Shown one piece after another: positions 1 through 64,000 of a stretch of DNA of 64,000 bases. A model generated the notes under the pieces. The model was given only the letters and a program-made list of their open reading frames with translations. It was not told the origin of the DNA and did no database searches. A program made the translations under genes and the position numbers. Position 1 is the first letter of the stretch; each line of letters starts with the position of its first letter. This DNA comes from Alphaproteobacteria bacterium (GTDB lineage Bacteria > Pseudomonadota > Alphaproteobacteria > MPNO01 > UBA830): positions 4,672,001 to 4,736,000 of the forward strand of contig OZ251539.1 in assembly GCA_965243135.1 (NCBI GenBank). The letters run 5' to 3'.

Positions 1-201
1 CTGGACGTCGCGACGCTCCTGCTGCTGGCCGTGTTGACCTTCGCCGCGGTTCGGTCGTTCGAGTTCGCCGCCGGCCAGACCAGCGACGGGCTCCAGATCC
101 CGCTTCAGTACCCTTACGCGGTTCTCCCGCTCGCTTTCGGGGCGGCGCTGCTTCTTCTCGCCGTCCGCCTCAAACGCGGATTCAGGAAGGAGCGGGAGTG
201 A
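1..201 (+). CDS. TRAP transporter small permease (DctQ), 3' part, truncated by window edge
   Basis: Frame 1 is open from base 1 to TGA at 199-201 and gives hydrophobic LDVATLLLLAVLTF...QTSDGLQIPLQYPYAVLPLAFG; GTGA overlap with the DctM gene. Confidence 0.8.
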   Translation: MDVATLLLLAVLTFAAVRSFEFAAGQTSDGLQIPLQYPYAVLPLAFGAALLLLAVRLKRGFRKERE

Positions 202-1484
202 GCCTCGCTCTCTTCGTCGCGTCTTTTCTGTTTCTCCTGTTCGCGGGCCTGCCGGTCGCGTGGACCATGGTCGCCTCCTCCGTCGTATGGCTGGCCGCGA
301 GCGGGCAGATGGCGTTTCTCGCGGTTCTGCCGGAGCGCATCTTCCAGGGAATCGACGTATTCGTCCTGATGGCGATCCCGCTGTTCGTGCTGGCGGGCGA
401 ACTCGTCAACGAGGGCCGCATCACGGACAGGCTGGTCGCGTTCGCGAACGTGCTGTTCGGCTGGATGCCGGGCGGACTGGCGCAAGTGAACATCGGCACG
501 TCCATCCTGTTTTCCGGCATCACGGGCGTCGCGCTGGGCGATATCGCGGCGCTCGGCAAGGTGTTCATTCCGTCGATGGCGAAAAACGGCTATTCGCCGG
601 CCTACGCCGCGGCCGTGACGGCTTCCTCGTCGATAATCGGACCCATGGTCCCGCCGTCGCTGATCGTCGTGATCTACGGCTCGATAACGGGCGTGTCCAT
701 CGGCGCGCTGTTCGCCGCCTGCGTGGTTCCGGGCCTCCTGATCGGGTTCTGTCAGATGGCGCTCGTCTGGTTTCAGGCGCGAAGGCGAGGCTTCGTCGGC
801 GTGGAGGTCGACCGTTCCCTGCCCGCGGTCGCGACGTCGGCCCGGCGGGCGCTGCCTCCCCTGCTGGTCCCGGTCATCGTATTGGCCGGCATTCTGGGCG
901 GCGTCATGACTCCGACCGAAGCGGGCGGGCTCGCCGCCTTTTACGCCTTGGCGATCGCGGTCCTTCTTTATCGCTCGATAGGCTTGCGGCAGTTCCTGTC
1001 GGCGCTCGAGCGGTCCGCCGTCTTCTCGTCCCAGCTGCTGATCATCGTCGGATGCGGCGCCGTTTTCACCTGGGTGATGGGCATGGAAAACGTGCCGTCG
1101 CTGGTCGAGCGGACGGTGAAGGAATTCGACGTCCATCCCGTTCTGCTGCTGTTGACGCTGAATCTCGTCATGCTCGTCCTCGGAATGTTCGTCGATCCGA
1201 CTGCCGCCATCATCCTGTTCGTGCCGATTCTGGGGGCGATGGCGCAAGCCGCGGGCGTCGACCCGGTTCATTTCGGCGCCATCGCCATCCTGAATCTCAA
1301 TATCGGCCTCCTGACGCCGCCGCTGGGCGTCTGCCTTTTCGCGGCTGAGCGCATCGCCGGCTGCGGCCTCGCGGCGCTGCTGCGCGAGACCTGGCCTTTT
1401 TTGACCGTCAGCCTGGTCGCGTTGGTCCTCGTGACCTGCCTGCCGCAGCTCAGCCTGTGGCTGCCGCGCGCGATCGGGCTGTGA
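198..1484 (+). CDS. TRAP transporter large permease (DctM)
   Basis: 428 aa, highly hydrophobic; AIPLFVLAGEL, GGLAQVN, IGPMVPPS, TPTEAG and LTPPLG motifs. Confidence 0.95.
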   Translation: MSLALFVASFLFLLFAGLPVAWTMVASSVVWLAASGQMAFLAVLPERIFQGIDVFVLMAIPLFVLAGELVNEGRITDRLVAFANVLFGWMPGGLAQVNIGTSILFSGITGVALGDIAALGKVFIPSMAKNGYSPAYAAAVTASSSIIGPMVPPSLIVVIYGSITGVSIGALFAACVVPGLLIGFCQMALVWFQARRRGFVGVEVDRSLPAVATSARRALPPLLVPVIVLAGILGGVMTPTEAGGLAAFYALAIAVLLYRSIGLRQFLSALERSAVFSSQLLIIVGCGAVFTWVMGMENVPSLVERTVKEFDVHPVLLLLTLNLVMLVLGMFVDPTAAIILFVPILGAMAQAAGVDPVHFGAIAILNLNIGLLTPPLGVCLFAAERIAGCGLAALLRETWPFLTVSLVALVLVTCLPQLSLWLPRAIGL

Positions 1485-2089
1485 GCGGCGGAATGCGGAA
1501 GCGCGCGGATCTCGCCGGCGAAGCGAAGGGCCTGCGCATCGGCGAACGCCTGTCGCAGATCAGGAAAGCCAAGGGGCTTACCCTCGCCCGGCTGAGCGAG
1601 ACGACGGCGATTTCGGAAGCCACGCTGTCGCGCGCCGAAAACGGCATCTCGCCCCTCAACGCGCACAACTTGTACATCCTCGCCAGGGTGCTGGACGTCG
1701 ACGTGGTGTCTTTCTTCCGGTCGGACGCCGAGACTTTCGCGAGAGGGAAGCGCGCGATAACGAAAGCCGGCGAAGGGGAGCGCGGGTCGACGCAGCGCTA
1801 CGACCTCGAACTGCTGTGCGCCGAATTGTCGGCGAAGAGGATGGTGCCCAGCCGGAACCGGATCACCGCCCGCTCCCTGGAGGAAGCCGGCGGCCTGCGC
1901 GCTCACGAGGGGGAGGAATTCCTGTACGTTCTGTCGGGCGAGGTGGCGATCTACACGGATCTGTACGCGCCCGCGATCATGGAAACGGGGGACAGCATGT
2001 ATTTCGACGGAAACACGGCGCACGCTTACGTAGCGACGGGCGACGGCCCGGCCGAGATACTCGTGGTCACGACGGTCGATCATGGATGA
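1481..2089 (+). CDS. XRE-family HTH transcriptional regulator with C-terminal cupin
   Basis: IGERLSQIRKAKGLTLARLSETTAISEATLSRAENG HTH; HEGEEFLYVLSG and GDSMYFDG..H cupin; start at GTG 1481 or ATG 1493. Confidence 0.9.
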   Translation: MSGGMRKRADLAGEAKGLRIGERLSQIRKAKGLTLARLSETTAISEATLSRAENGISPLNAHNLYILARVLDVDVVSFFRSDAETFARGKRAITKAGEGERGSTQRYDLELLCAELSAKRMVPSRNRITARSLEEAGGLRAHEGEEFLYVLSGEVAIYTDLYAPAIMETGDSMYFDGNTAHAYVATGDGPAEILVVTTVDHG

Positions 2090-2540
2090 CGGGTACGCCC
2101 ACGTCTGCTCGATACGGATCGCCCGTCCCGCGGAGACCGTTCTGGCGTTTCTGAGCGCGCCCGAGCTGTTGTCGAGCTGGGCGGCGGGCATGGGGCGCGC
2201 AAAGATCCACGACGATGGGCTTGTCGAGGGCGCGTTTCCGGATACGGGCGAACCGATCTGGGCGCGGATCGACGCGGATCCGAAGCGCAATGCGATTCAT
2301 TACCATCTCGGCCCGGAACCCTCGTCTCTGGCGCCGCGAATCGAGATACGAATCGTTCCCGGACCGGTCCTGGAGTCCGATGCCGACTCCTGCGTCGTCT
2401 CGATGATCGCGTGGCGGCAGAACGGCATGGACGACGTTCGTTGGCGAAGCCTCAAATCCGGCCACGAAGCCGAAATCCTCGAAATCAAGAGGCTGATCGA
2501 AAGCCAAAAATACCGGGTACAAAAAGGGTGCTTCTGCTAG
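2082..2540 (+). CDS. SRPBCC/START-like fold protein
   Basis: SIRIARPAETVLAFLSAPELLSSW N-terminus and C-terminal helix EILEIKRLIES typical of SRPBCC proteins. Confidence 0.65.
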   Translation: MDDGYAHVCSIRIARPAETVLAFLSAPELLSSWAAGMGRAKIHDDGLVEGAFPDTGEPIWARIDADPKRNAIHYHLGPEPSSLAPRIEIRIVPGPVLESDADSCVVSMIAWRQNGMDDVRWRSLKSGHEAEILEIKRLIESQKYRVQKGCFC

Positions 2541-2610
2541 TGGAGCTGCTAGAAATAAAAGTACCCCATCCATGGGAACAAACGATCTATTGCTCACCTG
2601 ACCATGCTTC

Positions 2611-2640
2611 TTGACAGTACCATCGAGACCGTGCTATGAA
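2611..2640 (+). promoter_or_regulatory. Putative sigma70 promoter of the island gene at 2698
   Basis: TTGACA at 2611-2616; TG-C-TATGAA extended -10-like element ending at 2640. Confidence 0.45.
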
Positions 2641-2697
2641 CATTCAAGTAATCCATTTTGAGGAAATTCTGACTGAATTTTCGCACGACAAATTTGG

Positions 2698-4188
2698 ATG
2701 TTATGGTATCCTGAATGGATTAGGGATGAGGATCAAGAAATCATGAAGGATCAAACATATCAATTGTTGCATAATTTTTCCAACTTTGTCGCAGTTGGCG
2801 ATTGTTGGGATGCTGCGCGAGAATTAATGGCTACGCATCAGATAATTGAGGTTTCTGAGACCGAAGAATTTATTTTAGGAATCAAGAAATTATCAGAAAT
2901 TGCGAGAAAAGGTGATGACATTGATCGTCTCATTGCAATCGATCTAATCGTTCGCATTTCTAAATTTGTAAAAAAATTGCGCCCGAAATCGGAGGAAGCG
3001 CTTCGTCAAATTCTAACGGATAATATACCGCCTTCTTCATTGTTATCAAACACAAAAAAAATCCCAGAGGGAGCGAAGCCAGCAGAACTACGCGAGAATT
3101 TGGCAATAGCGCTGAGCTATGCATCAGGAAATTGGGTCGTTCCATATGTTGTGCGTTCCTTGTTGGAGGAAGATCGTTCACAAAGATGTCGTATGGAATT
3201 AGCTCGCCAACTAGCCACACGAGAAAAATCTATTGACAAATGGTTGCTTTCAGTAATTAATTTTCTTATGAAAGGCGTAAACGAAAAGGAAAGAAATGTC
3301 GAAATCGCCGTGACAAGACTGCGCGATACTACAACAGCGCTTCTTGGTGCCGCGAGAGAAAACCGGAATAATCTCGGGATATCGGGAAACTCCGGCGTTA
3401 ATTTTTCTAAGATGTGTTCCCTTTTCACGCCAAATTCGTCGTTTGCTAAACGCCCAAAATCTCTAGAGTCTTGTTCAATTGAAGTAGCGCGCTTTCTGGA
3501 TGAAATATTTGCTAATAAACTCATGCTTATCGTGGAACCAGAAGCGTACTCTGTGTTGGATATAATTCAAAAATGGTGGCAACCACTTTCTTATCCACAA
3601 CGATTGCGAAATGCATTAGATCCAATAAAGGATAAAATACTTACTGGTATCACATTAAGAGCCCGCTGGGGGCAGAAATCTGATAAGCTTCGATCTCGTC
3701 TCGGACAGGCATATGGCGATCAACGGTTAGCATTTAATCGTCTTGAACAAATTGCAACGGAGGAAACAGGTCTTCCTTCAGATATTGATGATTGGTTGAG
3801 GGGGCGTCGTCGAAAGACGAGCGGCGTAGAAAATGCGACTCTCGCTCTTCAATCAGTGGAAGAAGATAGTTTAATTGATGCTTTTGCACCGCTGCTTCTT
3901 GAAGCGGAAGTCGTACTGAAATCTAGACTCGATCCTTCGTTGTCTAATGAAAATCGAACCAGTCTTCGACTCGCAGAAAATGTAAGATCTTTGGCGATAA
4001 GACATGGATTAGAAGTTGTTGGAGAACGAGATGAAATAGTGGAATATCTGCCAGTATGTCATCAGACTTCTTCGGGTGAAATACCACCGGATCCGTCTGT
4101 TAAAATCGTTCGTCCCATGGTGGTGCGCAAGCGATACGATGGAAGTGAAGACGTTGTTGTTAAGGCAATTGTAACCGCGGTATCATGA
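2698..4188 (+). CDS. Hypothetical 496-aa helical protein with GrpE-like C-terminal beta-domain
   Basis: AT-rich ORF; C-terminus HGLEVVGERDEIVEYLPVCHQ...PSVKIVRPMVVRKRYDGSEDVVVKAIV parallels the C-terminus of the GrpE in this window (HGIGRIDPAGEKFDPRFHE...GTVVQVLEVGYRIHDRLLRPAKV); start could be ATG 2743. Confidence 0.7.
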   Translation: MLWYPEWIRDEDQEIMKDQTYQLLHNFSNFVAVGDCWDAARELMATHQIIEVSETEEFILGIKKLSEIARKGDDIDRLIAIDLIVRISKFVKKLRPKSEEALRQILTDNIPPSSLLSNTKKIPEGAKPAELRENLAIALSYASGNWVVPYVVRSLLEEDRSQRCRMELARQLATREKSIDKWLLSVINFLMKGVNEKERNVEIAVTRLRDTTTALLGAARENRNNLGISGNSGVNFSKMCSLFTPNSSFAKRPKSLESCSIEVARFLDEIFANKLMLIVEPEAYSVLDIIQKWWQPLSYPQRLRNALDPIKDKILTGITLRARWGQKSDKLRSRLGQAYGDQRLAFNRLEQIATEETGLPSDIDDWLRGRRRKTSGVENATLALQSVEEDSLIDAFAPLLLEAEVVLKSRLDPSLSNENRTSLRLAENVRSLAIRHGLEVVGERDEIVEYLPVCHQTSSGEIPPDPSVKIVRPMVVRKRYDGSEDVVVKAIVTAVS

Positions 4189-4220
4189 TGCCAACGCGCT
4201 AACCGAAAAAGGGGGTGTCC

Positions 4221-5050
4221 ATGGAAAATATGATCGGGTTGGATAGGCCAGCGCTTCTTTCAAGTGTACTAGATGAACGGTCAAGAAACCCCTTAGGTTG
4301 CGGCGTGATCAGGTAGTGTCTTTTTTCGAGTCGTTGCCGTATGTGGCGATGGAGACCTGCGTCAGCGCTCATCACTGGGGTCGGCGTCTGAGAGATACGA
4401 GGTAGAACTTTTCCGGCCCAGATCCTTACCTCAAATAGAACAAGAACGACGCACTGACAGCGAGGCGGTACAACGCCCGCAATTGCCGTCCCGAGGAGCA
4501 AGGACGTACACGGCGTGCTGTCGTTTCACAGGACGCCGAAAATGTTGGCTAAGTAGGGTGCCTAGAACTCCGACGAGTGCGCGGAGTTCGGCGTGGTCGC
4601 ATTCCAGAACTGTGCCGATGTGAACCAGCCGGTTCATCCGGGACGACAGCCTGCTGCCTGAAGAAGCTCGCTTGGCGACGTCGGTCAACCTTTTCGATCA
4701 GATCTGGAAGACCGCCGAGATGCAGGAGGCTCCGCGGAGTTGCACAGCGAGTTAGGCGACAATTCGAAAAAACTCCAGACGTCAGCGTGGCCACCGCGCT
4801 GACGGCATCGCTCGGGCTAGTGCCGCGGCAGAACGGTCCCGGTTCACCGTATCTGAAGGTGCTCATGGAAACAGTGAACTAGGTCGCCGTGGCGATTGCC
4901 AACCGAAACGTACGAATCGCTCGGGTGATGGTCCACAGCGTCCAATCTTATAGACCAAGGATTGCCGAGTCTCCAACCATACAGGCGCAGGCCGAAGTTC
5001 ACCCGTAAGTTGCATCCGAAAAATGCTTGCAACCCGTGGACGTCCATGCA
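4221..5050 (+). mobile_element. Degenerate IS110-family (IS1111-like) element remnant
   Basis: Broken frames still give IS110 motifs: MIGLD, LRRDQVVSFFESLP, AMETCVSAHHWGRRL, NKND, AEFGVV, LGLVPRQN, VAVAIANRNVRI; right end GCTTGCAACCCGTGGACGTCCATGCA resembles IS1111-type ends. Confidence 0.75.
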
Positions 5051-5090
5051 AGTATGTGATGCATCCATTGAATCAGCAGAGGCGATAACC

Positions 5091-6671
5091 ATGCCGGATA
5101 TTAATCGCGCGGCTTTTGATATTCTGGGACCAAACGAGGACGAATTAAGAATTTGTTTGGATTTTGGTACTGCCATGTCGAAAGCATGGGCATCAAGATA
5201 TTCTGATGACAGTACCATACCCCTTGTATTGGGAAGGGCGGCCGGCGAGGGTAATGAGTTGGCGGTCCCTTCGTCTATATTTATTTCTCAATCTGGAAAG
5301 ATTTTCTTTGGAAGGCAAGCGGAAATTCAACATAGAAAGGAAATAGGAAATCGGCGCCGAAGATTTGATAACTTGAAATCAGTTCTTTGCGAATCAAAAG
5401 TTGATCGAGAACTTGACGAGATAGGAGTATCGCGAGAAATTGATCCAACGGGTTCTCTTACAATAGGTGGTTTGTTAACTCTATATATTGCTTGGTTAAC
5501 TGATCTTTCTCTTGTAGAATTGGAACGGCAGATACATGCAGCAAATGAACCCAACTCTAGCGGACAAAATCCGAACAATCTTCGCTATGTTCGTAGGAGA
5601 TTTGCTATCCCATGCTTTGAAAATTCTTATGACGAATCTGTTGGTGGGGATCGACGGGCTCGATGGGCAAGAAAAATAATGAGGAAAGCATTGCTTCGGG
5701 CTCAAATTATCGCCGATACATTGAATGGGCATTGGGACGATCTAACAGTATACGATGCTTTGAGATTATTTGAAACCGTCCGGGGCATGGAAATTTCTAG
5801 GTGTGATCGATTGCTAGCAAGGGACGCCTCAGTTCGGGAGCCAGTTGCTGCAGGAGCATCGCGATTTGAAGAAATGATTACCGAAGGTAAGGCTAGGAGG
5901 ATGCTGCTAGTAATCGATGCGGGCGCAGGGACCACGGATTTTGCTATTTTTCAGGTTTTTTCTGATCAAGAAACGCGGTACGCATTAATTTCATCCGGGG
6001 TTTCTATGTGTCTAATTGCAGGAAATAGAGTCGATCAGGTTTTAATGGAAGTCATTCTTGATGAATGTGGCGTTGATTTAGCTCAAAATAACAAGGAGGA
6101 TAGAGAATCTTTCAAATGGGAACTGGAATCAAATCTCCGAAACATAAAGCAAATCCTGTTTCAGGAAAAGCGAGCAAGAATAGATTTTTTGTCAGATGTC
6201 ACGGGGGAATTGCATATTGACACTCTTCTCGAAGATCATAGATATATGAAATTAGGAGAGGAATTGTGCACAATCCGCGATAGGCTAATTGATGACCTTT
6301 TTCGAAAAAATCCTAAAGAATTGGATGATCTAAAAAAGCATATGCAAATGCTAAGTAAACCGTTTCCTATACATGTATTGCTGACGGGAGGTAGTGGTGA
6401 GCAGCCAATAATAAAAGATTTAGCCAAAGGTCATATTGTAGTTGACGGATTAAATATTGAATTTAAGGAGGTTCGGGCTCTGCCAAATTGGATCAATGAT
6501 CTACAGCGTGATCAGGCGGAATTAGTTGCTAGGGCATATCCGCAATGTGCGGTCTCTATAGGTGGTTCGGCTCGCGAAGTTCCCCAAGAACGAAACGATT
6601 TAGTTTCCATGGTGAATCCCGCAGCGCCAGGAGAGAGACGACTTGAAGGCAATTACATGAAGGGCGTATAA
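5091..6671 (+). CDS. Atypical Hsp70/actin-fold ATPase (nucleotide-binding domain only)
   Basis: CLDFGTAMSK, VREPVAAG, VIDAGAGTTD, VLLTGGSG and PQCAVSIGG correspond in order to DnaK motifs [35 protein letters not shown] and PDEVVAIGA; GAGG RBS before ATG 5091. Confidence 0.85.
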   Translation: MPDINRAAFDILGPNEDELRICLDFGTAMSKAWASRYSDDSTIPLVLGRAAGEGNELAVPSSIFISQSGKIFFGRQAEIQHRKEIGNRRRRFDNLKSVLCESKVDRELDEIGVSREIDPTGSLTIGGLLTLYIAWLTDLSLVELERQIHAANEPNSSGQNPNNLRYVRRRFAIPCFENSYDESVGGDRRARWARKIMRKALLRAQIIADTLNGHWDDLTVYDALRLFETVRGMEISRCDRLLARDASVREPVAAGASRFEEMITEGKARRMLLVIDAGAGTTDFAIFQVFSDQETRYALISSGVSMCLIAGNRVDQVLMEVILDECGVDLAQNNKEDRESFKWELESNLRNIKQILFQEKRARIDFLSDVTGELHIDTLLEDHRYMKLGEELCTIRDRLIDDLFRKNPKELDDLKKHMQMLSKPFPIHVLLTGGSGEQPIIKDLAKGHIVVDGLNIEFKEVRALPNWINDLQRDQAELVARAYPQCAVSIGGSAREVPQERNDLVSMVNPAAPGERRLEGNYMKGV

Positions 6672-6775
6672 AGTATTAGTCAGGGAACAAGGCTGTTGGC
6701 CGGACTGCTTCACTCGGGATGGGCGGGAGAGCTTGTTGTTGCAATGACTTCCAATCGCGAGACCTTGGAACAAAG

Positions 6776-8032
6776 TCAGTCCGCAGCGTCGGCGAGACCG
6801 ACGAGCGTTTCAGCGAGTACCCGTGCCCCGTCCGCGAGATCTTCCGGCGCGGCATTTTCCGCTTCGTTGTGACTGATGCCTTTCTCGCAGGGGACGAATA
6901 TCATCCCGGTCGGGCACACGAAATGCAGTTGGCGCGCATCGTGCCCCGCTCCGGAGAACATTCGCATGGCCGGGAGGCCGAGACGGTCGGCGGCGGCCTC
7001 GACGGCGTCCACCACCAGCGGTTCGAACTCGATGGAATCCGCCTCGGCGATGCGCCATGCCTCGACGTCGCACGCAACCGACCGGTCGCGGCAGATCCCG
7101 TCGACTTCCGAGGCGAGCCGTTCGAGCAGCGCCGAATCGGGGTGGCGAATGTCGATCGAAAACACGGCGCCGCTCGCCACCACGGAGGGCACGTTGGGCT
7201 CGGGCAGCATCATGCCTACGGTGAACCGCACGTCTTCGTCGGCATGAAGCTGGTCGTGCAGGGCGGACACCATGCGGGCGGCCTCCCAGAGAGCGTCCTT
7301 GCGCGCCGCGCGCGGGGTCGTTCCTGCGTGCGCTTCCTCTCCCGTCACCCTGACGCGCATTCGCCTTACGCCTTGAATGCCGGTCACGATGCCGATGGTC
7401 TTTCCCAGCCTTTCGAGTTCCGGCCCCTGCTCGATATGGGCTTCGACGAACGCGGCGACAGGGCGGCCGAGCGGAAGTTCCCCGGCATCCGGCGTTGCGG
7501 CTAGCGCCGCCGGCAGCGCGTCGCGGACGGGCGTGCCGTCCCGATCCCTTACCGTGAGGATCTCCTCCATGCCGCGCAACCCGGCGAAGGCTTCGGAGCC
7601 CATCATGCCCGGCGCGAAACGCGACCCTTCCTCGTTCATCCAGGCGGCGACCTCGATGGACCGCCGGGTCGCGACGCCCGCGTCGTTCAGGGCTTCGACC
7701 GCTTCGATCCCGGCGAGCACGCCGTATGCGCCGTCGAACTTGCCGCCGGTCGGCTGGCTGTCGATATGCGACCCGGTCATGACGGGCGGCAAGCCGGGGT
7801 CGCTGCCGTCCCGCCGCAGGAACAGGTTGCCTGCCGCGTCGACGAAAACGCCGAGGCCGAGTTCCGCGGCCCAGGAGGCCAGTCGGCCTCGCGCCTCGAT
7901 TTCTTCCGTGGAAAGCGCCTGCCGGTTGACGCCGCCCTTTCCGGTCGCGCCGAACTGCGCGAGCTCCATATGACGCCGCCACAGACGGGCCTCGTCGACG
8001 AAGCCGGAGACGATGCGCGGGCTTTCCGGCAC
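6776..8032 (-). CDS. M20-family Zn-dependent amidohydrolase (N-carbamoyl-amino acid/ureide hydrolase type)
   Basis: GSHIDSQPTGGKFDG, NEEGSRF, EAHIEQGP, SGAGHDA and SHNEAE motifs. Confidence 0.93.
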   Translation of the reverse strand: MPESPRIVSGFVDEARLWRRHMELAQFGATGKGGVNRQALSTEEIEARGRLASWAAELGLGVFVDAAGNLFLRRDGSDPGLPPVMTGSHIDSQPTGGKFDGAYGVLAGIEAVEALNDAGVATRRSIEVAAWMNEEGSRFAPGMMGSEAFAGLRGMEEILTVRDRDGTPVRDALPAALAATPDAGELPLGRPVAAFVEAHIEQGPELERLGKTIGIVTGIQGVRRMRVRVTGEEAHAGTTPRAARKDALWEAARMVSALHDQLHADEDVRFTVGMMLPEPNVPSVVASGAVFSIDIRHPDSALLERLASEVDGICRDRSVACDVEAWRIAEADSIEFEPLVVDAVEAAADRLGLPAMRMFSGAGHDARQLHFVCPTGMIFVPCEKGISHNEAENAAPEDLADGARVLAETLVGLADAAD

Positions 8033-8033
8033 G

Positions 8034-8918
8034 TCAGTCTTTCAAGCCGGACAACAGAGCGGACGCGCCCGCGTAAGGTTTCTTTTCGGTCCAGCGGCCC
8101 GCTTCGACCGTCGCGAAGAACTCGGAGAGAACGGCGTTGAACATGCCGGGTTCTTCGAGATTGATCGTATGGCCGGTCCTGGGAACGACCCAAAGCCCGG
8201 CCGCCGGAATGGTCCGCTTCAGAAAGAGGCCAGGTTCGAGGCACCAGTCGTCTTCGTCGCCGTTCACGATCAGCGTCGGGACCTTCATTTCCCTGAGCCG
8301 GTCTTCGAGGTCGTAAAGCGAAGGACGCAGTTTCTGCACGCCCCGCATGGTGAGCGCCGCGCCTCTGGCGGAATGCTTCGCGAGCGTGTCGCGGAATTCC
8401 GCCCATCCCCGGGGATCCTTCTCCCTGAACTGCAGGCGATACGCGCCGCCTGCGTACATCTGCGCCATGGCTTCCGCGCCCGCCTTGTCGTATTCCGCCG
8501 CCAGCGTCTCCGAATCCGCCGCGTATCGTTCGCGCTGGTCGCGGGCGGCGCCGTAACCGCAGGCGGCGACCGTCAGCGACCGCGCCATCGCGGCGTATCG
8601 AAGCCCGAAATGAAGCGCGGCGAAGCCGCCCATGGACATACCCACGACATGGGCGCGGTCGACATCCGCCGCCCGAAGCACGGCCGCGATGTCGTCGGTC
8701 GCGTGATCCTGGGAATAGAGAGCCTGATCTTCAGGCACGTCCGACGGCGGATAGCCGCGCGCATTGAAGGCGATGCAACGGTAGCGGCGCGAGAAATACC
8801 GGATCTGGGGTTCCCAGCTCAGAAGATCGTCGGCGAATTCGTGGACGAAGATAATCGGAATCCCGGCGCCGGCGTCTTCGTAATACAGGCGGACGCCGCC
8901 GCTGTCGGCGTACGGCAT
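8034..8918 (-). CDS. Alpha/beta-fold hydrolase
   Basis: IIFVHEF, NARGYPPS, GMSMGG nucleophile elbow, GDED, GHTINLEEP. Confidence 0.9.
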   Translation of the reverse strand: MPYADSGGVRLYYEDAGAGIPIIFVHEFADDLLSWEPQIRYFSRRYRCIAFNARGYPPSDVPEDQALYSQDHATDDIAAVLRAADVDRAHVVGMSMGGFAALHFGLRYAAMARSLTVAACGYGAARDQRERYAADSETLAAEYDKAGAEAMAQMYAGGAYRLQFREKDPRGWAEFRDTLAKHSARGAALTMRGVQKLRPSLYDLEDRLREMKVPTLIVNGDEDDWCLEPGLFLKRTIPAAGLWVVPRTGHTINLEEPGMFNAVLSEFFATVEAGRWTEKKPYAGASALLSGLKD

Positions 8919-8919
8919 C

Positions 8920-9711
8920 CTAAAGCGCCTTTACCTGTCCGCCGTCGATATCGAACATCGCGCCGGTCGCGTAGCTTGCCCGCGCAGAAGCCAGAAAGAC
9001 TACGAAAGAAGCCAGCTCCCGGGGCTGGCCGTAGCGCTTCAGAACCGTTTCGCCGGCAAGAACGGCCGTTGCTTCCTCCACCGATACGCCGTCTTCCTTC
9101 GCTTTCTCCTCCGCGAGATAGACCATTCGTTGCGTCGCGAAAGGGCCGGGATTGACGACGTTGGACAGAATTCCGTGCGGCCCGCCCTCTTCCGCGAGCG
9201 CCTTGCTGACGTTCTGGAGCGCCGCGTTGCAGAAGCCGGCCGTGATCGCGTGCGCATGCGGCTGCCGGCCGTGGGTGCCCGCGATGAACAGGATTCGTCC
9301 GCCGTTCCCGCGCTTCGCCATTCCCAAGAAGACCTCACGGGCGAGGCGGATCTGGGCGAGAATCTTCACTTCGACCGCGTCCCGCCACTGCCGGTCCGTC
9401 ATTTCCGCGAAGGGAGCCGTCGCCGCGCCGCCCGAATTGGCCACCACGATGTCGATGCCGCCGAACCGAGTTTCCGCTTCGCGGACCATTCGAACGACAG
9501 CGTCGGCGTCGGTCATGTCGGCGACGATGCCGTGGACCTCGCCGCCGGTCGCCGACCTCAAGCGCTCGACGGCGCCGGCTAGACGGTCGGCGTTTCGGGC
9601 GGAGACGACAACCCGCGCGCCCTCGGCCGCGAATTCCTCGGCGACGAAGACGCCGAGGCCGCCGCTGGCCGCCGATACCAAGGCCGTCTTGCCCTTCAGT
9701 TCCAAGTCCAT
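8920..9711 (-). CDS. SDR-family oxidoreductase
   Basis: MDLELKGKTALVSAASGGLG, DIVVANSG, VNPGPFAT, ASYATGAMFDIDGG. Confidence 0.9.
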   Translation of the reverse strand: MDLELKGKTALVSAASGGLGVFVAEEFAAEGARVVVSARNADRLAGAVERLRSATGGEVHGIVADMTDADAVVRMVREAETRFGGIDIVVANSGGAATAPFAEMTDRQWRDAVEVKILAQIRLAREVFLGMAKRGNGGRILFIAGTHGRQPHAHAITAGFCNAALQNVSKALAEEGGPHGILSNVVNPGPFATQRMVYLAEEKAKEDGVSVEEATAVLAGETVLKRYGQPRELASFVVFLASARASYATGAMFDIDGGQVKAL

Positions 9712-10049
9712 GGCCTTCCGCTCCGCATCTTCGATACAGGCATTTTTCACTTTCCCCCGGAAGCCGTCCGAAAGCAACAGCGGGAAGAGGGAACCTTGCA
9801 GGGCCGCCCGGGCCGGCTTTCCGTCCCGCGCGACGTTCGGGCGCGGTTGGAACGGCCGGTAGTATTTTGCGACGATGGTGGCGGCCGAGCGGGAAAAAGC
9901 CGTATTGTGAACAAGGCCGTAACACTCGGAACCGTGAGGGATCGAACCGCAGTTTGGCGGTTATCTGCGGGCGATAGGGCAGTATTGTTGCCGTGCGGGT
10001 CGTCGGCACCGTCCTGCCGGGACCGAATGAGCACGCGGAGGAGAAACGG

Positions 10050-11288
10050 ATGATCGAACTGGCTCGTCGCATTCGACTGGGCGAGGATTCGATGCTCAAG
10101 TTGAAGAGCGTTCGCTCGATGGCGGGCCGCGATACCGGTCCGCAACGTAGTGAATTCGCGGACGAGCTGGCCGCCATGGCCAACGGCCGGGGCGGCACTC
10201 TGGTCCTCGGCGTGGACGACGACACTCGTCGGATCGAAGGCATTCCGCTTGCCGAGCTTGACGCGGTCGAAGGCTGGGTCCGCGAAATTTGCGACGACTT
10301 CGTGAAACCCGCGCTCGATGTCGACATTTTGAAACAGGAACTGAAAGACGGCAGCGGAGAACTCGTCCCGATTATTGTCGTGGAGACCCCTCGGAGCCTG
10401 TTCGTGCACGAGAGTCCCGGCGGATACTTCCGCAGGATCGGCGGCTCGAAGCGCAAGATGGAGCCGGAGGCTCTCGCCCGTCTGTTTCAGGAGCGGAGCC
10501 AGACCCGGCAGATCCGCTTCGACGAATTGATCGTGCCCGGCACCGGTCCGTCCGACTTGCAGTATTCGCTGACGCACCGGTTCATGCGATCAAACGAAGG
10601 ACTTCCCGCCAATTCCCGCTTCTCCGGCGAAGTTCTCGATACATTGCGGAAGCTTTGCATCGTGGCCGACGAGGATGGACAAGCGCGGCTTACGCTCTCG
10701 GGCGCGCTTCTTTGCACAGCGGAACCGCAGCGGTGGCTGCGCCACGCGTACATTCAGGCCGTCAACTACGCAGGCGACCGGATCGACACCAAGTACCAAA
10801 CCGACGCAAGGGATATCGGCGGACCTCTGGACGAGCAGGTGGCCGGAACACTGGACTTCGTGCGGCGCAACATGCTGGTGCGCGCCGCCAAGACAAACGC
10901 GCGGATGGACCGCCCGCAGTTCAGCGAGCGCGCCGTGTTCGAGGCGCTTGTGAACGCGGTCGCGCATCGCGACTACTCGCTGGCGGGCGCTCGGATTCGC
11001 CTCCACATGTTCGGCGACCGGCTTGAGCTCTACGTTCCCGGCGGGTTGGCCAGCACGCTTGCCCCGGACAGCCTCCATCTGCGGCAGTCGAACCGGAACA
11101 ACGTTATCGTGTCCCTGCTTGCCCGATGCGCCGCGCCATCCGGGATCGGGCGCATGCGTCTGATGGACGTACGCGGCGACGGAGTGCCGATCATTCGCGC
11201 AGAGTGCGAAAAATTGTCGGGGAGATTGCCGGAGTACAGACTGATCGACGAAAACGAGCTGCGACTCGTAATTCCGGCCGCTGGATAG
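10050..11288 (+). CDS. AlbA_2 (Schlafen-like) domain + HATPase_c_4 (RecG-C-like) protein
   Basis: GEDS..., ELAAMANGRGGTLVLGVDD, YFRRIGGS; EALVNAVAHRDY, DRLELYVPGGL and RNNVI motifs; GGAG RBS upstream. Confidence 0.85.
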   Translation: MIELARRIRLGEDSMLKLKSVRSMAGRDTGPQRSEFADELAAMANGRGGTLVLGVDDDTRRIEGIPLAELDAVEGWVREICDDFVKPALDVDILKQELKDGSGELVPIIVVETPRSLFVHESPGGYFRRIGGSKRKMEPEALARLFQERSQTRQIRFDELIVPGTGPSDLQYSLTHRFMRSNEGLPANSRFSGEVLDTLRKLCIVADEDGQARLTLSGALLCTAEPQRWLRHAYIQAVNYAGDRIDTKYQTDARDIGGPLDEQVAGTLDFVRRNMLVRAAKTNARMDRPQFSERAVFEALVNAVAHRDYSLAGARIRLHMFGDRLELYVPGGLASTLAPDSLHLRQSNRNNVIVSLLARCAAPSGIGRMRLMDVRGDGVPIIRAECEKLSGRLPEYRLIDENELRLVIPAAG

Positions 11289-11299
11289 TCCGTTCACCG

Positions 11300-11987
11300 G
11301 CGGCCGTCTGGAAGCAAATCGTCTGCCTCGCGAACTCCCGAAAGCGGTCGGGTCGTTACGTTGCGGGCCGCGAATGGTCGGAGACGGACGGCGCGGGGGC
11401 ATGGGTCCGACCCGTCAGCAAGCGGGACGGCCAGGAAGTATCGGAACACGAGCAGCGGTACGAGGACGGTGCCGACCCGCGGTTGCTCGACATTATCGGC
11501 TTGCCTCTTCTGAAAGCCTGCCCTGAAGATTGGCAGACCGAAAACTGGTTGCTCGATCCGGAACGGTACTGGCAGAAGAACGGAAAATACTCGCGCTTCG
11601 ATCTGGCGAAGCTCGCCGACGCGCTTGAACCGCTCTGGATCGACGGGTACGGCACCTAATAACGGCCAAAACGACAAGGTTCCGCTCGGGCTGATCTCGT
11701 CGATTTCCGATTCGCTGCGGCTGATCAGGGTCGAGCGGCTTGAACTGGCCGTGTTCAGCTCGGGCGAGGCGTTCGGCAACGCCAAGCGGCGCGTGCAGGG
11801 GCGCTTCGAATTTTCGGGCCAGGAGTACGCGTTATGGGTGACGGATCCTGCCTGCGAAAAGAAGTACTTTGCTAAGCTGGACGGCACCTATGCGACAGGC
11901 GGGAGCTATCTGACGATCAGCCTTGGAGAGGGGTATAAGGGCGCTTGCTACAAGCTCGTTGCCGCCGTCATCGGGGTGGATGAATAA
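11300..11987 (+). pseudogene. Dual-OB-domain protein, frameshifted at about 11657, no canonical start codon
   Basis: KQIVCLANSRK..G..VAG, WVRPVS, LLDII and QTENWL in one frame; NDKV, SLRLI, RGRFEF-like, LWVTDP and LTISLG..CYKLVAAVI in the next; junction ACC-TAAT-AAC looks like a 1-nt insertion. Confidence 0.7.
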
Positions 11988-11991
11988 AGAT

Positions 11992-12609
11992 ATGGAAAAC
12001 AGCGTTCTTACTATCGGCCACTCCAATCATTCTTGGGAAGCCTTCGCGGCTCTCCTCGAACTGCACGGCATCGGGGCCGTGGCGGATGTGCGCTCGGCAC
12101 CGTACAGCCGCTTCAACCCGCAGTTTGATCGCGAAACCTTCGCGGCCGCTCTCAAGGGGCGAGGCATAGCTTACGTCTATCTCGGGAGCGAACTCGGCGG
12201 CCGCTCCGAAGATCCTGGATGTTACGAGGGCGGCCGCATCCGTTATGACCGCATCGCGCTGACGGATCGTTTCCGGGACGGTATCGAACGCGTGGTTCGA
12301 GGGGCCGGAAAACACCGCATCGCTCTCATGTGCGCAGAGAAAGAGCCTCTCGATTGCCACCGAACCCTTCTCGTCGCGCCCGCTCTTGAACGGGAGGGTA
12401 TAGACGTCATGCATGTTCACGCGGACGGCGTTCTTGAACCGAATGCCGAAGCGATGGACGGGTTGCTGGATAAATTCGACCTCCGCCCGGACGGCGATCT
12501 GTTCCAGCGGTCCCGCGAGGAGTTGGTCGCGGAAGCGATAGCGCTGCAAGCCAGGCGCGTCGCCCATGCTGACGACAGACCTGCGGGAGGGCGGGAGCGA
12601 AGCCGATGA
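11992..12609 (+). CDS. DUF488-family protein (copy 1)
   Basis: TIGHS, DVRSAPYSR, ELGGR, LMCAEKEPLDCHR. Confidence 0.9.
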   Translation: MENSVLTIGHSNHSWEAFAALLELHGIGAVADVRSAPYSRFNPQFDRETFAAALKGRGIAYVYLGSELGGRSEDPGCYEGGRIRYDRIALTDRFRDGIERVVRGAGKHRIALMCAEKEPLDCHRTLLVAPALEREGIDVMHVHADGVLEPNAEAMDGLLDKFDLRPDGDLFQRSREELVAEAIALQARRVAHADDRPAGGRERSR

Positions 12610-13094
12610 GAGTGCTGACCATAGGATTCACGAAGAAGCCGGCGCAGCGGTTTTTCGGGCTGCTGCGCGAGTCCGGCGCCAGAAGAGTTGTCGACGTGAG
12701 GCTCAACACCGGATCGCAACTCGCCGGGTTCGCGAAAAAGCGGGATCTCGCGTGGTTCCTCGAAGAAATTTGCGGGATCGAATACGTCCATGCGCCGGAT
12801 CTGGCGCCTTCGAAGGAACTGCAGGACGACTACCGGAAGAAGAGGATCGACTGGAGCGCTTACGAAGACCGGTTTGTGGATCTGATGCGCGAACGGCGGA
12901 TCGAGGATACGGTTTCGAAGGAGATGGTGGACAGCGGCTGCCTGCTGTGCAGCGAGGATCAGCCCCATCATTGTCACCGGCGGCTGGTTGCCGAATATCT
13001 GACGACTTGTTGGGGCAATATCGAGGTCGAGCATTTGGGAATGTCGGGACCCGACGCGCGGTGGCCGCAGCCCGGGAAACCTCTTTCGGAGTAG
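12606..13094 (+). CDS. DUF488-family protein (copy 2)
   Basis: TIGFTKK, DVRLN..SQLAGFAK, LAPSKEL, LLCSEDQPHHCHR; ATGA overlap with copy 1. Confidence 0.9.
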   Translation: MRVLTIGFTKKPAQRFFGLLRESGARRVVDVRLNTGSQLAGFAKKRDLAWFLEEICGIEYVHAPDLAPSKELQDDYRKKRIDWSAYEDRFVDLMRERRIEDTVSKEMVDSGCLLCSEDQPHHCHRRLVAEYLTTCWGNIEVEHLGMSGPDARWPQPGKPLSE

Positions 13095-13386
13095 CGGGTC
13101 GTCCGGAAAGGAAGCGTTTCCTGCCGAGCTTCTCCGCAAATTATCTGTGTCGGCCTCAAATCGCGTGTGGTTTCTTCGTGACCGGGCGGGCTGGTTGAGC
13201 GGTATTTCGGCTGAAGCTTGCCGGATGCGGGGCGGAGACGCGGTTGCCGCATTCCGCCGAGATCTGCGGCAAGCTGTTTGCTCCTGCGAAACGCGACTAT
13301 AATGCAGGCGTGCGGAAAGGCGCGGCGGCGGACCTCGCGCCTCGGCATGATCAAGCACTGCTAAGGGTGCCAAACGGGTATCTGAC

Positions 13387-14553
13387 ATGGATTCGTCCAC
13401 TCGTCCGCTTTTTGCACTGTATGTGATTTGGCACCCTACATTTGCGTTTGGTCGAGAGATCGCGGATCGGCTCCGGTCGCATTTTGTCCGCAATCTCTAC
13501 AAGACCGTTGGCGGAGATAATGGGGTGAGCGTTCTTGAGCGCAGCGAACCTTTGCCGGGTAAGCGCACGCCTTTGCCGATCGACTGGGACGAAGCGGAGA
13601 TGACGGCAGCCGTTGTGATCGCGGAGTCCGGGCTCGTCGATGATCGCGATTGGACCGACTACATCCGCAGCGTCTCCCGAAGCGCGAGGACGAGAGGGGA
13701 TTCCGCCGGTTTCTTTCCCGTCACGGTGGATTCCCGCGGAACCGAGTTCGGGTTCGAGGAACAGGCGCTGCGCTGGGACCGCTGGGGCGAACCCGACGCT
13801 GAGCGATGTCGACGCATGACCATCGACCTGACCCACGAGTTTTGCCGTATGCTGCGACACCAGCTCGGGCGACCAGACAGCGGGCAGATGCCGCTCGAAC
13901 AGCGTCTGGAGAAGATCCAGATTTTCATCAGCCACACCAAGCATGACGACGATGGCGAAATCGTGGCTCGCGGCATCCGCGACTGGATCCATGAACGCAG
14001 TCCGCTTTCGAGCTTCTTTGATGTCCACGATATTCCGCCTGGGCAGTCGGTCGAGGAGGTCTTGCTGCATCAGCTTGGCAAAGGAGCGGTCATGGTGGTG
14101 CACTCCGATTCCTATTCGTCGCGCGAATGGTGTCGTCGCGAGGTAATTGAGGCAAAGCGTCGCTTGGTGCCGATGGTCGTTGTCGATTGCGTGCGCGATA
14201 TCGATTTCCGCGGAATGCCGTATCTCGGCAACGTACCGATCATCCGCATGGATCCGGACCGGAGAGATCGGATAGAGACCGTTGCAGGTTGCCTCCTCGA
14301 CGAAGTCTTCCGCACTTGGTTGTGGCTTTATCGCATTGAGCGTTATCGGGCAGAGGCTTCCGGCGTATTGTTTACGGCTCGACCGCCCGAATTGATTGTC
14401 TTGGCGGCGATGTCTTTTCGTCGCGGAGAAGTCGACCCAGTGATCGTCTATCCTGATCCCCTGTTGAGCGCCGAGGAAGGACATTTGTTCTCGAAGGTTG
14501 CTCCAAACGTGCGCGTTCAAACTTTGACGGAATGGCTGGAGGAACGACAATGA
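13387..14553 (+). CDS. TIR-domain protein
   Basis: IFISHTKHD, FFDVHDIPPG and SDSYSSREWCRREV (catalytic-type Glu retained); extra N- and C-terminal regions. Confidence 0.9.
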   Translation: MDSSTRPLFALYVIWHPTFAFGREIADRLRSHFVRNLYKTVGGDNGVSVLERSEPLPGKRTPLPIDWDEAEMTAAVVIAESGLVDDRDWTDYIRSVSRSARTRGDSAGFFPVTVDSRGTEFGFEEQALRWDRWGEPDAERCRRMTIDLTHEFCRMLRHQLGRPDSGQMPLEQRLEKIQIFISHTKHDDDGEIVARGIRDWIHERSPLSSFFDVHDIPPGQSVEEVLLHQLGKGAVMVVHSDSYSSREWCRREVIEAKRRLVPMVVVDCVRDIDFRGMPYLGNVPIIRMDPDRRDRIETVAGCLLDEVFRTWLWLYRIERYRAEASGVLFTARPPELIVLAAMSFRRGEVDPVIVYPDPLLSAEEGHLFSKVAPNVRVQTLTEWLEERQ

Positions 14554-15383
14554 CTCCAAGCAATGCACCATCCGCCATCGGAATTTCGATTTCAGAGAGT
14601 CCCGACATGCAGGCGCTCGGGTTAAGCGATGGCCACTTGCGCGACGCCATGGCCGAGGTCGCGCTGCACTTGCTTGCCTCGGGAAGGAGCCTAGCCTATG
14701 GCGGAGATTTACGGCGCCATGGATTCACCGAGCTTTTGTTCGAGCTGGTCGGACGCTATCGAAACCATCCGCGACATCGCGGCACGATATCCGTAACCGA
14801 TTATCTGGCTTGGCCCGTTCATATTAAAATGACCTCGAACGAGCTCGCTGCGTTCGCCGCCGAACACGATGCGGCTGTTTCTCTCGTTTTCCTTGCGCGA
14901 GACGGCGTGCGCCTCGAACGGGAACAGCGAATGAGGCTTTCTGAACGCGAACCGGATGACGACGAGTGGACGGAAGGACTAACGTCCATGCGGACCGCCA
15001 TGCGCCGAGAAATTCAGGCTCGAGTAGTGTTGGGCGGCAGGGTCGAGGGCTACAAGGGAACCATGCCGGGGATCGCCGAAGAGGCCTATCTTTCTCTCGA
15101 AGCCAGTCAGCCGATCTTCCTGCTTGGCGGTTTCGGCGGGTGCGCCCGCGACATTGCCGAGACAATCGGGCTTGTCGACCGTTGGGCCGGCTCTAGGGGC
15201 GATTGGGACGGTCGCGGTCGCTTTCGTTCGTATTCCCCGAACGAACTCCGCAACGGCTTGTCCCGGGAGGAGAACGTCGTTCTCGCACGGACGCCGCACA
15301 TCCAGGAGGCGGTCGCCTTGGTATTGCGAGGCCTCCGCCGGATCCTCAGCTGGAGAGATAGCGATGCACAAGGTATTCATTAG
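14550..15383 (+). CDS. Stand-alone SLOG-domain protein (cluster-2 type)
   Basis: IGISISESPD..LGLSDGHL, LAYGGDLR..GFT, LTSMR, VVLGGRVEGYKGTMPGIAEEA, IFLLGGFGGCA; ATGA overlap with the TIR gene. Confidence 0.85.
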   Translation: MTPSNAPSAIGISISESPDMQALGLSDGHLRDAMAEVALHLLASGRSLAYGGDLRRHGFTELLFELVGRYRNHPRHRGTISVTDYLAWPVHIKMTSNELAAFAAEHDAAVSLVFLARDGVRLEREQRMRLSEREPDDDEWTEGLTSMRTAMRREIQARVVLGGRVEGYKGTMPGIAEEAYLSLEASQPIFLLGGFGGCARDIAETIGLVDRWAGSRGDWDGRGRFRSYSPNELRNGLSREENVVLARTPHIQEAVALVLRGLRRILSWRDSDAQGIH

Positions 15384-15963
15384 TTATCACCATGAGAGGG
15401 ATCAGGGGTACAAGGATTCCTTGATCGAGTTTGGCGTGAAGAATTCCGTATTCGTGGACAGGTCTGTCGATCCTGGCGACATTTCGGAGGAATTGAGCGA
15501 CGAGCGGATCCGTCACATAATCAGAGACAAGTATCTTAGGGATTCCACGGTTACCATTGTGTTGGTTGGAAAAGAGACGAAACACCGGAAACACGTCGAC
15601 TGGGAGATTCACACCAGCATGTACGACGGGACCGCGAGCAGAAGATCGGGAATAGTGGTCATCAACCTGCCGGGAACCTCCGATTACTTTGGCGCTCCTT
15701 ATGGAGAGGCCGAGAAAAAACTCTTGTATCCAGACGTTACGAACTGGATGAGTATAGATTCACGAGCGGAGTACGAACGCAGATATCCCTACATGCCTGA
15801 TCGCATCGTGGACAATCTCGTGAAATCCGACGTAAAAATTTCGGTCGTTCCTTGGGGCAGGCTAAATGCGGAAAGACTCGAATTTCTGATAGAAGCGGCC
15901 TTTAGCAATCGTTTTGAGTGCGGATACGATCTGAGCAGACGAATGAGGCGGGCAAACTCGTAA
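15364..15963 (+). CDS. ThsB-like TIR-domain protein (MTH538/DUF1863 type)
   Basis: HKVFISYHH, DRSV..GDI, IRDKYLRDSTVTIVLVG.ET..RKHVDWEI. Confidence 0.88.
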   Translation: MHKVFISYHHERDQGYKDSLIEFGVKNSVFVDRSVDPGDISEELSDERIRHIIRDKYLRDSTVTIVLVGKETKHRKHVDWEIHTSMYDGTASRRSGIVVINLPGTSDYFGAPYGEAEKKLLYPDVTNWMSIDSRAEYERRYPYMPDRIVDNLVKSDVKISVVPWGRLNAERLEFLIEAAFSNRFECGYDLSRRMRRANS

Positions 15964-16132
15964 TACAGGGTTGCGTCGAAGCCGGAGGCCTGCGCCGACG
16001 CTCATCAATGGGGCGGGCCTTGCACGGCCGCAAAGCGAAGCTCGCGGACGAAACCGTTCGTCGACAAGAACGACCTTGCCGGTGCCGGTGCGATCTGCGA
16101 GGCGGCGGCCGTCGCGAGGCCGGTCGAAGAGG

Positions 16133-16606
16133 CTACTCCGCGTCCGTGAACGACTGCAGGAAATTCTGCATCCCGACCTGATCGATCAGCGCGATCTGCG
16201 TTTCGAGCCAGTCGATGTGCTCCTCTTCGCTTTCCATGATTTCGACGAACAGCTCGCGAGATACGTAATCGTTGACGCGCTCGCAATCGGCGACCGCGGC
16301 GATCAGATCCTTGCGCGACTCCATTTCGAGCAGCAGGTCGCATTCCAGCGCTTCCTTGACGTTCTCGCCGATCCTTAGACGGCCCAGATCCTGAAGGTTG
16401 GGAAGGCCCTCCAGATAGAGGATCCGGTTTATCAGCCGGTCCGCATGCTTCATCTCGTCGACCGATTCCCGGTATTCCATCTCGTCGAGCTTCCCGAAGC
16501 CCCAGTTCTTGAACATCCGGGCATGCAGGAAATACTGGTTGATCGCCGTCAGCTCGTTCTTGAGCACCAGGTTCAGGTGCCGGATGACGTCCTTGTCGCC
16601 TTTCAT
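16133..16606 (-). CDS. bfr: Bacterioferritin
   Basis: [49 protein letters not shown]. Confidence 0.97.
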
Positions 16607-16772
16607 GTCCTTATCTCCTTCGCCCGCGCAGGGCTTGCCTCGACCGAGGGTCCGATGTTACTCGAATTCGTCCGGCTTGTGGAGCGTTGCGGGCGGCGTC
16701 CGGGGAAGCGGCAAGTCCGGATCCGGGCGAGCCGCCGCAGCCTGCGCCGGTCTGCGCTTCGGAGAAACCGCC

Positions 16773-17153
16773 ATGTTTCCAATACAGCGCGTTCCCGGCA
16801 ACGTGCCGACGAGAAGCTGGGGATCCGCCTATCGCGACTTGGTCTGGGCGCTCGGGATGTCCGACGATTTCACGCTCGATTTCGAAGGGCAGGCGGCCAG
16901 GGCGTTCGCCAATCTCGACGCGGTGCTCGACGCCGCGGGAGCCGACCGCACCTGCCTTCTGTCGGTGCAGGTCTATCTCCACGACGTGAACGCCTGCAAG
17001 CCGGCGTTCGACGAGATGTGGGCCGCGTGGATCGGCGGCGATCCGCAAAACTGGCCCATGCGCTCCTGCGTGCAAGTCGCGTTCGCCGGCGGAAACAAGA
17101 TCGAACTCATCGTCGTCGCGGCGCGGCGGGAGGCGGCCGCTCCGACCGCCTGA
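16773..17153 (+). CDS. RidA/YjgF-family protein
   Basis: QAARAFANLDAVLDAAG, VQVYL.D, FDEMW, PMRSCVQ, KIELIVVA; GGAG RBS before ATG 16773. Confidence 0.88.
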   Translation: MFPIQRVPGNVPTRSWGSAYRDLVWALGMSDDFTLDFEGQAARAFANLDAVLDAAGADRTCLLSVQVYLHDVNACKPAFDEMWAAWIGGDPQNWPMRSCVQVAFAGGNKIELIVVAARREAAAPTA

Positions 17154-17183
17154 TGCGCGTTTTTCCGGCTCCGAGCTCTGCGG

Positions 17184-17552
17184 TCAATCCCGTTTGCGGC
17201 GGATCATGGGGCCGAGCGGTTCGCCGGCGAGGATGTGGGTATGGAGATGGGGCACCTCCTGGTGGGCGTCGTTTCCGTGGTTGGCGATCAGGCGGTAGCC
17301 GGTTTCGTGGACTCCCAGAATGCGGGCGGTCTCGCCGATCGCCGCGGCGTAGCCGGCTTGCGCTTCGGGCGGCGCTCCGGCCGAAAAGTCGTCCCACGAA
17401 ACGTAAGAACCTTTCGGAACGACGAGAACGTGCACCGGCGCCTGCGGGTTGATGTCCCTGAAGGCGAGCGCGTGCTCGGTCTCGTGCACCTTGTCGCAAG
17501 GGATCTCGCCCCGCAGGATCTTCGCGAACAGGTTTCCGTCGTCGTAAGTCAT
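17184..17552 (-). CDS. Histidine triad (HIT) nucleotide-binding protein
   Basis: FAKILRGEIP, AFRDINPQAPVHVLVVPK, QEVPHLHTHIL. Confidence 0.95.
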   Translation of the reverse strand: MTYDDGNLFAKILRGEIPCDKVHETEHALAFRDINPQAPVHVLVVPKGSYVSWDDFSAGAPPEAQAGYAAAIGETARILGVHETGYRLIANHGNDAHQEVPHLHTHILAGEPLGPMIRRKRD

Positions 17553-18205
17553 CCGTCATCTCCCCGCGCCGCCTTTTCCTTGAGGCCGGAAACGCCGCTT
17601 CGGCGCGCCAGCTCGGCGGCGATCTCCCTCGGCGCGATCTCCGCGTCGACCCATGCCGCCAGCAGGTGGCAGAGGAGGCCGTCGCTTTCCGCGACCAGCG
17701 CTCCCCTGTTCCTGGCGGCTGCCGCGATAACGACCTCGAGCGCCTCTTCTCCCAGTTTCAGGGCAATCTTTTCGGTTCCGCGCTCGAACAGTTGCGCTAT
17801 TTTTGGCGCGGCAGCCGCGTTTCCTCTGCCGGATTCGATCTCGGCATAAAGCCGTTCGACGACGTTTCCGAAGCCGTTCGTCGTGCCGGTTCGCCCGGAG
17901 GCCGTGTGGCGGCGGCGGCTCTGGCGCGCCAGCCCGGAGGAGACCTCCGCTAGAGCGATTTCCGCATCGGCCCACGCCACCAGCAGATGGTAGAGAAGGT
18001 CGGCGCTCTCCGCGACCAGCGCCTCCCTGTCTTTCATGACCGCCGCGATCACGGCTTCCACTGCTTCTTCGCCGAGTTTCTGCGCAATCTTCGCGGTTCC
18101 GCGTTCGAACAACTGCGCTGTGTACGACGCCGCGGGATCGCCGCCCCTGCGGGATTCGATCACGGCGTGAAGCCGTTCGACGGCTTCTCCGAAGCCGTTC
18201 GTCAC
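17549..18205 (-). CDS. hisE: Phosphoribosyl-ATP diphosphatase with two tandem HisE domains
   Basis: GTG start overlapping the hisF stop; [22 protein letters not shown]...ESADLLYHL followed by a second similar domain. Confidence 0.9.
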
Positions 18206-18975
18206 GGTGCTTCCCCGGACGGCCGCACCGCGACGCCGGAGGCGGCCATGCGCCTCTTGGCTTCGGCGATCGTGTATTCGCCGAAGTGAAAGATCGACGC
18301 CGCGAGCACGGCGGAAGCGCGGCCCTCGAGAATCCCCTCGGCAAGGTGGTCGAGAGTGCCCGCGCCGCCCGACGCGATCACGGGCACCGTAACCGCGTCC
18401 GCGATCGTCCGCGTTAGCTCGATGTCGAATCCCCGCCGCGTGCCGTCCCGATCCATTGAGGTCAGCAGAATTTCGCCCGCCCCGAGCGCGGCCATGCGGG
18501 CAGCCCAGGCGACGGCGTCGATGCCCGTCGCCTTGCGCCCGCCGTGGGTGAAGATTTCCCATCCGCCGCCGGCCCTCGCCCTGGCGTCGATCGCGACGAC
18601 GATGCACTGGGTTCCGAACTTTTCCGCCGCCTTGGCGACGAACTCGGGCTCGCGCACGGCCGCGGTGTTGATCGACGCCTTGTCGGCGCCCGCCAGCAGC
18701 AGCCTGCGGATGTCGTCGATCCGGCGGACGCCGCCGCCGACGGTGAGGGGCATGAAGCATTCCTCGGCCGTTCGCCGGACGACGTCGTAGATCGTGTCGC
18801 GGTTTTCGTGGCTCGCCGTGATGTCGAGGAAGCATAGCTCGTCGGCTCCCTCGGCATCGTAGACGCGGGCCTGTTCGACCGGATCGCCGGCATCGACCAG
18901 ATCCACGAAGTTGACGCCCTTGACGGTGCGCCCGTCCTTCACGTCGAGGCAGGGAATGACGCGCGCCTTGAGCAT
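18202..18975 (-). CDS. hisF: Imidazole glycerol phosphate synthase subunit HisF
   Basis: [44 protein letters not shown]. Confidence 0.97.
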
Positions 18976-18978
18976 GGA

Positions 18979-19707
18979 TCACGAATCCCGCAGCAGCGCC
19001 AGCGCCTCGGCGGAGTCGATCCTGCCGTCGTAGATCGCTCGGCCCGAAATTACGCCCTCGATTCCGGCGCTTTCCTTTTCCTTGAGTTCCGCCAGATCGG
19101 AAAGCCCGCGCACGCCGCCCGACGCGATCACCGGCGTGGTCAGGGCGAAGGCGAGATCCACGGTCGCGTCGATGTTCAGGCCCTGCATCGCGCCGTCGCG
19201 GTCGATGTCCGTGTAGACGATCGCGGCGGCGCCCGCGTCCTCGAAGCGAAGCGCGAGGTCCAGCGCGCGCACTCCGGAGGTTTCGGCCCAGCCCTCGACG
19301 GCGACGCGGCCGTCCCGGGCGTCGATGCCGATCACGATCCGCCCGGGAAACCGGGCGCACGCGTCGTTCACCAGCGACGGGTTCTTGACGGCGGCGGTGC
19401 CGAGGATCACCCGCCGCGCGCCGATCTCGAGCCATTTCTCGATCGTCGCGAGATCGCGGATCCCGCCGCCGAGCTGAACCGGCAGATCGACCGCGGCTAC
19501 GATCGCGGCGACGGCTCCGCCGTTCATCGGACGGCCCTCGACGGCTCCGTCGAGATCGACGATGTGCAGCCATTCGAAGCCCGTTTTCTCGAAATCCCGC
19601 GCCTGGGCGACCGGGTCGTCGTTGAATCTGGTCGCCGCCGCCATGTCTCCGCGCACCAGCCGGACGCAGGCGCCCTCCTTCAGGTCGATGGCGGGAAAGA
19701 GGATCAT
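18979..19707 (-). CDS. hisA: ProFAR isomerase HisA
   Basis: [43 protein letters not shown]. Confidence 0.97.
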
Positions 19708-20258
19708 TTTTTCTTGCGCGCCTGTTTCCGCCGGGGAAACTCCCGGAGCCGCTTCGTGTAGTAATGGCCCGTCACCAGCTTGCCGTCGACCAGCGCGTAA
19801 TCGGGATTCGTGCCCCAGCGCTGGAAACCGAGCTGTTCGTATAGATGGATGGCGGCGTGCTGCGTTTCCCGGATGTCGAGCTGCAGCATGAGATATCCCA
19901 GCTTGTTCGCCGCGTTTTCCACGGTACGGACGAGATCGGGCGAGATGCCGAGACCGCGGGCCCATGGCGCGACGAACAGCGCCGTGAGCGTGGCCGCGTG
20001 CGCCTGCGCTTCGTTGTTCCGCGCCGGTTCCTGCAGCTGCGCCGACGCGACGATGCGGCCGTCCAGCCGCCCGACGAAAAGATGGCGCTCCGGAACCAGA
20101 ACGACCCCGCGGAAATACCGGCCGAGAACGGCGCGCGGCGGCGGCGTCAACCAGCCGAAGCCGCCGCCGTCGTGAATCGCCGCCTCGGCGGCGTTGCACA
20201 GATCCTCGAGTTCCTCGTCCGAGATTTCTTCGAGCGGCTCGACGCTGGTTTTCGTCAC
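19704..20258 (-). CDS. GNAT-family N-acetyltransferase
   Basis: [21 protein letters not shown]; lies between hisH and hisA. Confidence 0.88.
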
Positions 20259-20268
20259 TTCGACGCCC

Positions 20269-20919
20269 CTACGCGTTCCAGGCGAGGAAGTCGCCCAGCA
20301 GCCTGAGGCCGGTTCGCTGGCTCTTCTCCGGATGGAACTGGGTTCCGATCATGTTGTCGCGCCCCACGACCGCGGCGAAGCGGCCGCCGTGGTCGGCGGT
20401 GGCCAGCACGTCGTCCTCCCGTTCGCAACGCATCGCGTAGCTGTGCACGAAATACGCATGGTCGCCGTCGGCGAGGTTTCCGGCGACGCCGTGCCGCCGC
20501 CCGGCGTCCGAAGGGGCGACGACGTTCCAGCCCATGTGGGGAATCTTGAGCGCTTCGCCGTTCGGCGCCAGCGGGCCGACCTCGCCCGGGATCCACCCGA
20601 GTCCTTCGTGCGTTCCGTGCTCAATGCCGCGGCGCGCCATCAGCTGCATGCCGACGCATATGCCGAGAAACGCTTTCCCGGACTCGCGGACGTTGCGCTC
20701 CAGCGCGTCGATCATTCCCGGCAGCCTGCGCAGGCCGGCGGCGCAATCGCCGAAGGCCCCGACCCCCGGCAGGACGATCCGGTCGGCGCCGTCCAGCGCG
20801 GCGGCGCTGTCGGAGACGGCGATGCGGGCGTCGATTTCGCGCTCGCGCGCGGCGCGTTCCAGCGCCTTGGCGGCGGACCGGAGATTGCCCGAGCCGTAGT
20901 CGATCACCACCACTTCCAT
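20269..20919 (-). CDS. hisH: Imidazole glycerol phosphate synthase subunit HisH
   Basis: IDYGSGNL, LPGVGAF, GICVGMQ, PHMGWN, QFHPEKS. Confidence 0.97.
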   Translation of the reverse strand: MEVVVIDYGSGNLRSAAKALERAAREREIDARIAVSDSAAALDGADRIVLPGVGAFGDCAAGLRRLPGMIDALERNVRESGKAFLGICVGMQLMARRGIEHGTHEGLGWIPGEVGPLAPNGEALKIPHMGWNVVAPSDAGRRHGVAGNLADGDHAYFVHSYAMRCEREDDVLATADHGGRFAAVVGRDNMIGTQFHPEKSQRTGLRLLGDFLAWNA

Positions 20920-20930
20920 CGTCGCGCCCC

Positions 20931-21305
20931 TCAGCGGTCGGCCGGCGGATTCAGGTCGAAATACCGTTGCATCGCGCCGTCGCGGTCGGGCGCGACCGCC
21001 AGCCCCGCCATCCGCCATCCGCGCAGTTCGGCGGCCGCTCGGCGCCAGTCGTTGCCGCCGAACCCCGCGAGCAGGACGACGGCCGCGGCCGCGGCGGCGA
21101 GAACGACGCCGTCGGATCGCAGGAACCAGTCGGCGGCCAGCAGCGCGGCGAGCGTCGCGCACAGAGCGGCGAACGGCGCCCAAAGCCGGTGCCGCAGCGC
21201 CCACAAGGGACCGAAGGCGAAGGCCGGCCAGCAGAAGCCTTCCCGAATCACGAGGATCTCGGGATCCCCGGCCTCCCGCCTGAGGTGTATCGTGTAGACG
21301 TTCAT
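20931..21305 (-). CDS. DUF2628-family membrane protein
   Basis: [29 protein letters not shown]; usual position between hisB and hisH. Confidence 0.75.
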
Positions 21306-21895
21306 CCGCCGAGCGTCCCCTTGGTGGAAGGCACCGCTTCGCCCGCGCGGGCGTCCGTTTCGACGGCGGCCCTGAGCGCGCGCGCCAGCGCCTTGAAGCA
21401 GGATTCGACGATGTGATGGTTGTTGGCGCCGTAGACGTTCTCCACGTGCAGGGTCAGGCGGGCGTTTTGCGCGAAGGCCTGGAACCACTCCCGGAAGAGC
21501 TCGGTGTCCATCTCGCCGAGCTTGTGCCTCGTGAAATCGACCTTCCAGATCAGGTAGGGGCGGTCCGAAACGTCGATCGCGACGCGGCTGAGGGTTTCGT
21601 CCATCGGGATCGTCGCCGACGCGAAGCGGACGATGCCCTTGCGGTCGCCGAGCGCCTGGTGCACCGCCTGGCCGATCGCGATGCCGGTGTCTTCCGTGGT
21701 GTGGTGGAAGTCGATATGAAGATCGCCCGCCGCCCGGACCGCGAGGTCGATCAGGCTGTGCCGCGACAGTTGCTCCAGCATGTGGTCGAGAAAGCCGATC
21801 CCGGTGCTCACGTCGTATTCGCCGCTGCCGTCGAGGTTCAGGTTGACCTCGATCTCGGTTTCCCGGGTCTTTCTGACTACGGTGGCAAGGCGCAT
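21302..21895 (-). CDS. hisB: Imidazoleglycerol-phosphate dehydratase
   Basis: [41 protein letters not shown]. Confidence 0.97.
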
Positions 21896-22069
21896 TCCGC
21901 CGCTCCGTTCGGCTGGTTTCCGCGTTGCGGAACGGCGTTCCTTGTATCAGGATCGCGGACGGCAGTGAAGGCGGCCGGCGCCGCGTCTCCCCGCGGCACT
22001 TGACGACGCCCGGCGAACGGGCGATTTAGGAAGCGAACCAGTCTGGCCGGCGTTCCTTCTGCGCCGGGA

Positions 22070-22624
22070 ATGCGGAGCGAGATGACCAAGCCGGAAACTT
22101 GGCACGGGACCACCGTTCTTTCGGTGCGCAAGGGCGACAAGGTCGTGGTGGCCGGTGACGGACAGGTCACCTTCGGGAACACGGTGATGAAGTCGAACGC
22201 GCGGAAGGTGCGCCGTCTCGGCGGCGAGTCCGTCGTCGCCGGGTTCGCGGGCGCCACGGCCGACGCGTTCACGCTTTTCGAACGCCTCGAAGGGAAGCTG
22301 GAGCAGCACCCCGGCCAGTTGACCCGCGCCTGCGTCGAGCTCGCCAAGGACTGGCGGACCGACCGTTACCTGCGCCGCTTGGAAGCGATGATGGCGGTCG
22401 CCGACAGGGACGTGTCGCTGGTTCTGACGGGAACCGGCGACGTCCTCGAACCCGAGGACGGCCTGATCGGCATCGGTTCCGGGGGCGGCTACGCGCTGGC
22501 CGCCGCGCGCGCGCTCGTGGACCAGGACGGACTCGAGGCCGAGGAAATCGCGCGCCGGGCGATGACGATCGCCGCCGATATCTGTATCTACACCAACCGG
22601 AACATCTTGATCGAAAGCCTGTAG
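22070..22624 (+). CDS. hslV: ATP-dependent protease subunit HslV
   Basis: [36 protein letters not shown]; start may be ATG 22082. Confidence 0.97.
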
Positions 22625-22627
22625 CCC

Positions 22628-23941
22628 GTGACGAACTTTTCCCCCCGAGAAATCGTTTCCGAACTCGACCGCTTCATCGTCGGCCAGAACGACGCCAAGC
22701 GCGCGGTGGCGATCGCGCTGCGCAACCGCTGGCGCCGCCAGCAGCTCGACGAGGAGCTGCGCGAGGAGGTCCTGCCGAAGAACATCCTGATGATCGGCCC
22801 CACCGGCGTCGGCAAGACGGAAATCGCCCGCCGCCTCGCCCGCCTCGCCCAGGCGCCGTTCCTCAAGGTGGAGGCGACGAAGTTCACGGAGGTCGGCTAC
22901 GTCGGCCGGGACGTCGAATCGATCATTCGGGATCTCGTCGAGATCGCGATCCACATGGTCCGCGACCAGATGCGGAAGGAAGTCGCCACCAAGGCGGAAC
23001 TCGCCGCCGAGGAGCGGGTCCTGAACGCGCTGGTCGGCGACAACGCGAGCCGGGAAACCCGCCAGAAGTTCCGCGCCATGCTGCGCGACGGGAAACTGGA
23101 CGACAAGGAAATCGAAGTCGAGGTCCAGGACGCCGGGAGCGGGCCGCTGCCGACGTTCGACATTCCCGGCATGCCCGGCGCCCAGATGGGAATGATCAAT
23201 CTGAGCGAGATGCTGGGCAAGGCGTTCGGAGGCAACACCCGAACCCGTCGCCTGACGGTCGAGGAGAGTCACGAGGTGCTGGTGGCCGAGGAATCCGACA
23301 AGCTTCTCGACGACGACACGGTGGTCCGGTCGGCGATCGAGGCGGTGGAGCAGAACGGCATCGTCTTCATCGACGAAATCGACAAGATCTGCGCCCGGTC
23401 CGACGGGCGGGTGGGCGCCGACGTGAGCCGCGAAGGCGTGCAGCGCGACCTGCTACCGCTGATCGAGGGAACCACGGTGGCGACGAAGCACGGGACGGTG
23501 AAGACGGACCACGTTCTCTTCGTCGCCTCCGGCGCCTTCCATATCGCCAAACCGGCCGACCTGTTGCCCGAACTGCAGGGCCGGCTGCCGATCCGGGTCG
23601 AGCTGAAGGCGCTGACGGAGGAGGATTTCCGGCGCATCCTCACCGAGCCCGAGGCCAACCTGATCCGGCAGTACACGGCGTTGATGGGTACCGAGCAAGT
23701 CACGCTGGAGTTCTCGGACGGCGCGATCGACGCCCTCGCCTCGCTCGCGGCCGAGATCAATCGAACGGTCGAGAACATCGGCGCCCGCCGGCTGCAAACG
23801 GTCATGGAGCGCCTTCTGGAGGACATCTCGTTCACGGCGTCCGACCGCACCGGCGAGACCTTCTCCATCGACGAGGGCTACGTCCGCGAGAACGTCGCCG
23901 ACCTGGCCAAGGACGCGGATCTGTCGAAGTTCATCCTGTAG
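22628..23941 (+). CDS. hslU: ATP-dependent protease ATPase subunit HslU
   Basis: [46 protein letters not shown]. Confidence 0.98.
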
Positions 23942-24022
23942 GCCGTTCCCGAAAGGCGCTCTCCGCTTCCGGGCGGGCCCTCGCGCCGCGCCTCCGGAAA
24001 GAGCGTTTCCGCGAAAGCCCGG

Positions 24023-24520
24023 TTACGCTTTCATGCCGGGCCGCTCGAAGTTTTTGTCGAGATGCCCCTTGCCTTCCAGATCCCCCTGTTCGAACAGCCA
24101 GCTGTATCCGCCGGGAGGGTTGGTCAGGATTTCCCAGCAATTGTCGTCCATGTCCCAGAAGAAGAAACTGTACGTGCCGTGCTGGAGCTTGGGCTTCGAA
24201 ATCTTGCGCAGTCCCCATTCCGCGGCCCGTTCGACGACCGTTTCGTAGGCGGCGTCGACCTCTTCCTGCGTTTCGACGTCCAGCCCGTTGTGATTGAGGA
24301 GCGGCATTTCTCCATTTCGTTTCGGCTGCTCGACGACGGCGATCGTGTTCGCGCCGCCGAGGCGGACGAGAAGGGAAATCGGGCTGGTGCGGACGACCTC
24401 GAGGCCGAGAAACTCGGTGTAGAAATTGCGCGCTCTCTCCAGGTCCCGGGATTCGAGCGTTCCGTGAGACAGGAAATTGAGCTTGAGAGCGGGACTCGCG
24501 GCGGTTTGCGGCGCGTTCAT
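24023..24520 (-). CDS. VOC/glyoxalase-family protein
   Basis: LSHGTL..RDLERARNFYTEFLGL, NHNGL, FFFWDMDDNCWEI. Confidence 0.88.
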   Translation of the reverse strand: MNAPQTAASPALKLNFLSHGTLESRDLERARNFYTEFLGLEVVRTSPISLLVRLGGANTIAVVEQPKRNGEMPLLNHNGLDVETQEEVDAAYETVVERAAEWGLRKISKPKLQHGTYSFFFWDMDDNCWEILTNPPGGYSWLFEQGDLEGKGHLDKNFERPGMKA

Positions 24521-24833
24521 CGATTCCTCCTGATTCTCCGAACTCTTTCGGCGAATCTACAGGGAGAGCCGCCGCCTCTCAAGCGTCCGCCGAGAAATCG
24601 CGCGCCGGCGGTCGCTCGTTTTCGGGAACGCCCCGCCGCGAGGGCCGTCAGGGCGGGCGCTTGACGACGTTCGCCGTCGGTTCGCCGCGCGCCGCCGCAG
24701 TTGTCCACAGATTTTTCGGTTTCGAGCGAATTCGATGTGCCGCGCCGCCGTCATTTGTTGTAAACTAACGGAAGGAGTTCGTATTTCCTTGGCGATGCGC
24801 GTTCCGATCGTCGGGATTTGAACTTGGGGGGGA

Positions 24834-25567
24834 TGTCTACGATGAACGATTGGAAAGAGGACGTGCGGGAATTCGAGACCTTCGAGTTTCCGCCGGACCC
24901 TGCCGACGACTTCAGCGCCGCGCCCGCGACGCCCGAGGTCGCCGGAAATCTCGCCGAGCCGCCGCTGGAGAACTGGCGGAGGCCGGGCGCCAACCGCCGG
25001 GAATTTCTGCGCGGCGCGGTCTGTTCCGGCGTCGCCGTGTCGGCGGCCGCCTACATGTTCTCGGGCGGCGCCCGGGAAGCGCGCGCCGCGGTGCGGGGGG
25101 TCGAGCGGCTGATCTCGCTCAGCGTCAACGGCAAGACCCGGCGCGTCGACGTCGCGCCGAGCGAGACGCTGGCCCAGACCATCCGTTACAAGCTGGGGCT
25201 GATCGGCACCAAGATCGGCTGCAACCGCGCCGAGTGCGGCGCCTGCACCGTGCTGGCTGACGACGTCCCGATATACTCTTGCTCGACGCTGACCCATCAG
25301 GTCCGCGGCAAGAAGATAACGACCGTCGAAGGCGTCGCCGCGCCCGACGGGACGCTGCATCCCGTCCAGCAGGCGTTCATCGACGAGCTGGGGCCGCAGT
25401 GCGGCTTCTGCACGCCGGGCCAGGTGGTCGCGGCGGTCGGCCTGCTGAAGAAGAACCCCAAACCGACGATCGACGAGGCGCGTCGCGCCATGTCCGGCAA
25501 CTTGTGCCGGTGCGGCGCCTACGATCATTACCTCAAGGGCGTCATGCGCGCGGCAGGGAGGGCCTGA
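24834..25567 (+). CDS. (2Fe-2S) subunit of a xanthine-oxidase-family molybdoenzyme with Tat-like signal (PaoA-like)
   Basis: NRREFLRGA twin-arginine motif; GCNRAECGACT, QCGFCTPG and NLCRCG; exact start uncertain (24818-24842). Confidence 0.9.
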
Positions 25568-25571
25568 GACC

Positions 25572-27980
25572 ATGGCATACGCACTGTTAGGCAAGGACTT
25601 CACCCCGCCGGATCTCCACGCGAAGGTCACCGGCGCGGCCAGATACGCCGAGGACTTCCGCGCCGACGGCATGGTGTTCCTCAAGATTTTCTCGTCGCCC
25701 ATGCCGCACGCCAGGGTCAAGTCGATCGACGCGAGCAAGGCGATGGAGATGCCAGGCGTCGTCGGCGTCATGCTTCCGAGCGAAATCAAGCAGCCGAAGG
25801 ACGCGGGGCACGCCATTCTCACCGACTACCCGGTCTTCGTCGGGCAGCCGATCATGGCGCTCGCCGCGACGACGGAACAACAGGCCGAGGACGCGATCGA
25901 GGCGGTCAAGGTCGATCTCGAGCCCCTGCCGTTCTGCATCGATCCTCTCGACAGCCTGAAACCCGACGGCCCCAACGCCCATGTCGGCGGCAACGTCGCC
26001 AACCGGCGCGGCATCAAGCTGCAGACCGTCAAATGGACGGGCAAGGACTTCGCGCTGGCGGGCGACGACAAGTTGCCGATGGGCAAGGCCGTGACCGAAT
26101 GGGCCTACGGCGACCTCGAAGCCGGCTTCGCGAAGGCGAAGGCGATCGTCGAGGAATCCTTCGTCAGCGCCGCGAACGCGCACCACGCGATGGAGCCCCG
26201 GTCGGCCGCCGCCTACTGGGAAAACGGCAAGTGCCACGTGTGGGGATCGACCCAGTCGTCTTCGTTCGCGATACCCAGCCTCGCGAAATACATCGGCATC
26301 AAGCCGCCGCAACTCAACCTCGTGAGCGAGTTCTGCGGCGGCGGCTTCGGGGGCAAGGCCTATTCCTACCCGTTGATGGCGCTCCCGGCCCTGATGTCGA
26401 AGAAGCTGAACGGCCGCCCCGTCATGCTGCGGACCAGCCGTTCCGAGGAATTCTATAACGGCTCCGCGCGGGCCGGTTTCCAGGGTTGGGTCAAGATCGG
26501 CTTCGCGGCCGACGGGCGCGTGGTCGCGCTGGACAGCTACGTCGTGCAGGACAACGGCTCGACCGGCGGGTTCTGGGACTTCCAGAACTTCGGAATGGCC
26601 TCTTCGGTCATTCTGCAGCCGGAGGCCATGCGTTTCCGCGGCGTGCCGGTCCTGACCAATACGCCGCCCAAGGGCGCCCAGCGCGGTCCGGGAGAAAACC
26701 AGACCGCCAACATCATCGAACCGTTGCTCGACAAGGGCGCGCGCGAACTCGGCATCGACCGTCTGGCCGTGCGCCTGGCCAATGCGCCGGGCGGCGGCCA
26801 GGGCGGAAAGATCGGTCCGAAGCAGGGGCCGCTCACGAGCGCCTACCTTCGCGAAGGACTGGAACAGGCGGCGGCCAAGTTCGGTTACGCCGAGCGGGCC
26901 GCCAAGGCGGGCCGGCAGGCCGGGGGCAAGATCAGAGCCGTCGGCATCGGCCAAGCCTATCACGCCGCCGGCTACAACGGCTGGGACGGGATGGTTCGCA
27001 TCACGCCGGACGGCAAGCTTCACGTCCACACCGGCGTCGGCAATCTGGGAACCTTTTCCTACGCGGCGACGTCGCGCGTGGCGGCCGAGGTTCTCGGATA
27101 CGACTGGAACAACGTCGTCATCGAACGCGGCGGGTCGCTCAAGGCGATGCCCTTCAATATCGGCCAGTTCGGATCGAACACGAGCTTCACCATGACGCGG
27201 ACCAACTACGCCGCGGCGATGGACGCGAAGCAAAAGCTGCTCGAAATCGCCGCCGCGACGATGGGCGGCGAGGCCGCCGCCTACAAGCTTGAGAACGAGC
27301 GCGTGGTCGGCCCGAACGGCGGCATGTCGTTCGCCGACGCCGCGAAGAAGGCCATCGAGCTCGGCGGAAAATACGCCGGCCACGAGGTCGATCCCGACCT
27401 CAAGGGGCTGACCAAGCTCTCCGCCAAGATGATCGCGGGAACCGGCCTGATCGGCGTGGCGAAGGACAAGCTGCCCAAGAACGGCACGGTTCCGGCCCTC
27501 GCGGCGGCGTTCATCGAGATCGAACTGGATCCCGAAACGGGGAAGGTCGAGGTGCTGGACTATCTCGGCGTGGCGGACGTCGGCCAGGTGCTGCATCCCC
27601 AGGGGCTCGACGCCCAGGTCCGCGGCGGCGCCGTCATGGGCTTCGGCCTCGCAGCCACCGAGCGGTACGTCTACGACCCCGCCTACGGAAGCACCAGCGC
27701 GAGGGGGCTGTACCAGGCCAAGCCGCCGACCTATCTGGACGTGCCCGTGCAGCTGGCGTCGCTGGCGGTCGAGGGCGCGACGGATCCGCAGAATCCGGTG
27801 GGCGCCAAGGGCATCGGCGAACCCATCCAGGGGTCCGCTTCGTCGGCGTACCTGAGCGCCGTTTCGGACGCGCTGGGCGGACACCTGTTCAACCGCGTGC
27901 CGGTCGTCGCCGACATGATCATCAACGAGCTGGCCGGGCAGCCGCAGTCGCACAAGCCGCTGCAGACGAATTGCCAGTGA
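25572..27980 (+). CDS. Xanthine dehydrogenase-family molybdopterin-binding subunit
   Basis: KVTGAARYAED, HHAMEP, GGGFGGK, AQRGPG, GQFGS, GAKGIGE. Confidence 0.93.
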   Translation: MAYALLGKDFTPPDLHAKVTGAARYAEDFRADGMVFLKIFSSPMPHARVKSIDASKAMEMPGVVGVMLPSEIKQPKDAGHAILTDYPVFVGQPIMALAATTEQQAEDAIEAVKVDLEPLPFCIDPLDSLKPDGPNAHVGGNVANRRGIKLQTVKWTGKDFALAGDDKLPMGKAVTEWAYGDLEAGFAKAKAIVEESFVSAANAHHAMEPRSAAAYWENGKCHVWGSTQSSSFAIPSLAKYIGIKPPQLNLVSEFCGGGFGGKAYSYPLMALPALMSKKLNGRPVMLRTSRSEEFYNGSARAGFQGWVKIGFAADGRVVALDSYVVQDNGSTGGFWDFQNFGMASSVILQPEAMRFRGVPVLTNTPPKGAQRGPGENQTANIIEPLLDKGARELGIDRLAVRLANAPGGGQGGKIGPKQGPLTSAYLREGLEQAAAKFGYAERAAKAGRQAGGKIRAVGIGQAYHAAGYNGWDGMVRITPDGKLHVHTGVGNLGTFSYAATSRVAAEVLGYDWNNVVIERGGSLKAMPFNIGQFGSNTSFTMTRTNYAAAMDAKQKLLEIAAATMGGEAAAYKLENERVVGPNGGMSFADAAKKAIELGGKYAGHEVDPDLKGLTKLSAKMIAGTGLIGVAKDKLPKNGTVPALAAAFIEIELDPETGKVEVLDYLGVADVGQVLHPQGLDAQVRGGAVMGFGLAATERYVYDPAYGSTSARGLYQAKPPTYLDVPVQLASLAVEGATDPQNPVGAKGIGEPIQGSASSAYLSAVSDALGGHLFNRVPVVADMIINELAGQPQSHKPLQTNCQ

Positions 27981-28002
27981 TTGGCGGAGAGGAGACGGAC
28001 CG

Positions 28003-28992
28003 ATGACTGACTTCATGCACTCGTTCGACCTGTTCGCGCCCGCCAGCGTCGAGGAAGCGGCCCAGCTGCTCGACAGGCACGGCAAGGACGCCTGGATCGT
28101 CGCCGGCGGAAAGGACAGCTTCGACTGGTTCAAGGACCGGCACAAAAGGCCGCAAGCGGTCGTCGACATCTCGGGACTGGCGGAACTCCGCGGGATCCGG
28201 GATCGCGGCGACCACGTCTCGATCGGCGCGGCGACCACCCTGACGGAAATCGAGGAAAGCAAGGCGCTGCAGGACAAGTTCCCGCTTCTGACGGCCGCCG
28301 CGGCCAAGGTCGCGAGTCCGCAGATCCGGAACGCCGGAACGATCGGCGGCAACGTCGCGCAGGACACCCGTTGCGCCTATTACCGCGACGGATTTCCCTG
28401 CTACCGCGCCGGAGGCAACACCTGCTACGCCAACACGCCGACGGCGATGAACCGGGAGCACGCCCTTTACGAAGCCGTGCGCTGCGTCGCCGTCACGCCT
28501 TCCGACACGGCGCCCGCGCTCGTCGCCCTGGAAGCGGAGATGGTCGTCTCTCGCGACGGCAAGACGCGCGCGATTCCCGCCGAGAAGTTCTTCGTCGGAC
28601 CGGCCGTCGACATCACGCGCATGACGGCGCTGGAGACGGGAGACATTCTGACGGAAATCCGCATTCCGGCGAAATGGGCGGGCGCGAGGCACTATTTCGA
28701 GAAAGTGGCCGACCGGGAGACGTGGGATTTCGCGCTCGTCAGCATCGCCATGGCGGCGAAGACCGACGGAGGCAAGGTTTCCGACGTTCGCGTCGCCTGC
28801 GGCGGAGTCCAGTGCACGCCGCGGCGGCTTACCGACGTCGAAGACCTGATGAAAGGCGAGGCGGCGAACGCGGAGATGGAGACGCTGGCCAGACGGGTCG
28901 CCGCCCGCGGCGCCAAGGCGCTGAACTACAACCACTTCAAGATTCCCCTCATGGGCAATCTGGCCGCAAGGGCCGTCAGGTCGCTGGCCTGA
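28003..28992 (+). CDS. FAD-binding subunit with PaoB-like Cys-rich insert
   Basis: VAGGKD, ASPQIRNAGTIGGN, CAYYR..FPC....NTC...CVAVTPSD. Confidence 0.92.
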   Translation: MTDFMHSFDLFAPASVEEAAQLLDRHGKDAWIVAGGKDSFDWFKDRHKRPQAVVDISGLAELRGIRDRGDHVSIGAATTLTEIEESKALQDKFPLLTAAAAKVASPQIRNAGTIGGNVAQDTRCAYYRDGFPCYRAGGNTCYANTPTAMNREHALYEAVRCVAVTPSDTAPALVALEAEMVVSRDGKTRAIPAEKFFVGPAVDITRMTALETGDILTEIRIPAKWAGARHYFEKVADRETWDFALVSIAMAAKTDGGKVSDVRVACGGVQCTPRRLTDVEDLMKGEAANAEMETLARRVAARGAKALNYNHFKIPLMGNLAARAVRSLA

Positions 28993-29132
28993 TGGAGTTC
29001 TTCCGCGTGTCCAGGAACGTCTGGGGGCAGGAGATGCTGGTGGGCATGTCGTGGGACCTGCTGTGGCTGCCGGTCGCCGCCGCGGGCGCGGCGATCGCGG
29101 CGCACCAGCTCTTTCGGCGCCTGCGGTCCTGA
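28992..29132 (+). CDS. Small 46-aa membrane peptide, probably the detached N-terminus of the following cytochrome b
   Basis: TGATG-coupled start; MEFFRVSRNVWGQEMLVGMSWDLLWLPVAAAGAAIAAHQLF with one hydrophobic stretch. Confidence 0.55.
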   Translation: MEFFRVSRNVWGQEMLVGMSWDLLWLPVAAAGAAIAAHQLFRRLRS

Positions 29133-29142
29133 CGGAAGAAAG

Positions 29143-29697
29143 GTGGCGTCGGAAGAGGTCCGGCATCAATGGCCGGATCGCCTGTTTCACTGGCTGATGG
29201 CCGCGGTCGTGCTCGTTCTGCTGGGCACGGCGTTTCTCCCCATTCTGGGAGTCGCGTTCAACTGGGTGCCGATTCACTGGATGGCGGGGGTTCTCCTCAT
29301 CCTCGCCGTCCTTTTTCATCTGTATCGCGCGCTTTTCGTCCACGGCGTCTCCGCCATGGCGCCCGCGCGCGGCGACCTGCGGGCGGCGCTGGGCCGGGAA
29401 GCCTCGGACGCGAAATACGACCTCGGCCAGAAACTCTATCACTGGTCTGTCGCCTTCGTCGTGATCGTCCTGGCGGCGACGGGCGCGGTCATGCTGGCCA
29501 AGATCGATACGCCGTTCTGGAGCCGGGATCCGTCGATCCTTTCCGACCAGGCCTGGGGGCTGGTCTACAGCCTGCACGGCGCGACCTCGATGCTGCTGAT
29601 TTTCTTTTTCATCCTCCACGTTTACTTCGCTTTTCTGCCGGAGCATCGCCGGTTGCTGATCGCCATGGCGTTCGGCGGTAGCGGGCGCGAGCCGTGA
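29143..29697 (+). CDS. Cytochrome b/b6 (formate dehydrogenase gamma-like) membrane protein
   Basis: RLFHW, IHWMAG, FHLY, KYDLGQKLYH, LHG and ILHVY heme-His pattern. Confidence 0.88.
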   Translation: MASEEVRHQWPDRLFHWLMAAVVLVLLGTAFLPILGVAFNWVPIHWMAGVLLILAVLFHLYRALFVHGVSAMAPARGDLRAALGREASDAKYDLGQKLYHWSVAFVVIVLAATGAVMLAKIDTPFWSRDPSILSDQAWGLVYSLHGATSMLLIFFFILHVYFAFLPEHRRLLIAMAFGGSGREP

Positions 29698-30050
29698 ACG
29701 AGGAAATCAGAAGGCGGATCGAGGAGATCGAGGAAGCCTACGAATTCATGCTCGCGTACGCGGCGCAGGGACGCGCCGAGGAAGGCGCGGACGGCACCCA
29801 GATCAGGAACTTTCTGACGCGGTTCGGAAAGGCCGTGGACGCGATTCCGGACATGCTGGAAACGACGGCCGCCGCGGCGGGCTTCCTCGCCCGTTTCCGG
29901 GAGGACTCGAAGACGATGGCGTCGGTCATCGAAATCATGCTCGCGCGCGGCAACATATCGTCCGAGGTCGTCGACAACGCGAACGGGCTGATCGCCGTCC
30001 GGTCCTACCTGACCTCGCTGTTCTTCCTCGACAAGGCCGTTCTTCCCTGA
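29694..30050 (+). CDS. Conserved hypothetical helical protein
   Basis: GTGA-coupled to cytochrome b; IEEAYEFMLAYAAQG; normal codon usage. Confidence 0.7.
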   Translation: MNEEIRRRIEEIEEAYEFMLAYAAQGRAEEGADGTQIRNFLTRFGKAVDAIPDMLETTAAAAGFLARFREDSKTMASVIEIMLARGNISSEVVDNANGLIAVRSYLTSLFFLDKAVLP

Positions 30051-30053
30051 CGC

Positions 30054-30584
30054 TCAGGCGGGGCGGCGGCGCTTCAGCAGCACGTAGAACGCGCCTTCGC
30101 CGCCGTCCGTCTGCCGGGCCTGCGCGAAACAAGCGACGCGCGGCCGAACGTCGGGCGCGTTGAGCCAGAGGGACAGGTCCCGGCGGATGGGGCCTTCGCC
30201 GCGGGCGCCCTTGCCGGTGATGATCAGGACGCAGCGGCGGCGGTCCGACTGCGCCGCGGCGACGAACCTCGAAACCGCCCGGCGCGCTTCCTCCAGGGTC
30301 TTCCCGTGGAGGTCGAGGCGGGCTTCGGGGCGAAACAGGCCTCTGCGCAGCCGGGTCATCGTGCGCCCGTCGACGCCGTTCGCCGCTCCCGGTTTCAGCG
30401 TGACGGGCGCCGCGGGCGGGGTCGTCGCGGACCGCCGGGGCGGGGGCTTTTCCGGTTCGGGCGGCGGTTCGGGGTTCCGGCGTTCCGAGCGGCCGCGCAG
30501 CGGAACGACGTCGGACATGGCTTCGTCGAACAGCTTCGATTCGCCGGAATCCGCGCGCCGCCCGCCCTCACGAAAGCGCGTCAT
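30054..30584 (-). CDS. Smr/MutS-domain protein
   Basis: ARLDLHG, VLIITGKG, DGGEGAFYVLL. Confidence 0.93.
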   Translation of the reverse strand: MTRFREGGRRADSGESKLFDEAMSDVVPLRGRSERRNPEPPPEPEKPPPRRSATTPPAAPVTLKPGAANGVDGRTMTRLRRGLFRPEARLDLHGKTLEEARRAVSRFVAAAQSDRRRCVLIITGKGARGEGPIRRDLSLWLNAPDVRPRVACFAQARQTDGGEGAFYVLLKRRRPA

Positions 30585-31200
30585 TTTCCTCGTCCGTCAG
30601 AACGATGTGCAGCCGCAGCGGGCCGTGAACGCCGATGGTGACCGTCCGCTCGATGTCGGACGATCGCGAGGGCCCCGTGATCAGCGTCACCGTTCGGGGA
30701 AGGGGTCTGCCGATCCGGCGCCAGGCGTCCTCGTAGGCGCCGACGATATCGACGGTCTTCAGGACCGCGACATGGTTGTCGGGCAGGAAATTGAGCGCGT
30801 AAGGAGTCGCCGGACCGGACGCGACCATGAGCGAGCCGGTTTCGGCGACTCCGGCGACCGCGGGGCCGACCCCCGTCGGGTCGCCGTCGCGGGCGCGGTC
30901 GAAGCGAATCGCAAGGCCGGGAACGGAATCCCACGGACAGGCGTTCATGGCGGGCGCGGCCACGATCCGGCGGGGCAGCTGGTTGCGTTCGAGCCAGGCG
31001 TCGACCGCGGCGGGCACGTCGGCGGAACCGTCGACCGTCTCCAGCGTGGCGCCGGCCTCGGCGGCCATCGCCGAGAACCTCTTCAGGAGTTCGGGCCGGT
31101 CGCCGCGTCCGCGAGCCGGAACGATCGCGGCCCCCGGCGGGGGAACGGCCGATCCGCCCGCTTTTCGCACTCTTTCCAGAATAGCCGCGCGCGCGTTCAT
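30568..31200 (-). CDS. lutC: Lactate utilization protein C (LUD domain)
   Basis: AGVAETGS, LITGPSRSSDIE..GVHGP. Confidence 0.88.
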   Translation of the reverse strand: MNARAAILERVRKAGGSAVPPPGAAIVPARGRGDRPELLKRFSAMAAEAGATLETVDGSADVPAAVDAWLERNQLPRRIVAAPAMNACPWDSVPGLAIRFDRARDGDPTGVGPAVAGVAETGSLMVASGPATPYALNFLPDNHVAVLKTVDIVGAYEDAWRRIGRPLPRTVTLITGPSRSSDIERTVTIGVHGPLRLHIVLTDEENDALS

Positions 31201-32594
31201 GCGCCCCTCTCCTCGCGCCAGCGGTCGATGAAGGAGCGGCCTTCGGGCGCCGGCAGATCGCGCGTCGCCGTCCATCCCCTCGCGAGCGGCAGGCGGCCGA
31301 TTCGCCGGCCGCCGATCGCTTTCAACGCGCGCGCGGCGAGGCGGGCGCCGACCCTGTAGAGGCGCGGCCGCCGCGCCGTCCATGCCCATGCGGCGAGCGC
31401 GGCGCGGCCCTTGCCGAGCCGGCGTTCGCGGGCGACGTTGCGCCACCGGCGCATCAGCGCGGGAAGCGGAATCCGGACGGGGCACACCGCCTCGCAACTG
31501 CCGCAGAAGGAGGACGCTTCCGGCAGGGGCCACGCGCTTTCGATCCCGTTCAGCGCCGGCGTCAGGACGGCGCCGATCGGCCCCGCGTAAACGCCTTCGT
31601 AGGCGTGTCCGCCCACCGCCCCGTAGACCGGGCAGGCCGACTGGCAGGCTCCGCATCGGATGCAGCGCAGGACGTCGCGGAATTCGCTTCCGAGCAATCG
31701 CGAACGGCCGTTGTCCAGCAGGACGAGATGAAACTCCTCCGGCCCGTCGAGATCGCCGGGTCGCCGGGGCCCGGTCGCGAAGGTGGTGTAGCAGGTGATT
31801 TCCTGTCCCGTGGCCGACCGGGCGAGGAGACGGACGATCGTCAACGCGTCTTCGATGGTGGGCACGACCTTTTCTATGGTCGCGACGACGACGTGCACCC
31901 GCGGCAGGGTCTGGACCAAGTCGCCGTTGCCCTCGTTGGTGACGATGACGACCGATCCCGTTTCCGCGACCAGCATGTTGGCGCCGGTGATCCCGACGTC
32001 GGCCGCCAGGAATTTCCCGCGCAGCGTCCGTCGCGCTTCCGCGGTCATCGCGGCGGGCTCGTCGAGGTTTCGATCGGGATCCAGTTCCGCGTGACGCTCG
32101 CGAAAGGTTTCCGCGACCTGTTCCTTCCTCAGGTGAATGGCCGGCATGACGAGGTGGCTGGGCGTTTCTTCGCGGAGCTGCAGGATGTATTCGCCGAGAT
32201 CGGTTTCGATCACGTCGAGGCCGGCCGCGGCGAGATGGGCGTTGAGTTCGATTTCTTCCGACACCATCGACTTGCCCTTCGCGACCGTCGCGGCGTTCGC
32301 CGAACGGCAGATGTCGAGGATCGCTTCGCATGCCGCGTCCGCGTCCTCGCACCAGTGCACGACGCCGCCGGCGGCGCGAAGGTTCGTCTCGAACCGTTCG
32401 AGGTAACTATCGAGACGAGCGAGCGCGTGATTTCTTACGTCGACCGCCCGGTCGCGCAGCCTGTCGAATTCCGGCAGCCGTTCCACGACCGAGGCGCGCC
32501 CGGCGCGGGCGTCCCGCTGCAGCTTGGCGAGGGCGGCCTGGAGATTCGCGTCGGCCTGCGCGCGGGCGGCGTTGTCGGAGAACCGCAGACTCAT
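31197..32594 (-). CDS. lutB: Lactate utilization Fe-S protein B
   Basis: KGKSMVSEE, ETDLGEYI, NEGNG, CIRCGACQSACP, CGSCEAVCP. Confidence 0.93.
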   Translation of the reverse strand: MSLRFSDNAARAQADANLQAALAKLQRDARAGRASVVERLPEFDRLRDRAVDVRNHALARLDSYLERFETNLRAAGGVVHWCEDADAACEAILDICRSANAATVAKGKSMVSEEIELNAHLAAAGLDVIETDLGEYILQLREETPSHLVMPAIHLRKEQVAETFRERHAELDPDRNLDEPAAMTAEARRTLRGKFLAADVGITGANMLVAETGSVVIVTNEGNGDLVQTLPRVHVVVATIEKVVPTIEDALTIVRLLARSATGQEITCYTTFATGPRRPGDLDGPEEFHLVLLDNGRSRLLGSEFRDVLRCIRCGACQSACPVYGAVGGHAYEGVYAGPIGAVLTPALNGIESAWPLPEASSFCGSCEAVCPVRIPLPALMRRWRNVARERRLGKGRAALAAWAWTARRPRLYRVGARLAARALKAIGGRRIGRLPLARGWTATRDLPAPEGRSFIDRWREERGA

Positions 32595-33346
32595 TTCCCG
32601 CTCCCGATCGCGGGAACGTCGGCCATTCCGGCCAGCACTTCGGCGACGTGGCGGGCCTCGACGGCGACGTTCCGCCGGGACATTCGCCCGGCGACGTTCA
32701 ACAGGCAGCCGAGGTCGCCCGAGAGCACGGTCGTCGCGCCCGCGGCGGCGATGGAGTCCACCTTGCGGTCGACCATGGCGGTGGATATCTCCGGATGCTT
32801 GACGCAGAACGTGCCTCCGAAACCGCAGCAGGCGTCGGAAGCGTCGTGCTCCACGAGCTCGAGTCCGCCGACTTGCGCCAGCAGGCGGCGGGGCTGCTCG
32901 GAAATCCCGAGCTCCCGCAAGCCGGAGCACGCGTCGTGGTAGGTGGCCGCGCCGCGCCATTCGGCAGCCGTCGGGCGGAATCCGACCTCGTCGGCGAGAA
33001 AGGAGGTCAGTTCGCTGGTCTTTTCCGCGAGCTTTCGGGCGCGCTTCGCGTAGCCCGGATCTTCGGCCAGCAGTTCCGGGTAATGGCATCGCAGCATGGC
33101 CGCGCACGAACCGGACGGCGCGACAACGCGGTCATGGCGCTCGAACAGATCGATCGTCTGCCGCGCGACCCTTCGCGCGTTCAATGCGTCGCCGGAATTG
33201 TAGGCCGGTTGTCCGCAGCACACCTGGCGCAGCGGCACGTCGACGCGGCAGCCGGCGCGCTCAAGAAGCGCGACGGCCGCGAATCCCGTCGTCGGGCGGA
33301 AGAAATCCACCAGACAGGTTACGAACAGGCCGACGTGGCGCGTCAT
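32591..33346 (-). CDS. lutA: Lactate utilization protein A (CCG domains)
   Basis: LFVTCLVD, CCGQPAYNSG, YHDAC, CCGFGGTF. Confidence 0.92.
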   Translation of the reverse strand: MTRHVGLFVTCLVDFFRPTTGFAAVALLERAGCRVDVPLRQVCCGQPAYNSGDALNARRVARQTIDLFERHDRVVAPSGSCAAMLRCHYPELLAEDPGYAKRARKLAEKTSELTSFLADEVGFRPTAAEWRGAATYHDACSGLRELGISEQPRRLLAQVGGLELVEHDASDACCGFGGTFCVKHPEISTAMVDRKVDSIAAAGATTVLSGDLGCLLNVAGRMSRRNVAVEARHVAEVLAGMADVPAIGSGK

Positions 33347-33494
33347 CGCCGCAGACCTCCCGCGGCCGAGAATGGCGGGCGCGCCGGGGATCCGCAAGGC
33401 TCGAGGCGGACGGGCCGCGCGGGGTCCGGAAACGGACGGAAGGCCGCCGCGAGCCTTGCGCTCGCCCTCTCGTCCTCGCGCGGGCCGGCGCGGG

Positions 33495-34277
33495 TCAATG
33501 CTCGAGAATCTCCGCGACGCGGCCGGCCGCGTCCACCGGCCGCATGCGGTCGGCGTCGTCCTCCGTAAAGTGGCGCGCGACGCCAGCCTCGAAACTGGGA
33601 CGCGCTCGAACGCGGTCGTACCAGTCCATGACGCGCGGACACGAGGCCGACCAGACGCCGCGAATGCCGAGCATCTCGAGACGATTGACATAGGGGGTCG
33701 CGGCGGCGTCGGCGAGCGAGTACGCGCTTCCGCCAAGAAAAGGTCCGTCGGCGAGCGCTTCCTCCATTTCGCGCAGGAAAGAATCGAAATCGCGCGCGGC
33801 GTCCGCGACGAAGGGCGAAGAGAGGCCCATGGCCAACACGGAACGTTGGCGCTCGCGCCGCCGGGGATCCGGTATGCGGGCCATGCGCGCTTCTATTTTT
33901 TCCGGATCCGGAAAATCCTTGCGGAAGGAAATGCCTTGGGTGAGCACGCCGCAGGCCGGGTGAATCGGATCGTCGACGGTCTTCATAAAACGTCGCACGC
34001 GGTAACGCGCCAAAGGTTCGTCCGGCATCAACGGCGGCGAGGGGCAGACGTCGTCGAGATAATGCTGAATGACGGAGCTTTCGGTGAGCACGTTGCCGTC
34101 GTGCACGAGCGTCGGCACCACCGCTCCCGGATTGAGGCGGAGATAGGCCGGGTCGAATTGCCCGCCGCGCCGTAGGTCGACGAAGCGTCCCTCGTAGTCG
34201 AGTCCCTTCTCCAGCATCGTCAGCCGAACCTTGATTACGCATACGGAAGTCGAATGTTCGTAGAGAATGAATGGCAT
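33495..34277 (-). CDS. Glutathione S-transferase family protein
   Basis: KVRLTMLEKGL, LNPGAVVPTL, ESSVI..YLD, YSLAD. Confidence 0.92.
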   Translation of the reverse strand: MPFILYEHSTSVCVIKVRLTMLEKGLDYEGRFVDLRRGGQFDPAYLRLNPGAVVPTLVHDGNVLTESSVIQHYLDDVCPSPPLMPDEPLARYRVRRFMKTVDDPIHPACGVLTQGISFRKDFPDPEKIEARMARIPDPRRRERQRSVLAMGLSSPFVADAARDFDSFLREMEEALADGPFLGGSAYSLADAAATPYVNRLEMLGIRGVWSASCPRVMDWYDRVRARPSFEAGVARHFTEDDADRMRPVDAAGRVAEILEH

Positions 34278-34319
34278 CGTCCTTTTTCCGGCCCGGCCTC
34301 TGGAGGACGCGAGGCCCTT

Positions 34320-35285
34320 CTATCCGGGGAGCGTCTCGCCGCGGGCTTCGAACCGTCTCTCGATCGCGTCCCAGATCCGCTTCTCTATCTCGACGCCGTC
34401 GAGACGGTTGATCTCCTGAATTCCCGTGGGCGAGGTCACGTTGATCTCGGTCAGGTGGTTTCCGATCACGTCGATGCCGGCGAACACCAGTCCGCGTTCC
34501 CGGAGCGCCGGACCGATCTGCGCGCATATTTCGCGCTCGCGCGCGGTCAGGCCGGTCTTGCGCGCCCGGCCTCCGGCATGGAAATTGGCCCGCGCGTCCC
34601 CCTCGGCCGGCATGCGCGCGACCGCGCCGGCGGGTTCGCCGTCGACGAGGATGATGCGCTTGTCGCCGCGGCGTATTTCGGGAAGGTAGCGCTGGACAAT
34701 GATGGGTTCCCGGTATTTCGCGGCGAACATTTCGAGGAGCGCGTTGAGGTTCTCGTCGCCGGGCGCGACATGGAACACGTCGGCGCCCCCGTTGCCGAAC
34801 AGGGGCTTGACGATGATGTCTTCGTGGCGTTTCCGGAAGGCCTCGATCTCGGCGCGGTCCGACGTGATCAAGGTTTCCGGCAACACGCCCTCGAAACGGG
34901 TGACGAACAGCTTTTCCGGCGCGTTGCGCACTTCGCGCGGGTCGTTGACGACCAGCGTGCCGGGATGGATGCGCTCGAGCAGGTGGGTCGCGGTGACGTA
35001 GGCCATGTCGAACGGGGGATCCTGGCGCATCAACACGATGTCGACGGTCGACAGATCCAGCTTTTGGGCCTCGCCCAGCGCGAAATGGTTTTTCTTTTCG
35101 CGCCGCACCTGCAGAGGTTGGACCCGCGCGTAGAGGCGCCCGTCGCGGAAGGCGAGGTCTCGCGGCTCGTAGTGAAACAGCGCATGGCCGCGAGCCTGCG
35201 CTTCAAGCGCCAGCGCGAAAGTCGAGTCGGCATCGATGTCGATGCCGGAGACATGATCCATCTGGATGGCGACGGCGAGGCTCAT
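34320..35285 (-). CDS. gshB: Glutathione synthetase
   Basis: [38 protein letters not shown]. Confidence 0.97.
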
Positions 35286-35365
35286 GGGCGCTTCCCGAGA
35301 AAGAAGGTGCGTCCTGTTTAATTCCGTCTCCGGCCTGCGTCCAGTTCCGGGGCCCGAGGGACGGT

Positions 35366-36181
35366 TCAGTTGAGGCGGGCCTTCAGTTTCTGGATCGCGG
35401 CCGCCGCCTCGTAACGCGCCTCGTCGCTCCGGGAGCGGACGGCGACGGTCTCGAACGCCTTGACCGCGGCGCTCAGGTTGCCGAGCTGCACGTGGCGGAG
35501 ACCCGCCTCGCGCCAGAGAGGCATCGAGTCGGGAGCGAACAGCAGCATGCGGGAAAGCGTATCGAGCGCCTGTTGCCACCGGCCCGCCAAGTGGTGGCGA
35601 ACCTTGATGTTGTTCTGAAGGCGGATCAGGATATCGCGGTTGCCCACGGGCGTGCAGTGGTCGGGTTCGAGTTCGGCGTCGGGGCCCGTCAAGGCTTTCA
35701 GCAATTCGCGCAGATCCGGCGGCTTGCGCTCGTTTCCGCTGTCGAACGGGTCGATGATCGCGCGACGGCCGGCGGCTTCGACGCGAATGAGGAAATGGCC
35801 GGGGAAATTCAGTCCCTGCGCCTCTTCGCCGCAGGCGCGGAGCGCGTGCAGATGAAGAATTCCCAACGCGACCGGCAGCCCTTTCTTGCGGTCGATCACC
35901 CGCATCAGATTCGCGTTCTGGAGGTCGTCGTAGGTCAGTTCGTCGCCCCGGTAGCCGTTGCGTTCGTGAATGATCTCCGCCGCGGCCGCCGCCGGGCCGC
36001 AACCGCTCGCGAGCAGATCCCGCAGATCTCGCGTCAGTTCCGCGATGTGGTCGCGATAGCGCTGAAGACCGACCCGCGGACGGTCGAGCGCCGCCAGGGA
36101 CAACGCCGCTTCCGCCAGATCGATCCGTTCGTCCGGCAGAGTCCCGGCTTCTCTCAGCAGGTCTTCGGGACTCTCGGTCAC
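35366..36181 (-). CDS. SirB1-family transglutaminase-like/TPR protein
   Basis: [45 protein letters not shown]. Confidence 0.88.
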
Positions 36182-36768
36182 GACGACCCGGCAATCCTGA
36201 CGTGGCTGACGACGTTCCTCACGTAATCGAGATTTCGGGCGTGATTGGCCACGCGGTCCAGTTCTTCCTGGCTTCGCGAGACCCCGAGCAGATAAACGGT
36301 GCCGCCGACGGTTTCGATGGAGTAGTTGACGGACGCCACCTCGCGATCCAGCAGCAGCTTCGCCTTCAACTGCCCGGAAATCCAGGTGTCGTGCGCGAAG
36401 CCGGCGATGCCGCCGCTCCTGTCGATCCGTATTTCGTTGATGACTTCCTTGACGCCTTTCGCCTCCCAGGCGAGCCTGACCGCTTCGTCGCGCATTTCGG
36501 GGGCGTCGACGACGCCGGTGAGCAGGACGCGGGCTTCGTGTATCTGAAGGCCGATCTTGTGCCACAGCCGTTCGCTCTTCGACAACAAGAGCGCATTGAT
36601 GCGCACCCTGATTTCCGTGTCGCTGATCGCGCCGCCGAGGCCTCGTTCCTCCATCGCGGCGCTTCCGGCCATGGCGCCCGCTCCGACGAAGGCCTGGTCG
36701 CAGCCTTGCAGCGACAGGCAAAGGGAAACGGCCGGAATGGCGAGGAGGGCGGGATATGTCCTTTTCAT
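36178..36768 (-). CDS. BON-domain lipoprotein (DolP/YraP-like)
   Basis: LQGC lipobox; two BON repeats ([16 protein letters not shown]; [13 protein letters not shown]). Confidence 0.9.
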
Positions 36769-36912
36769 GGGAGGCGGCGTTCTGGCGAGGCGAAAAGCGG
36801 ATTCGTTGCGGCGGGTTGTCGGCAGGGGGGATTATGCTTGACGGTTCGGGCGGGCGCAAGAAGATGCCGCGCGCGTCGCGACCAGTCGAGAACACGCTGC
36901 GCGCCCGGCGGT

Positions 36913-37534
36913 TCAGGCAGCCCGGGCCAACCCCTCGAGGCGCGCCAGCCAAGCGCGAAATCGCGGGCATTCCGTCGTCTCCAGACCCGCTTCCCGTGCG
37001 ACCTGCGGGCCGTGCAGGCGTTTTTGGTATCCCGATACTGCTTGTTTGATTCGCTTGCTCGGCGCACCGTTCGGATCGTCGTTGATGTCTTCGGGAGTCG
37101 CGAACTGCCGACGGACTGCCGCAAGAATCTCGACGCTGCGGTCCGCGATGTCCAAGATCGTCCCGAACGCCGCCGTATCGGAAAACAGCAAGCCTTCGAA
37201 CTCGTGTTTCTGAACATAGGGAAACACCCGTCTTCCGTCTGGATTATGCGCGTAGATCTTTTGCTTCAGGCATTCTTCCAGCGTCTCGACCGTCCGATCT
37301 CCCTTGTCGCTAAAGCCGTAGAAGCGGACCAGCGACGTCACGGCGTCGAAAGACCGTTGGAGACGGCGCATCACGAGTCGTTCGATGCTGACATTTCCGC
37401 CGCCGGCCCCGCCGCTCCGGGCGCGGCCGAGCAGGAGTTGGCTCGACCTCGAACGGCCGCGGACGGTCGGCGAGAACGCGCTTGACGAACTCCCCTTCGG
37501 TCTGGCCCTCCACGGATATTGCGAGGCGGATCAC
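36913..37534 (-). pseudogene. DUF4276-family (TOPRIM-like) protein, frameshifted
   Basis: VIRLAISVEGQTEGEFV in one frame; GGNVSIERL, FYGF, PYVQKHEFEGLLFSD, PEDIND..APSKRI and CPRFRAWL in another. Confidence 0.75.
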
Positions 37535-38682
37535 GGACGGCCTCCCAGCAGGTTCTTCTGCCAAAGCTCGCCTGTCGTATACTCCTTCAGCCAATCCCGA
37601 TAATCTTTCTCATCGCATCGGCGAATGGTCGTCCGCCCATCGTCCCGTGGTTCCAGAACGAGGATCTCGTCGAGACCGAACGCATCGACGAGCAGCGGGG
37701 ACTGCGTCGCCACGATGACCTGCCGCCGGTCAGCCAGCGCTTTGATCATGTCGCCGATCAGACTGGCAGCGGCCGGATGCAACCCGAGTTCCGGCTCGTC
37801 CAGCAGCAGCACGTCGGGAAGCATCTCGGACGGGAGGTTCAATAGCGTCACAAGGGCGAAGAAGCGAAGCGAGCCGTCGGACGTCAGATGGGCGCCGATG
37901 GTCTTGTCCATCCCCCGGATCTTCCACCGCAGCATGGCCTTTCCGCTGCTCTTCTCGATCTCGAACCGGTCGAAAACCGGCAGCGCGCGCTGGATATGGC
38001 TGCAAATCGACTTGAACCGCCGCCCGTCCTCGCGCTCCAAGCGGTATAGAATTGCCGCCAAATTTCCACCGTGCGCACGAAGATAGGCATTGTCTTCCGC
38101 GTCGCAATTCTTCTTGAGATTCGAGTCGCGGGAAGTGTCGTGAAACTGGTAAACGGCGCAGCGCCTCAACAAACCAGTGAGCGCATTGGCGACTTTAGCG
38201 CTGCCTCCTGACGGCTCGGCCGATTGCGCGGCTTCGACGATCTTCGCCTCGGAGTGGCCGCTTCCCAGATACTGCCACGATGCCTTCGTTTCCCGCCTGT
38301 CCGAGCAGAATCGAAACGCTTCGTCCGTGAAGATGAACCGATCCGGATGGGCGAAAGAAAGCATGAACATATAATCGTTTCGTCCGCTTTCCGCTCTCAT
38401 GGACAATTCGGCTTCCATCCGCGAGCTGACCTTGCTTCCGCCGAAAAGCTGGTCGTCGGCGCCGCCTTGAAGCTGAACGAACTCGGCCAGCCGGTGGAAG
38501 CCGATCATCCAATTCATCAATTCGAAAAACCGGACGAAGCTGGATTTTCCCGATCCGTTGGCGCCGACCAGAACGGTTGCCATCTGCAGGTTTTTGATTT
38601 CGACATCCGCAAGGGATCGAAAGCCTTTGATGCGGACGGATTCAATTTGATTTGGCACAGGGTTCTCTCGCGCGCCGATCAC
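37531..38682 (-). CDS. ABC-type AAA ATPase (AAA_21 family)
   Basis: GANGSGKS Walker A, SDGSLRF signature, LLLDEPELGLHP, VATQSP, GELWQKNLLGGRP; start may be GTG 38658. Confidence 0.9.
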   Translation of the reverse strand: MIGARENPVPNQIESVRIKGFRSLADVEIKNLQMATVLVGANGSGKSSFVRFFELMNWMIGFHRLAEFVQLQGGADDQLFGGSKVSSRMEAELSMRAESGRNDYMFMLSFAHPDRFIFTDEAFRFCSDRRETKASWQYLGSGHSEAKIVEAAQSAEPSGGSAKVANALTGLLRRCAVYQFHDTSRDSNLKKNCDAEDNAYLRAHGGNLAAILYRLEREDGRRFKSICSHIQRALPVFDRFEIEKSSGKAMLRWKIRGMDKTIGAHLTSDGSLRFFALVTLLNLPSEMLPDVLLLDEPELGLHPAAASLIGDMIKALADRRQVIVATQSPLLVDAFGLDEILVLEPRDDGRTTIRRCDEKDYRDWLKEYTTGELWQKNLLGGRP

Positions 38683-38784
38683 GGACTCGCCGTTTCGCCG
38701 CAGTTTCCTAACTCACGCGCCAAACGTTCTCGACGATTACATGCGAAAGCGGAAGCCGATACGATGTCCAAGCCCGCCTGAGAC

Positions 38785-39180
38785 CGCAAGTCATGCCGAG
38801 CCGCACCGAAGCGTCCAAGACCAAAGCGGCAGGCCAAGTGTAGCCGGTCCCGCCCTTCGGGTCACGGTTTTTCGACCCCGAGCGGGGGGCGACCGGCGCC
38901 TTTCCGAGGTTTTCGGGCGGACGGCATGGGTGTCATCGCCAACAGCCGAAAGTTCGACCATTGCCGGGGCGGGTGCCCGACCAAGCGGCGCAACGGTAGG
39001 CGGAACCGACGATGTCGGGTCCGAGACAGGATGGCGCGTGACCGTTGACGGTCAGGCCCGGACGTCTCCAGGCAGGCGGCGACATCACCGACTGCGCGAA
39101 TGTCCCTGTCGCCAACGCCAGCCGTCGTTTCCGCCAGCGTGACTACAAGCCACAGTCGGTAAAACGCCTGACCTCGTGGT
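38785..39180 (-). mobile_element. Possible heavily degraded IS5-family transposase remnant
   Basis: Scattered minus-strand peptides (LTVNGHA, SAYRCAA, GDDTHAVR, ASVRL) loosely resemble IS5/IS427-group motifs in the right order; no ends identified. Confidence 0.3.
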
Positions 39181-39355
39181 TCCGCCGAACCGGCTCGTCC
39201 CGTGCGCTTGTTCGGCTGCGCAAGGAGCGCACTCGTCGCGAAAGCCCCTTCGGAACGACGGTCCAAGGCAAGCGGAAAAGACGGTTCTCCGAGAAAATTA
39301 CGAAATCGCCCTGTACTGGAGCGGCGGACGAACGCGCCTGGGCGGACATGCGGGA

Positions 39356-39761
39356 CCTCGCTTTCGGGAACGCCGGCAAATCAGGGCTTCTGTCTGCGAA
39401 GCGCGCACGCATAGATTTCCTTGCGCCGCTGTCCGGTCTCCGCAGCCACCGTTGCCACCGCGTCGCGCACGCTCATCGACTGCAGCGCGTTGTCGAGCAG
39501 CGTCTACGTATCGGCGGGGGGAGTCTCGGGAGGCGGCCCGGTCAGGATTACGACTTCGCCCTTCGGCGCCGGGCTGCCGCCAGCTCCGCCAGGCCGCCCC
39601 GAAGAACGTCTTCATGCAGTTTCGTGAGCTCCCGCGCCACGGCGGCCGGGCGGTCTCCCAGAATTTCTTCCATGACTTCAAGCGATGCGGCCAGCCGGCG
39701 CGGGGATTCGAGAAAGATCAGGCTGGCGCGGACGCTCGCCAATTCCTCGATCGCCTTGCGG
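39356..39761 (-). repeat. Direct-repeat copy of the rsmI 3' end (copy of about 41160-41580), pseudogene fragment
   Basis: Near-identical DNA over about 375 bp with scattered substitutions and a 13-nt deletion (CCGCCGCCGAAAG) near 39574; weaker similarity continues about 30 bp past the stop. Confidence 0.95.
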
Positions 39762-40019
39762 GGGGCGCGCCGCGGAGCGGAAATTCCCCTCGTTGTCCAG
39801 GCGGATAGTGAAAGGCGGCCATGCGAGAGTTCCGGGAAGCCGCTTCCTCCTCGTGGTCCAATGCCGGTTGGATCGGGTCCGTTGCCGACGGATCGGCGAA
39901 CGGCAGAGATGGGATCCGATGGAGAGACCAGCCCCTTGCTTTCCTGTAACCGAACCGGCACGAACGGACCGACGACAAGCGCCTATCCGCAACGAACGTA
40001 GCCGAACGGAACAACCGAA

Positions 40020-40277
40020 CTACGCCATCTGCCATCGTTCCAGTTCTGCGAAAAACTCCTTTCTCAGATCGGCTCTTTCCTCTTCCGGGAGCCATTTCGT
40101 CATATTGGGGAAGACAATCCGCCAACTGCGCAGCTCGGCTTCGCTCCATGGAAAGGTGTCGGCGCCGCGCAACACCTTCAGGATATTGTGCAAGCGGACA
40201 CGGATTTGATCCGGATCCGGCTCTTGAGGCAAGGAGTTTTCCGCTTGGTAATTCTCGAACAGATCGCCTTGATTCAT
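40020..40277 (-). CDS. Hypothetical 85-aa protein
   Basis: AAGGA RBS; PDPDQIRVRL..L.GADTFPW...VFPNMTKWLPEEE; directly follows the type ISP fragment. Confidence 0.65.
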   Translation of the reverse strand: MNQGDLFENYQAENSLPQEPDPDQIRVRLHNILKVLRGADTFPWSEAELRSWRIVFPNMTKWLPEEERADLRKEFFAELERWQMA

Positions 40278-40279
40278 AT

Positions 40280-40830
40280 CCTTTCTCCTCAGCTACTGCG
40301 TGGGTGCTGGTCAGCGCGGCTCCGGCGGCCGCATCGAGCAGTCTGTCCGCCGCGTCGAACAAATGCATGAGCTCTTCGATTCGCGCAATTATGTCGAGAA
40401 GCTCGCGCTGGAGGTGCCGATCCAGCGTTTCTCCTTTCCGTGCGTCGAGCCAGCGGCGGAGGACGGGGTATCCGCTGACAGCACCCCCCCCCATGTGCGA
40501 TTTGACACTCCAGTGATGCGGAGCGATCGGTCGCCGAGAAGGAAGACTGCACCTTCCTCGAATGCGCGCCGCGGCGGCGGAACGTCAAGTAGCGGACTAG
40601 ATGCACGTCCTTCCAGTCGCGCTTGCCGGAAGCGCTCGTCGGGTTCTGCGTCGAATGCCTGAAGTTTTCGGATGCGGGTGCCTAACGCCGCCGCGTCTTG
40701 GAATGCGTCGGGGTTTGCGGGAAAGGGAACATGCGGAAAGGCATCCTCAAGATCGTGTGCGAAGCGAATTGTGTAGGTTGCCGCAGAAAGCAAGGCGAGA
40801 ATCGCGCCGAATATCTCCTGTGACGCAATT
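40280..40830 (-). pseudogene. Fragment of a type ISP restriction-modification enzyme C-terminal domain
   Basis: QEIFGAILALLSAATYTIRFAHDLEDAFPHVPFP...LGTRIRKL, then ITGVSNRTW / VSGYPVLRRWLDARKG after a frameshift in a G-run near 40490. Confidence 0.65.
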
Positions 40831-40869
40831 TGCGCACCATGACCGAGAACATGTTTGGAACCAACCCAG

Positions 40870-41050
40870 GATGGAGTAAAGACCCTGTGCCCTCGCCGGT
40901 ATGGTTATCGTAGACGGTGTTCACGTCCACGACAGGGGAGTCGTCCTCAAGGTCAAACCCTGGGTGCGCATCGATTCTAAAGCTCTCGACATCGCTGAAC
41001 TGGCGCTTGAAGGCGGACTCGGCAATCTCGCGCCTCTGCCGCTCGTTCAT
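40870..41050 (-). pseudogene. Truncated hypothetical gene
   Basis: AGGA RBS, then MNERQRREIAESAFKRQFSDVESFRIDAHPGFDLEDDSPVVDV; protein-like character is lost where it meets the ISP fragment. Confidence 0.35.
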
Positions 41051-41186
41051 CTCGAACTTCCTACGGTTGGCGACGCTCCAACAACGCGCGAACGGCGAAG
41101 CCGCGCTAATGCTAAGCGTCGGCGCGCTCGAACCGGTCGATTGCGCCTCCAGGTTCGCGGTCTCTTTTTCGGGTGCGTCGGCAAAA

Positions 41187-42071
41187 TCAGTTTTTCTGTC
41201 TGCGAAGCGCGCGCGCATAGATTTCCTTACGTCGCTGTCCGGTCTCCGCAGCCACCGTTGCCACCGCGTCGCGCACGCTCATCGACTGCAGCGCGTTGTC
41301 GAGCAGCGTCTCCGCATCGGCGGGGGGAGTCTCGGGAGGCGGCCCGGTCAGGATTACGACTTCGCCCTTCGGCGTCGGGCCGCCGCCGAAAGCTGCCGCC
41401 AGCTCCGCCAAGCCGCCCCGAAGAACGTCTTCATGCAGTTTCGTGAGCTCCCGCGCCACGGCGGCCGGGCGGTCTCCCAGAATCTCTTCCATGACTTCAA
41501 GCGAGGCGGCCAGCCGGCGCGGGGATTCGAGAAAGATCAGGCTGGCGCGGACGCTCGCCAATTCCTCGATCGCCTTGCGGCGGGCCTGGTCGTTGGCCGG
41601 CAGATAGCCGGCGAAGAGAAAACGGTCCGTCGGCAGGCCCGAAACGACGAGGGCGGCGAGCGGCGCCGACGGTCCGGGGGCGCAGGTGACCGGGAGGTTC
41701 CGTTCGAGGGCGTCGCGAACCAGCTTGTAACCGGGGTCGGAAATCAGCGGCGTGCCGGCGTCGGACACCAGAGCAACAAGTTTCCCTTCTCCGAGATGTT
41801 CGATCAGCCGCGCACGTTTTTCGGGAGAACTGTGGTCGTGATACGACAACAACTTGCTTTTGATCCCGGCCGCGGCGAGCAGGCGGCCGGTGCGACGCGT
41901 GTCTTCGCACGCGACAATGTCGGCCGCCGCCAACACGTCGAACGCTCGCGCCGTCATGTCGCGCAGATTGCCGATCGGAGTCGCTACGATCCAGAGCCCG
42001 GCGTCCGGCCGTTTACTCGGAACGGCGGCGGCGATAGGGTGATCTGGAATTCGCGAATTCGGAGCCGTCAA
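41187..42071 (-). CDS. rsmI: 16S rRNA (cytidine1402-2'-O)-methyltransferase
   Basis: VATPIGNL.D, ACEDTR, LVSDAGTPLISDPG, FLESPRR, ARELTKLHE; probable TTG start at 42071 with GAGG RBS. Confidence 0.95.
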   Translation of the reverse strand: MTAPNSRIPDHPIAAAVPSKRPDAGLWIVATPIGNLRDMTARAFDVLAAADIVACEDTRRTGRLLAAAGIKSKLLSYHDHSSPEKRARLIEHLGEGKLVALVSDAGTPLISDPGYKLVRDALERNLPVTCAPGPSAPLAALVVSGLPTDRFLFAGYLPANDQARRKAIEELASVRASLIFLESPRRLAASLEVMEEILGDRPAAVARELTKLHEDVLRGGLAELAAAFGGGPTPKGEVVILTGPPPETPPADAETLLDNALQSMSVRDAVATVAAETGQRRKEIYARALRRQKN

Positions 42072-42094
42072 TGCGAGCCTCGTCAACTGTTGGA

Positions 42095-43309
42095 GTGCGC
42101 TCCCTGATGGCGGCCGCTGCAGCGGTCGTGCTCGCCGCCTGCGAGCATACGCCCTCCCCTGCCGCGGGCAAGGCGGAGGTTCGTCCGGCGACGGTTGCAC
42201 CGACGTTGCGCGCCGCGCCTCCGGCGGAGGTTGTCCGCGAGACGCCCGAAGCCGCCATCGCGCCGGAAGCGCCGCAGTCCGTCGCCGTTCGGCGGAACCG
42301 GGTCGCGCTGCTGCTGCCGTTGAGCGGTCCGCACGCCGCCCTTGGGCAGGCGCTCCTGGACGCGGCGCTTCTCGCGCAGTTCGACGCGGCAGCGGACGAC
42401 TTCGTTCTGATGCCGTTCGATACCGCCCCTGGAGGGCGAGCGGCGGCGGCCCGCGCAGTGGAGGCGGGCGCCGGGCTGGTCGTCGGCCCCGTGTTCTCGG
42501 AAGCGGTGTCGCAGGCCGCCGGGATCACGCGCGAGGCGGGCCTGGACATGCTGGCGTTCTCGAACGACAGCACGGTAGCGGGACCGGGAGTGTTTCTTTC
42601 CGGCCTGTCGCCGGAGGCCCAGATTTCCCGGATCGCCGGTTACGCGGTCGGCAAGGGGTTTCGGCGGTTTGCGGCGTTGCTTCCGTCAGGTCCGCTCGGC
42701 GTTCGCGCTCGCGCCGCACTTCAAACGGCGCTTGCGCCGCTGGGCGGGGCCGAAATTCGTTATTTCGGCCAAGGCGCGGGAAGCATCGGAGCGGCGGTTC
42801 GTGCCGTGGCTAGATATTTCCGGCCGAACGGGACCGGCGCGAAAGGGGAGAATGCGCTTCTTCTCGCCGCAAGCGGCAGCGAGCTTACCGATGTCGCGGC
42901 CCAACTGGCTGCATTCAATATCGGCGGCTCCCGCGTTCAAATTCTCGGGTTGGCGAGCTGGCGCGCGCCCGGCATCGGCCGGGAGCCGGCGCTCGCGGGC
43001 GCGTGGTTCGCTTCCATGCCCGAGGATCGCGCCGCCGAGTTCAGACGCGCGTTCGGCGACGTCTACGGCGCGCCGCCCCATGCGCTCGGAACCGTGGTCT
43101 ACGATATGGTTGCGCTGGCGGCGGTTCTGGCGTCTTCCGGGAGCGGACCCACGCGCGCCGCCTTGACCGCGGAAAGCGGGTTTTCGGGCGTCGGCGGGAT
43201 TTTTCGTTTTTTGCCGAACGGCTTGTCGAAACGCGTTCTCGAAGTGCGGGAAGTTCGGCCCGGAGGCACGAAACTTCTTGAAGGAAGCCCGGGAAGCCTT
43301 CTCAACTGA
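42095..43309 (+). CDS. Penicillin-binding protein activator (LppC/LpoA-like lipoprotein)
   Basis: LAAC lipobox; VALLLPLSG, VVGPVFS, AFSND, GFSGVGGIFRF; divergent from rsmI as usual; start uncertain (42071-42107). Confidence 0.88.
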   Translation: MRSLMAAAAAVVLAACEHTPSPAAGKAEVRPATVAPTLRAAPPAEVVRETPEAAIAPEAPQSVAVRRNRVALLLPLSGPHAALGQALLDAALLAQFDAAADDFVLMPFDTAPGGRAAAARAVEAGAGLVVGPVFSEAVSQAAGITREAGLDMLAFSNDSTVAGPGVFLSGLSPEAQISRIAGYAVGKGFRRFAALLPSGPLGVRARAALQTALAPLGGAEIRYFGQGAGSIGAAVRAVARYFRPNGTGAKGENALLLAASGSELTDVAAQLAAFNIGGSRVQILGLASWRAPGIGREPALAGAWFASMPEDRAAEFRRAFGDVYGAPPHALGTVVYDMVALAAVLASSGSGPTRAALTAESGFSGVGGIFRFLPNGLSKRVLEVREVRPGGTKLLEGSPGSLLN

Positions 43310-44483
43310 CTTCGGGAAGCGGCGTCAGGGCGGCGATCAGGGCGTTCAGCCGGAGCCGGCCGGCCCTGCGCGCCCTCAAACCCCGGCCGTCGAGGCGAAG
43401 CAGGCCCTCGCGCGCGAGGGCGGAAACCTTGTCCATGTCGAGGAGTTCCTCGGGTTCCCGTCCGCCGGCCCGGCGAAACGCCTCGCGATCGATGCCGGAA
43501 ACCAGCCTGAGTCCGGTAATCAGAAGTTCCTCGACCCGTTCCGTCCTGTTCAGGGGAACGGCGTTGCGGGTGCCGTGGCCGTTTCGCCGCACGGCGTCGA
43601 GCCACGCCGACGGCTCCGGAATCTGATCCGTCGCGCAGCGGCGTCCTGCGATGCGCACCCGGCCATGGGCGCCCGGTCCGATGCCGATGTAGTCTTCTCC
43701 CCTCCAGCAGGCGAGATTGTGCCGGCACTCGCCTCCAGGACCTGCGTGATTGGAAATCTCGTAGGCCGGGTATCCGGCCTTGCGGGTTTCCGAGTCGGCG
43801 ATCTCCAATAGTTCGACTGCGAGGTCGTCGTCCGGAAGCGAAAACGTTCCGCGACGGCGGGCCGCGAAGAACGGCGTGCCCTTTTCGACGGTCAGTTGAT
43901 AGAGCGACAGATGGTCGCCGGCGAGAGCCAAGGCGTCCTGCAATTGCCGGCGCCATTCCGTCGGTCGGTGGCCGGGAAGGGCGTAGATCATGTCGAAGGA
44001 ATAGCGGTCGAACTCTTTCGCCGCGAGTTCGACGGCGCGTCTGGCGTCCGCGCCGTCATGCATCCGGCCGAGAAACCGGAGCGCATCGTCGTCGAAGGAT
44101 TGCGCGCCGACCGACACGCGGTTGATTCCGGCGGTACGGAAGCCGCCGAACTTTCCGGCTTCCGCTGACGACGGGTTGGCTTCCAGCGTCGCCTCGAGAT
44201 CGGGGGACAGCGACCAGTTGCGCGCGGCCGCGTCCAGGATCGCGCCGGCGGTTTGCGGCGGCATCAGCGACGGCGTGCCGCCTCCGAAGAACACGGTGTT
44301 CAGAGCGCGGTATTCGGTCGCCGCCGCGTAGTGGTCGAGTTCGGAAATCAGCGCGTCGCGCCATGCCCGTTCGTCGATGCGGTCGGCGACATGGCTGTTG
44401 AAATCGCAGTAGGGGCATTTCGAGACGCAGAACGGCCAGTGGACGTAGAGACCGGCTCGGTCGGCGGTCGCGGCCTCCGTCAC
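43302..44483 (-). CDS. hemW: Radical SAM heme chaperone HemW
   Basis: [48 protein letters not shown]. Confidence 0.93.
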
Positions 44484-45085
44484 GGCCGCGGCGGCAGGCA
44501 GGCCGCGACCAGTTTGCGAAACGCGCGCGCGCGGTGGCTCTTCGCGTGTTTCTCGGCGGGATCGATTTCGCCGAACGTCAGCGCGTCGCCGTCGGCGACG
44601 AACATGGGATCGTAGCCGAAGCCGCAGTTGCCGCGCGGCGGCCAGATCAGGGCGCCGGAAACGCAGCCTTCGAACGTCTCGGCGTGTCCGTCCGGCCATG
44701 TCAGAGCCAGGGCGCAGACGAAGCGCGCTCGCCGGTCCGGGGACGTTCCGAGAGCGTCGTTCACGCGGGCCATGGCGGCGGCGAAATCGCGTTCCGGTCC
44801 GGCCCACCGGGCGGATCGGATGCCGGGTTCCCCGCCGAGGGCCGCAACCTCGAGGCCGGAATCGTCGGCCAAGGCCGGAAGCTTCGCGGCGCTGGTTGCC
44901 GCATGGGCTTTCAGAAGCGCATTCGCGACGAAAGTCTCGCCGGTTTCTTCGGGTTCCGGCAGCTGGAGCGCGGTTGCCGAAACCGCCGTCAACGACCAGG
45001 GGGAAAGCAGCGTTCCGATTTCCCGCACCTTGCCGGGGTTGTGGCTGGCGACCGCCAGGCGTTCGTCGGCGAGGCGCCTCGCCAT
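44480..45085 (-). CDS. rdgB: dITP/XTP pyrophosphatase
   Basis: ASHNPGK, ADDSGL, GFGYDP, KSHRARA. Confidence 0.96.
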
Positions 45086-45792
45086 CAGAGGTCGGCGAGA
45101 GCCATGCGCTGGAGCGTGGTCAGTTCGCCAGCCCCTTTCTTGGCGAGCTCCAGGAGCCGGAGGAACGCTTCCTCGCTGAACGGGCTTTTCTCGGCGGTTC
45201 CCTGAATCTCCACCAGATCGCCGTCGCCGGTAAGCACGAAGTTCGCGTCCGCCTGGGCATCCGAGTCCTCTGCGTAGTCGAGATCGAGAACCGCCTCGCC
45301 CTCGAAGATTCCGCAGGAAACGGCGGCGACGGACCCCCGGATCGGATTGATTTCGCGGCGAAGGGTCGCGACGGCGATCTTGAGCGCCACCCAGGCGCCG
45401 GTGATCGCCGCGGTCCGCGTGCCTCCGTCCGCCTGGATCACGTCGCAGTCCAGCCGAATCTGCCGTTCGCCGAGAGCCTTGAGATCCGTAACCGCCCGGA
45501 GAGACCGGCCGATCAGGCGTTGTATTTCCTGCGTCCGGCCCGACTGTCGACCGCGCGCGGCTTCACGGTCGGTGCGCTGGTGAGTGGACCTCGGCAGCAT
45601 GCCGTATTCGGCGGTGATCCATCCGGCGCCGGTGTTGCGAAGAAACGGCGGGACGCGATCCTCGACGGTCGCGTTGCACAGTACTTGGGTATTGCCGAAA
45701 CGCACGTAGCACGATCCTTCGGCGTAGGGCGAAAAGCCGGTCTCGAGCTTGACGCTTCGCATCTGATCGGGCGCGCGGCCGGACGGGCGCAT
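45085..45792 (-). CDS. rph: Ribonuclease PH
   Basis: [39 protein letters not shown]. Confidence 0.98.
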
Positions 45793-45872
45793 GTAAAATT
45801 CTCCCTTGTCCGTTTCCCGGGCAGGCTATCGGAGACGGAGGCACCGGTAAAGACGCCGGACCAGCCCGTTTC

Positions 45873-47781
45873 GAGCCGCGTGCGCTGTTCGTAACGTCTT
45901 GAAATGCAGACAGCTTTCCGGGGTGCGGAATTTTTTCCTCGGGTACGGAAAACTGCGAATTCTCCGCGCCGAGATTTTCGCGGATTCCACCCCACGGCCG
46001 GCCGGACGCCGCCGCCCTGCGGCAAACGGCCGCACCGGGCAAAAAAATCTGGCCAAAGGGGTTCGCCACGGGTAGTGTTGTCAGCATCTCAACCCACAAC
46101 ACTGTGAGGTACCCGTGGCGACAGAACATTCTTTTCCTGGACCGATGTCGACAGGCTGCCCGACCTCCGGCGTCTGGCGCTGGTCCTCGAAGCGCTGCCG
46201 GACGGGCCGCTGCTGGCGCGGCTCAAGGAGCAGCGCGGGCGCGGGCGCGACGACTATCCGGTTCGCGTGGCGCGCGACGGTCGCGGGCATCGTGCTTCAG
46301 CACGAGTCCATCGAGTCGCTGATTCGAGAACTCAACCGCAACCCGGCGCTTCTGACGCTGTGCGGCTTCAACCCGCTCGACTACCAGGGCAAGCCGAAGG
46401 TCAAGGCCGACGACGACGGCAAGCCGCGGACGACGTCTCCGAAACCTCGCAGCGCGGTTCCCGGGAGCCACAACTTCTCCCGGTTCCTGAGCGCCCTCAT
46501 CAAGCTTGAGAGCAAGGATCCCTGGGTCGGCGGCATGGTCCAAGAGTTGCGGGAGCAGCTGACGGCGGAGTTGCCGGACTTCGGCGAGCACCTCGGCTAC
46601 GACGGCAAGGCAGTGGACAGCCACTCGACGGGGCAGGTCAGCCGCAAGACCGGCAAGACTTCCGACCCGGACGCCAACTGGGGGAAGCACGAGACCGTCG
46701 GCATAGACGGGAGGACCGGCAACCTCTGGACGAAGGTGAAGTCGTGGTTCGGGTTCGGGCTGCACGCCGACACCAAGTACGAGATCCCGGTGGCTTTCAG
46801 CGTTACCCAGGCATCGAGGGCCGAGACCAGGGAACTGGACGCGATGTTGGACAGGCTGTTCGGGGAAACGCCGCTGCTGGCCGGGCGCTGCAAGGACTTC
46901 AGCGCGGACCGGGGGCTCGACAGCGGACCGCTCAAGGCGAAGCTGTGGGACGAGTTCGGCCCCGTTGACGCGCCTGTTGTGGCGGGAAGAGAAGAAAGAC
47001 CCCGACTACGACCCCGACAAGCCCCCGTCCGCTCTTCGACGACAACATCTACCATACCGAGAGGGGCGAGGTGCTGTGCAAATGTCCCGAAACCAACGTC
47101 CAGCGGCACATGGCGTTCCAGGGCTTCGAGGCCAACCGCGGGGCGTGCGGCACCCTCAAGTACCGTTGCCCGGCGGCGGCCTTCGGCTTCGAATGTGCAG
47201 GTCGCAAGGAATGCCACCGGGCCGCCGAGTGCCAGGCCGGCGAGTACGGTCGCATCGTCCGCGTCGACCTGGAGAAGCATGACAGGCGGATGTTCACGCC
47301 GGTCCCCTGGGGCAGCCCCTCCTGGAAGCGCGGACCGCCGCTCCGCCATGGAGCGAATCTACAGCCGGGTCGACAATGCTTACCGCATGGAGAAGCACTA
47401 TGTCCGCGGCCTGCGGCAAATGCGCCTGCGGCTCGGCCTCGTGACAGTGGTCATGATGGCGACAGCGCTCGGGCACCTGCGGGCGGAACGCCAGGAGCGC
47501 ATGCGGTCGCTGGTCGCTCCGGTCGGGCTGCGCGACACGGGATGACCGCCGCGGTCGTCTGACCGCCCCCCCGGCCCCGCAACTGACCGCCTGCGTTCAG
47601 GCCACGGCCCGGCTCGCCCCGGGTTTGCGGCGCGGCGGCGCGGCAACCTGGTATTCGCTTTTTGTTCTGGAGTCTGAGCGTCCGCGAGGCCCTTGCGGGC
47701 CGCCGGCGGGCGGGCGGAGCGGCTCGCGGGGCGTCGGCCGGGCGGCGGACCGACAAAAAAATGGCACAGCGCAAGCGGCTC
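45873..47781 (+). mobile_element. Insertion sequence (1909 bp) with 16-bp TIRs and 5-bp target duplication
   Basis: Left end GAGCCGCGTGCGCTGT (45873-45888); the right end (47766-47781) reverse-complements to GAGCCGCTTGCGCTGT (15/16 match); GTTTC flanks both sides (45868-45872, 47782-47786). Confidence 0.9.
46115..47545 (+). pseudogene. DDE transposase (IS1182/IS5-like), multiply frameshifted
   Basis: RGRDDYPVR, GYDGKAVDS, DPDANWG, WFGF, SADRGLDS, LKYRCPA and RSAMERIYSR are spread over three frames. Confidence 0.85.
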
Positions 47782-47978
47782 GTTTCCAGGTTCCCGATAT
47801 CGCGAGTGCATGCTATCTTTATGGATGAAAACAGGAAGAATTACTATGAAATACTTTGAAACAGAAAGATTTATTTGAGAATCATCGTAAAATCGAAAAT
47901 AAATCGTCCGTGGAACCTTGATTTGGTTTGTGCTAACGTAAACGATAGAATTGCTGTCACGGATGCGGAGAAGGCGAT

Positions 47979-49187
47979 ATGGATGCCGCATATCCGGCGA
48001 CCGTCAACGACGCCCAGTGCGTCCATTCTCGCCGGCATGCTTCAACGGTGGTCGACACGGTGCTGCTCAAGGTTGCGAGCCGGTGCAATCTCGATTGCAG
48101 TTATTGCTACGTCTATCGCATGGGCGACGACGCTTGGCGCAGCCAGCCCAAACGCATGTCGGAGGCCGTTCAACATGCGGCCGTTCGACAGCTGGCGAGT
48201 TTGTATTCCCGACAGCAACATCCGCTCAGCGTTGTGCTGCATGGCGGCGAGCCGCTGCTCATTGGAGCAAGTCGTCTTCGGGACCTTTGCGGGCAACTCC
48301 GCTCCGCCCTTCCCGCTCCGTGCGGAATTCATGTCCAAACGAATGGAATTCTTCTTGCGGACGACGTGATCGATATCTTCGTTGAATACGGCGTCGGAGT
48401 ATCGATCAGCATCGACGGCCCATCGGAGGTCCACGACCGATTTCGCCTTGATCACCAAGGAGGCGGATCACATGAACGCGTCCGGCGCGGAATTTCCCGG
48501 CTGACTGCGCGAACGGACGCGCGTCCCTTGTTTGCCGGAGTTCTGGCGGTGATCGACCCCGCGAGCTGTCCCGACTCCGTTTATCGCTCGCTCAAGGCGA
48601 CTGGCGCTCCGAGCATCGATTTTCTGGTTCGCGACGGAAATCATGCGTGCCTGCCGCCCGGGAAGGAACGCGTCGATTCGACGGAGTTCGGGCGCTGGAT
48701 GGCCAGCCTGCTCGATATCTACCTGAGCGATCCAAACCCGCCGCGAGTACGCATCCTTGACGATATGCTTCGCCTGATTCTCGGAGGAAAGTCGCAGAAG
48801 GAGGGCGTAGGCGTTGCCGATTACGGCATTCTCGTGATCGATACCGACGGCCGGATCAACAAGAACGATACGTTAAAAGCGGCCGGCAGAGCCGCCGACC
48901 GTTTTGAACGGGAGCCATGGTCGATACTGTCCGACAGTCTGCTCGACATCGTTCGCCATCCGGTCTATGCAGACTACTATCGCCAGCAGCGGCCGATGGC
49001 CCCTGCCTGTCTCGCGTGTCCCGAACTCGGCGTTTGCGGCGGCGGAATGGTCGCGCATCGATGGAGCGGGGAGCGGGGCTTCGACAACCCGACGGTGTTC
49101 TGCGCCGATCAATTGCTGCTGATCGGGCGCATGCGGGAGCGGGTCGCGCAATTTCTGGGCCCGTTCAAGCGGCGGGAAGCCGCATGA
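47979..49187 (+). CDS. Cyclophane-forming radical SAM/SPASM peptide maturase (YhhB-like)
   Basis: LKVASRCNLDCSYCYVY, HGGEPLL, QTNG, SIDGP; C-terminal CLACPELGVCGGG...NPTVFC. Confidence 0.88.
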   Translation: MDAAYPATVNDAQCVHSRRHASTVVDTVLLKVASRCNLDCSYCYVYRMGDDAWRSQPKRMSEAVQHAAVRQLASLYSRQQHPLSVVLHGGEPLLIGASRLRDLCGQLRSALPAPCGIHVQTNGILLADDVIDIFVEYGVGVSISIDGPSEVHDRFRLDHQGGGSHERVRRGISRLTARTDARPLFAGVLAVIDPASCPDSVYRSLKATGAPSIDFLVRDGNHACLPPGKERVDSTEFGRWMASLLDIYLSDPNPPRVRILDDMLRLILGGKSQKEGVGVADYGILVIDTDGRINKNDTLKAAGRAADRFEREPWSILSDSLLDIVRHPVYADYYRQQRPMAPACLACPELGVCGGGMVAHRWSGERGFDNPTVFCADQLLLIGRMRERVAQFLGPFKRREAA

Positions 49188-49207
49188 ACAACGAAAAGGA
49201 GCATCCA

Positions 49208-49366
49208 ATGGCTGACAAGCGCGAGGAGGTTCGACCGGATCTGGACATCGAACCAACGAGCATCGACAGCGCCGCTTTGGCTCGACTTGTCGAGGAGGTG
49301 CGGAACAAGGGCGAAACCGTCTCGTCGGTCGCCTATAACCGCACGTACCATCGTCATAACAGGTGA
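49208..49366 (+). CDS. RiPP precursor peptide (YhhA-like triceptide precursor)
   Basis: AAGGAG RBS before ATG 49208 (alternative ATG 49184 overlaps the rSAM stop); leader IDSAALARLVEEVR; core YNRTYHRHNR at the C-terminus. Confidence 0.85.
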   Translation: MADKREEVRPDLDIEPTSIDSAALARLVEEVRNKGETVSSVAYNRTYHRHNR

Positions 49367-49968
49367 CTTGCGCGCTCTTGCGCGAAGACGCGGAAGTGGA
49401 GTTCCACGCCACTCCTTTCCGCTACTTCCTCGCGCGGCATTGCTTCTCGCCGGACCTTGAACCGACGCTTCTCGAATGGTTCGAATCCAGTGCGCCGTGG
49501 CGACTGGTGGAAACCGATTTCTACGAGCAGTACGAGTTCAGCATGTTCGACGCCGCTCTTCCGGAGAACGTTTCCCGGTTGACGGCACCGGAAGGTCTTG
49601 CGGCGTTTCGCTCCGCAATGGGCGCGCTTTTCGACGTCGAATTGGATGATCGGGTCGATCTGGTGGCGCACAGGCTGATGCCCGGACAGCGAATCGCGCT
49701 CCATAACGATTATCTGACCGGACAGGAAACGCATCGTCTCACCGTTCAGCTGAACCGGGGCCTGCGCGACGAGGACGGCGGTTTTTTCATGTTGTTCAAC
49801 AGCGCGGATCCTAACGACGTTGATCGGATCGTCCGTCCGGTCAGCGGAAGCGCGATCGGTTTCGAGATCGGCGAGAATTCCAACCATGCCGTTTCCCTCC
49901 TGCACGGCGGAGAACGCTATACGTTGGTCTACTCGTTCCGTTCCAGGCCCGTTGGTAAGCGAACCTAG
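49363..49968 (+). CDS. 2OG-Fe(II) oxygenase (YhhC-like)
   Basis: LHND (HxD), GGFFMLF, SNHAVS, ERYTLVY; GTGA overlap with the precursor gene. Confidence 0.85.
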   Translation: MTCALLREDAEVEFHATPFRYFLARHCFSPDLEPTLLEWFESSAPWRLVETDFYEQYEFSMFDAALPENVSRLTAPEGLAAFRSAMGALFDVELDDRVDLVAHRLMPGQRIALHNDYLTGQETHRLTVQLNRGLRDEDGGFFMLFNSADPNDVDRIVRPVSGSAIGFEIGENSNHAVSLLHGGERYTLVYSFRSRPVGKRT

Positions 49969-49978
49969 GCAAGCGCTT

Positions 49979-50815
49979 ATGGAGGCGCTGGCTCGTCCGA
50001 CCGAGCCGTGGTTCCCGGGGTTGGCTCGTCCGCTAACCGAAGCTGCTTGGCGAGAATGCAAGCATCGCGGCTTCGATTCCGCAAACTACGGAACGCATCG
50101 CTGGCTGTGCAACGATCCAAAAGCCATGCGCATGGAGGCAGCTGCGCTCAATATTGCTTTCGAGTGCAGGATCGAAAAATTGCCCGCGTCGACCCGCGCT
50201 AGGTACGAAGACTGCGGCTTGACCTTCTCGGAATCTACGTCGGCGGCCGATGTCGCTGCCGTTCGATCTGCGTTGTCTTTCATCGCTCTGCTTCCGAGCT
50301 TGCGGGAGACGATCTCGGCGTATTTGCGGGCTCTGCATATTCTCAAAGCGCCCGGTTCGGATTTCGACGTCAGTCACAGCGATCCGGAGGCGCCATTTTC
50401 GGTTTTCGTGTCGATTCCCCCTTCGTGTCCTGAGGCAGAACTGCGCCTTGCCGAATCCATAGTTCATGAATGTATGCATCTCCAGCTGACGATGATCGAA
50501 GCCGTCACACCGCTTGTTCGAGACTGCTATATCCAAGCTTATTCTCCATGGACCCAAACGACACGGCCACTTGGCGGGATATTGCACGGACTGTATGTGG
50601 TATCCGTGATATACTTCTGGTTCCTGTCCGGTCATGAAAATATAACATCGACTAAGAAAAAATTTGTTCATCAGCGCATGCGCACCATAGAGCGAGAAAT
50701 GAGAGAAACTTCATGGCTCGCCATATCGGAAGGATTAACCGACGCTGGGAAAGCCTTGGTTAGACAGGTTTTGCAACATCAAAAATATTTCATTAACTTT
50801 ATAGATAGTCAATAG
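49979..50815 (+). CDS. HExxH-motif protein (aKG-HExxH type peptide-modifying enzyme)
   Basis: SHSDPEAPFSVFVS, LAESIVHECMHLQL, YSPW...RPLGGILHGLYV; start at ATG 49979 or TTG 49952. Confidence 0.82.
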   Translation: MEALARPTEPWFPGLARPLTEAAWRECKHRGFDSANYGTHRWLCNDPKAMRMEAAALNIAFECRIEKLPASTRARYEDCGLTFSESTSAADVAAVRSALSFIALLPSLRETISAYLRALHILKAPGSDFDVSHSDPEAPFSVFVSIPPSCPEAELRLAESIVHECMHLQLTMIEAVTPLVRDCYIQAYSPWTQTTRPLGGILHGLYVVSVIYFWFLSGHENITSTKKKFVHQRMRTIEREMRETSWLAISEGLTDAGKALVRQVLQHQKYFINFIDSQ

Positions 50816-51554
50816 TCATAGCACTAAATTCCGCTGTTTGTTCTCTGTATGAAACTAGTTTGTTAACAGCTTTCTCTCGATCTTCTATGTCGTTTGGATC
50901 CGTGCTTCCGTCGAGCGCAAGAGCAATTATCTGTAACGTTTCCAAGATATCCAAATGCTTCAAACGTTGGTCTTTCAGAGCGGGCCGATTAAGATCTACA
51001 ACATCGATTGTCTTTCTTCCAATTTCCGTAACTCCAACAGCGACATTTTCAAAATATACGATGTGATTTCGTGGATCCTCAATACCACCAGGGTCGAGAA
51101 GCAATGGTTGTTCAATATCCACAGGGTCAATGTGTGAACAGGCCCTTTGAGCGTGATTTTTCAACGGAAATAGCTCTCTTTTTGAACTTCTGTTGCAATG
51201 TTCGCAAGAATAATATAAATTTTTCCAGCAGTATGCTAGCCAGTAATATCCCGGGTAGATTCGTGATCCCGTCTCGCTTTGTTTTACCGCCCCTTTGGGC
51301 CGATAATGCTCAATGTCGCCAGACGAAAAAGCTTCAAACTTTCCCTCACAATAGCAACATTTTCCGTGTTGATCTTTTCGTAGGGTTCGTTTTACAGTAT
51401 TATGAGAATATATTCCTCTATCGAAGTCAAAGGTTTTTTCACCAGTTAAATAGATCTCTCGATTTTCCTCAAATAGTCGGCAAAGTTCCATACGGCGTTC
51501 CATTCCGGACGTCGTGAGAATTATAGGAGAAGGCGATTTATTGACCCGGATCAT
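50799..51554 (-). CDS. HNH endonuclease (Septu PtuB-like)
   Basis: KCCYCE, DIEHYRPKG, YYWLAY.W.NL..SCEHCN, PLLLDP. Confidence 0.88.
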   Translation of the reverse strand: MIRVNKSPSPIILTTSGMERRMELCRLFEENREIYLTGEKTFDFDRGIYSHNTVKRTLRKDQHGKCCYCEGKFEAFSSGDIEHYRPKGAVKQSETGSRIYPGYYWLAYCWKNLYYSCEHCNRSSKRELFPLKNHAQRACSHIDPVDIEQPLLLDPGGIEDPRNHIVYFENVAVGVTEIGRKTIDVVDLNRPALKDQRLKHLDILETLQIIALALDGSTDPNDIEDREKAVNKLVSYREQTAEFSAMTIDYL

Positions 51555-52911
51555 CGGAGGCGTCTTTCAACCCAAGGCGTTTGGCTACGCTACGGATGAT
51601 CTCCATCGCGCTTTCATCTTCTTGAGAATCGGCAGTCGGTAATTTTCGTTCGCGCTGCCGTAATTCGTTAAGTTCTTTTTTTTCTTTCTCCGACAAATCA
51701 GATCTCTGAATAAGACTATTATATCTTTCCCTCCACTTTTCCACTTCATGTGAACGTGATGAAGGCAAATCAAACAGTTCACTAGTGATAAGTTGATCCA
51801 GTCTCCAGCCTTGAACAATAGCGGGGTCATTGACGATTTCCGTGTGGTCTTCTGATCGGCGAAGAACGGCCACGTTGGCATCCAAAGAGTTCAGAGCCAT
51901 CAGCGGACTATGCGCAGTTGCGATAAACTGAATATTGGGAAAGTATTCTGTCAGACGGTCGCGGATTTTCCGCTGCCAGCTCGGATGTAGATGCAGGTCG
52001 ATTTCATCGACTATCACGATGGCTGGTTCGCGAAGAGGATCAGAGCTGTTTTCGTAGTGGCCGAGCAGTCTCGAAGCGATATCGGTGATCCACGCAAACA
52101 TAGTCTGATAGCCGAGGCTTAGTTGATGAAATGACACGTTTCCGTAAGGAGTATCTACGCGAATTCCTGACTTTTCAGGAGAAATTCCAGGGCCTGGGGG
52201 CGCGAAGATCTCGATTGAATCAGGGTTGGAAATATCTTCAATAATCTTGGACAGTATCATTCTGATACCATCCAATTTTTTTTGCGCCATGAGATCTCCT
52301 TTCATGGACGCATGGTCGAGGCGATAGAGAAAATCTTCTGCGTCGCAAAGCGAAGATTCTACCTTGAACAACGATACGGTCGGATCAGTTTCAGGTGTGA
52401 TATCTACATTCGCCACCCTAGGATGTCGTCCGGCACCATAAGCCAAAACAAGAGGTTCTTCCGCATTGACTTCTTCGGGTTCTCCACTAGAGCTGACGTC
52501 CGCAATTTGTCCATCCTTCCGTTTTATTTCATGGAGCGTTGAAATGGATTTTGAACCTACTTGATGTTTGTCGGATAATTTGCACAAGGAAAGGTGGGTT
52601 TCCAACCTTGCGGGGGAGTCGGTGCCATGACGAGCCAATCTCTTAAGAACTTCGTTCTCGGGTTCTCGCGCCAACTCAGGTTCTACAGGATTGGGCAATG
52701 TGCCTTTATTGTCGTCGGGAGGACGATTGAACATAGGGCGCATTCGCACGAGACACTGGAGCAATGTGGTTTTTCCAACTCCGTTGTCGCCGACAATAAG
52801 AGTCCACGGGGCAGGGCACCCCGCGTCGTTGGTAAGGTCCAACTCTTGGCGATCAGCGAATGATCGGATATTCTCTATATTCAACTTCGTAAAGTAAATA
52901 GCATTCGACAT
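51538..52911 (-). CDS. ABC-type ATPase (Septu PtuA-like)
   Basis: GDNGVGKTT, YGAGR, QLSLGY, VIVDEIDLHLHPSWQ, FPNIQFIATAHSP; overlaps the HNH start. Confidence 0.9.
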   Translation of the reverse strand: MSNAIYFTKLNIENIRSFADRQELDLTNDAGCPAPWTLIVGDNGVGKTTLLQCLVRMRPMFNRPPDDNKGTLPNPVEPELAREPENEVLKRLARHGTDSPARLETHLSLCKLSDKHQVGSKSISTLHEIKRKDGQIADVSSSGEPEEVNAEEPLVLAYGAGRHPRVANVDITPETDPTVSLFKVESSLCDAEDFLYRLDHASMKGDLMAQKKLDGIRMILSKIIEDISNPDSIEIFAPPGPGISPEKSGIRVDTPYGNVSFHQLSLGYQTMFAWITDIASRLLGHYENSSDPLREPAIVIVDEIDLHLHPSWQRKIRDRLTEYFPNIQFIATAHSPLMALNSLDANVAVLRRSEDHTEIVNDPAIVQGWRLDQLITSELFDLPSSRSHEVEKWRERYNSLIQRSDLSEKEKKELNELRQRERKLPTADSQEDESAMEIIRSVAKRLGLKDASDDPGQ

Positions 52912-53410
52912 TAGTGGCTCCGATCACGAGCGCTGAAGTCGGCAGGCTACTATAGCAAGGCAAACTCTTGACCTCGGACAAATAGTCAGACGGTCAAGCG
53001 ATGTCAAGCTGCACCTCATACGGAGCTGACAGCGCGTTTGGATGTGGAAAGGGTGCCGATGCCAGCGGGTCGTGAAACCTGTCGCAGGCAGTGGCAATGG
53101 ATACCGGGAGCGAGCCGAGGCCCGCTTGCCCCGCGCCGCTTGGCGGTGCGGGGGCGGCTGGCGCAAGGAAGGCGGTTCCTTGCCGCGAGCGCGGAGAAGA
53201 ACGGGAACCCCGAATCCGTCCGCGCTGCGCGAAGATCGTGCGACCGGGAGGCGCTGCGGAAGAGCGCTCTCGAGACGGCCTGCGGCGGCACCGTGGCGTC
53301 AAATCAGGAACGGGCGTACCAGACGGAAGGAACGGAAGAAATTTGCCGCCTCTTCCCCGGCGGGCCTCGGAGGATTGCGCCGAGACTTGAAAGCCCCGCG
53401 GGAAGAATTT

Positions 53411-55653
53411 CAGACCTCCTGACATGGTATGCGGAACTTGAAGATTTTGCTTGACTTTTCTCCAGGGCGTCGTAAATTAGAATGTACCACTTTCTGGAGA
53501 ATACCATGTTCCAGTCCCGCCTCGCCGTCCTGCCCGAAAATGCGACCGTGATCAGCGACAGACTGGCCTGTGTCCGCGACGATGGACATCTTGAGTTTTT
53601 CAATCCGGGCGGCCCGATTTATCGCTGCGCGGAAGACGACAAGGCGGGCCTGCGTCTGGCGCAGGGTTTGCTCGGCGACCTCGGGCTGGCGACGGTGGCG
53701 GCGCTGTCGCGCGTCTTCGGCGTTTCCCGCCTCACCATCCGTCGCAACCGGGACGCCTACCGGTCCCGCAACGTGGCGGCCTTCGCCAAAGAGCGCGGAC
53801 CGCGCGGAGGGTACAAGCTGACGGAGCTGGCACTGCAACGGGCACAGGAGGCACTCGACGAAGGGCGGTCGCAAGTTGCGGCGGCGAAGGCCGCGGGCGT
53901 GACCGAGGGGACGATCCGCCATGCCCTGCGGCAGGGGACCCTGCGCGCGGACCGGCGGCAGGGTCCGGGAACGCAGCCATCGGTGCGGTCCGCGACGGAC
54001 GGGCGCTGCGAAGGCGGCGTCGCGGTCAAGCGGGTCGAGGAACGGGTGCTTGCGAGCGTGGGAGAACTCGCCGAGGCCTCGACGCGTTTCGAGGCGGCGG
54101 AATCGGTGCCCGGCGCGGGTGTCTTGCTGGCGTTGCCGGCGCTGCTGCACGAGGGGCTGGTCGAGGTTACGGAGGAGGTTTACGGACAGCTTGAGAAGGG
54201 GTTCTTCGGCTTGCGCAGCATATTGTTGACGCTGGCCTTCATGGCCTTGCTGCGCATCAGGAACGCGGAACAACTGAAGGGCCATGCCCCGGGAGAGCTG
54301 GGCCTGCTGCTCGGTCTCGACCGGGCTCCGGAGATGAAGACGCTGCGCCGCAAGCTGAAGGAGGTCGGTCGGCGCGGTCTGGCGCGGCGACTGGCCGAAG
54401 CGTTTACCCGACGGTGGGCGGAGGCCGAGCCGGAAGCACTCGGCTTCCTGTACGTCGACGGACATGTGCGACCCTACCACGGACGCAAGCACCGCCTTCC
54501 CGAAACGTTCGTGCCGCGTCGGCGCCTGTGCATGCCGGCGACGACCGACACCTGGGTCAACGACGCTCGGGCGCAGCCGTGGTTCTTCGTTTCCATGGAG
54601 GCCAATGACGGCCTGCTGCAGGCGCTGGACAGGGATGTCCTGCCGCGGATACGAAAGGAGGGGCGCGTGACCGTCGTTTTCGATCGCGAGGGCTGGAGCC
54701 CGGAAACGTTCCGGCGCTGGGCGGCGGAAGGCGTCGATGTCATGACCTACCGGAAGGGCCATTATTCCCCTTGGCCGGAGGAAGGCTTCACGACGGTGGA
54801 GGACCCCGCGTCCGGCGTCCGTTACCGGCTGGCCGAACGGGAGACGGGTCTCGGCGAGAAAAGGTTCAAGATGCGCGAGGTGCGGCGGCTGTGCGACAAC
54901 GGCCATCAGACCGTGACGACCCGCCGGGACCTGCCGACCGTCGAGGTCGCCTCGCGAATGTTCGCCCGCTGGAACCAGGAGAATTACTTTCGCTACATGC
55001 GGCACGAGTTCGCGCTCGACCATCTTTGCACCTACGAGACCGAGCCGGCCGACCCCGAACGGATAATCCCCAACCCGCCGTACAAGGAATGCAAGGCGCG
55101 GATCGAAAGCCTCGAAGCGAAGATCGGGCGCATCCGGAAACAGCAGTGGAAGGACGAAAAGAAAGGCAGAACCGCGAGGAGCGGCAAGGCATCCCCGGAA
55201 GAACGCATCAAGGAACTCGAAGTCCTGATCGAGGAATGCGAGGCGCGCCTGGAAACCCTGCCGGAAAGAGTGCCTGTCAAGGAAACCATGGACGAGGAGG
55301 AGATCGTCAGACTCGAACCCGAGCGGAAGATCTTCACCGACCTCGTCAGGATGGCGGCTTACCGGGCGGAAAGCGCGATGCTCGCTCCCCTCGGTCCGCT
55401 GCTGAACCGGAGCGAGGACGAAGGCCGCGCCTTTCTCCAAACCCTGTTTCGAACCCCGGCCGACCTCGTCCCGGGTGACGGATGCCTCACCGTGCGCTTC
55501 CATTCCATGTCGCAGCCCCGCTTCAACAAGGCGCTTCGGGAACTCTGTGCCATGACCACTCGCGAAGGCCATGCCTACCCCGGCACCGGGCTGAAACTGG
55601 CGTTCGAGGGACCCCTGCTGGAAAATTGAATTTACGCGATGTCAGGAGGTCTG
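53411..55653 (+). mobile_element. Intact insertion sequence (2243 bp) with perfect 15-bp TIRs and 5-bp target duplication
   Basis: CAGACCTCCTGACAT (53411-53425) and ATGTCAGGAGGTCTG (55639-55653); AATTT on both flanks (53406-53410, 55654-55658). Confidence 0.93.
53482..55629 (+). CDS. Large DDE transposase with N-terminal HTH regions
   Basis: YVDGHVRPY, VVFDREG and RWNQENYFR give a D-D-E triad; fills the TIR-bounded element; start may be ATG 53506. Confidence 0.88.
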   Translation: MYHFLENTMFQSRLAVLPENATVISDRLACVRDDGHLEFFNPGGPIYRCAEDDKAGLRLAQGLLGDLGLATVAALSRVFGVSRLTIRRNRDAYRSRNVAAFAKERGPRGGYKLTELALQRAQEALDEGRSQVAAAKAAGVTEGTIRHALRQGTLRADRRQGPGTQPSVRSATDGRCEGGVAVKRVEERVLASVGELAEASTRFEAAESVPGAGVLLALPALLHEGLVEVTEEVYGQLEKGFFGLRSILLTLAFMALLRIRNAEQLKGHAPGELGLLLGLDRAPEMKTLRRKLKEVGRRGLARRLAEAFTRRWAEAEPEALGFLYVDGHVRPYHGRKHRLPETFVPRRRLCMPATTDTWVNDARAQPWFFVSMEANDGLLQALDRDVLPRIRKEGRVTVVFDREGWSPETFRRWAAEGVDVMTYRKGHYSPWPEEGFTTVEDPASGVRYRLAERETGLGEKRFKMREVRRLCDNGHQTVTTRRDLPTVEVASRMFARWNQENYFRYMRHEFALDHLCTYETEPADPERIIPNPPYKECKARIESLEAKIGRIRKQQWKDEKKGRTARSGKASPEERIKELEVLIEECEARLETLPERVPVKETMDEEEIVRLEPERKIFTDLVRMAAYRAESAMLAPLGPLLNRSEDEGRAFLQTLFRTPADLVPGDGCLTVRFHSMSQPRFNKALRELCAMTTREGHAYPGTGLKLAFEGPLLEN

Positions 55654-55702
55654 AATTTGGAGGCTCCGTTTCGCGACTCCCGCCGAGGCAGAATTCGGAG
55701 CG

Positions 55703-55730
55703 TTGACAAGAAGCGGGTCAGGATTAAATT
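55703..55730 (+). promoter_or_regulatory. Putative promoter of hrcA
   Basis: TTGACA-N16-TAAATT shortly before the hrcA start. Confidence 0.4.
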
Positions 55731-55745
55731 CCCCAGCCGGTGGAC

Positions 55746-56828
55746 ATGATGAGCAAGTCGCCTCCCGGCCTTATCGGCGAACTGAACGAGCGCTCCCGCG
55801 AGATATTCCGCGAGATCGTCGAAAGCTACTTCGCGGACGGCGAGCCCGTCGGGTCGCGAACCCTGTCGCGGCGGCTCGATACGCCGTTGTCGCCGGCCAC
55901 CATCCGCAACGTCATGGCCGATCTCGAGGACATAGGCCTGCTCTACGCGCCGCACACGTCGGCCGGCCGACTTCCGACCGACAAGGGGCTGCGCCTGTTC
56001 ATCGACGGCCTGCTGGAAATCGGCGATCTCAGCGCCGAAGATCGCCGGAGCATCGAGGTCCAATGCAACAACCACGGAACCAGCCTCGCCGAGGCGCTCG
56101 GCGAGGCGACTTCCGTGCTTTCGGGACTGGCCGGGTGCGCCGGGCTGGTCGCGGTTCCCAAAACCGCGCGGCCGCTCAAGCATATGGAGTTCGTGAACCT
56201 GGGAGACGGGCGGGCCCTCGCGGTGTTGGTCACGGACGACGGCTTCGTCGAGAACCGGCTGATCGACTTGCCGCCGGGCACGCCCCTGTCGACGCTGGTC
56301 CGGGCCGGCAACTTCCTGAACGCGCGTTTCGCGGGATCGACCATCGACGAAGCCCACCGCGCGGTGAATGACGCGATCAAGCAGCGCCGCGCCGAAATCG
56401 ACGAGATCACGGCGCGACTCGTGGAGGCCGGCCTGGCGGCATGGGCGGGAGGCGAGCGGCATGCCAGCGCCCTGATCGTCAAAGGGCAGGCGCGCCTGCT
56501 CGACGAGATTTCGGCCATGCAGGACCTCGAGCGCGTGCGCGGCCTGTTCGACGTTCTGGAAACGGAAGAATTGCTTGTCAGGCTTCTCGAAATGACCGAC
56601 AAAGCGGATGGCGTGCAGATCTTCATCGGAGCCGAGAACGTCCTGTTCGACCAGGCTGGCTGCGCCATGGTGGTCGCGCCCTTCAAGGGAGAGCAGCAGA
56701 CCATCGTCGGAGCCATCGGCGTTATCGGTCCGATGCGTCTGAATTACGCCCGGATCATCCCTATGGTCGACTATACGGCCAAGGTCATCGACCGCCTGAT
56801 CGGTCGGCAAACGGAAAGAGAGACGTGA
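55746..56828 (+). CDS. hrcA: Heat-inducible transcription repressor HrcA
   Basis: EPVGSRTL, SPATIRNVMADLE, PHTSAGRLPT, GVIGPMRLNY. Confidence 0.97.
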   Translation: MMSKSPPGLIGELNERSREIFREIVESYFADGEPVGSRTLSRRLDTPLSPATIRNVMADLEDIGLLYAPHTSAGRLPTDKGLRLFIDGLLEIGDLSAEDRRSIEVQCNNHGTSLAEALGEATSVLSGLAGCAGLVAVPKTARPLKHMEFVNLGDGRALAVLVTDDGFVENRLIDLPPGTPLSTLVRAGNFLNARFAGSTIDEAHRAVNDAIKQRRAEIDEITARLVEAGLAAWAGGERHASALIVKGQARLLDEISAMQDLERVRGLFDVLETEELLVRLLEMTDKADGVQIFIGAENVLFDQAGCAMVVAPFKGEQQTIVGAIGVIGPMRLNYARIIPMVDYTAKVIDRLIGRQTERET

Positions 56829-57526
56829 ACGAACAGGATAAATTGCGCGACGAGCCCTCGGCGGAGGAAACCGGAACCGGGACGGAAGAGCCCGAACCTC
56901 GGGAGGACGCCGGGAACCCCGACGAGACGCCTTCGCCCGAAGCGAGAGCGGAGGACGAACGGGCCGAAGAGGAACCCTCCGAAGAGGCGGAGCCCGACGA
57001 GGTCGCCGAATTGAAGGACAAGCTTCTCCGTTCCCTCGCCGACATGGAGAATTTGCGCAGGCGATCGCAGAAGGACCGCGACGACGCGTCGAAGTACGGC
57101 ATCTCCAACTTCGCGCGCGACATGCTTTCGGTCGCCGACAACCTGCGGCGCGCGATCGACTCGCTGCCTCCCGACGAAGAGTCGGGCGCGATGGCCGGAT
57201 TCGTCGAAGGCGTGGCGTTGACGGAGAAGGAAATGCTGTCGGCCTTCGAGCGCCACGGCATCGGCCGAATCGATCCTGCCGGCGAGAAATTCGATCCGCG
57301 CTTCCACGAAGCGATGTTCGAACTGCCGACGGCGGAAGCCGATCCGGGAACGGTCGTGCAGGTCCTCGAGGTGGGTTATCGGATTCACGACCGCTTGCTG
57401 AGGCCGGCCAAGGTGGCCGTCGCGAAGGAGCCCGCCGAACCCCCGGCCGAAAGCGCGTCCGACCCGGGCGAAGCGTCCGCTGCGGAAGAGCCGGACGGCG
57501 CGGAGACCACCCCGCCCCGGTCCTGA
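56825..57526 (+). CDS. grpE: Nucleotide exchange factor GrpE
   Basis: LRSLADMENLRRR, VADNLRRA, FDPRFHEAM, GYRIHDRLLRPAKV; GTGA overlap with hrcA. Confidence 0.96.
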   Translation: MNEQDKLRDEPSAEETGTGTEEPEPREDAGNPDETPSPEARAEDERAEEEPSEEAEPDEVAELKDKLLRSLADMENLRRRSQKDRDDASKYGISNFARDMLSVADNLRRAIDSLPPDEESGAMAGFVEGVALTEKEMLSAFERHGIGRIDPAGEKFDPRFHEAMFELPTAEADPGTVVQVLEVGYRIHDRLLRPAKVAVAKEPAEPPAESASDPGEASAAEEPDGAETTPPRS

Positions 57527-58377
57527 AGCAGCAGCCCGCGCAGCCGCGCGGCGGCGCGGTCGTGGTCCGATACGGCGTAGCAATACACGCAGCCGTGGGC
57601 GCAGGTGTCGTAGGCGCCTATGTCGCGGCTTTCGGCGCAAAGGCATCCCGCCCGGTTTCCTTTCTGCCGGGCCGCGATGTCGCGCCCGGCGACGTCGGAC
57701 AGCCGGCCGGCGTCTATGCAGCGCGCCGGCGTCGCGGGTGCGCAGGTCGTTTCCGGCTGGCTGCAAACCGTGAGCCGCATTCCGAAATCGCTCGCGTCGG
57801 CGGCCAGTCCGCGGCAGATTTCGCGTCTTTCGCCTTCCTCCGGGTCGCGCCAGGTGAATTCGCGCAGTTGCGCCGCGCGGTCGAGACGGCGGCGCGTCTT
57901 GCGGTAGACGTGCGCGAAGGAGATCGTGCATTCGTCCACAGCCCCGGCGAGGCGCGCCGCCAGCGCCGCGAAGTTCCGGGCGTGCCAGGCAGGCGGAGTG
58001 GCGGAGGTGACGATCACCGGATCGTAGCGCCAGACCACGGCGCGGCGTCCGTATTTTCGCGAGAGCGCGGCGATCTGCTCCGCGGCGTCGTCCGCCCGCG
58101 GCGTGCGCGCGTCGAGGAGGCGCGGATAGCCGGTGACGGTGAATTGCACGACGAAAGGCAGGTTTAGCGCCGTCACGTCCTGCAACGCGTCCGCGAAGGG
58201 CGCGGCGTTTCGGGTCCAGAACACGAACCCGTCGGCGCCGCGGGGCGAGAGGTCGACGCGATAGGGCCGACCGCCGTAAGGATTGCCGACGACGCAAAAG
58301 CCCTCCGCGAGGCGCGCGCGGAACCAGTCCGCCCGAAAGGCCGGTATGTCGGTGCGGTAGCTTGCGGAAACGATCAT
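57385..58377 (-). CDS. DUF1848-family protein (radical-SAM-like fold)
   Basis: MIVSASYRTDIPAF, FVFWTRN, QFTVTGY, WRYDP, CIDA, CLCAESRDIGAYDTCAHGCVYCYA. Confidence 0.88.
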   Translation of the reverse strand: MIVSASYRTDIPAFRADWFRARLAEGFCVVGNPYGGRPYRVDLSPRGADGFVFWTRNAAPFADALQDVTALNLPFVVQFTVTGYPRLLDARTPRADDAAEQIAALSRKYGRRAVVWRYDPVIVTSATPPAWHARNFAALAARLAGAVDECTISFAHVYRKTRRRLDRAAQLREFTWRDPEEGERREICRGLAADASDFGMRLTVCSQPETTCAPATPARCIDAGRLSDVAGRDIAARQKGNRAGCLCAESRDIGAYDTCAHGCVYCYAVSDHDRAAARLRGLLLQDRGGVVSAPSGSSAADASPGSDALSAGGSAGSFATATLAGLSKRS

Positions 58378-58438
58378 GCGGCGCCGACTCTACCTCATTC
58401 GCCGTCGCCCGCCTCGCGTTCGGAAACGCCGCGGGCCA

Positions 58439-58466
58439 CTTGTAAGTCAAGGATCACTTCCTATAT
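58439..58466 (+). promoter_or_regulatory. RpoH (sigma32)-type promoter of dnaK
   Basis: CTTG-N17-CCTATAT matches the alphaproteobacterial heat-shock promoter consensus, about 100 bp upstream of dnaK. Confidence 0.75.
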
Positions 58467-58564
58467 ATCCGCCTAGCATATGCCATCGAGTTCAGGAAAT
58501 CTTTTGGGGATAGTCCGGGGCGCCGGGACGGGTCGCGGGCATTTGCCGGATTGCGAGGTTAGAA

Positions 58565-60481
58565 ATGGGCAAGGCGATCGGTATCGATCTCGGTACCACG
58601 AATTCGTGCGTCGCAATAATGGAAGGTGCCGACGCGCGCGTCATCGAGAACAGCGAAGGCGTTCGCACCACGCCTTCCATGACGGCGTTCGCGGACGGCG
58701 GCGAACGGCTGGTTGGGCAGGCCGCCAAGCGCCAGGCCGTCACCAATCCCGAAAATACGCTGTTCGCCATCAAGCGTTTGATCGGCCGTCCGTACGACGA
58801 CCCGACCACCCGCAAGGACCAGGACCTCGTTCCGTACAGGATCGTCAAGGCCGACAACGGCGACGCCTGGGTCGAGGTCGAGGGCGACAAGTACTCGCCG
58901 AGCCAGATTTCCGCTTTCATCCTTCAGAAGATGAAGGAGACCGCCGAGGCCCATCTCGGCGAGGACGTGACCGAAGCGGTCATCACCGTTCCGGCCTATT
59001 TCAACGATTCGCAGCGCCAGGCCACGAAGGACGCCGGCAAGATCGCCGGCCTCGACGTGCTTCGCATCATCAACGAACCGACCGCGGCCGCGCTCGCCTA
59101 CGGGCTCGAAAAGAGCGAAAGCGGCACCATCGCCGTCTACGACCTGGGCGGCGGCACGTTCGACGTCTCCATTCTCGAGATCGGCGACGGCGTGTTCGAG
59201 GTCAAGTCGACCAACGGCGACACGTTTCTCGGCGGAGAGGATTTCGACGCGCGGATCATCGAATACCTCGCCGAAGAATTCCGGAAGGAGAACGCGATCG
59301 ACCTGCGCAACGACAAGCTCGCCTTGCAGCGTCTCAAGGAAGCCGCCGAGAAGGCCAAGATCGAGCTTTCGTCGTCCGGTCAAACCGAGGTCAACCTGCC
59401 GTTCATCACGGCCGATCAGAACGGTCCCAAGCATTTGAACATCAAGCTGACGCGCGCCAAGCTCGAGGCGCTGGTGGACGATCTCGTCGAACGCACCATC
59501 GAGCCGTGCCGCGCGGCGCTCAAGGACGCCGGCCTTTCCGCCGGCGAAATCGGCGAGGTGATCCTGGTGGGCGGCATGACCCGCATGCCCAGGGTGATCG
59601 AGACGGTCAAGAACTTCTTCGGACGGGAACCGCACCGCGGCGTCAATCCGGACGAGGTGGTCGCCATCGGCGCCGCCATTCAGGCCGGCGTTCTCAAGGG
59701 CGACGTCAAGGACGTGCTGCTGCTCGACGTGACTCCGTTGTCGCTCGGCATCGAAACGCTCGGCGGGGTGTTCACGCGCCTGATCGATCGGAACACGACG
59801 ATCCCGACCAAGAAAAGCCAGACGTTCTCCACCGCCGACGACAATCAGAACGCGGTGACGATCCGCGTCTTCCAGGGCGAGCGGGAAATGGCCGCGGACA
59901 ACAAGCTGCTCGGCCAGTTCGATCTGGTGGGCATTCCGCCGGCGCTCCGCGGCGTGCCGCAGATCGAGGTCACGTTCGACATCGACGCGAACGGCATCGT
60001 CAACGTGTCCGCCAAGGACAAGGCCACCAACAAGCAGCAGAACATCCGCATTCAGGCGTCCGGCGGCTTGTCGAACGACGACATCGAAAAAATGGTCTCG
60101 GAAGCGGAGAAATTCGCCGAGGAGGATCAGAAGCGCCGCGAGCGGGTGGATGCCCGAAACCAGGCGGACAGCCTGATCTACAGCACCGAGAAGAGTCTGT
60201 CCGAGCACGGCGATTCCCTGTCCGGCGAAGACAAGGCGGCGATCGAAAGCGCCGTCGTGGACCTCAAGACGGCGATCGAGGGCGACGACGCGGACGCGAT
60301 CCAGTCGAAGACGCAAGCGCTGGCGCTGGCTTCGCAGAAGCTCGGCGAAGCGCTCTACAAGGCGCAGCAGGAGCAGGCGAGCGCCGCCGCCGCGCCGGCG
60401 GACGGAACGGACGGAGAGGATGCCACCGTCGTCGACGCCGATTTCGAAGAAGTCGACGACCCCAAGGACAAATCGCCCTGA
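58565..60481 (+). CDS. dnaK: Chaperone DnaK
   Basis: [38 protein letters not shown]; full substrate-binding domain present. Confidence 0.99.
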
Positions 60482-60546
60482 TCGGCCCGAACGAAGCCGT
60501 GCGCGGAGCGCTCCGCGGTTCCGCGGGCCGGACGGGGTGGTGAGCG

Positions 60547-61668
60547 ATGGCGAAGCAGGACTATTACGAGACCCTAGGGATCGGTCGCGACGCCGATGAC
60601 GCGGCGCTGAAGAGCGCCTACCGCAAGCTCGCGATGAAATACCATCCGGACCGCAATCCGGGCGACGCGGCGGCGGAAGCGAAGTTCAAGGAAGTCAACG
60701 AAGCCTACGACGTTCTCAAGGATCAGGAGAAGCGGTCGGCCTACGACCAGTTCGGCCATGCGGCCTTCGAGGGCGGCGCGGGCGGCGGCTTCGACGTCCG
60801 TTCGGGATTCGCCGATATCTTCGACGAGATGTTCGGCGACTTCATGGGCGGGTCCCGGGGACAGCGCCGCTCCGGGCGCGGCGGCGACCTTCGTTACAAC
60901 CTGCAAATCAGCCTGGAACAGGCCTTCGCCGGAAAGGAGGCCCAGATCCGGATTCCGGCGATGGTCGCCTGCGACGACTGCGACGGATCGGGCGCGGCGC
61001 CGGGCTCGCGTCCTTCCACGTGCGGGACTTGCGGCGGACGGGGCAACGTGCGGGCGCAACAAGGCTTTTTCGCGATCGAGCGCACGTGTCCGGCCTGCAA
61101 CGGCGCCGGGCGCGTCATTGACAACCCTTGCCGGAGCTGCCGCGGCACCGGGCGCACCCGCAGGGAAAGAACCCTGAAAGTAAACGTTCCGGCGGGCGTC
61201 GAAGACGGCACCCGCATCCGCCTCGCCGGGGAGGGAGAAGCCGGCTCCCAGGGAGGGGCGGCGGGCGATCTCTACATTTTCGTGGCCATTGCGCGCCACC
61301 GTTTGTTCCAGCGCGACGGCGCCGACCTCCATGTCAAGGTTCCGATCCCGATGACGACGGCGGCGCTGGGCGGCTCGATCGAGGTGCCCTCGATCGAGGG
61401 CAAGCGCGCCAGGGTCACGGTTCCGAAAGGCGCCCAGACAGGGCACCAGTTCCGGTTGCGCGGCAAGGGAATGTCCGTGTTGCGGAGCCACGCCCGCGGC
61501 GACATGTACGTCGATATCATGGTCGAAACTCCGGTCAACCTGTCGAAACGGCAGGAGGAACTGCTTCGCAGCTTCGCGGAGGAAAAGCCGGACGGCGACA
61601 CAACCAATCCGGAGTCCGAGGGCTTCTTCTCGCGCATGAAGGAGTTGTGGGACGATCTGACGGACTGA
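60547..61668 (+). CDS. dnaJ: Chaperone DnaJ
   Basis: J-domain HPD, G/F region, four CxxCxGxG repeats. Confidence 0.98.
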
Positions 61669-61713
61669 CGCGGCAACGCCGGCCCGCGCTCCGCGGCAAC
61701 GCGAGGAAACATC

Positions 61714-62514
61714 ATGAAGATCGGAATCATCGGAGCCGGCGGCCGCATGGGCCAGGCCTGCATCAGGCAGATAACGGAGACGCCGGGCTGCGCGGTTTCC
61801 GCGGCCTGCGACTCGCCGGAGGCGCCGGCGGTCGGACGCGACGCCGGCGAGGCGGCCGGCGTCGGGGCGCTCGGGCTGGAAGTCGGCGGAGACGCGGCCG
61901 CCGTCTTCGCCGCGTCGGAGGCGGTGATCGAGTTCACGCTCCCCGGGCCGACGGTCGCGCATGCCGCGCTCGCCGCGGAGACCGGCGTGCCCCATATCGT
62001 CGGAACGACCGGGCTGGACGCGGCGCAGGAAGAAATGCTGCGCGCGGCGGGCGAGAGCACGGTGGTGATGCACGCGCCCAACATGAGCCTCGCCGTCAAT
62101 CTTCTGTTCGCCCTCACGCGCCAGGTCGCGGCCAAGCTCGACGATTCCTTCGATATCGAGATCGTGGAGATGCACCACAGGCACAAGGTCGATGCGCCGT
62201 CCGGCACGGCGGTCGGGCTGGGCCGCGCCGCGGCGGCAGGCCGTTGCGTCCGCCTGGAAGACGTCGCGCAATGGACGCGCCGCGGCCACACGGGCGAGCG
62301 GCGGCGCGGCGACATCGGTTTCGCAGCGCTTCGCGGCGGCAACGTGGTCGGCGAACACTCGGCGATCTTCGCGGTGGACGACGAACGGCTGGAATTGACC
62401 CACAAGGCGCAGTCGCGGCAAATATTCGCGCGGGGGGCCGTGCACGCGGCGCTCTGGTCGAAGGAGCGGCCGCCCGGCTTCTATACGATGTTCGACGTGC
62501 TCGATATCGACTGA
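61714..62514 (+). CDS. dapB: 4-hydroxy-tetrahydrodipicolinate reductase
   Basis: GAGGRMG, VGTTG, EMHHRHKVDAPSGTA. Confidence 0.97.
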   Translation: MKIGIIGAGGRMGQACIRQITETPGCAVSAACDSPEAPAVGRDAGEAAGVGALGLEVGGDAAAVFAASEAVIEFTLPGPTVAHAALAAETGVPHIVGTTGLDAAQEEMLRAAGESTVVMHAPNMSLAVNLLFALTRQVAAKLDDSFDIEIVEMHHRHKVDAPSGTAVGLGRAAAAGRCVRLEDVAQWTRRGHTGERRRGDIGFAALRGGNVVGEHSAIFAVDDERLELTHKAQSRQIFARGAVHAALWSKERPPGFYTMFDVLDID

Positions 62515-63383
62515 GGCGCGAGCGCGCTTTCGCGCGCCTGTTCCCATCCGATCATGGCGAGTTTGCGAGCCGCGCCCCAGCGGTAGTTCGTCCTGAACGG
62601 AACTTCCGCGCGGATGACCCGATGGCACGGTATCAGCGCCGCGACGGGATTGGCTCCGACGGCCGCGCCGACGGCGCGAGCGGCCGTCGGCGCGCCGATC
62701 CCGCGGGCGATGTCGCCGTAGGTGACCAGCGCGCCCGGCGGGACGGACAAAAGAGCCGCCCAGACCCTGATCTGAAAGTTCGTGCCCTTGCACCACAGCC
62801 GCAACGTCCGGTCCGGCTCGCAGCGGCCTGGCTCGATTATGGATCGGCACAGCTCGCCGGTTGCGTCCTGCGCGGCCTCGAACCGCGCGGCGGGAAAGTC
62901 GCCGCGAATCCGCGCCAGCGGCGCTTCCGGTCCCTCGGGACCGAAGAACTGCAATCCGCAAATGCCGCGGTCGGTCGCGGCGACGACGAATTCGCCGAAC
63001 AGTCCCGCGTGCACGCCGTAGCGCACCTGAAGTCCTTCTCCCATCGCCCTGTATTCTCCCGGCGTGACGCCTTCGAAGTTGACGAACAGGTCGTGCAGGC
63101 GCGACGGGCCGGACAGTCCGGCGTCGCAGGAAGCCTCGAACGCGCTTCCGGCGCGGTCGAGGACCGTCTTGGCGTGCGAGAGCGTCAGATAACCGAGAAA
63201 CTGTTTGGGACTCACTCCGGCCCACCGCGTGAACAGGCGCTGGAAGTGATAAGGACTCAAGGCCGCCGCGTCCGCGGCCTGGTCCAGCGACGGTTGTTGG
63301 CGGAAGTTTTCGCGGAGGTAGCCGAGGGCGCGTTCGACCCGCGCATAATCCAACGCCAGCTGCGTTCCGGTCTTTTTCGGCAT
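62481..63383 (-). CDS. Bifunctional AraC-HTH / methylated-DNA-protein-cysteine methyltransferase (Ada-like)
   Basis: LSPYHFQRLFTRWAGVSPK, GTNFQIRVW, RAVGAAVGANP, IPCHRV. Confidence 0.93.
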   Translation of the reverse strand: MPKKTGTQLALDYARVERALGYLRENFRQQPSLDQAADAAALSPYHFQRLFTRWAGVSPKQFLGYLTLSHAKTVLDRAGSAFEASCDAGLSGPSRLHDLFVNFEGVTPGEYRAMGEGLQVRYGVHAGLFGEFVVAATDRGICGLQFFGPEGPEAPLARIRGDFPAARFEAAQDATGELCRSIIEPGRCEPDRTLRLWCKGTNFQIRVWAALLSVPPGALVTYGDIARGIGAPTAARAVGAAVGANPVAALIPCHRVIRAEVPFRTNYRWGAARKLAMIGWEQARESALAPQSISSTSNIV

Positions 63384-63487
63384 TTTCGACGTCCCTGAAT
63401 TTTTTCGCGCGGCCGCAGGAACGGCGAGAATAGGCTCCGGTTTCCCTGCGCCTATCCGAAACTTGCTCGATTTCGGGATTCCGGGGC

Positions 63488-63994
63488 TTAGCGAAGATGG
63501 ACGGGCAGGCGGCACCGCGCGAGCGCTTCCTTGAGCGCCCGGGCGAGGTCGGTTCTCTCGTCGGGCGTCAGGAAGGCGCCGATCGTCAGGCTGCGCCCGT
63601 GGCTGGACAGCACGAGGCTGCCGTCGTTCGGCGCGTCGATCCGCAGCCAGCCGGGCTGGAACCGCCAGCGCTCGACCTTTCCGGCGGGGTCGACGCGCTC
63701 GACCACCAGCGCGTCTTCCGTCAATCGCAAGGTTTCGCGCGTGCGCGCCCATCGGTAATTGGCGCGAAACGCGACGTATATCAGCGCGGCGTCGAGGCCG
63801 AAGAAACCCGTGACGGGCCAGGCGCCGGCGACCAGGAATACGGCGCCGCCGACGAAGCACACGGCGCAGACCGCGGACATGAGCAACAGGAAGCCTTGCC
63901 GGCCGAGGCTCGTATGAGGCTGCAGGACGGCGTCGAAGAGACAGGCGGCGCTTCGCGGCGCGGCGTCGCTTGCCGATGAGCGGCTCTCTTGCAT
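63488..63994 (-). CDS. DUF2244-family integral membrane protein
   Basis: LQPHTSL...GF, GAWPVTGFFGLD, IGAFLTPDER; start may lie beyond the window edge. Confidence 0.85.
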   Translation of the reverse strand: MQESRSSASDAAPRSAACLFDAVLQPHTSLGRQGFLLLMSAVCAVCFVGGAVFLVAGAWPVTGFFGLDAALIYVAFRANYRWARTRETLRLTEDALVVERVDPAGKVERWRFQPGWLRIDAPNDGSLVLSSHGRSLTIGAFLTPDERTDLARALKEALARCRLPVHLR

Positions 63995-64000
63995 GCGTCG

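Follow-up and report, generated by a model that had tools for sequence, protein, structure and literature searches.

The four forward-strand genes at positions 47979–50815 of the window (the whole 64,000-nucleotide stretch of DNA that was analysed) belong to the Yhh family of triceptide clusters, and across the best 80 of the 294 YhhB loci found such genes show a conserved linkage to PtuAB, the ATPase and nuclease pair of Septu; the linked PtuA proteins form a lineage of their own, and conserved export or peptidase genes are lacking. The best explanation of the locus is a single, horizontally mobile unit of six genes (47979–52911), in which the yhh genes are joined by convergent ptuA and ptuB genes. 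Our tentative reading, to which we give slightly less than an even chance, is that this unit is an intracellular module in which the nuclease pair and a hydroxylated peptide with three rings act together, with phage defence as the probable function. Triceptides are a large class of RiPPs. Septu, a common means of defence, has to our knowledge been co-opted solely by a retron. If Yhh and PtuAB form a conserved, co-diverging union, this would be a second takeover of PtuAB by a ligand-making module, chemically unrelated to the first, and would provide the Yhh family with a role open to testing.

Gene content and layout of the locus

All four yhh-operon genes lie on the + strand and score above NCBIfam curated cut-offs. 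The first, yhhB (47979–49187), encodes a 402-residue radical SAM/SPASM maturase of the cyclophane-forming type (NF041707, 482.8 bits against a cut-off of 445) with the cluster motif CNLDCSYC, and the YhhB alignment (A1) shows no variation at the CxxxCxxC and SPASM cysteines. It is followed by yhhA (49208–49366), which encodes a precursor of 52 residues (NF041705, 51.1 bits against 36), and by yhhC (49363–49968), which encodes a 201-residue 2OG-Fe(II) oxygenase of the Asp/Asn beta-hydroxylase family (NF041706, 244.5 bits against 150, with a match to PF13640); its putative function as an Asp/Asn beta-hydroxylase is assigned from the available part of the literature on its relatives (PMC12186529). 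The fourth gene (49979–50815) encodes a 278-residue aKG-HExxH-type peptide hydroxylase (TIGR04267, IPR026337, 85.1 bits against 40) in which the HExxH motif is intact (HECMH, residues 163–167). The nearest solved structures for the YhhB and HExxH proteins are both those of ChlBH: the YhhB family profile matches the radical SAM domain of ChlB (9gm3, E 5e-80), and the HExxH protein matches ChlH (8s5f, E 1.4e-10) with HECMH aligned to HEHRH. ChlBH follows the same logic, a cyclophane and then beta-hydroxylation, in the available portion of its description (PMC12636437), but it is a fused radical SAM and aKG-HExxH triceptide maturase, whereas in the window the two are separate genes that accompany another precursor family. 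Classification thus bears out both the Yhh-type cluster and the two oxygenase-type tailoring enzymes proposed in the preliminary description.

The spacing of the genes is tight. They had been described as translationally coupled, which holds strictly for yhhA and yhhC, where the GTG start of yhhC overlaps the yhhA stop by 4 nt, but not for the others, because yhhB and yhhA are 20 nt apart (with AGGAG in the gap) and yhhC is 10 nt from the aKG-HExxH gene. The AT-rich intergenic stretch 5′ of yhhB (47800–47978, + strand) contains one sigma-70-like match, at 47856–47885, which by consensus only is a candidate yhhB promoter. Between rph (45085–45792) and hrcA (55740–56828) the window has no transporter or peptidase, in keeping with the earlier statement that the cluster has neither protease nor exporter.

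The convergent neighbours are real Septu homologues, as had been suspected, each with a full-length PADLOC match. The ptuB-like gene (50799–51554, − strand) encodes a 251-residue HNH nuclease (PDLC00339, 282.6 bits, E 9e-85), and the ptuA-like gene (51538–52911, − strand) a 457-residue ABC/SMC-type ATPase (PDLC00304, 451.8 bits, E 8e-136; PF13304, PF13175). The Walker A and B residues of PtuA (G41, N43, G44, G46, K47 and D302, E303, D305) are invariant in alignment A2, as are the zinc-finger cysteines and HNH residues of PtuB (C66, C69, H83, N112, N121) in alignment A4. The PtuA profile matches the solved PtuA chains 8ee4, 9kjx and 9e8z (E 1e-33 to 1e-39), and full-length PADLOC matches, overlapping genes and the match to 8ee4 are all features shared with Septu. 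The NCBIfam cut-offs for retron PtuA and PtuB are missed (146.5 bits against 500, and 47.1 against 150), and there is no RVT domain, and so no sign of a reverse transcriptase, among the ORFs scanned at 33.5–63.2 kb of the window. The ptuA-like gene overlaps the start of ptuB by 17 nt, and the ptuB-like and HExxH genes overlap by 17 nt at their 3′ ends; terminator-like sites show no excess over the shuffled expectation, and none lies between the convergent genes. The preliminary coordinates thus stand for the yhh genes, but not as the end of the unit, which extends to 52911 and includes the Septu pair. The ptuB-like and ptuA-like genes have GC contents of 0.41 and 0.48, against 0.53–0.61 in the yhh half, and the unit has a repeat element and an IS at its flanks. 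A candidate interpretation of the Septu pair as a chance island neighbour, suggested by its low GC, was dropped once the YhhB loci showed PtuAB to be recurrent.

The precursor peptide and its predicted modification

YhhA has a leader with the helix motif SAALARLVEEVRN, a C-terminal end of ...VAYNRTYHRHNR, and a core, YNRTYHRHNR, that contains three aromatic-X-Arg motifs. A homologous precursor is present in all 80 YhhB loci (the best of 294, by ORF and motif search), and Y43, R45, R49, H50, N51 and R52 are invariant among 46 sequences. The core is near-invariant across phyla, which would be expected if the peptide is a ligand of one constant partner, and not if it were an antibiotic caught up in an arms race. 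It does not co-vary with the type of partner gene, a point that counts against our preferred reading.

Co-expression has shown, in the available parts of the reports, that YhhB joins Tyr-C3 and His-C2 to Arg C-beta and that YhhC beta-hydroxylates Asp/Asn (PMC11002830, PMC11499958, PMC12186529). For the YhhA of the window the cross-links and beta-hydroxylation are predicted from this family chemistry (PMC11002830, PMC12186529, as far as these sources are available): YhhB would join Tyr-C3 or His-C2 to C-beta of the Arg located two positions further along, so that YNRTYHRHNR would acquire three rings (−6 Da), YhhC would beta-hydroxylate Asn/Asp, and the aKG-HExxH enzyme may add extra hydroxyls or cut the backbone. 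Oxidative backbone cutting by aKG-HExxH and other aKG enzymes is possible according to the accessible portions of two reports (PMC12636437; PMC12912966); because such enzymes can cut backbones, the missing protease is no proof that the leader is retained.

The window cluster has the same precursor, radical SAM/SPASM maturase and 2OG oxygenase as the Yhh triceptide cluster YhhA/YhhB/YhhC reportedly described by Sugiyama et al. (JACS 2022), with a core carrying the Tyr/His-X-Arg motifs on which YhhB acts; it differs in the extra aKG-HExxH gene and the conserved nuclease pair. The original description is available through citing papers, in which enzyme chemistry in E. coli is given and no natural product, role or PtuAB link is mentioned, and we found no published report of a Yhh–PtuAB link. 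The preliminary statement that no product or role is established therefore stands, within the available literature on the family, for the natural product and the biological role, but not for the YhhB and YhhC modifications.

Linkage of Yhh and PtuAB genes across genomes

PtuA-like and PtuB-like genes both lie within 1.8 kb in 53 of the 80 YhhB loci (the best of 294, from one-genome-per-species contigs), and these span seven phyla and four gene arrangements: downstream and convergent (41), upstream on the same strand (7), upstream and divergent (3) and downstream on the same strand (2). In 38 of the 41 convergent loci the genes are within 250 bp of each other or overlap. The YhhB–PtuA adjacency expected by chance is about 0.02 of the 80, given 85 matches to PDLC00304-like genes in 401 genomes, and the adjacency is not due to chance. 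De-replication at 90% YhhB identity leaves 60 clusters, 42 of them with PtuAB only and one mixed, and at 70% identity the link is present in 16 of 25 clusters. It persists at divergence down to 48% identity in YhhB and 33% in PtuA, and the pairwise distances of the two proteins are correlated (Mantel r 0.75, a value reached in none of 2000 permutations), although correlated trees are also expected when adjacent genes move together. The association is consequently stronger than the abutment of a Septu-like pair noted at the outset. YhhB relatives were also sought in viral contigs, where none of 55 pattern matches was confirmed.

The linked PtuAs are phylogenetically distinct. In a tree of 75 rows built by a quick method, one branch (SH-aLRT 100) separates 63 Yhh-linked PtuAs and a single loner (L086) from 11 others, for which no yhh gene is present in the DNA available around each; L082, labelled 'alone' in the tree, is a 2.8-kb contig and too short to judge. 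The PtuA of the window falls inside the Yhh-linked clade, whose members adjoin yhh genes in 63 of the 64 rows, and this fully supported branch divides it from the stand-alone PtuAs of Septu, which form the sister clade. A metagenome sample collected from PtuA (the best 80 of 545) gave 47 loci with both PtuA and PtuB, 13 of them with yhh genes, nine stand-alone (with 2 kb or more of flanking DNA on each side) and 25 too short to tell. The nearest relatives of the Yhh-linked PtuAs evidently work without any peptide. Comparison with the stand-alone PtuAs revealed no large Yhh-specific insert, the differences being confined to blocks of 3–5 residues and five diagnostic positions, and this too weighs against our preferred reading.

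No conserved exporter or peptidase family was found around the 80 YhhB loci (the best of 294), and no family outside the module occurs in more than six of the 80. The 53 loci with PtuAB have 97 flanking genes, which include only four transporter-domain and two S9-peptidase genes, none conserved, and nine integrases, relaxases and transposases. The conserved transporter or leader peptidase of an exported antibiotic is therefore seen neither in the window nor in the 80 loci, and homologous clusters do not routinely carry exporters, a pattern that would have spoken against the preliminary suggestion of an intracellular peptide. Defence genes, including CBASS, a type ISP enzyme, BrxD, TIR and PLD, lie near many YhhB loci.

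These data bear on the alternative that the halves of the unit are unrelated, the peptide being a conventional natural product that serves as antibiotic, signal or metal binder and relies on a remote transporter and protease, and Septu a co-cargo of mobile islands. In exported antibiotics the core usually varies and a gene for immunity or export is present; here we observe neither, nor does hitch-hiking predict retention through four gene orders and seven phyla and down to 48% YhhB and 33% PtuA identity, a separate Yhh-linked PtuA clade, or the replacement of PtuAB in its slot by other large genes that resemble effectors (see below). We regard this alternative as improbable, even though co-transfer by itself yields correlated trees, the two halves differ in GC, mobility genes are frequent among the flanking genes, a repeat element and an IS border the unit in the window, and RiPPs with remote proteases and transporters are known from the available part of one report (PMC12636437).

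Other neighbours and the possible role of the Yhh peptide

PtuAB is absent from 27 of the 80 YhhB loci (the best of 294), a departure that also counts against our preferred reading. In 13 of these 27 a large neighbour takes its place, either a SIR2+TPR, DUF4062+TPR, Sel1+DUF2971 or HEAT-repeat protein, and occupies the same slots at 0–600 bp from the operon; these calls depend on crude ORF calling. At least eight loci with full flanks have no recurring partner (five from Streptomyces, L048, and the degraded L002 and L077), so the Yhh genes are able to persist alone, a further difficulty for a dedicated pairing with PtuAB. On the YhhB tree the partner types are intermingled, with 11 changes between PtuAB and other states, at least eight of them forced by starred branches, and sister loci differ, e.g. 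DUF4062 in L038 and SIR2 in L040, or PtuAB in L049 and Sel1 in L081. The alternative partners share no receptor domain and have no detectable sequence similarity to each other, which makes one common peptide receptor less likely and is again unfavourable to our preferred reading.

The exchange of neighbours leads to a broader proposal, which we consider possible but doubtful, of a modular immune system built around the conserved Yhh genes. Their ribosomal peptide, cyclised by the radical SAM enzyme, would behave like a small-molecule ligand and hold or trigger interchangeable effectors (PtuAB, a SIR2 NADase, DUF4062 and others). The other Yhh loci would then combine the same peptide module with the SIR2+TPR, DUF4062+TPR, Sel1+DUF2971 or HEAT-repeat proteins, much as retrons have varied effector types, and the Yhh peptide would take the role of msDNA in retrons or of cyclic nucleotides in CBASS. 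If true, this would be the first RiPP to act as an internal immune regulator, and would provide a role for Yhh triceptides.

It is also conceivable, though unlikely, that the Yhh peptide is itself antiviral and that PtuAB and the other neighbours are separate, synergistic defence systems. The core is identical whatever the neighbour, some loci have no recurring partner, the partners have no shared domain, and many loci sit amid other defence genes, all of which this would accommodate. There is a possible precedent in the lanthivirins, class I lanthipeptides that, in the available part of their description, are an anti-phage RiPP family with no cluster protease and a product that is hard to detect; they differ in RiPP class and chemistry, and no nuclease or NADase partner is described there (10.64898/2026.08.26.747419). 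Synergy poorly explains, however, a PtuA lineage that is almost confined to yhh loci (63 of 64 rows), or why 38 of the 41 convergent loci have retained gene ends that lie close together and often overlap.

Returning to our preferred reading of a six-gene module, the linkage to PtuAB and the lack of a conserved exporter suggest, from gene neighbourhoods, that the peptide acts intracellularly in phage defence. The rigid and strongly basic peptide would stay unexported in the cytoplasm and join PtuA and PtuB as a third component of a specialised form of Septu, where it would most likely gate the ATPase-nuclease. It may restrain PtuAB until infection disturbs peptide supply or binding, or it may turn PtuAB on; either way, activated PtuAB would cut nucleic acid and abort the infection. 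Septu is reported, in the accessible part of one study, to cut the variable loop of tRNA-Tyr (PMC13096335), and in the Htk triceptide cluster a non-modifying protein was pulled down with the precursor (PMC11499958, likewise in part).

Such control of PtuAB may be analogous to that in retron Ec78/Eco7 (type I-A), which, in the available portion of its description, co-opted PtuAB and likewise places a Septu pair under the control of a third-party module whose product is a small, non-protein-like ligand, with an adapted PtuA lineage, its PtuA having gained elements of its own (PMC12819146). The ligand differs, being msDNA rather than a modified peptide. The same source notes that retron-sequestered PtuAB restricts the host once displaced, and this together with the position of the unit on mobile DNA is compatible with an addiction module resembling a toxin-antitoxin system, in which PtuAB or another partner is the toxin, the short-lived peptide is the antidote, and the island is stabilised with no dedicated anti-phage role; PIN, TacA and MqsA toxin-antitoxin genes near several YhhB loci are in line with this. 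Four biosynthetic genes make an expensive antidote, and we consider such a role very unlikely; being compatible with abortive infection, it is a sub-case of our preferred reading rather than a true rival. RiPP clusters that lack exporters and proteases are worth searching for intracellular immune functions, and we note that tools for finding defence systems that label such loci as plain 'Septu' would miss four of the six genes.

The six-gene unit and its predicted product

In the window, two housekeeping genes, rph (45085–45792, minus strand) and hrcA (55740–56828, plus strand), bound about 10 kb of inserted DNA, within which lies a unit of six genes. Four of these form the Yhh cluster and are transcribed on the plus strand: yhhB (47979–49187; NF041707, 482.8 bits against a cut-off of 445), encoding the rSAM/SPASM maturase; yhhA (49208–49366; NF041705, 51.1 bits against 36), encoding the 52-residue precursor; yhhC (49363–49968; NF041706, 244.5 bits against 150), encoding a 2OG-Fe(II) oxygenase; and a gene for an aKG-HExxH hydroxylase (49979–50815; TIGR04267, 85.1 bits against 40). 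Converging on them with a 17-nt overlap is a pair of Septu-type genes, ptuB-like (50799–51554) and ptuA-like (51538–52911), which give full-length matches to the PADLOC profiles PDLC00339 (E = 9e-85) and PDLC00304 (E = 8e-136), respectively. Among solved structures, the window's YhhB comes closest to the ChlB rSAM domain (9gm3, E = 5e-80) and its aKG-HExxH protein to ChlH (8s5f, E = 1.4e-10, with the HExxH motif aligned).

The chemistry of these families is described in the literature. YhhB links Tyr-C3 to Arg-Cβ and His-C2 to Arg-Cβ, for example in an HNR ring (PMC11002830, PMC11499958), and YhhC is described as an Fe/2OG Asp/Asn hydroxylase that yields L-erythro-β-hydroxy-Asp on YhhB/C-modified YhhA (PMC12186529). 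For aKG-HExxH enzymes, hydroxylation of cyclophane peptides is reported, with oxidative backbone cleavage also possible (PMC12636437). The literature on these families indicates that the Yhh peptide would become tricyclic and hydroxylated.

Linkage of the yhh and ptuAB genes

PtuAB is not a chance neighbour of the yhh genes. From a YhhB scan with one genome per species, the best 80 of 294 YhhB-encoding stretches were kept, and PtuA and PtuB neighbours were sought by tblastn with the window's proteins. Both a PtuA-like and a PtuB-like gene lie no more than 1.8 kb from the operon in 53 of these 80 loci, 41 being convergent downstream (counting L062 and L069, both with overlapping gene ends); in the rest the pair shares the operon's strand, upstream in 7 and downstream in 2, or is upstream and divergent, in 3. 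Because there are 85 PDLC00304-like matches (in 51 genomes) among a 401-genome sample of the phylum, adjacency by chance is expected in about 0.02 loci in 80; YhhB is above its cut-off in two genomes of that sample, G000 and G383, the latter unpublished but carrying the same locus as the public L041, and no conclusion depends on it. After de-replication at 90% YhhB identity, 42 of 60 clusters are Ptu-only and one is mixed, and at 70% the link is present in 16 of 25 clusters. It is found in Pseudomonadota, Acidobacteriota, Bacteroidota, Nitrospirota, Binatota, Thermodesulfobacteriota and Actinomycetota.

Among the 27 loci without PtuAB, five have a flank shorter than 1 kb on one side (L043, L061, L071, L074 and L079) and two are degraded. 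L077 adjoins an IS605-type TnpB gene, and L002 (Binatia, 11145–15589) is cut by a Mu-like prophage, such that a partial yhhC is the last gene of the Yhh cluster and the HExxH and PtuAB genes give way to prophage genes (portal, Mu F).

The Yhh-linked PtuA proteins form a lineage distinct from the stand-alone ones. Stand-alone pairs of the same PADLOC family do occur: G066 and G074 of the 401-genome sample score above 470 bits with no yhh gene seen nearby, as does G090, although its contig of only 2.8 kb is too short to call. PtuA and PtuB are both present at 47 of the loci from a PtuA-first metagenome scan (best 80 of 545): 13 have yhh genes, 9 are stand-alone with 2 kb or more of sequence to either side, and the other 25 are too short to classify. 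Three of the 13 nearly duplicate genome loci (L095 equals L065, and L094 and L089 resemble L018 and L044). In a PtuA tree of 75 rows, built by a quick method and leaving out the Yhh-linked fragments L097, L100, L106 and L130 and five distant second copies, 63 Yhh-linked rows and a single loner, L086, are set apart by a branch with SH-aLRT 100 from the 11 rows that lack yhh. YhhB and PtuA distances are correlated (Mantel r 0.75, with none of 2000 permutations as high), which fits joint inheritance, although any two co-travelling genes would give the same result. We read the yhh genes and ptuAB as one mobile unit. It is improbable that the two halves are unrelated and merely carried together on mobile islands, and very improbable that the whole is a pure addiction module.

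Partners, precursors and the role of the peptide

When all called neighbours in the 80 loci were clustered, no family beyond YhhB, YhhC, HExxH, PtuA, PtuB and the precursor occurred in more than six loci. Neighbours that recur in the loci lacking PtuAB are a SIR2 protein of about 680 residues (L039, L040, L051, L056, L060; the L075 member has TPR repeats), DUF4062+TPR proteins (L038, L041, L063), Sel1+DUF2971 proteins (L070, L078, L081), and HEAT-repeat proteins (L064, L072); DUF4365 (L071) and AAA_13/SMC (L046) are single cases. These alternative partners show no sequence similarity when compared with one another. All but one lie within 0–600 bp of the operon, upstream of it and divergent or downstream and convergent, the exception being L051, where another gene separates the SIR2 gene from the operon. 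The five Streptomyces loci lack any recurring partner, as does L048. Partner types intermingle on the YhhB tree, sister loci included (77 rows, not counting L032, L043, L046 and L078), and the presence or absence of PtuAB requires 11 changes, of which starred branches force no fewer than 8.

A precursor is present in all 80 loci. The YhhA leader helix is conserved (S-x-A-L-x-R-L-I-E-E-V-R-N), the core is nearly invariant (Y-[N/D]-R-x-[Y/H/F]-[N/H]-R-H-N-R), and the precursors have no double-glycine site. No transporter or peptidase is conserved around the 53 PtuAB loci, where four of the 97 flanking genes have transporter domains (TctA twice, MFS and a TonB receptor) and two encode S9 peptidases. 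The other 27 loci have 130 flanking genes, and the transport-type ones are only an MFS protein, a solute-binding protein, an import-type ABC ATPase and a TctC, together with one C39-like GNAT protein at a distance of 3.4 kb.

Taking retron Ec78 as the analogue, we tentatively suggest, at somewhat less than an even chance, that the peptide is retained inside the cell and acts together with PtuAB, probably gating an abortive-infection nuclease. That retron is reported to have co-opted PtuAB, with an adapted PtuA (PMC12819146), and tRNA-Tyr is a reported cleavage target of Septu (PMC13096335). The window's PtuA- and PtuB-like proteins score under the NCBIfam retron-Ec78 cut-offs. Several observations count against a peptide acting with PtuAB: the YhhA core does not track partner type, partnerless Yhh loci exist, and PtuA has no large lineage-specific insert. 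The peptide might instead be antiviral in its own right, PtuAB being a neighbour that acts in synergy with it, although we consider this rather unlikely; the lanthivirins are the one RiPP precedent for defence that we came across (10.64898/2026.08.26.747419). Our literature search found no paper tying Yhh or any triceptide to Septu or phage defence, and while the parts are known already, the union of Yhh with PtuAB appears to be new.

Loci of the sphingomonad-type clade (L010–L021 and L033) have two YhhA precursors (e.g. L010 3700–3873 and 5029–5202). The one upstream of yhhB has the core YNRT[Y/H]NRHNR (YDRTYNRHNR in L021), and the one between yhhB and yhhC has YNRTYHRHNR, from which L012 and L019 each depart by single changes. 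Only this second precursor is retained in the window's clade.

Base composition and neighbouring elements

The window's yhh genes have GC contents of 0.61, 0.59 and 0.53, with 0.41 for ptuB, 0.48 for ptuA and 0.63 for the window overall. The ptuAB half is the AT-richer in 46 of the 53 loci, with a difference above 0.05 in 10 of them, and the gap is widest in Hymenobacter (L057–L059, 0.13–0.17) and the window (about 0.13), a hint that units may have exchanged their nuclease halves.

Other defence-like genes occur in the window. Two plus-strand genes (2698–4185 and 4962–6668) match PDC-M61A (E = 2e-24) and PDC-M61B (E = 5e-81) of a PADLOC candidate system; the pair is low in GC (GC3 0.33–0.35 in a 63% GC window), has no Pfam match, and by its profile matches is a second defence-like islet. 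An AAA_21/AAA_15 ATPase gene (37531–38679, minus strand) matches PADLOC HEC-01A at full length (380 bits, E = 3e-114), and its 427-residue neighbour (36202–37482, plus strand) has no Pfam or PADLOC match. A 133-residue ORF (40389–40790, minus strand) matches only part of the C-terminal specificity domain of type ISP restriction enzymes (profile positions 202–257 of 342) and is probably a gene fragment.

In the Hymenobacter-type loci L055, L057, L058, L059 and L076, a second, very distant PtuA/PtuB pair (PtuA-tree branch length 2.8) lies upstream of yhhA, followed by a Tle1-like phospholipase gene (PF09994), an arrangement that looks like a three-gene Septu variant beside the Yhh unit; L047 has the lipase gene only. 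A CBASS cyclase and SAVED-HNH effector are near the unit in L053 and L057–L059. Directly after ptuA in the related loci L003, L004, L024 and L031 is a type IA topoisomerase-like gene of 930–1000 codons (Toprim, Topoisom_bac and C-terminal repeats; PADLOC DpdF-like match, E = 1e-113), with a homologue near the unit in L065.

Two further segments flank the unit. The segment at 46013–47583 (about 1.57 kb) is bypassed by contigs of three of four runs compared with the window (X4, X6 and X7, with joints from 46013 to 47582/47583), its summed depth is far above that of its surroundings, and it behaves as a repeat or mobile element present in several copies; its 476-residue ORF (46115–47545, GC3 0.81) has no Pfam or PADLOC match. 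To the right of ptuA, the Transposase_29 gene (53482–55629) is part of a recent IS (53405–55652) that is absent from contigs of runs X4 and X5, which fuse 53404 to 55653 with 6 letters shared, so that in these relatives hrcA directly adjoins ptuA.
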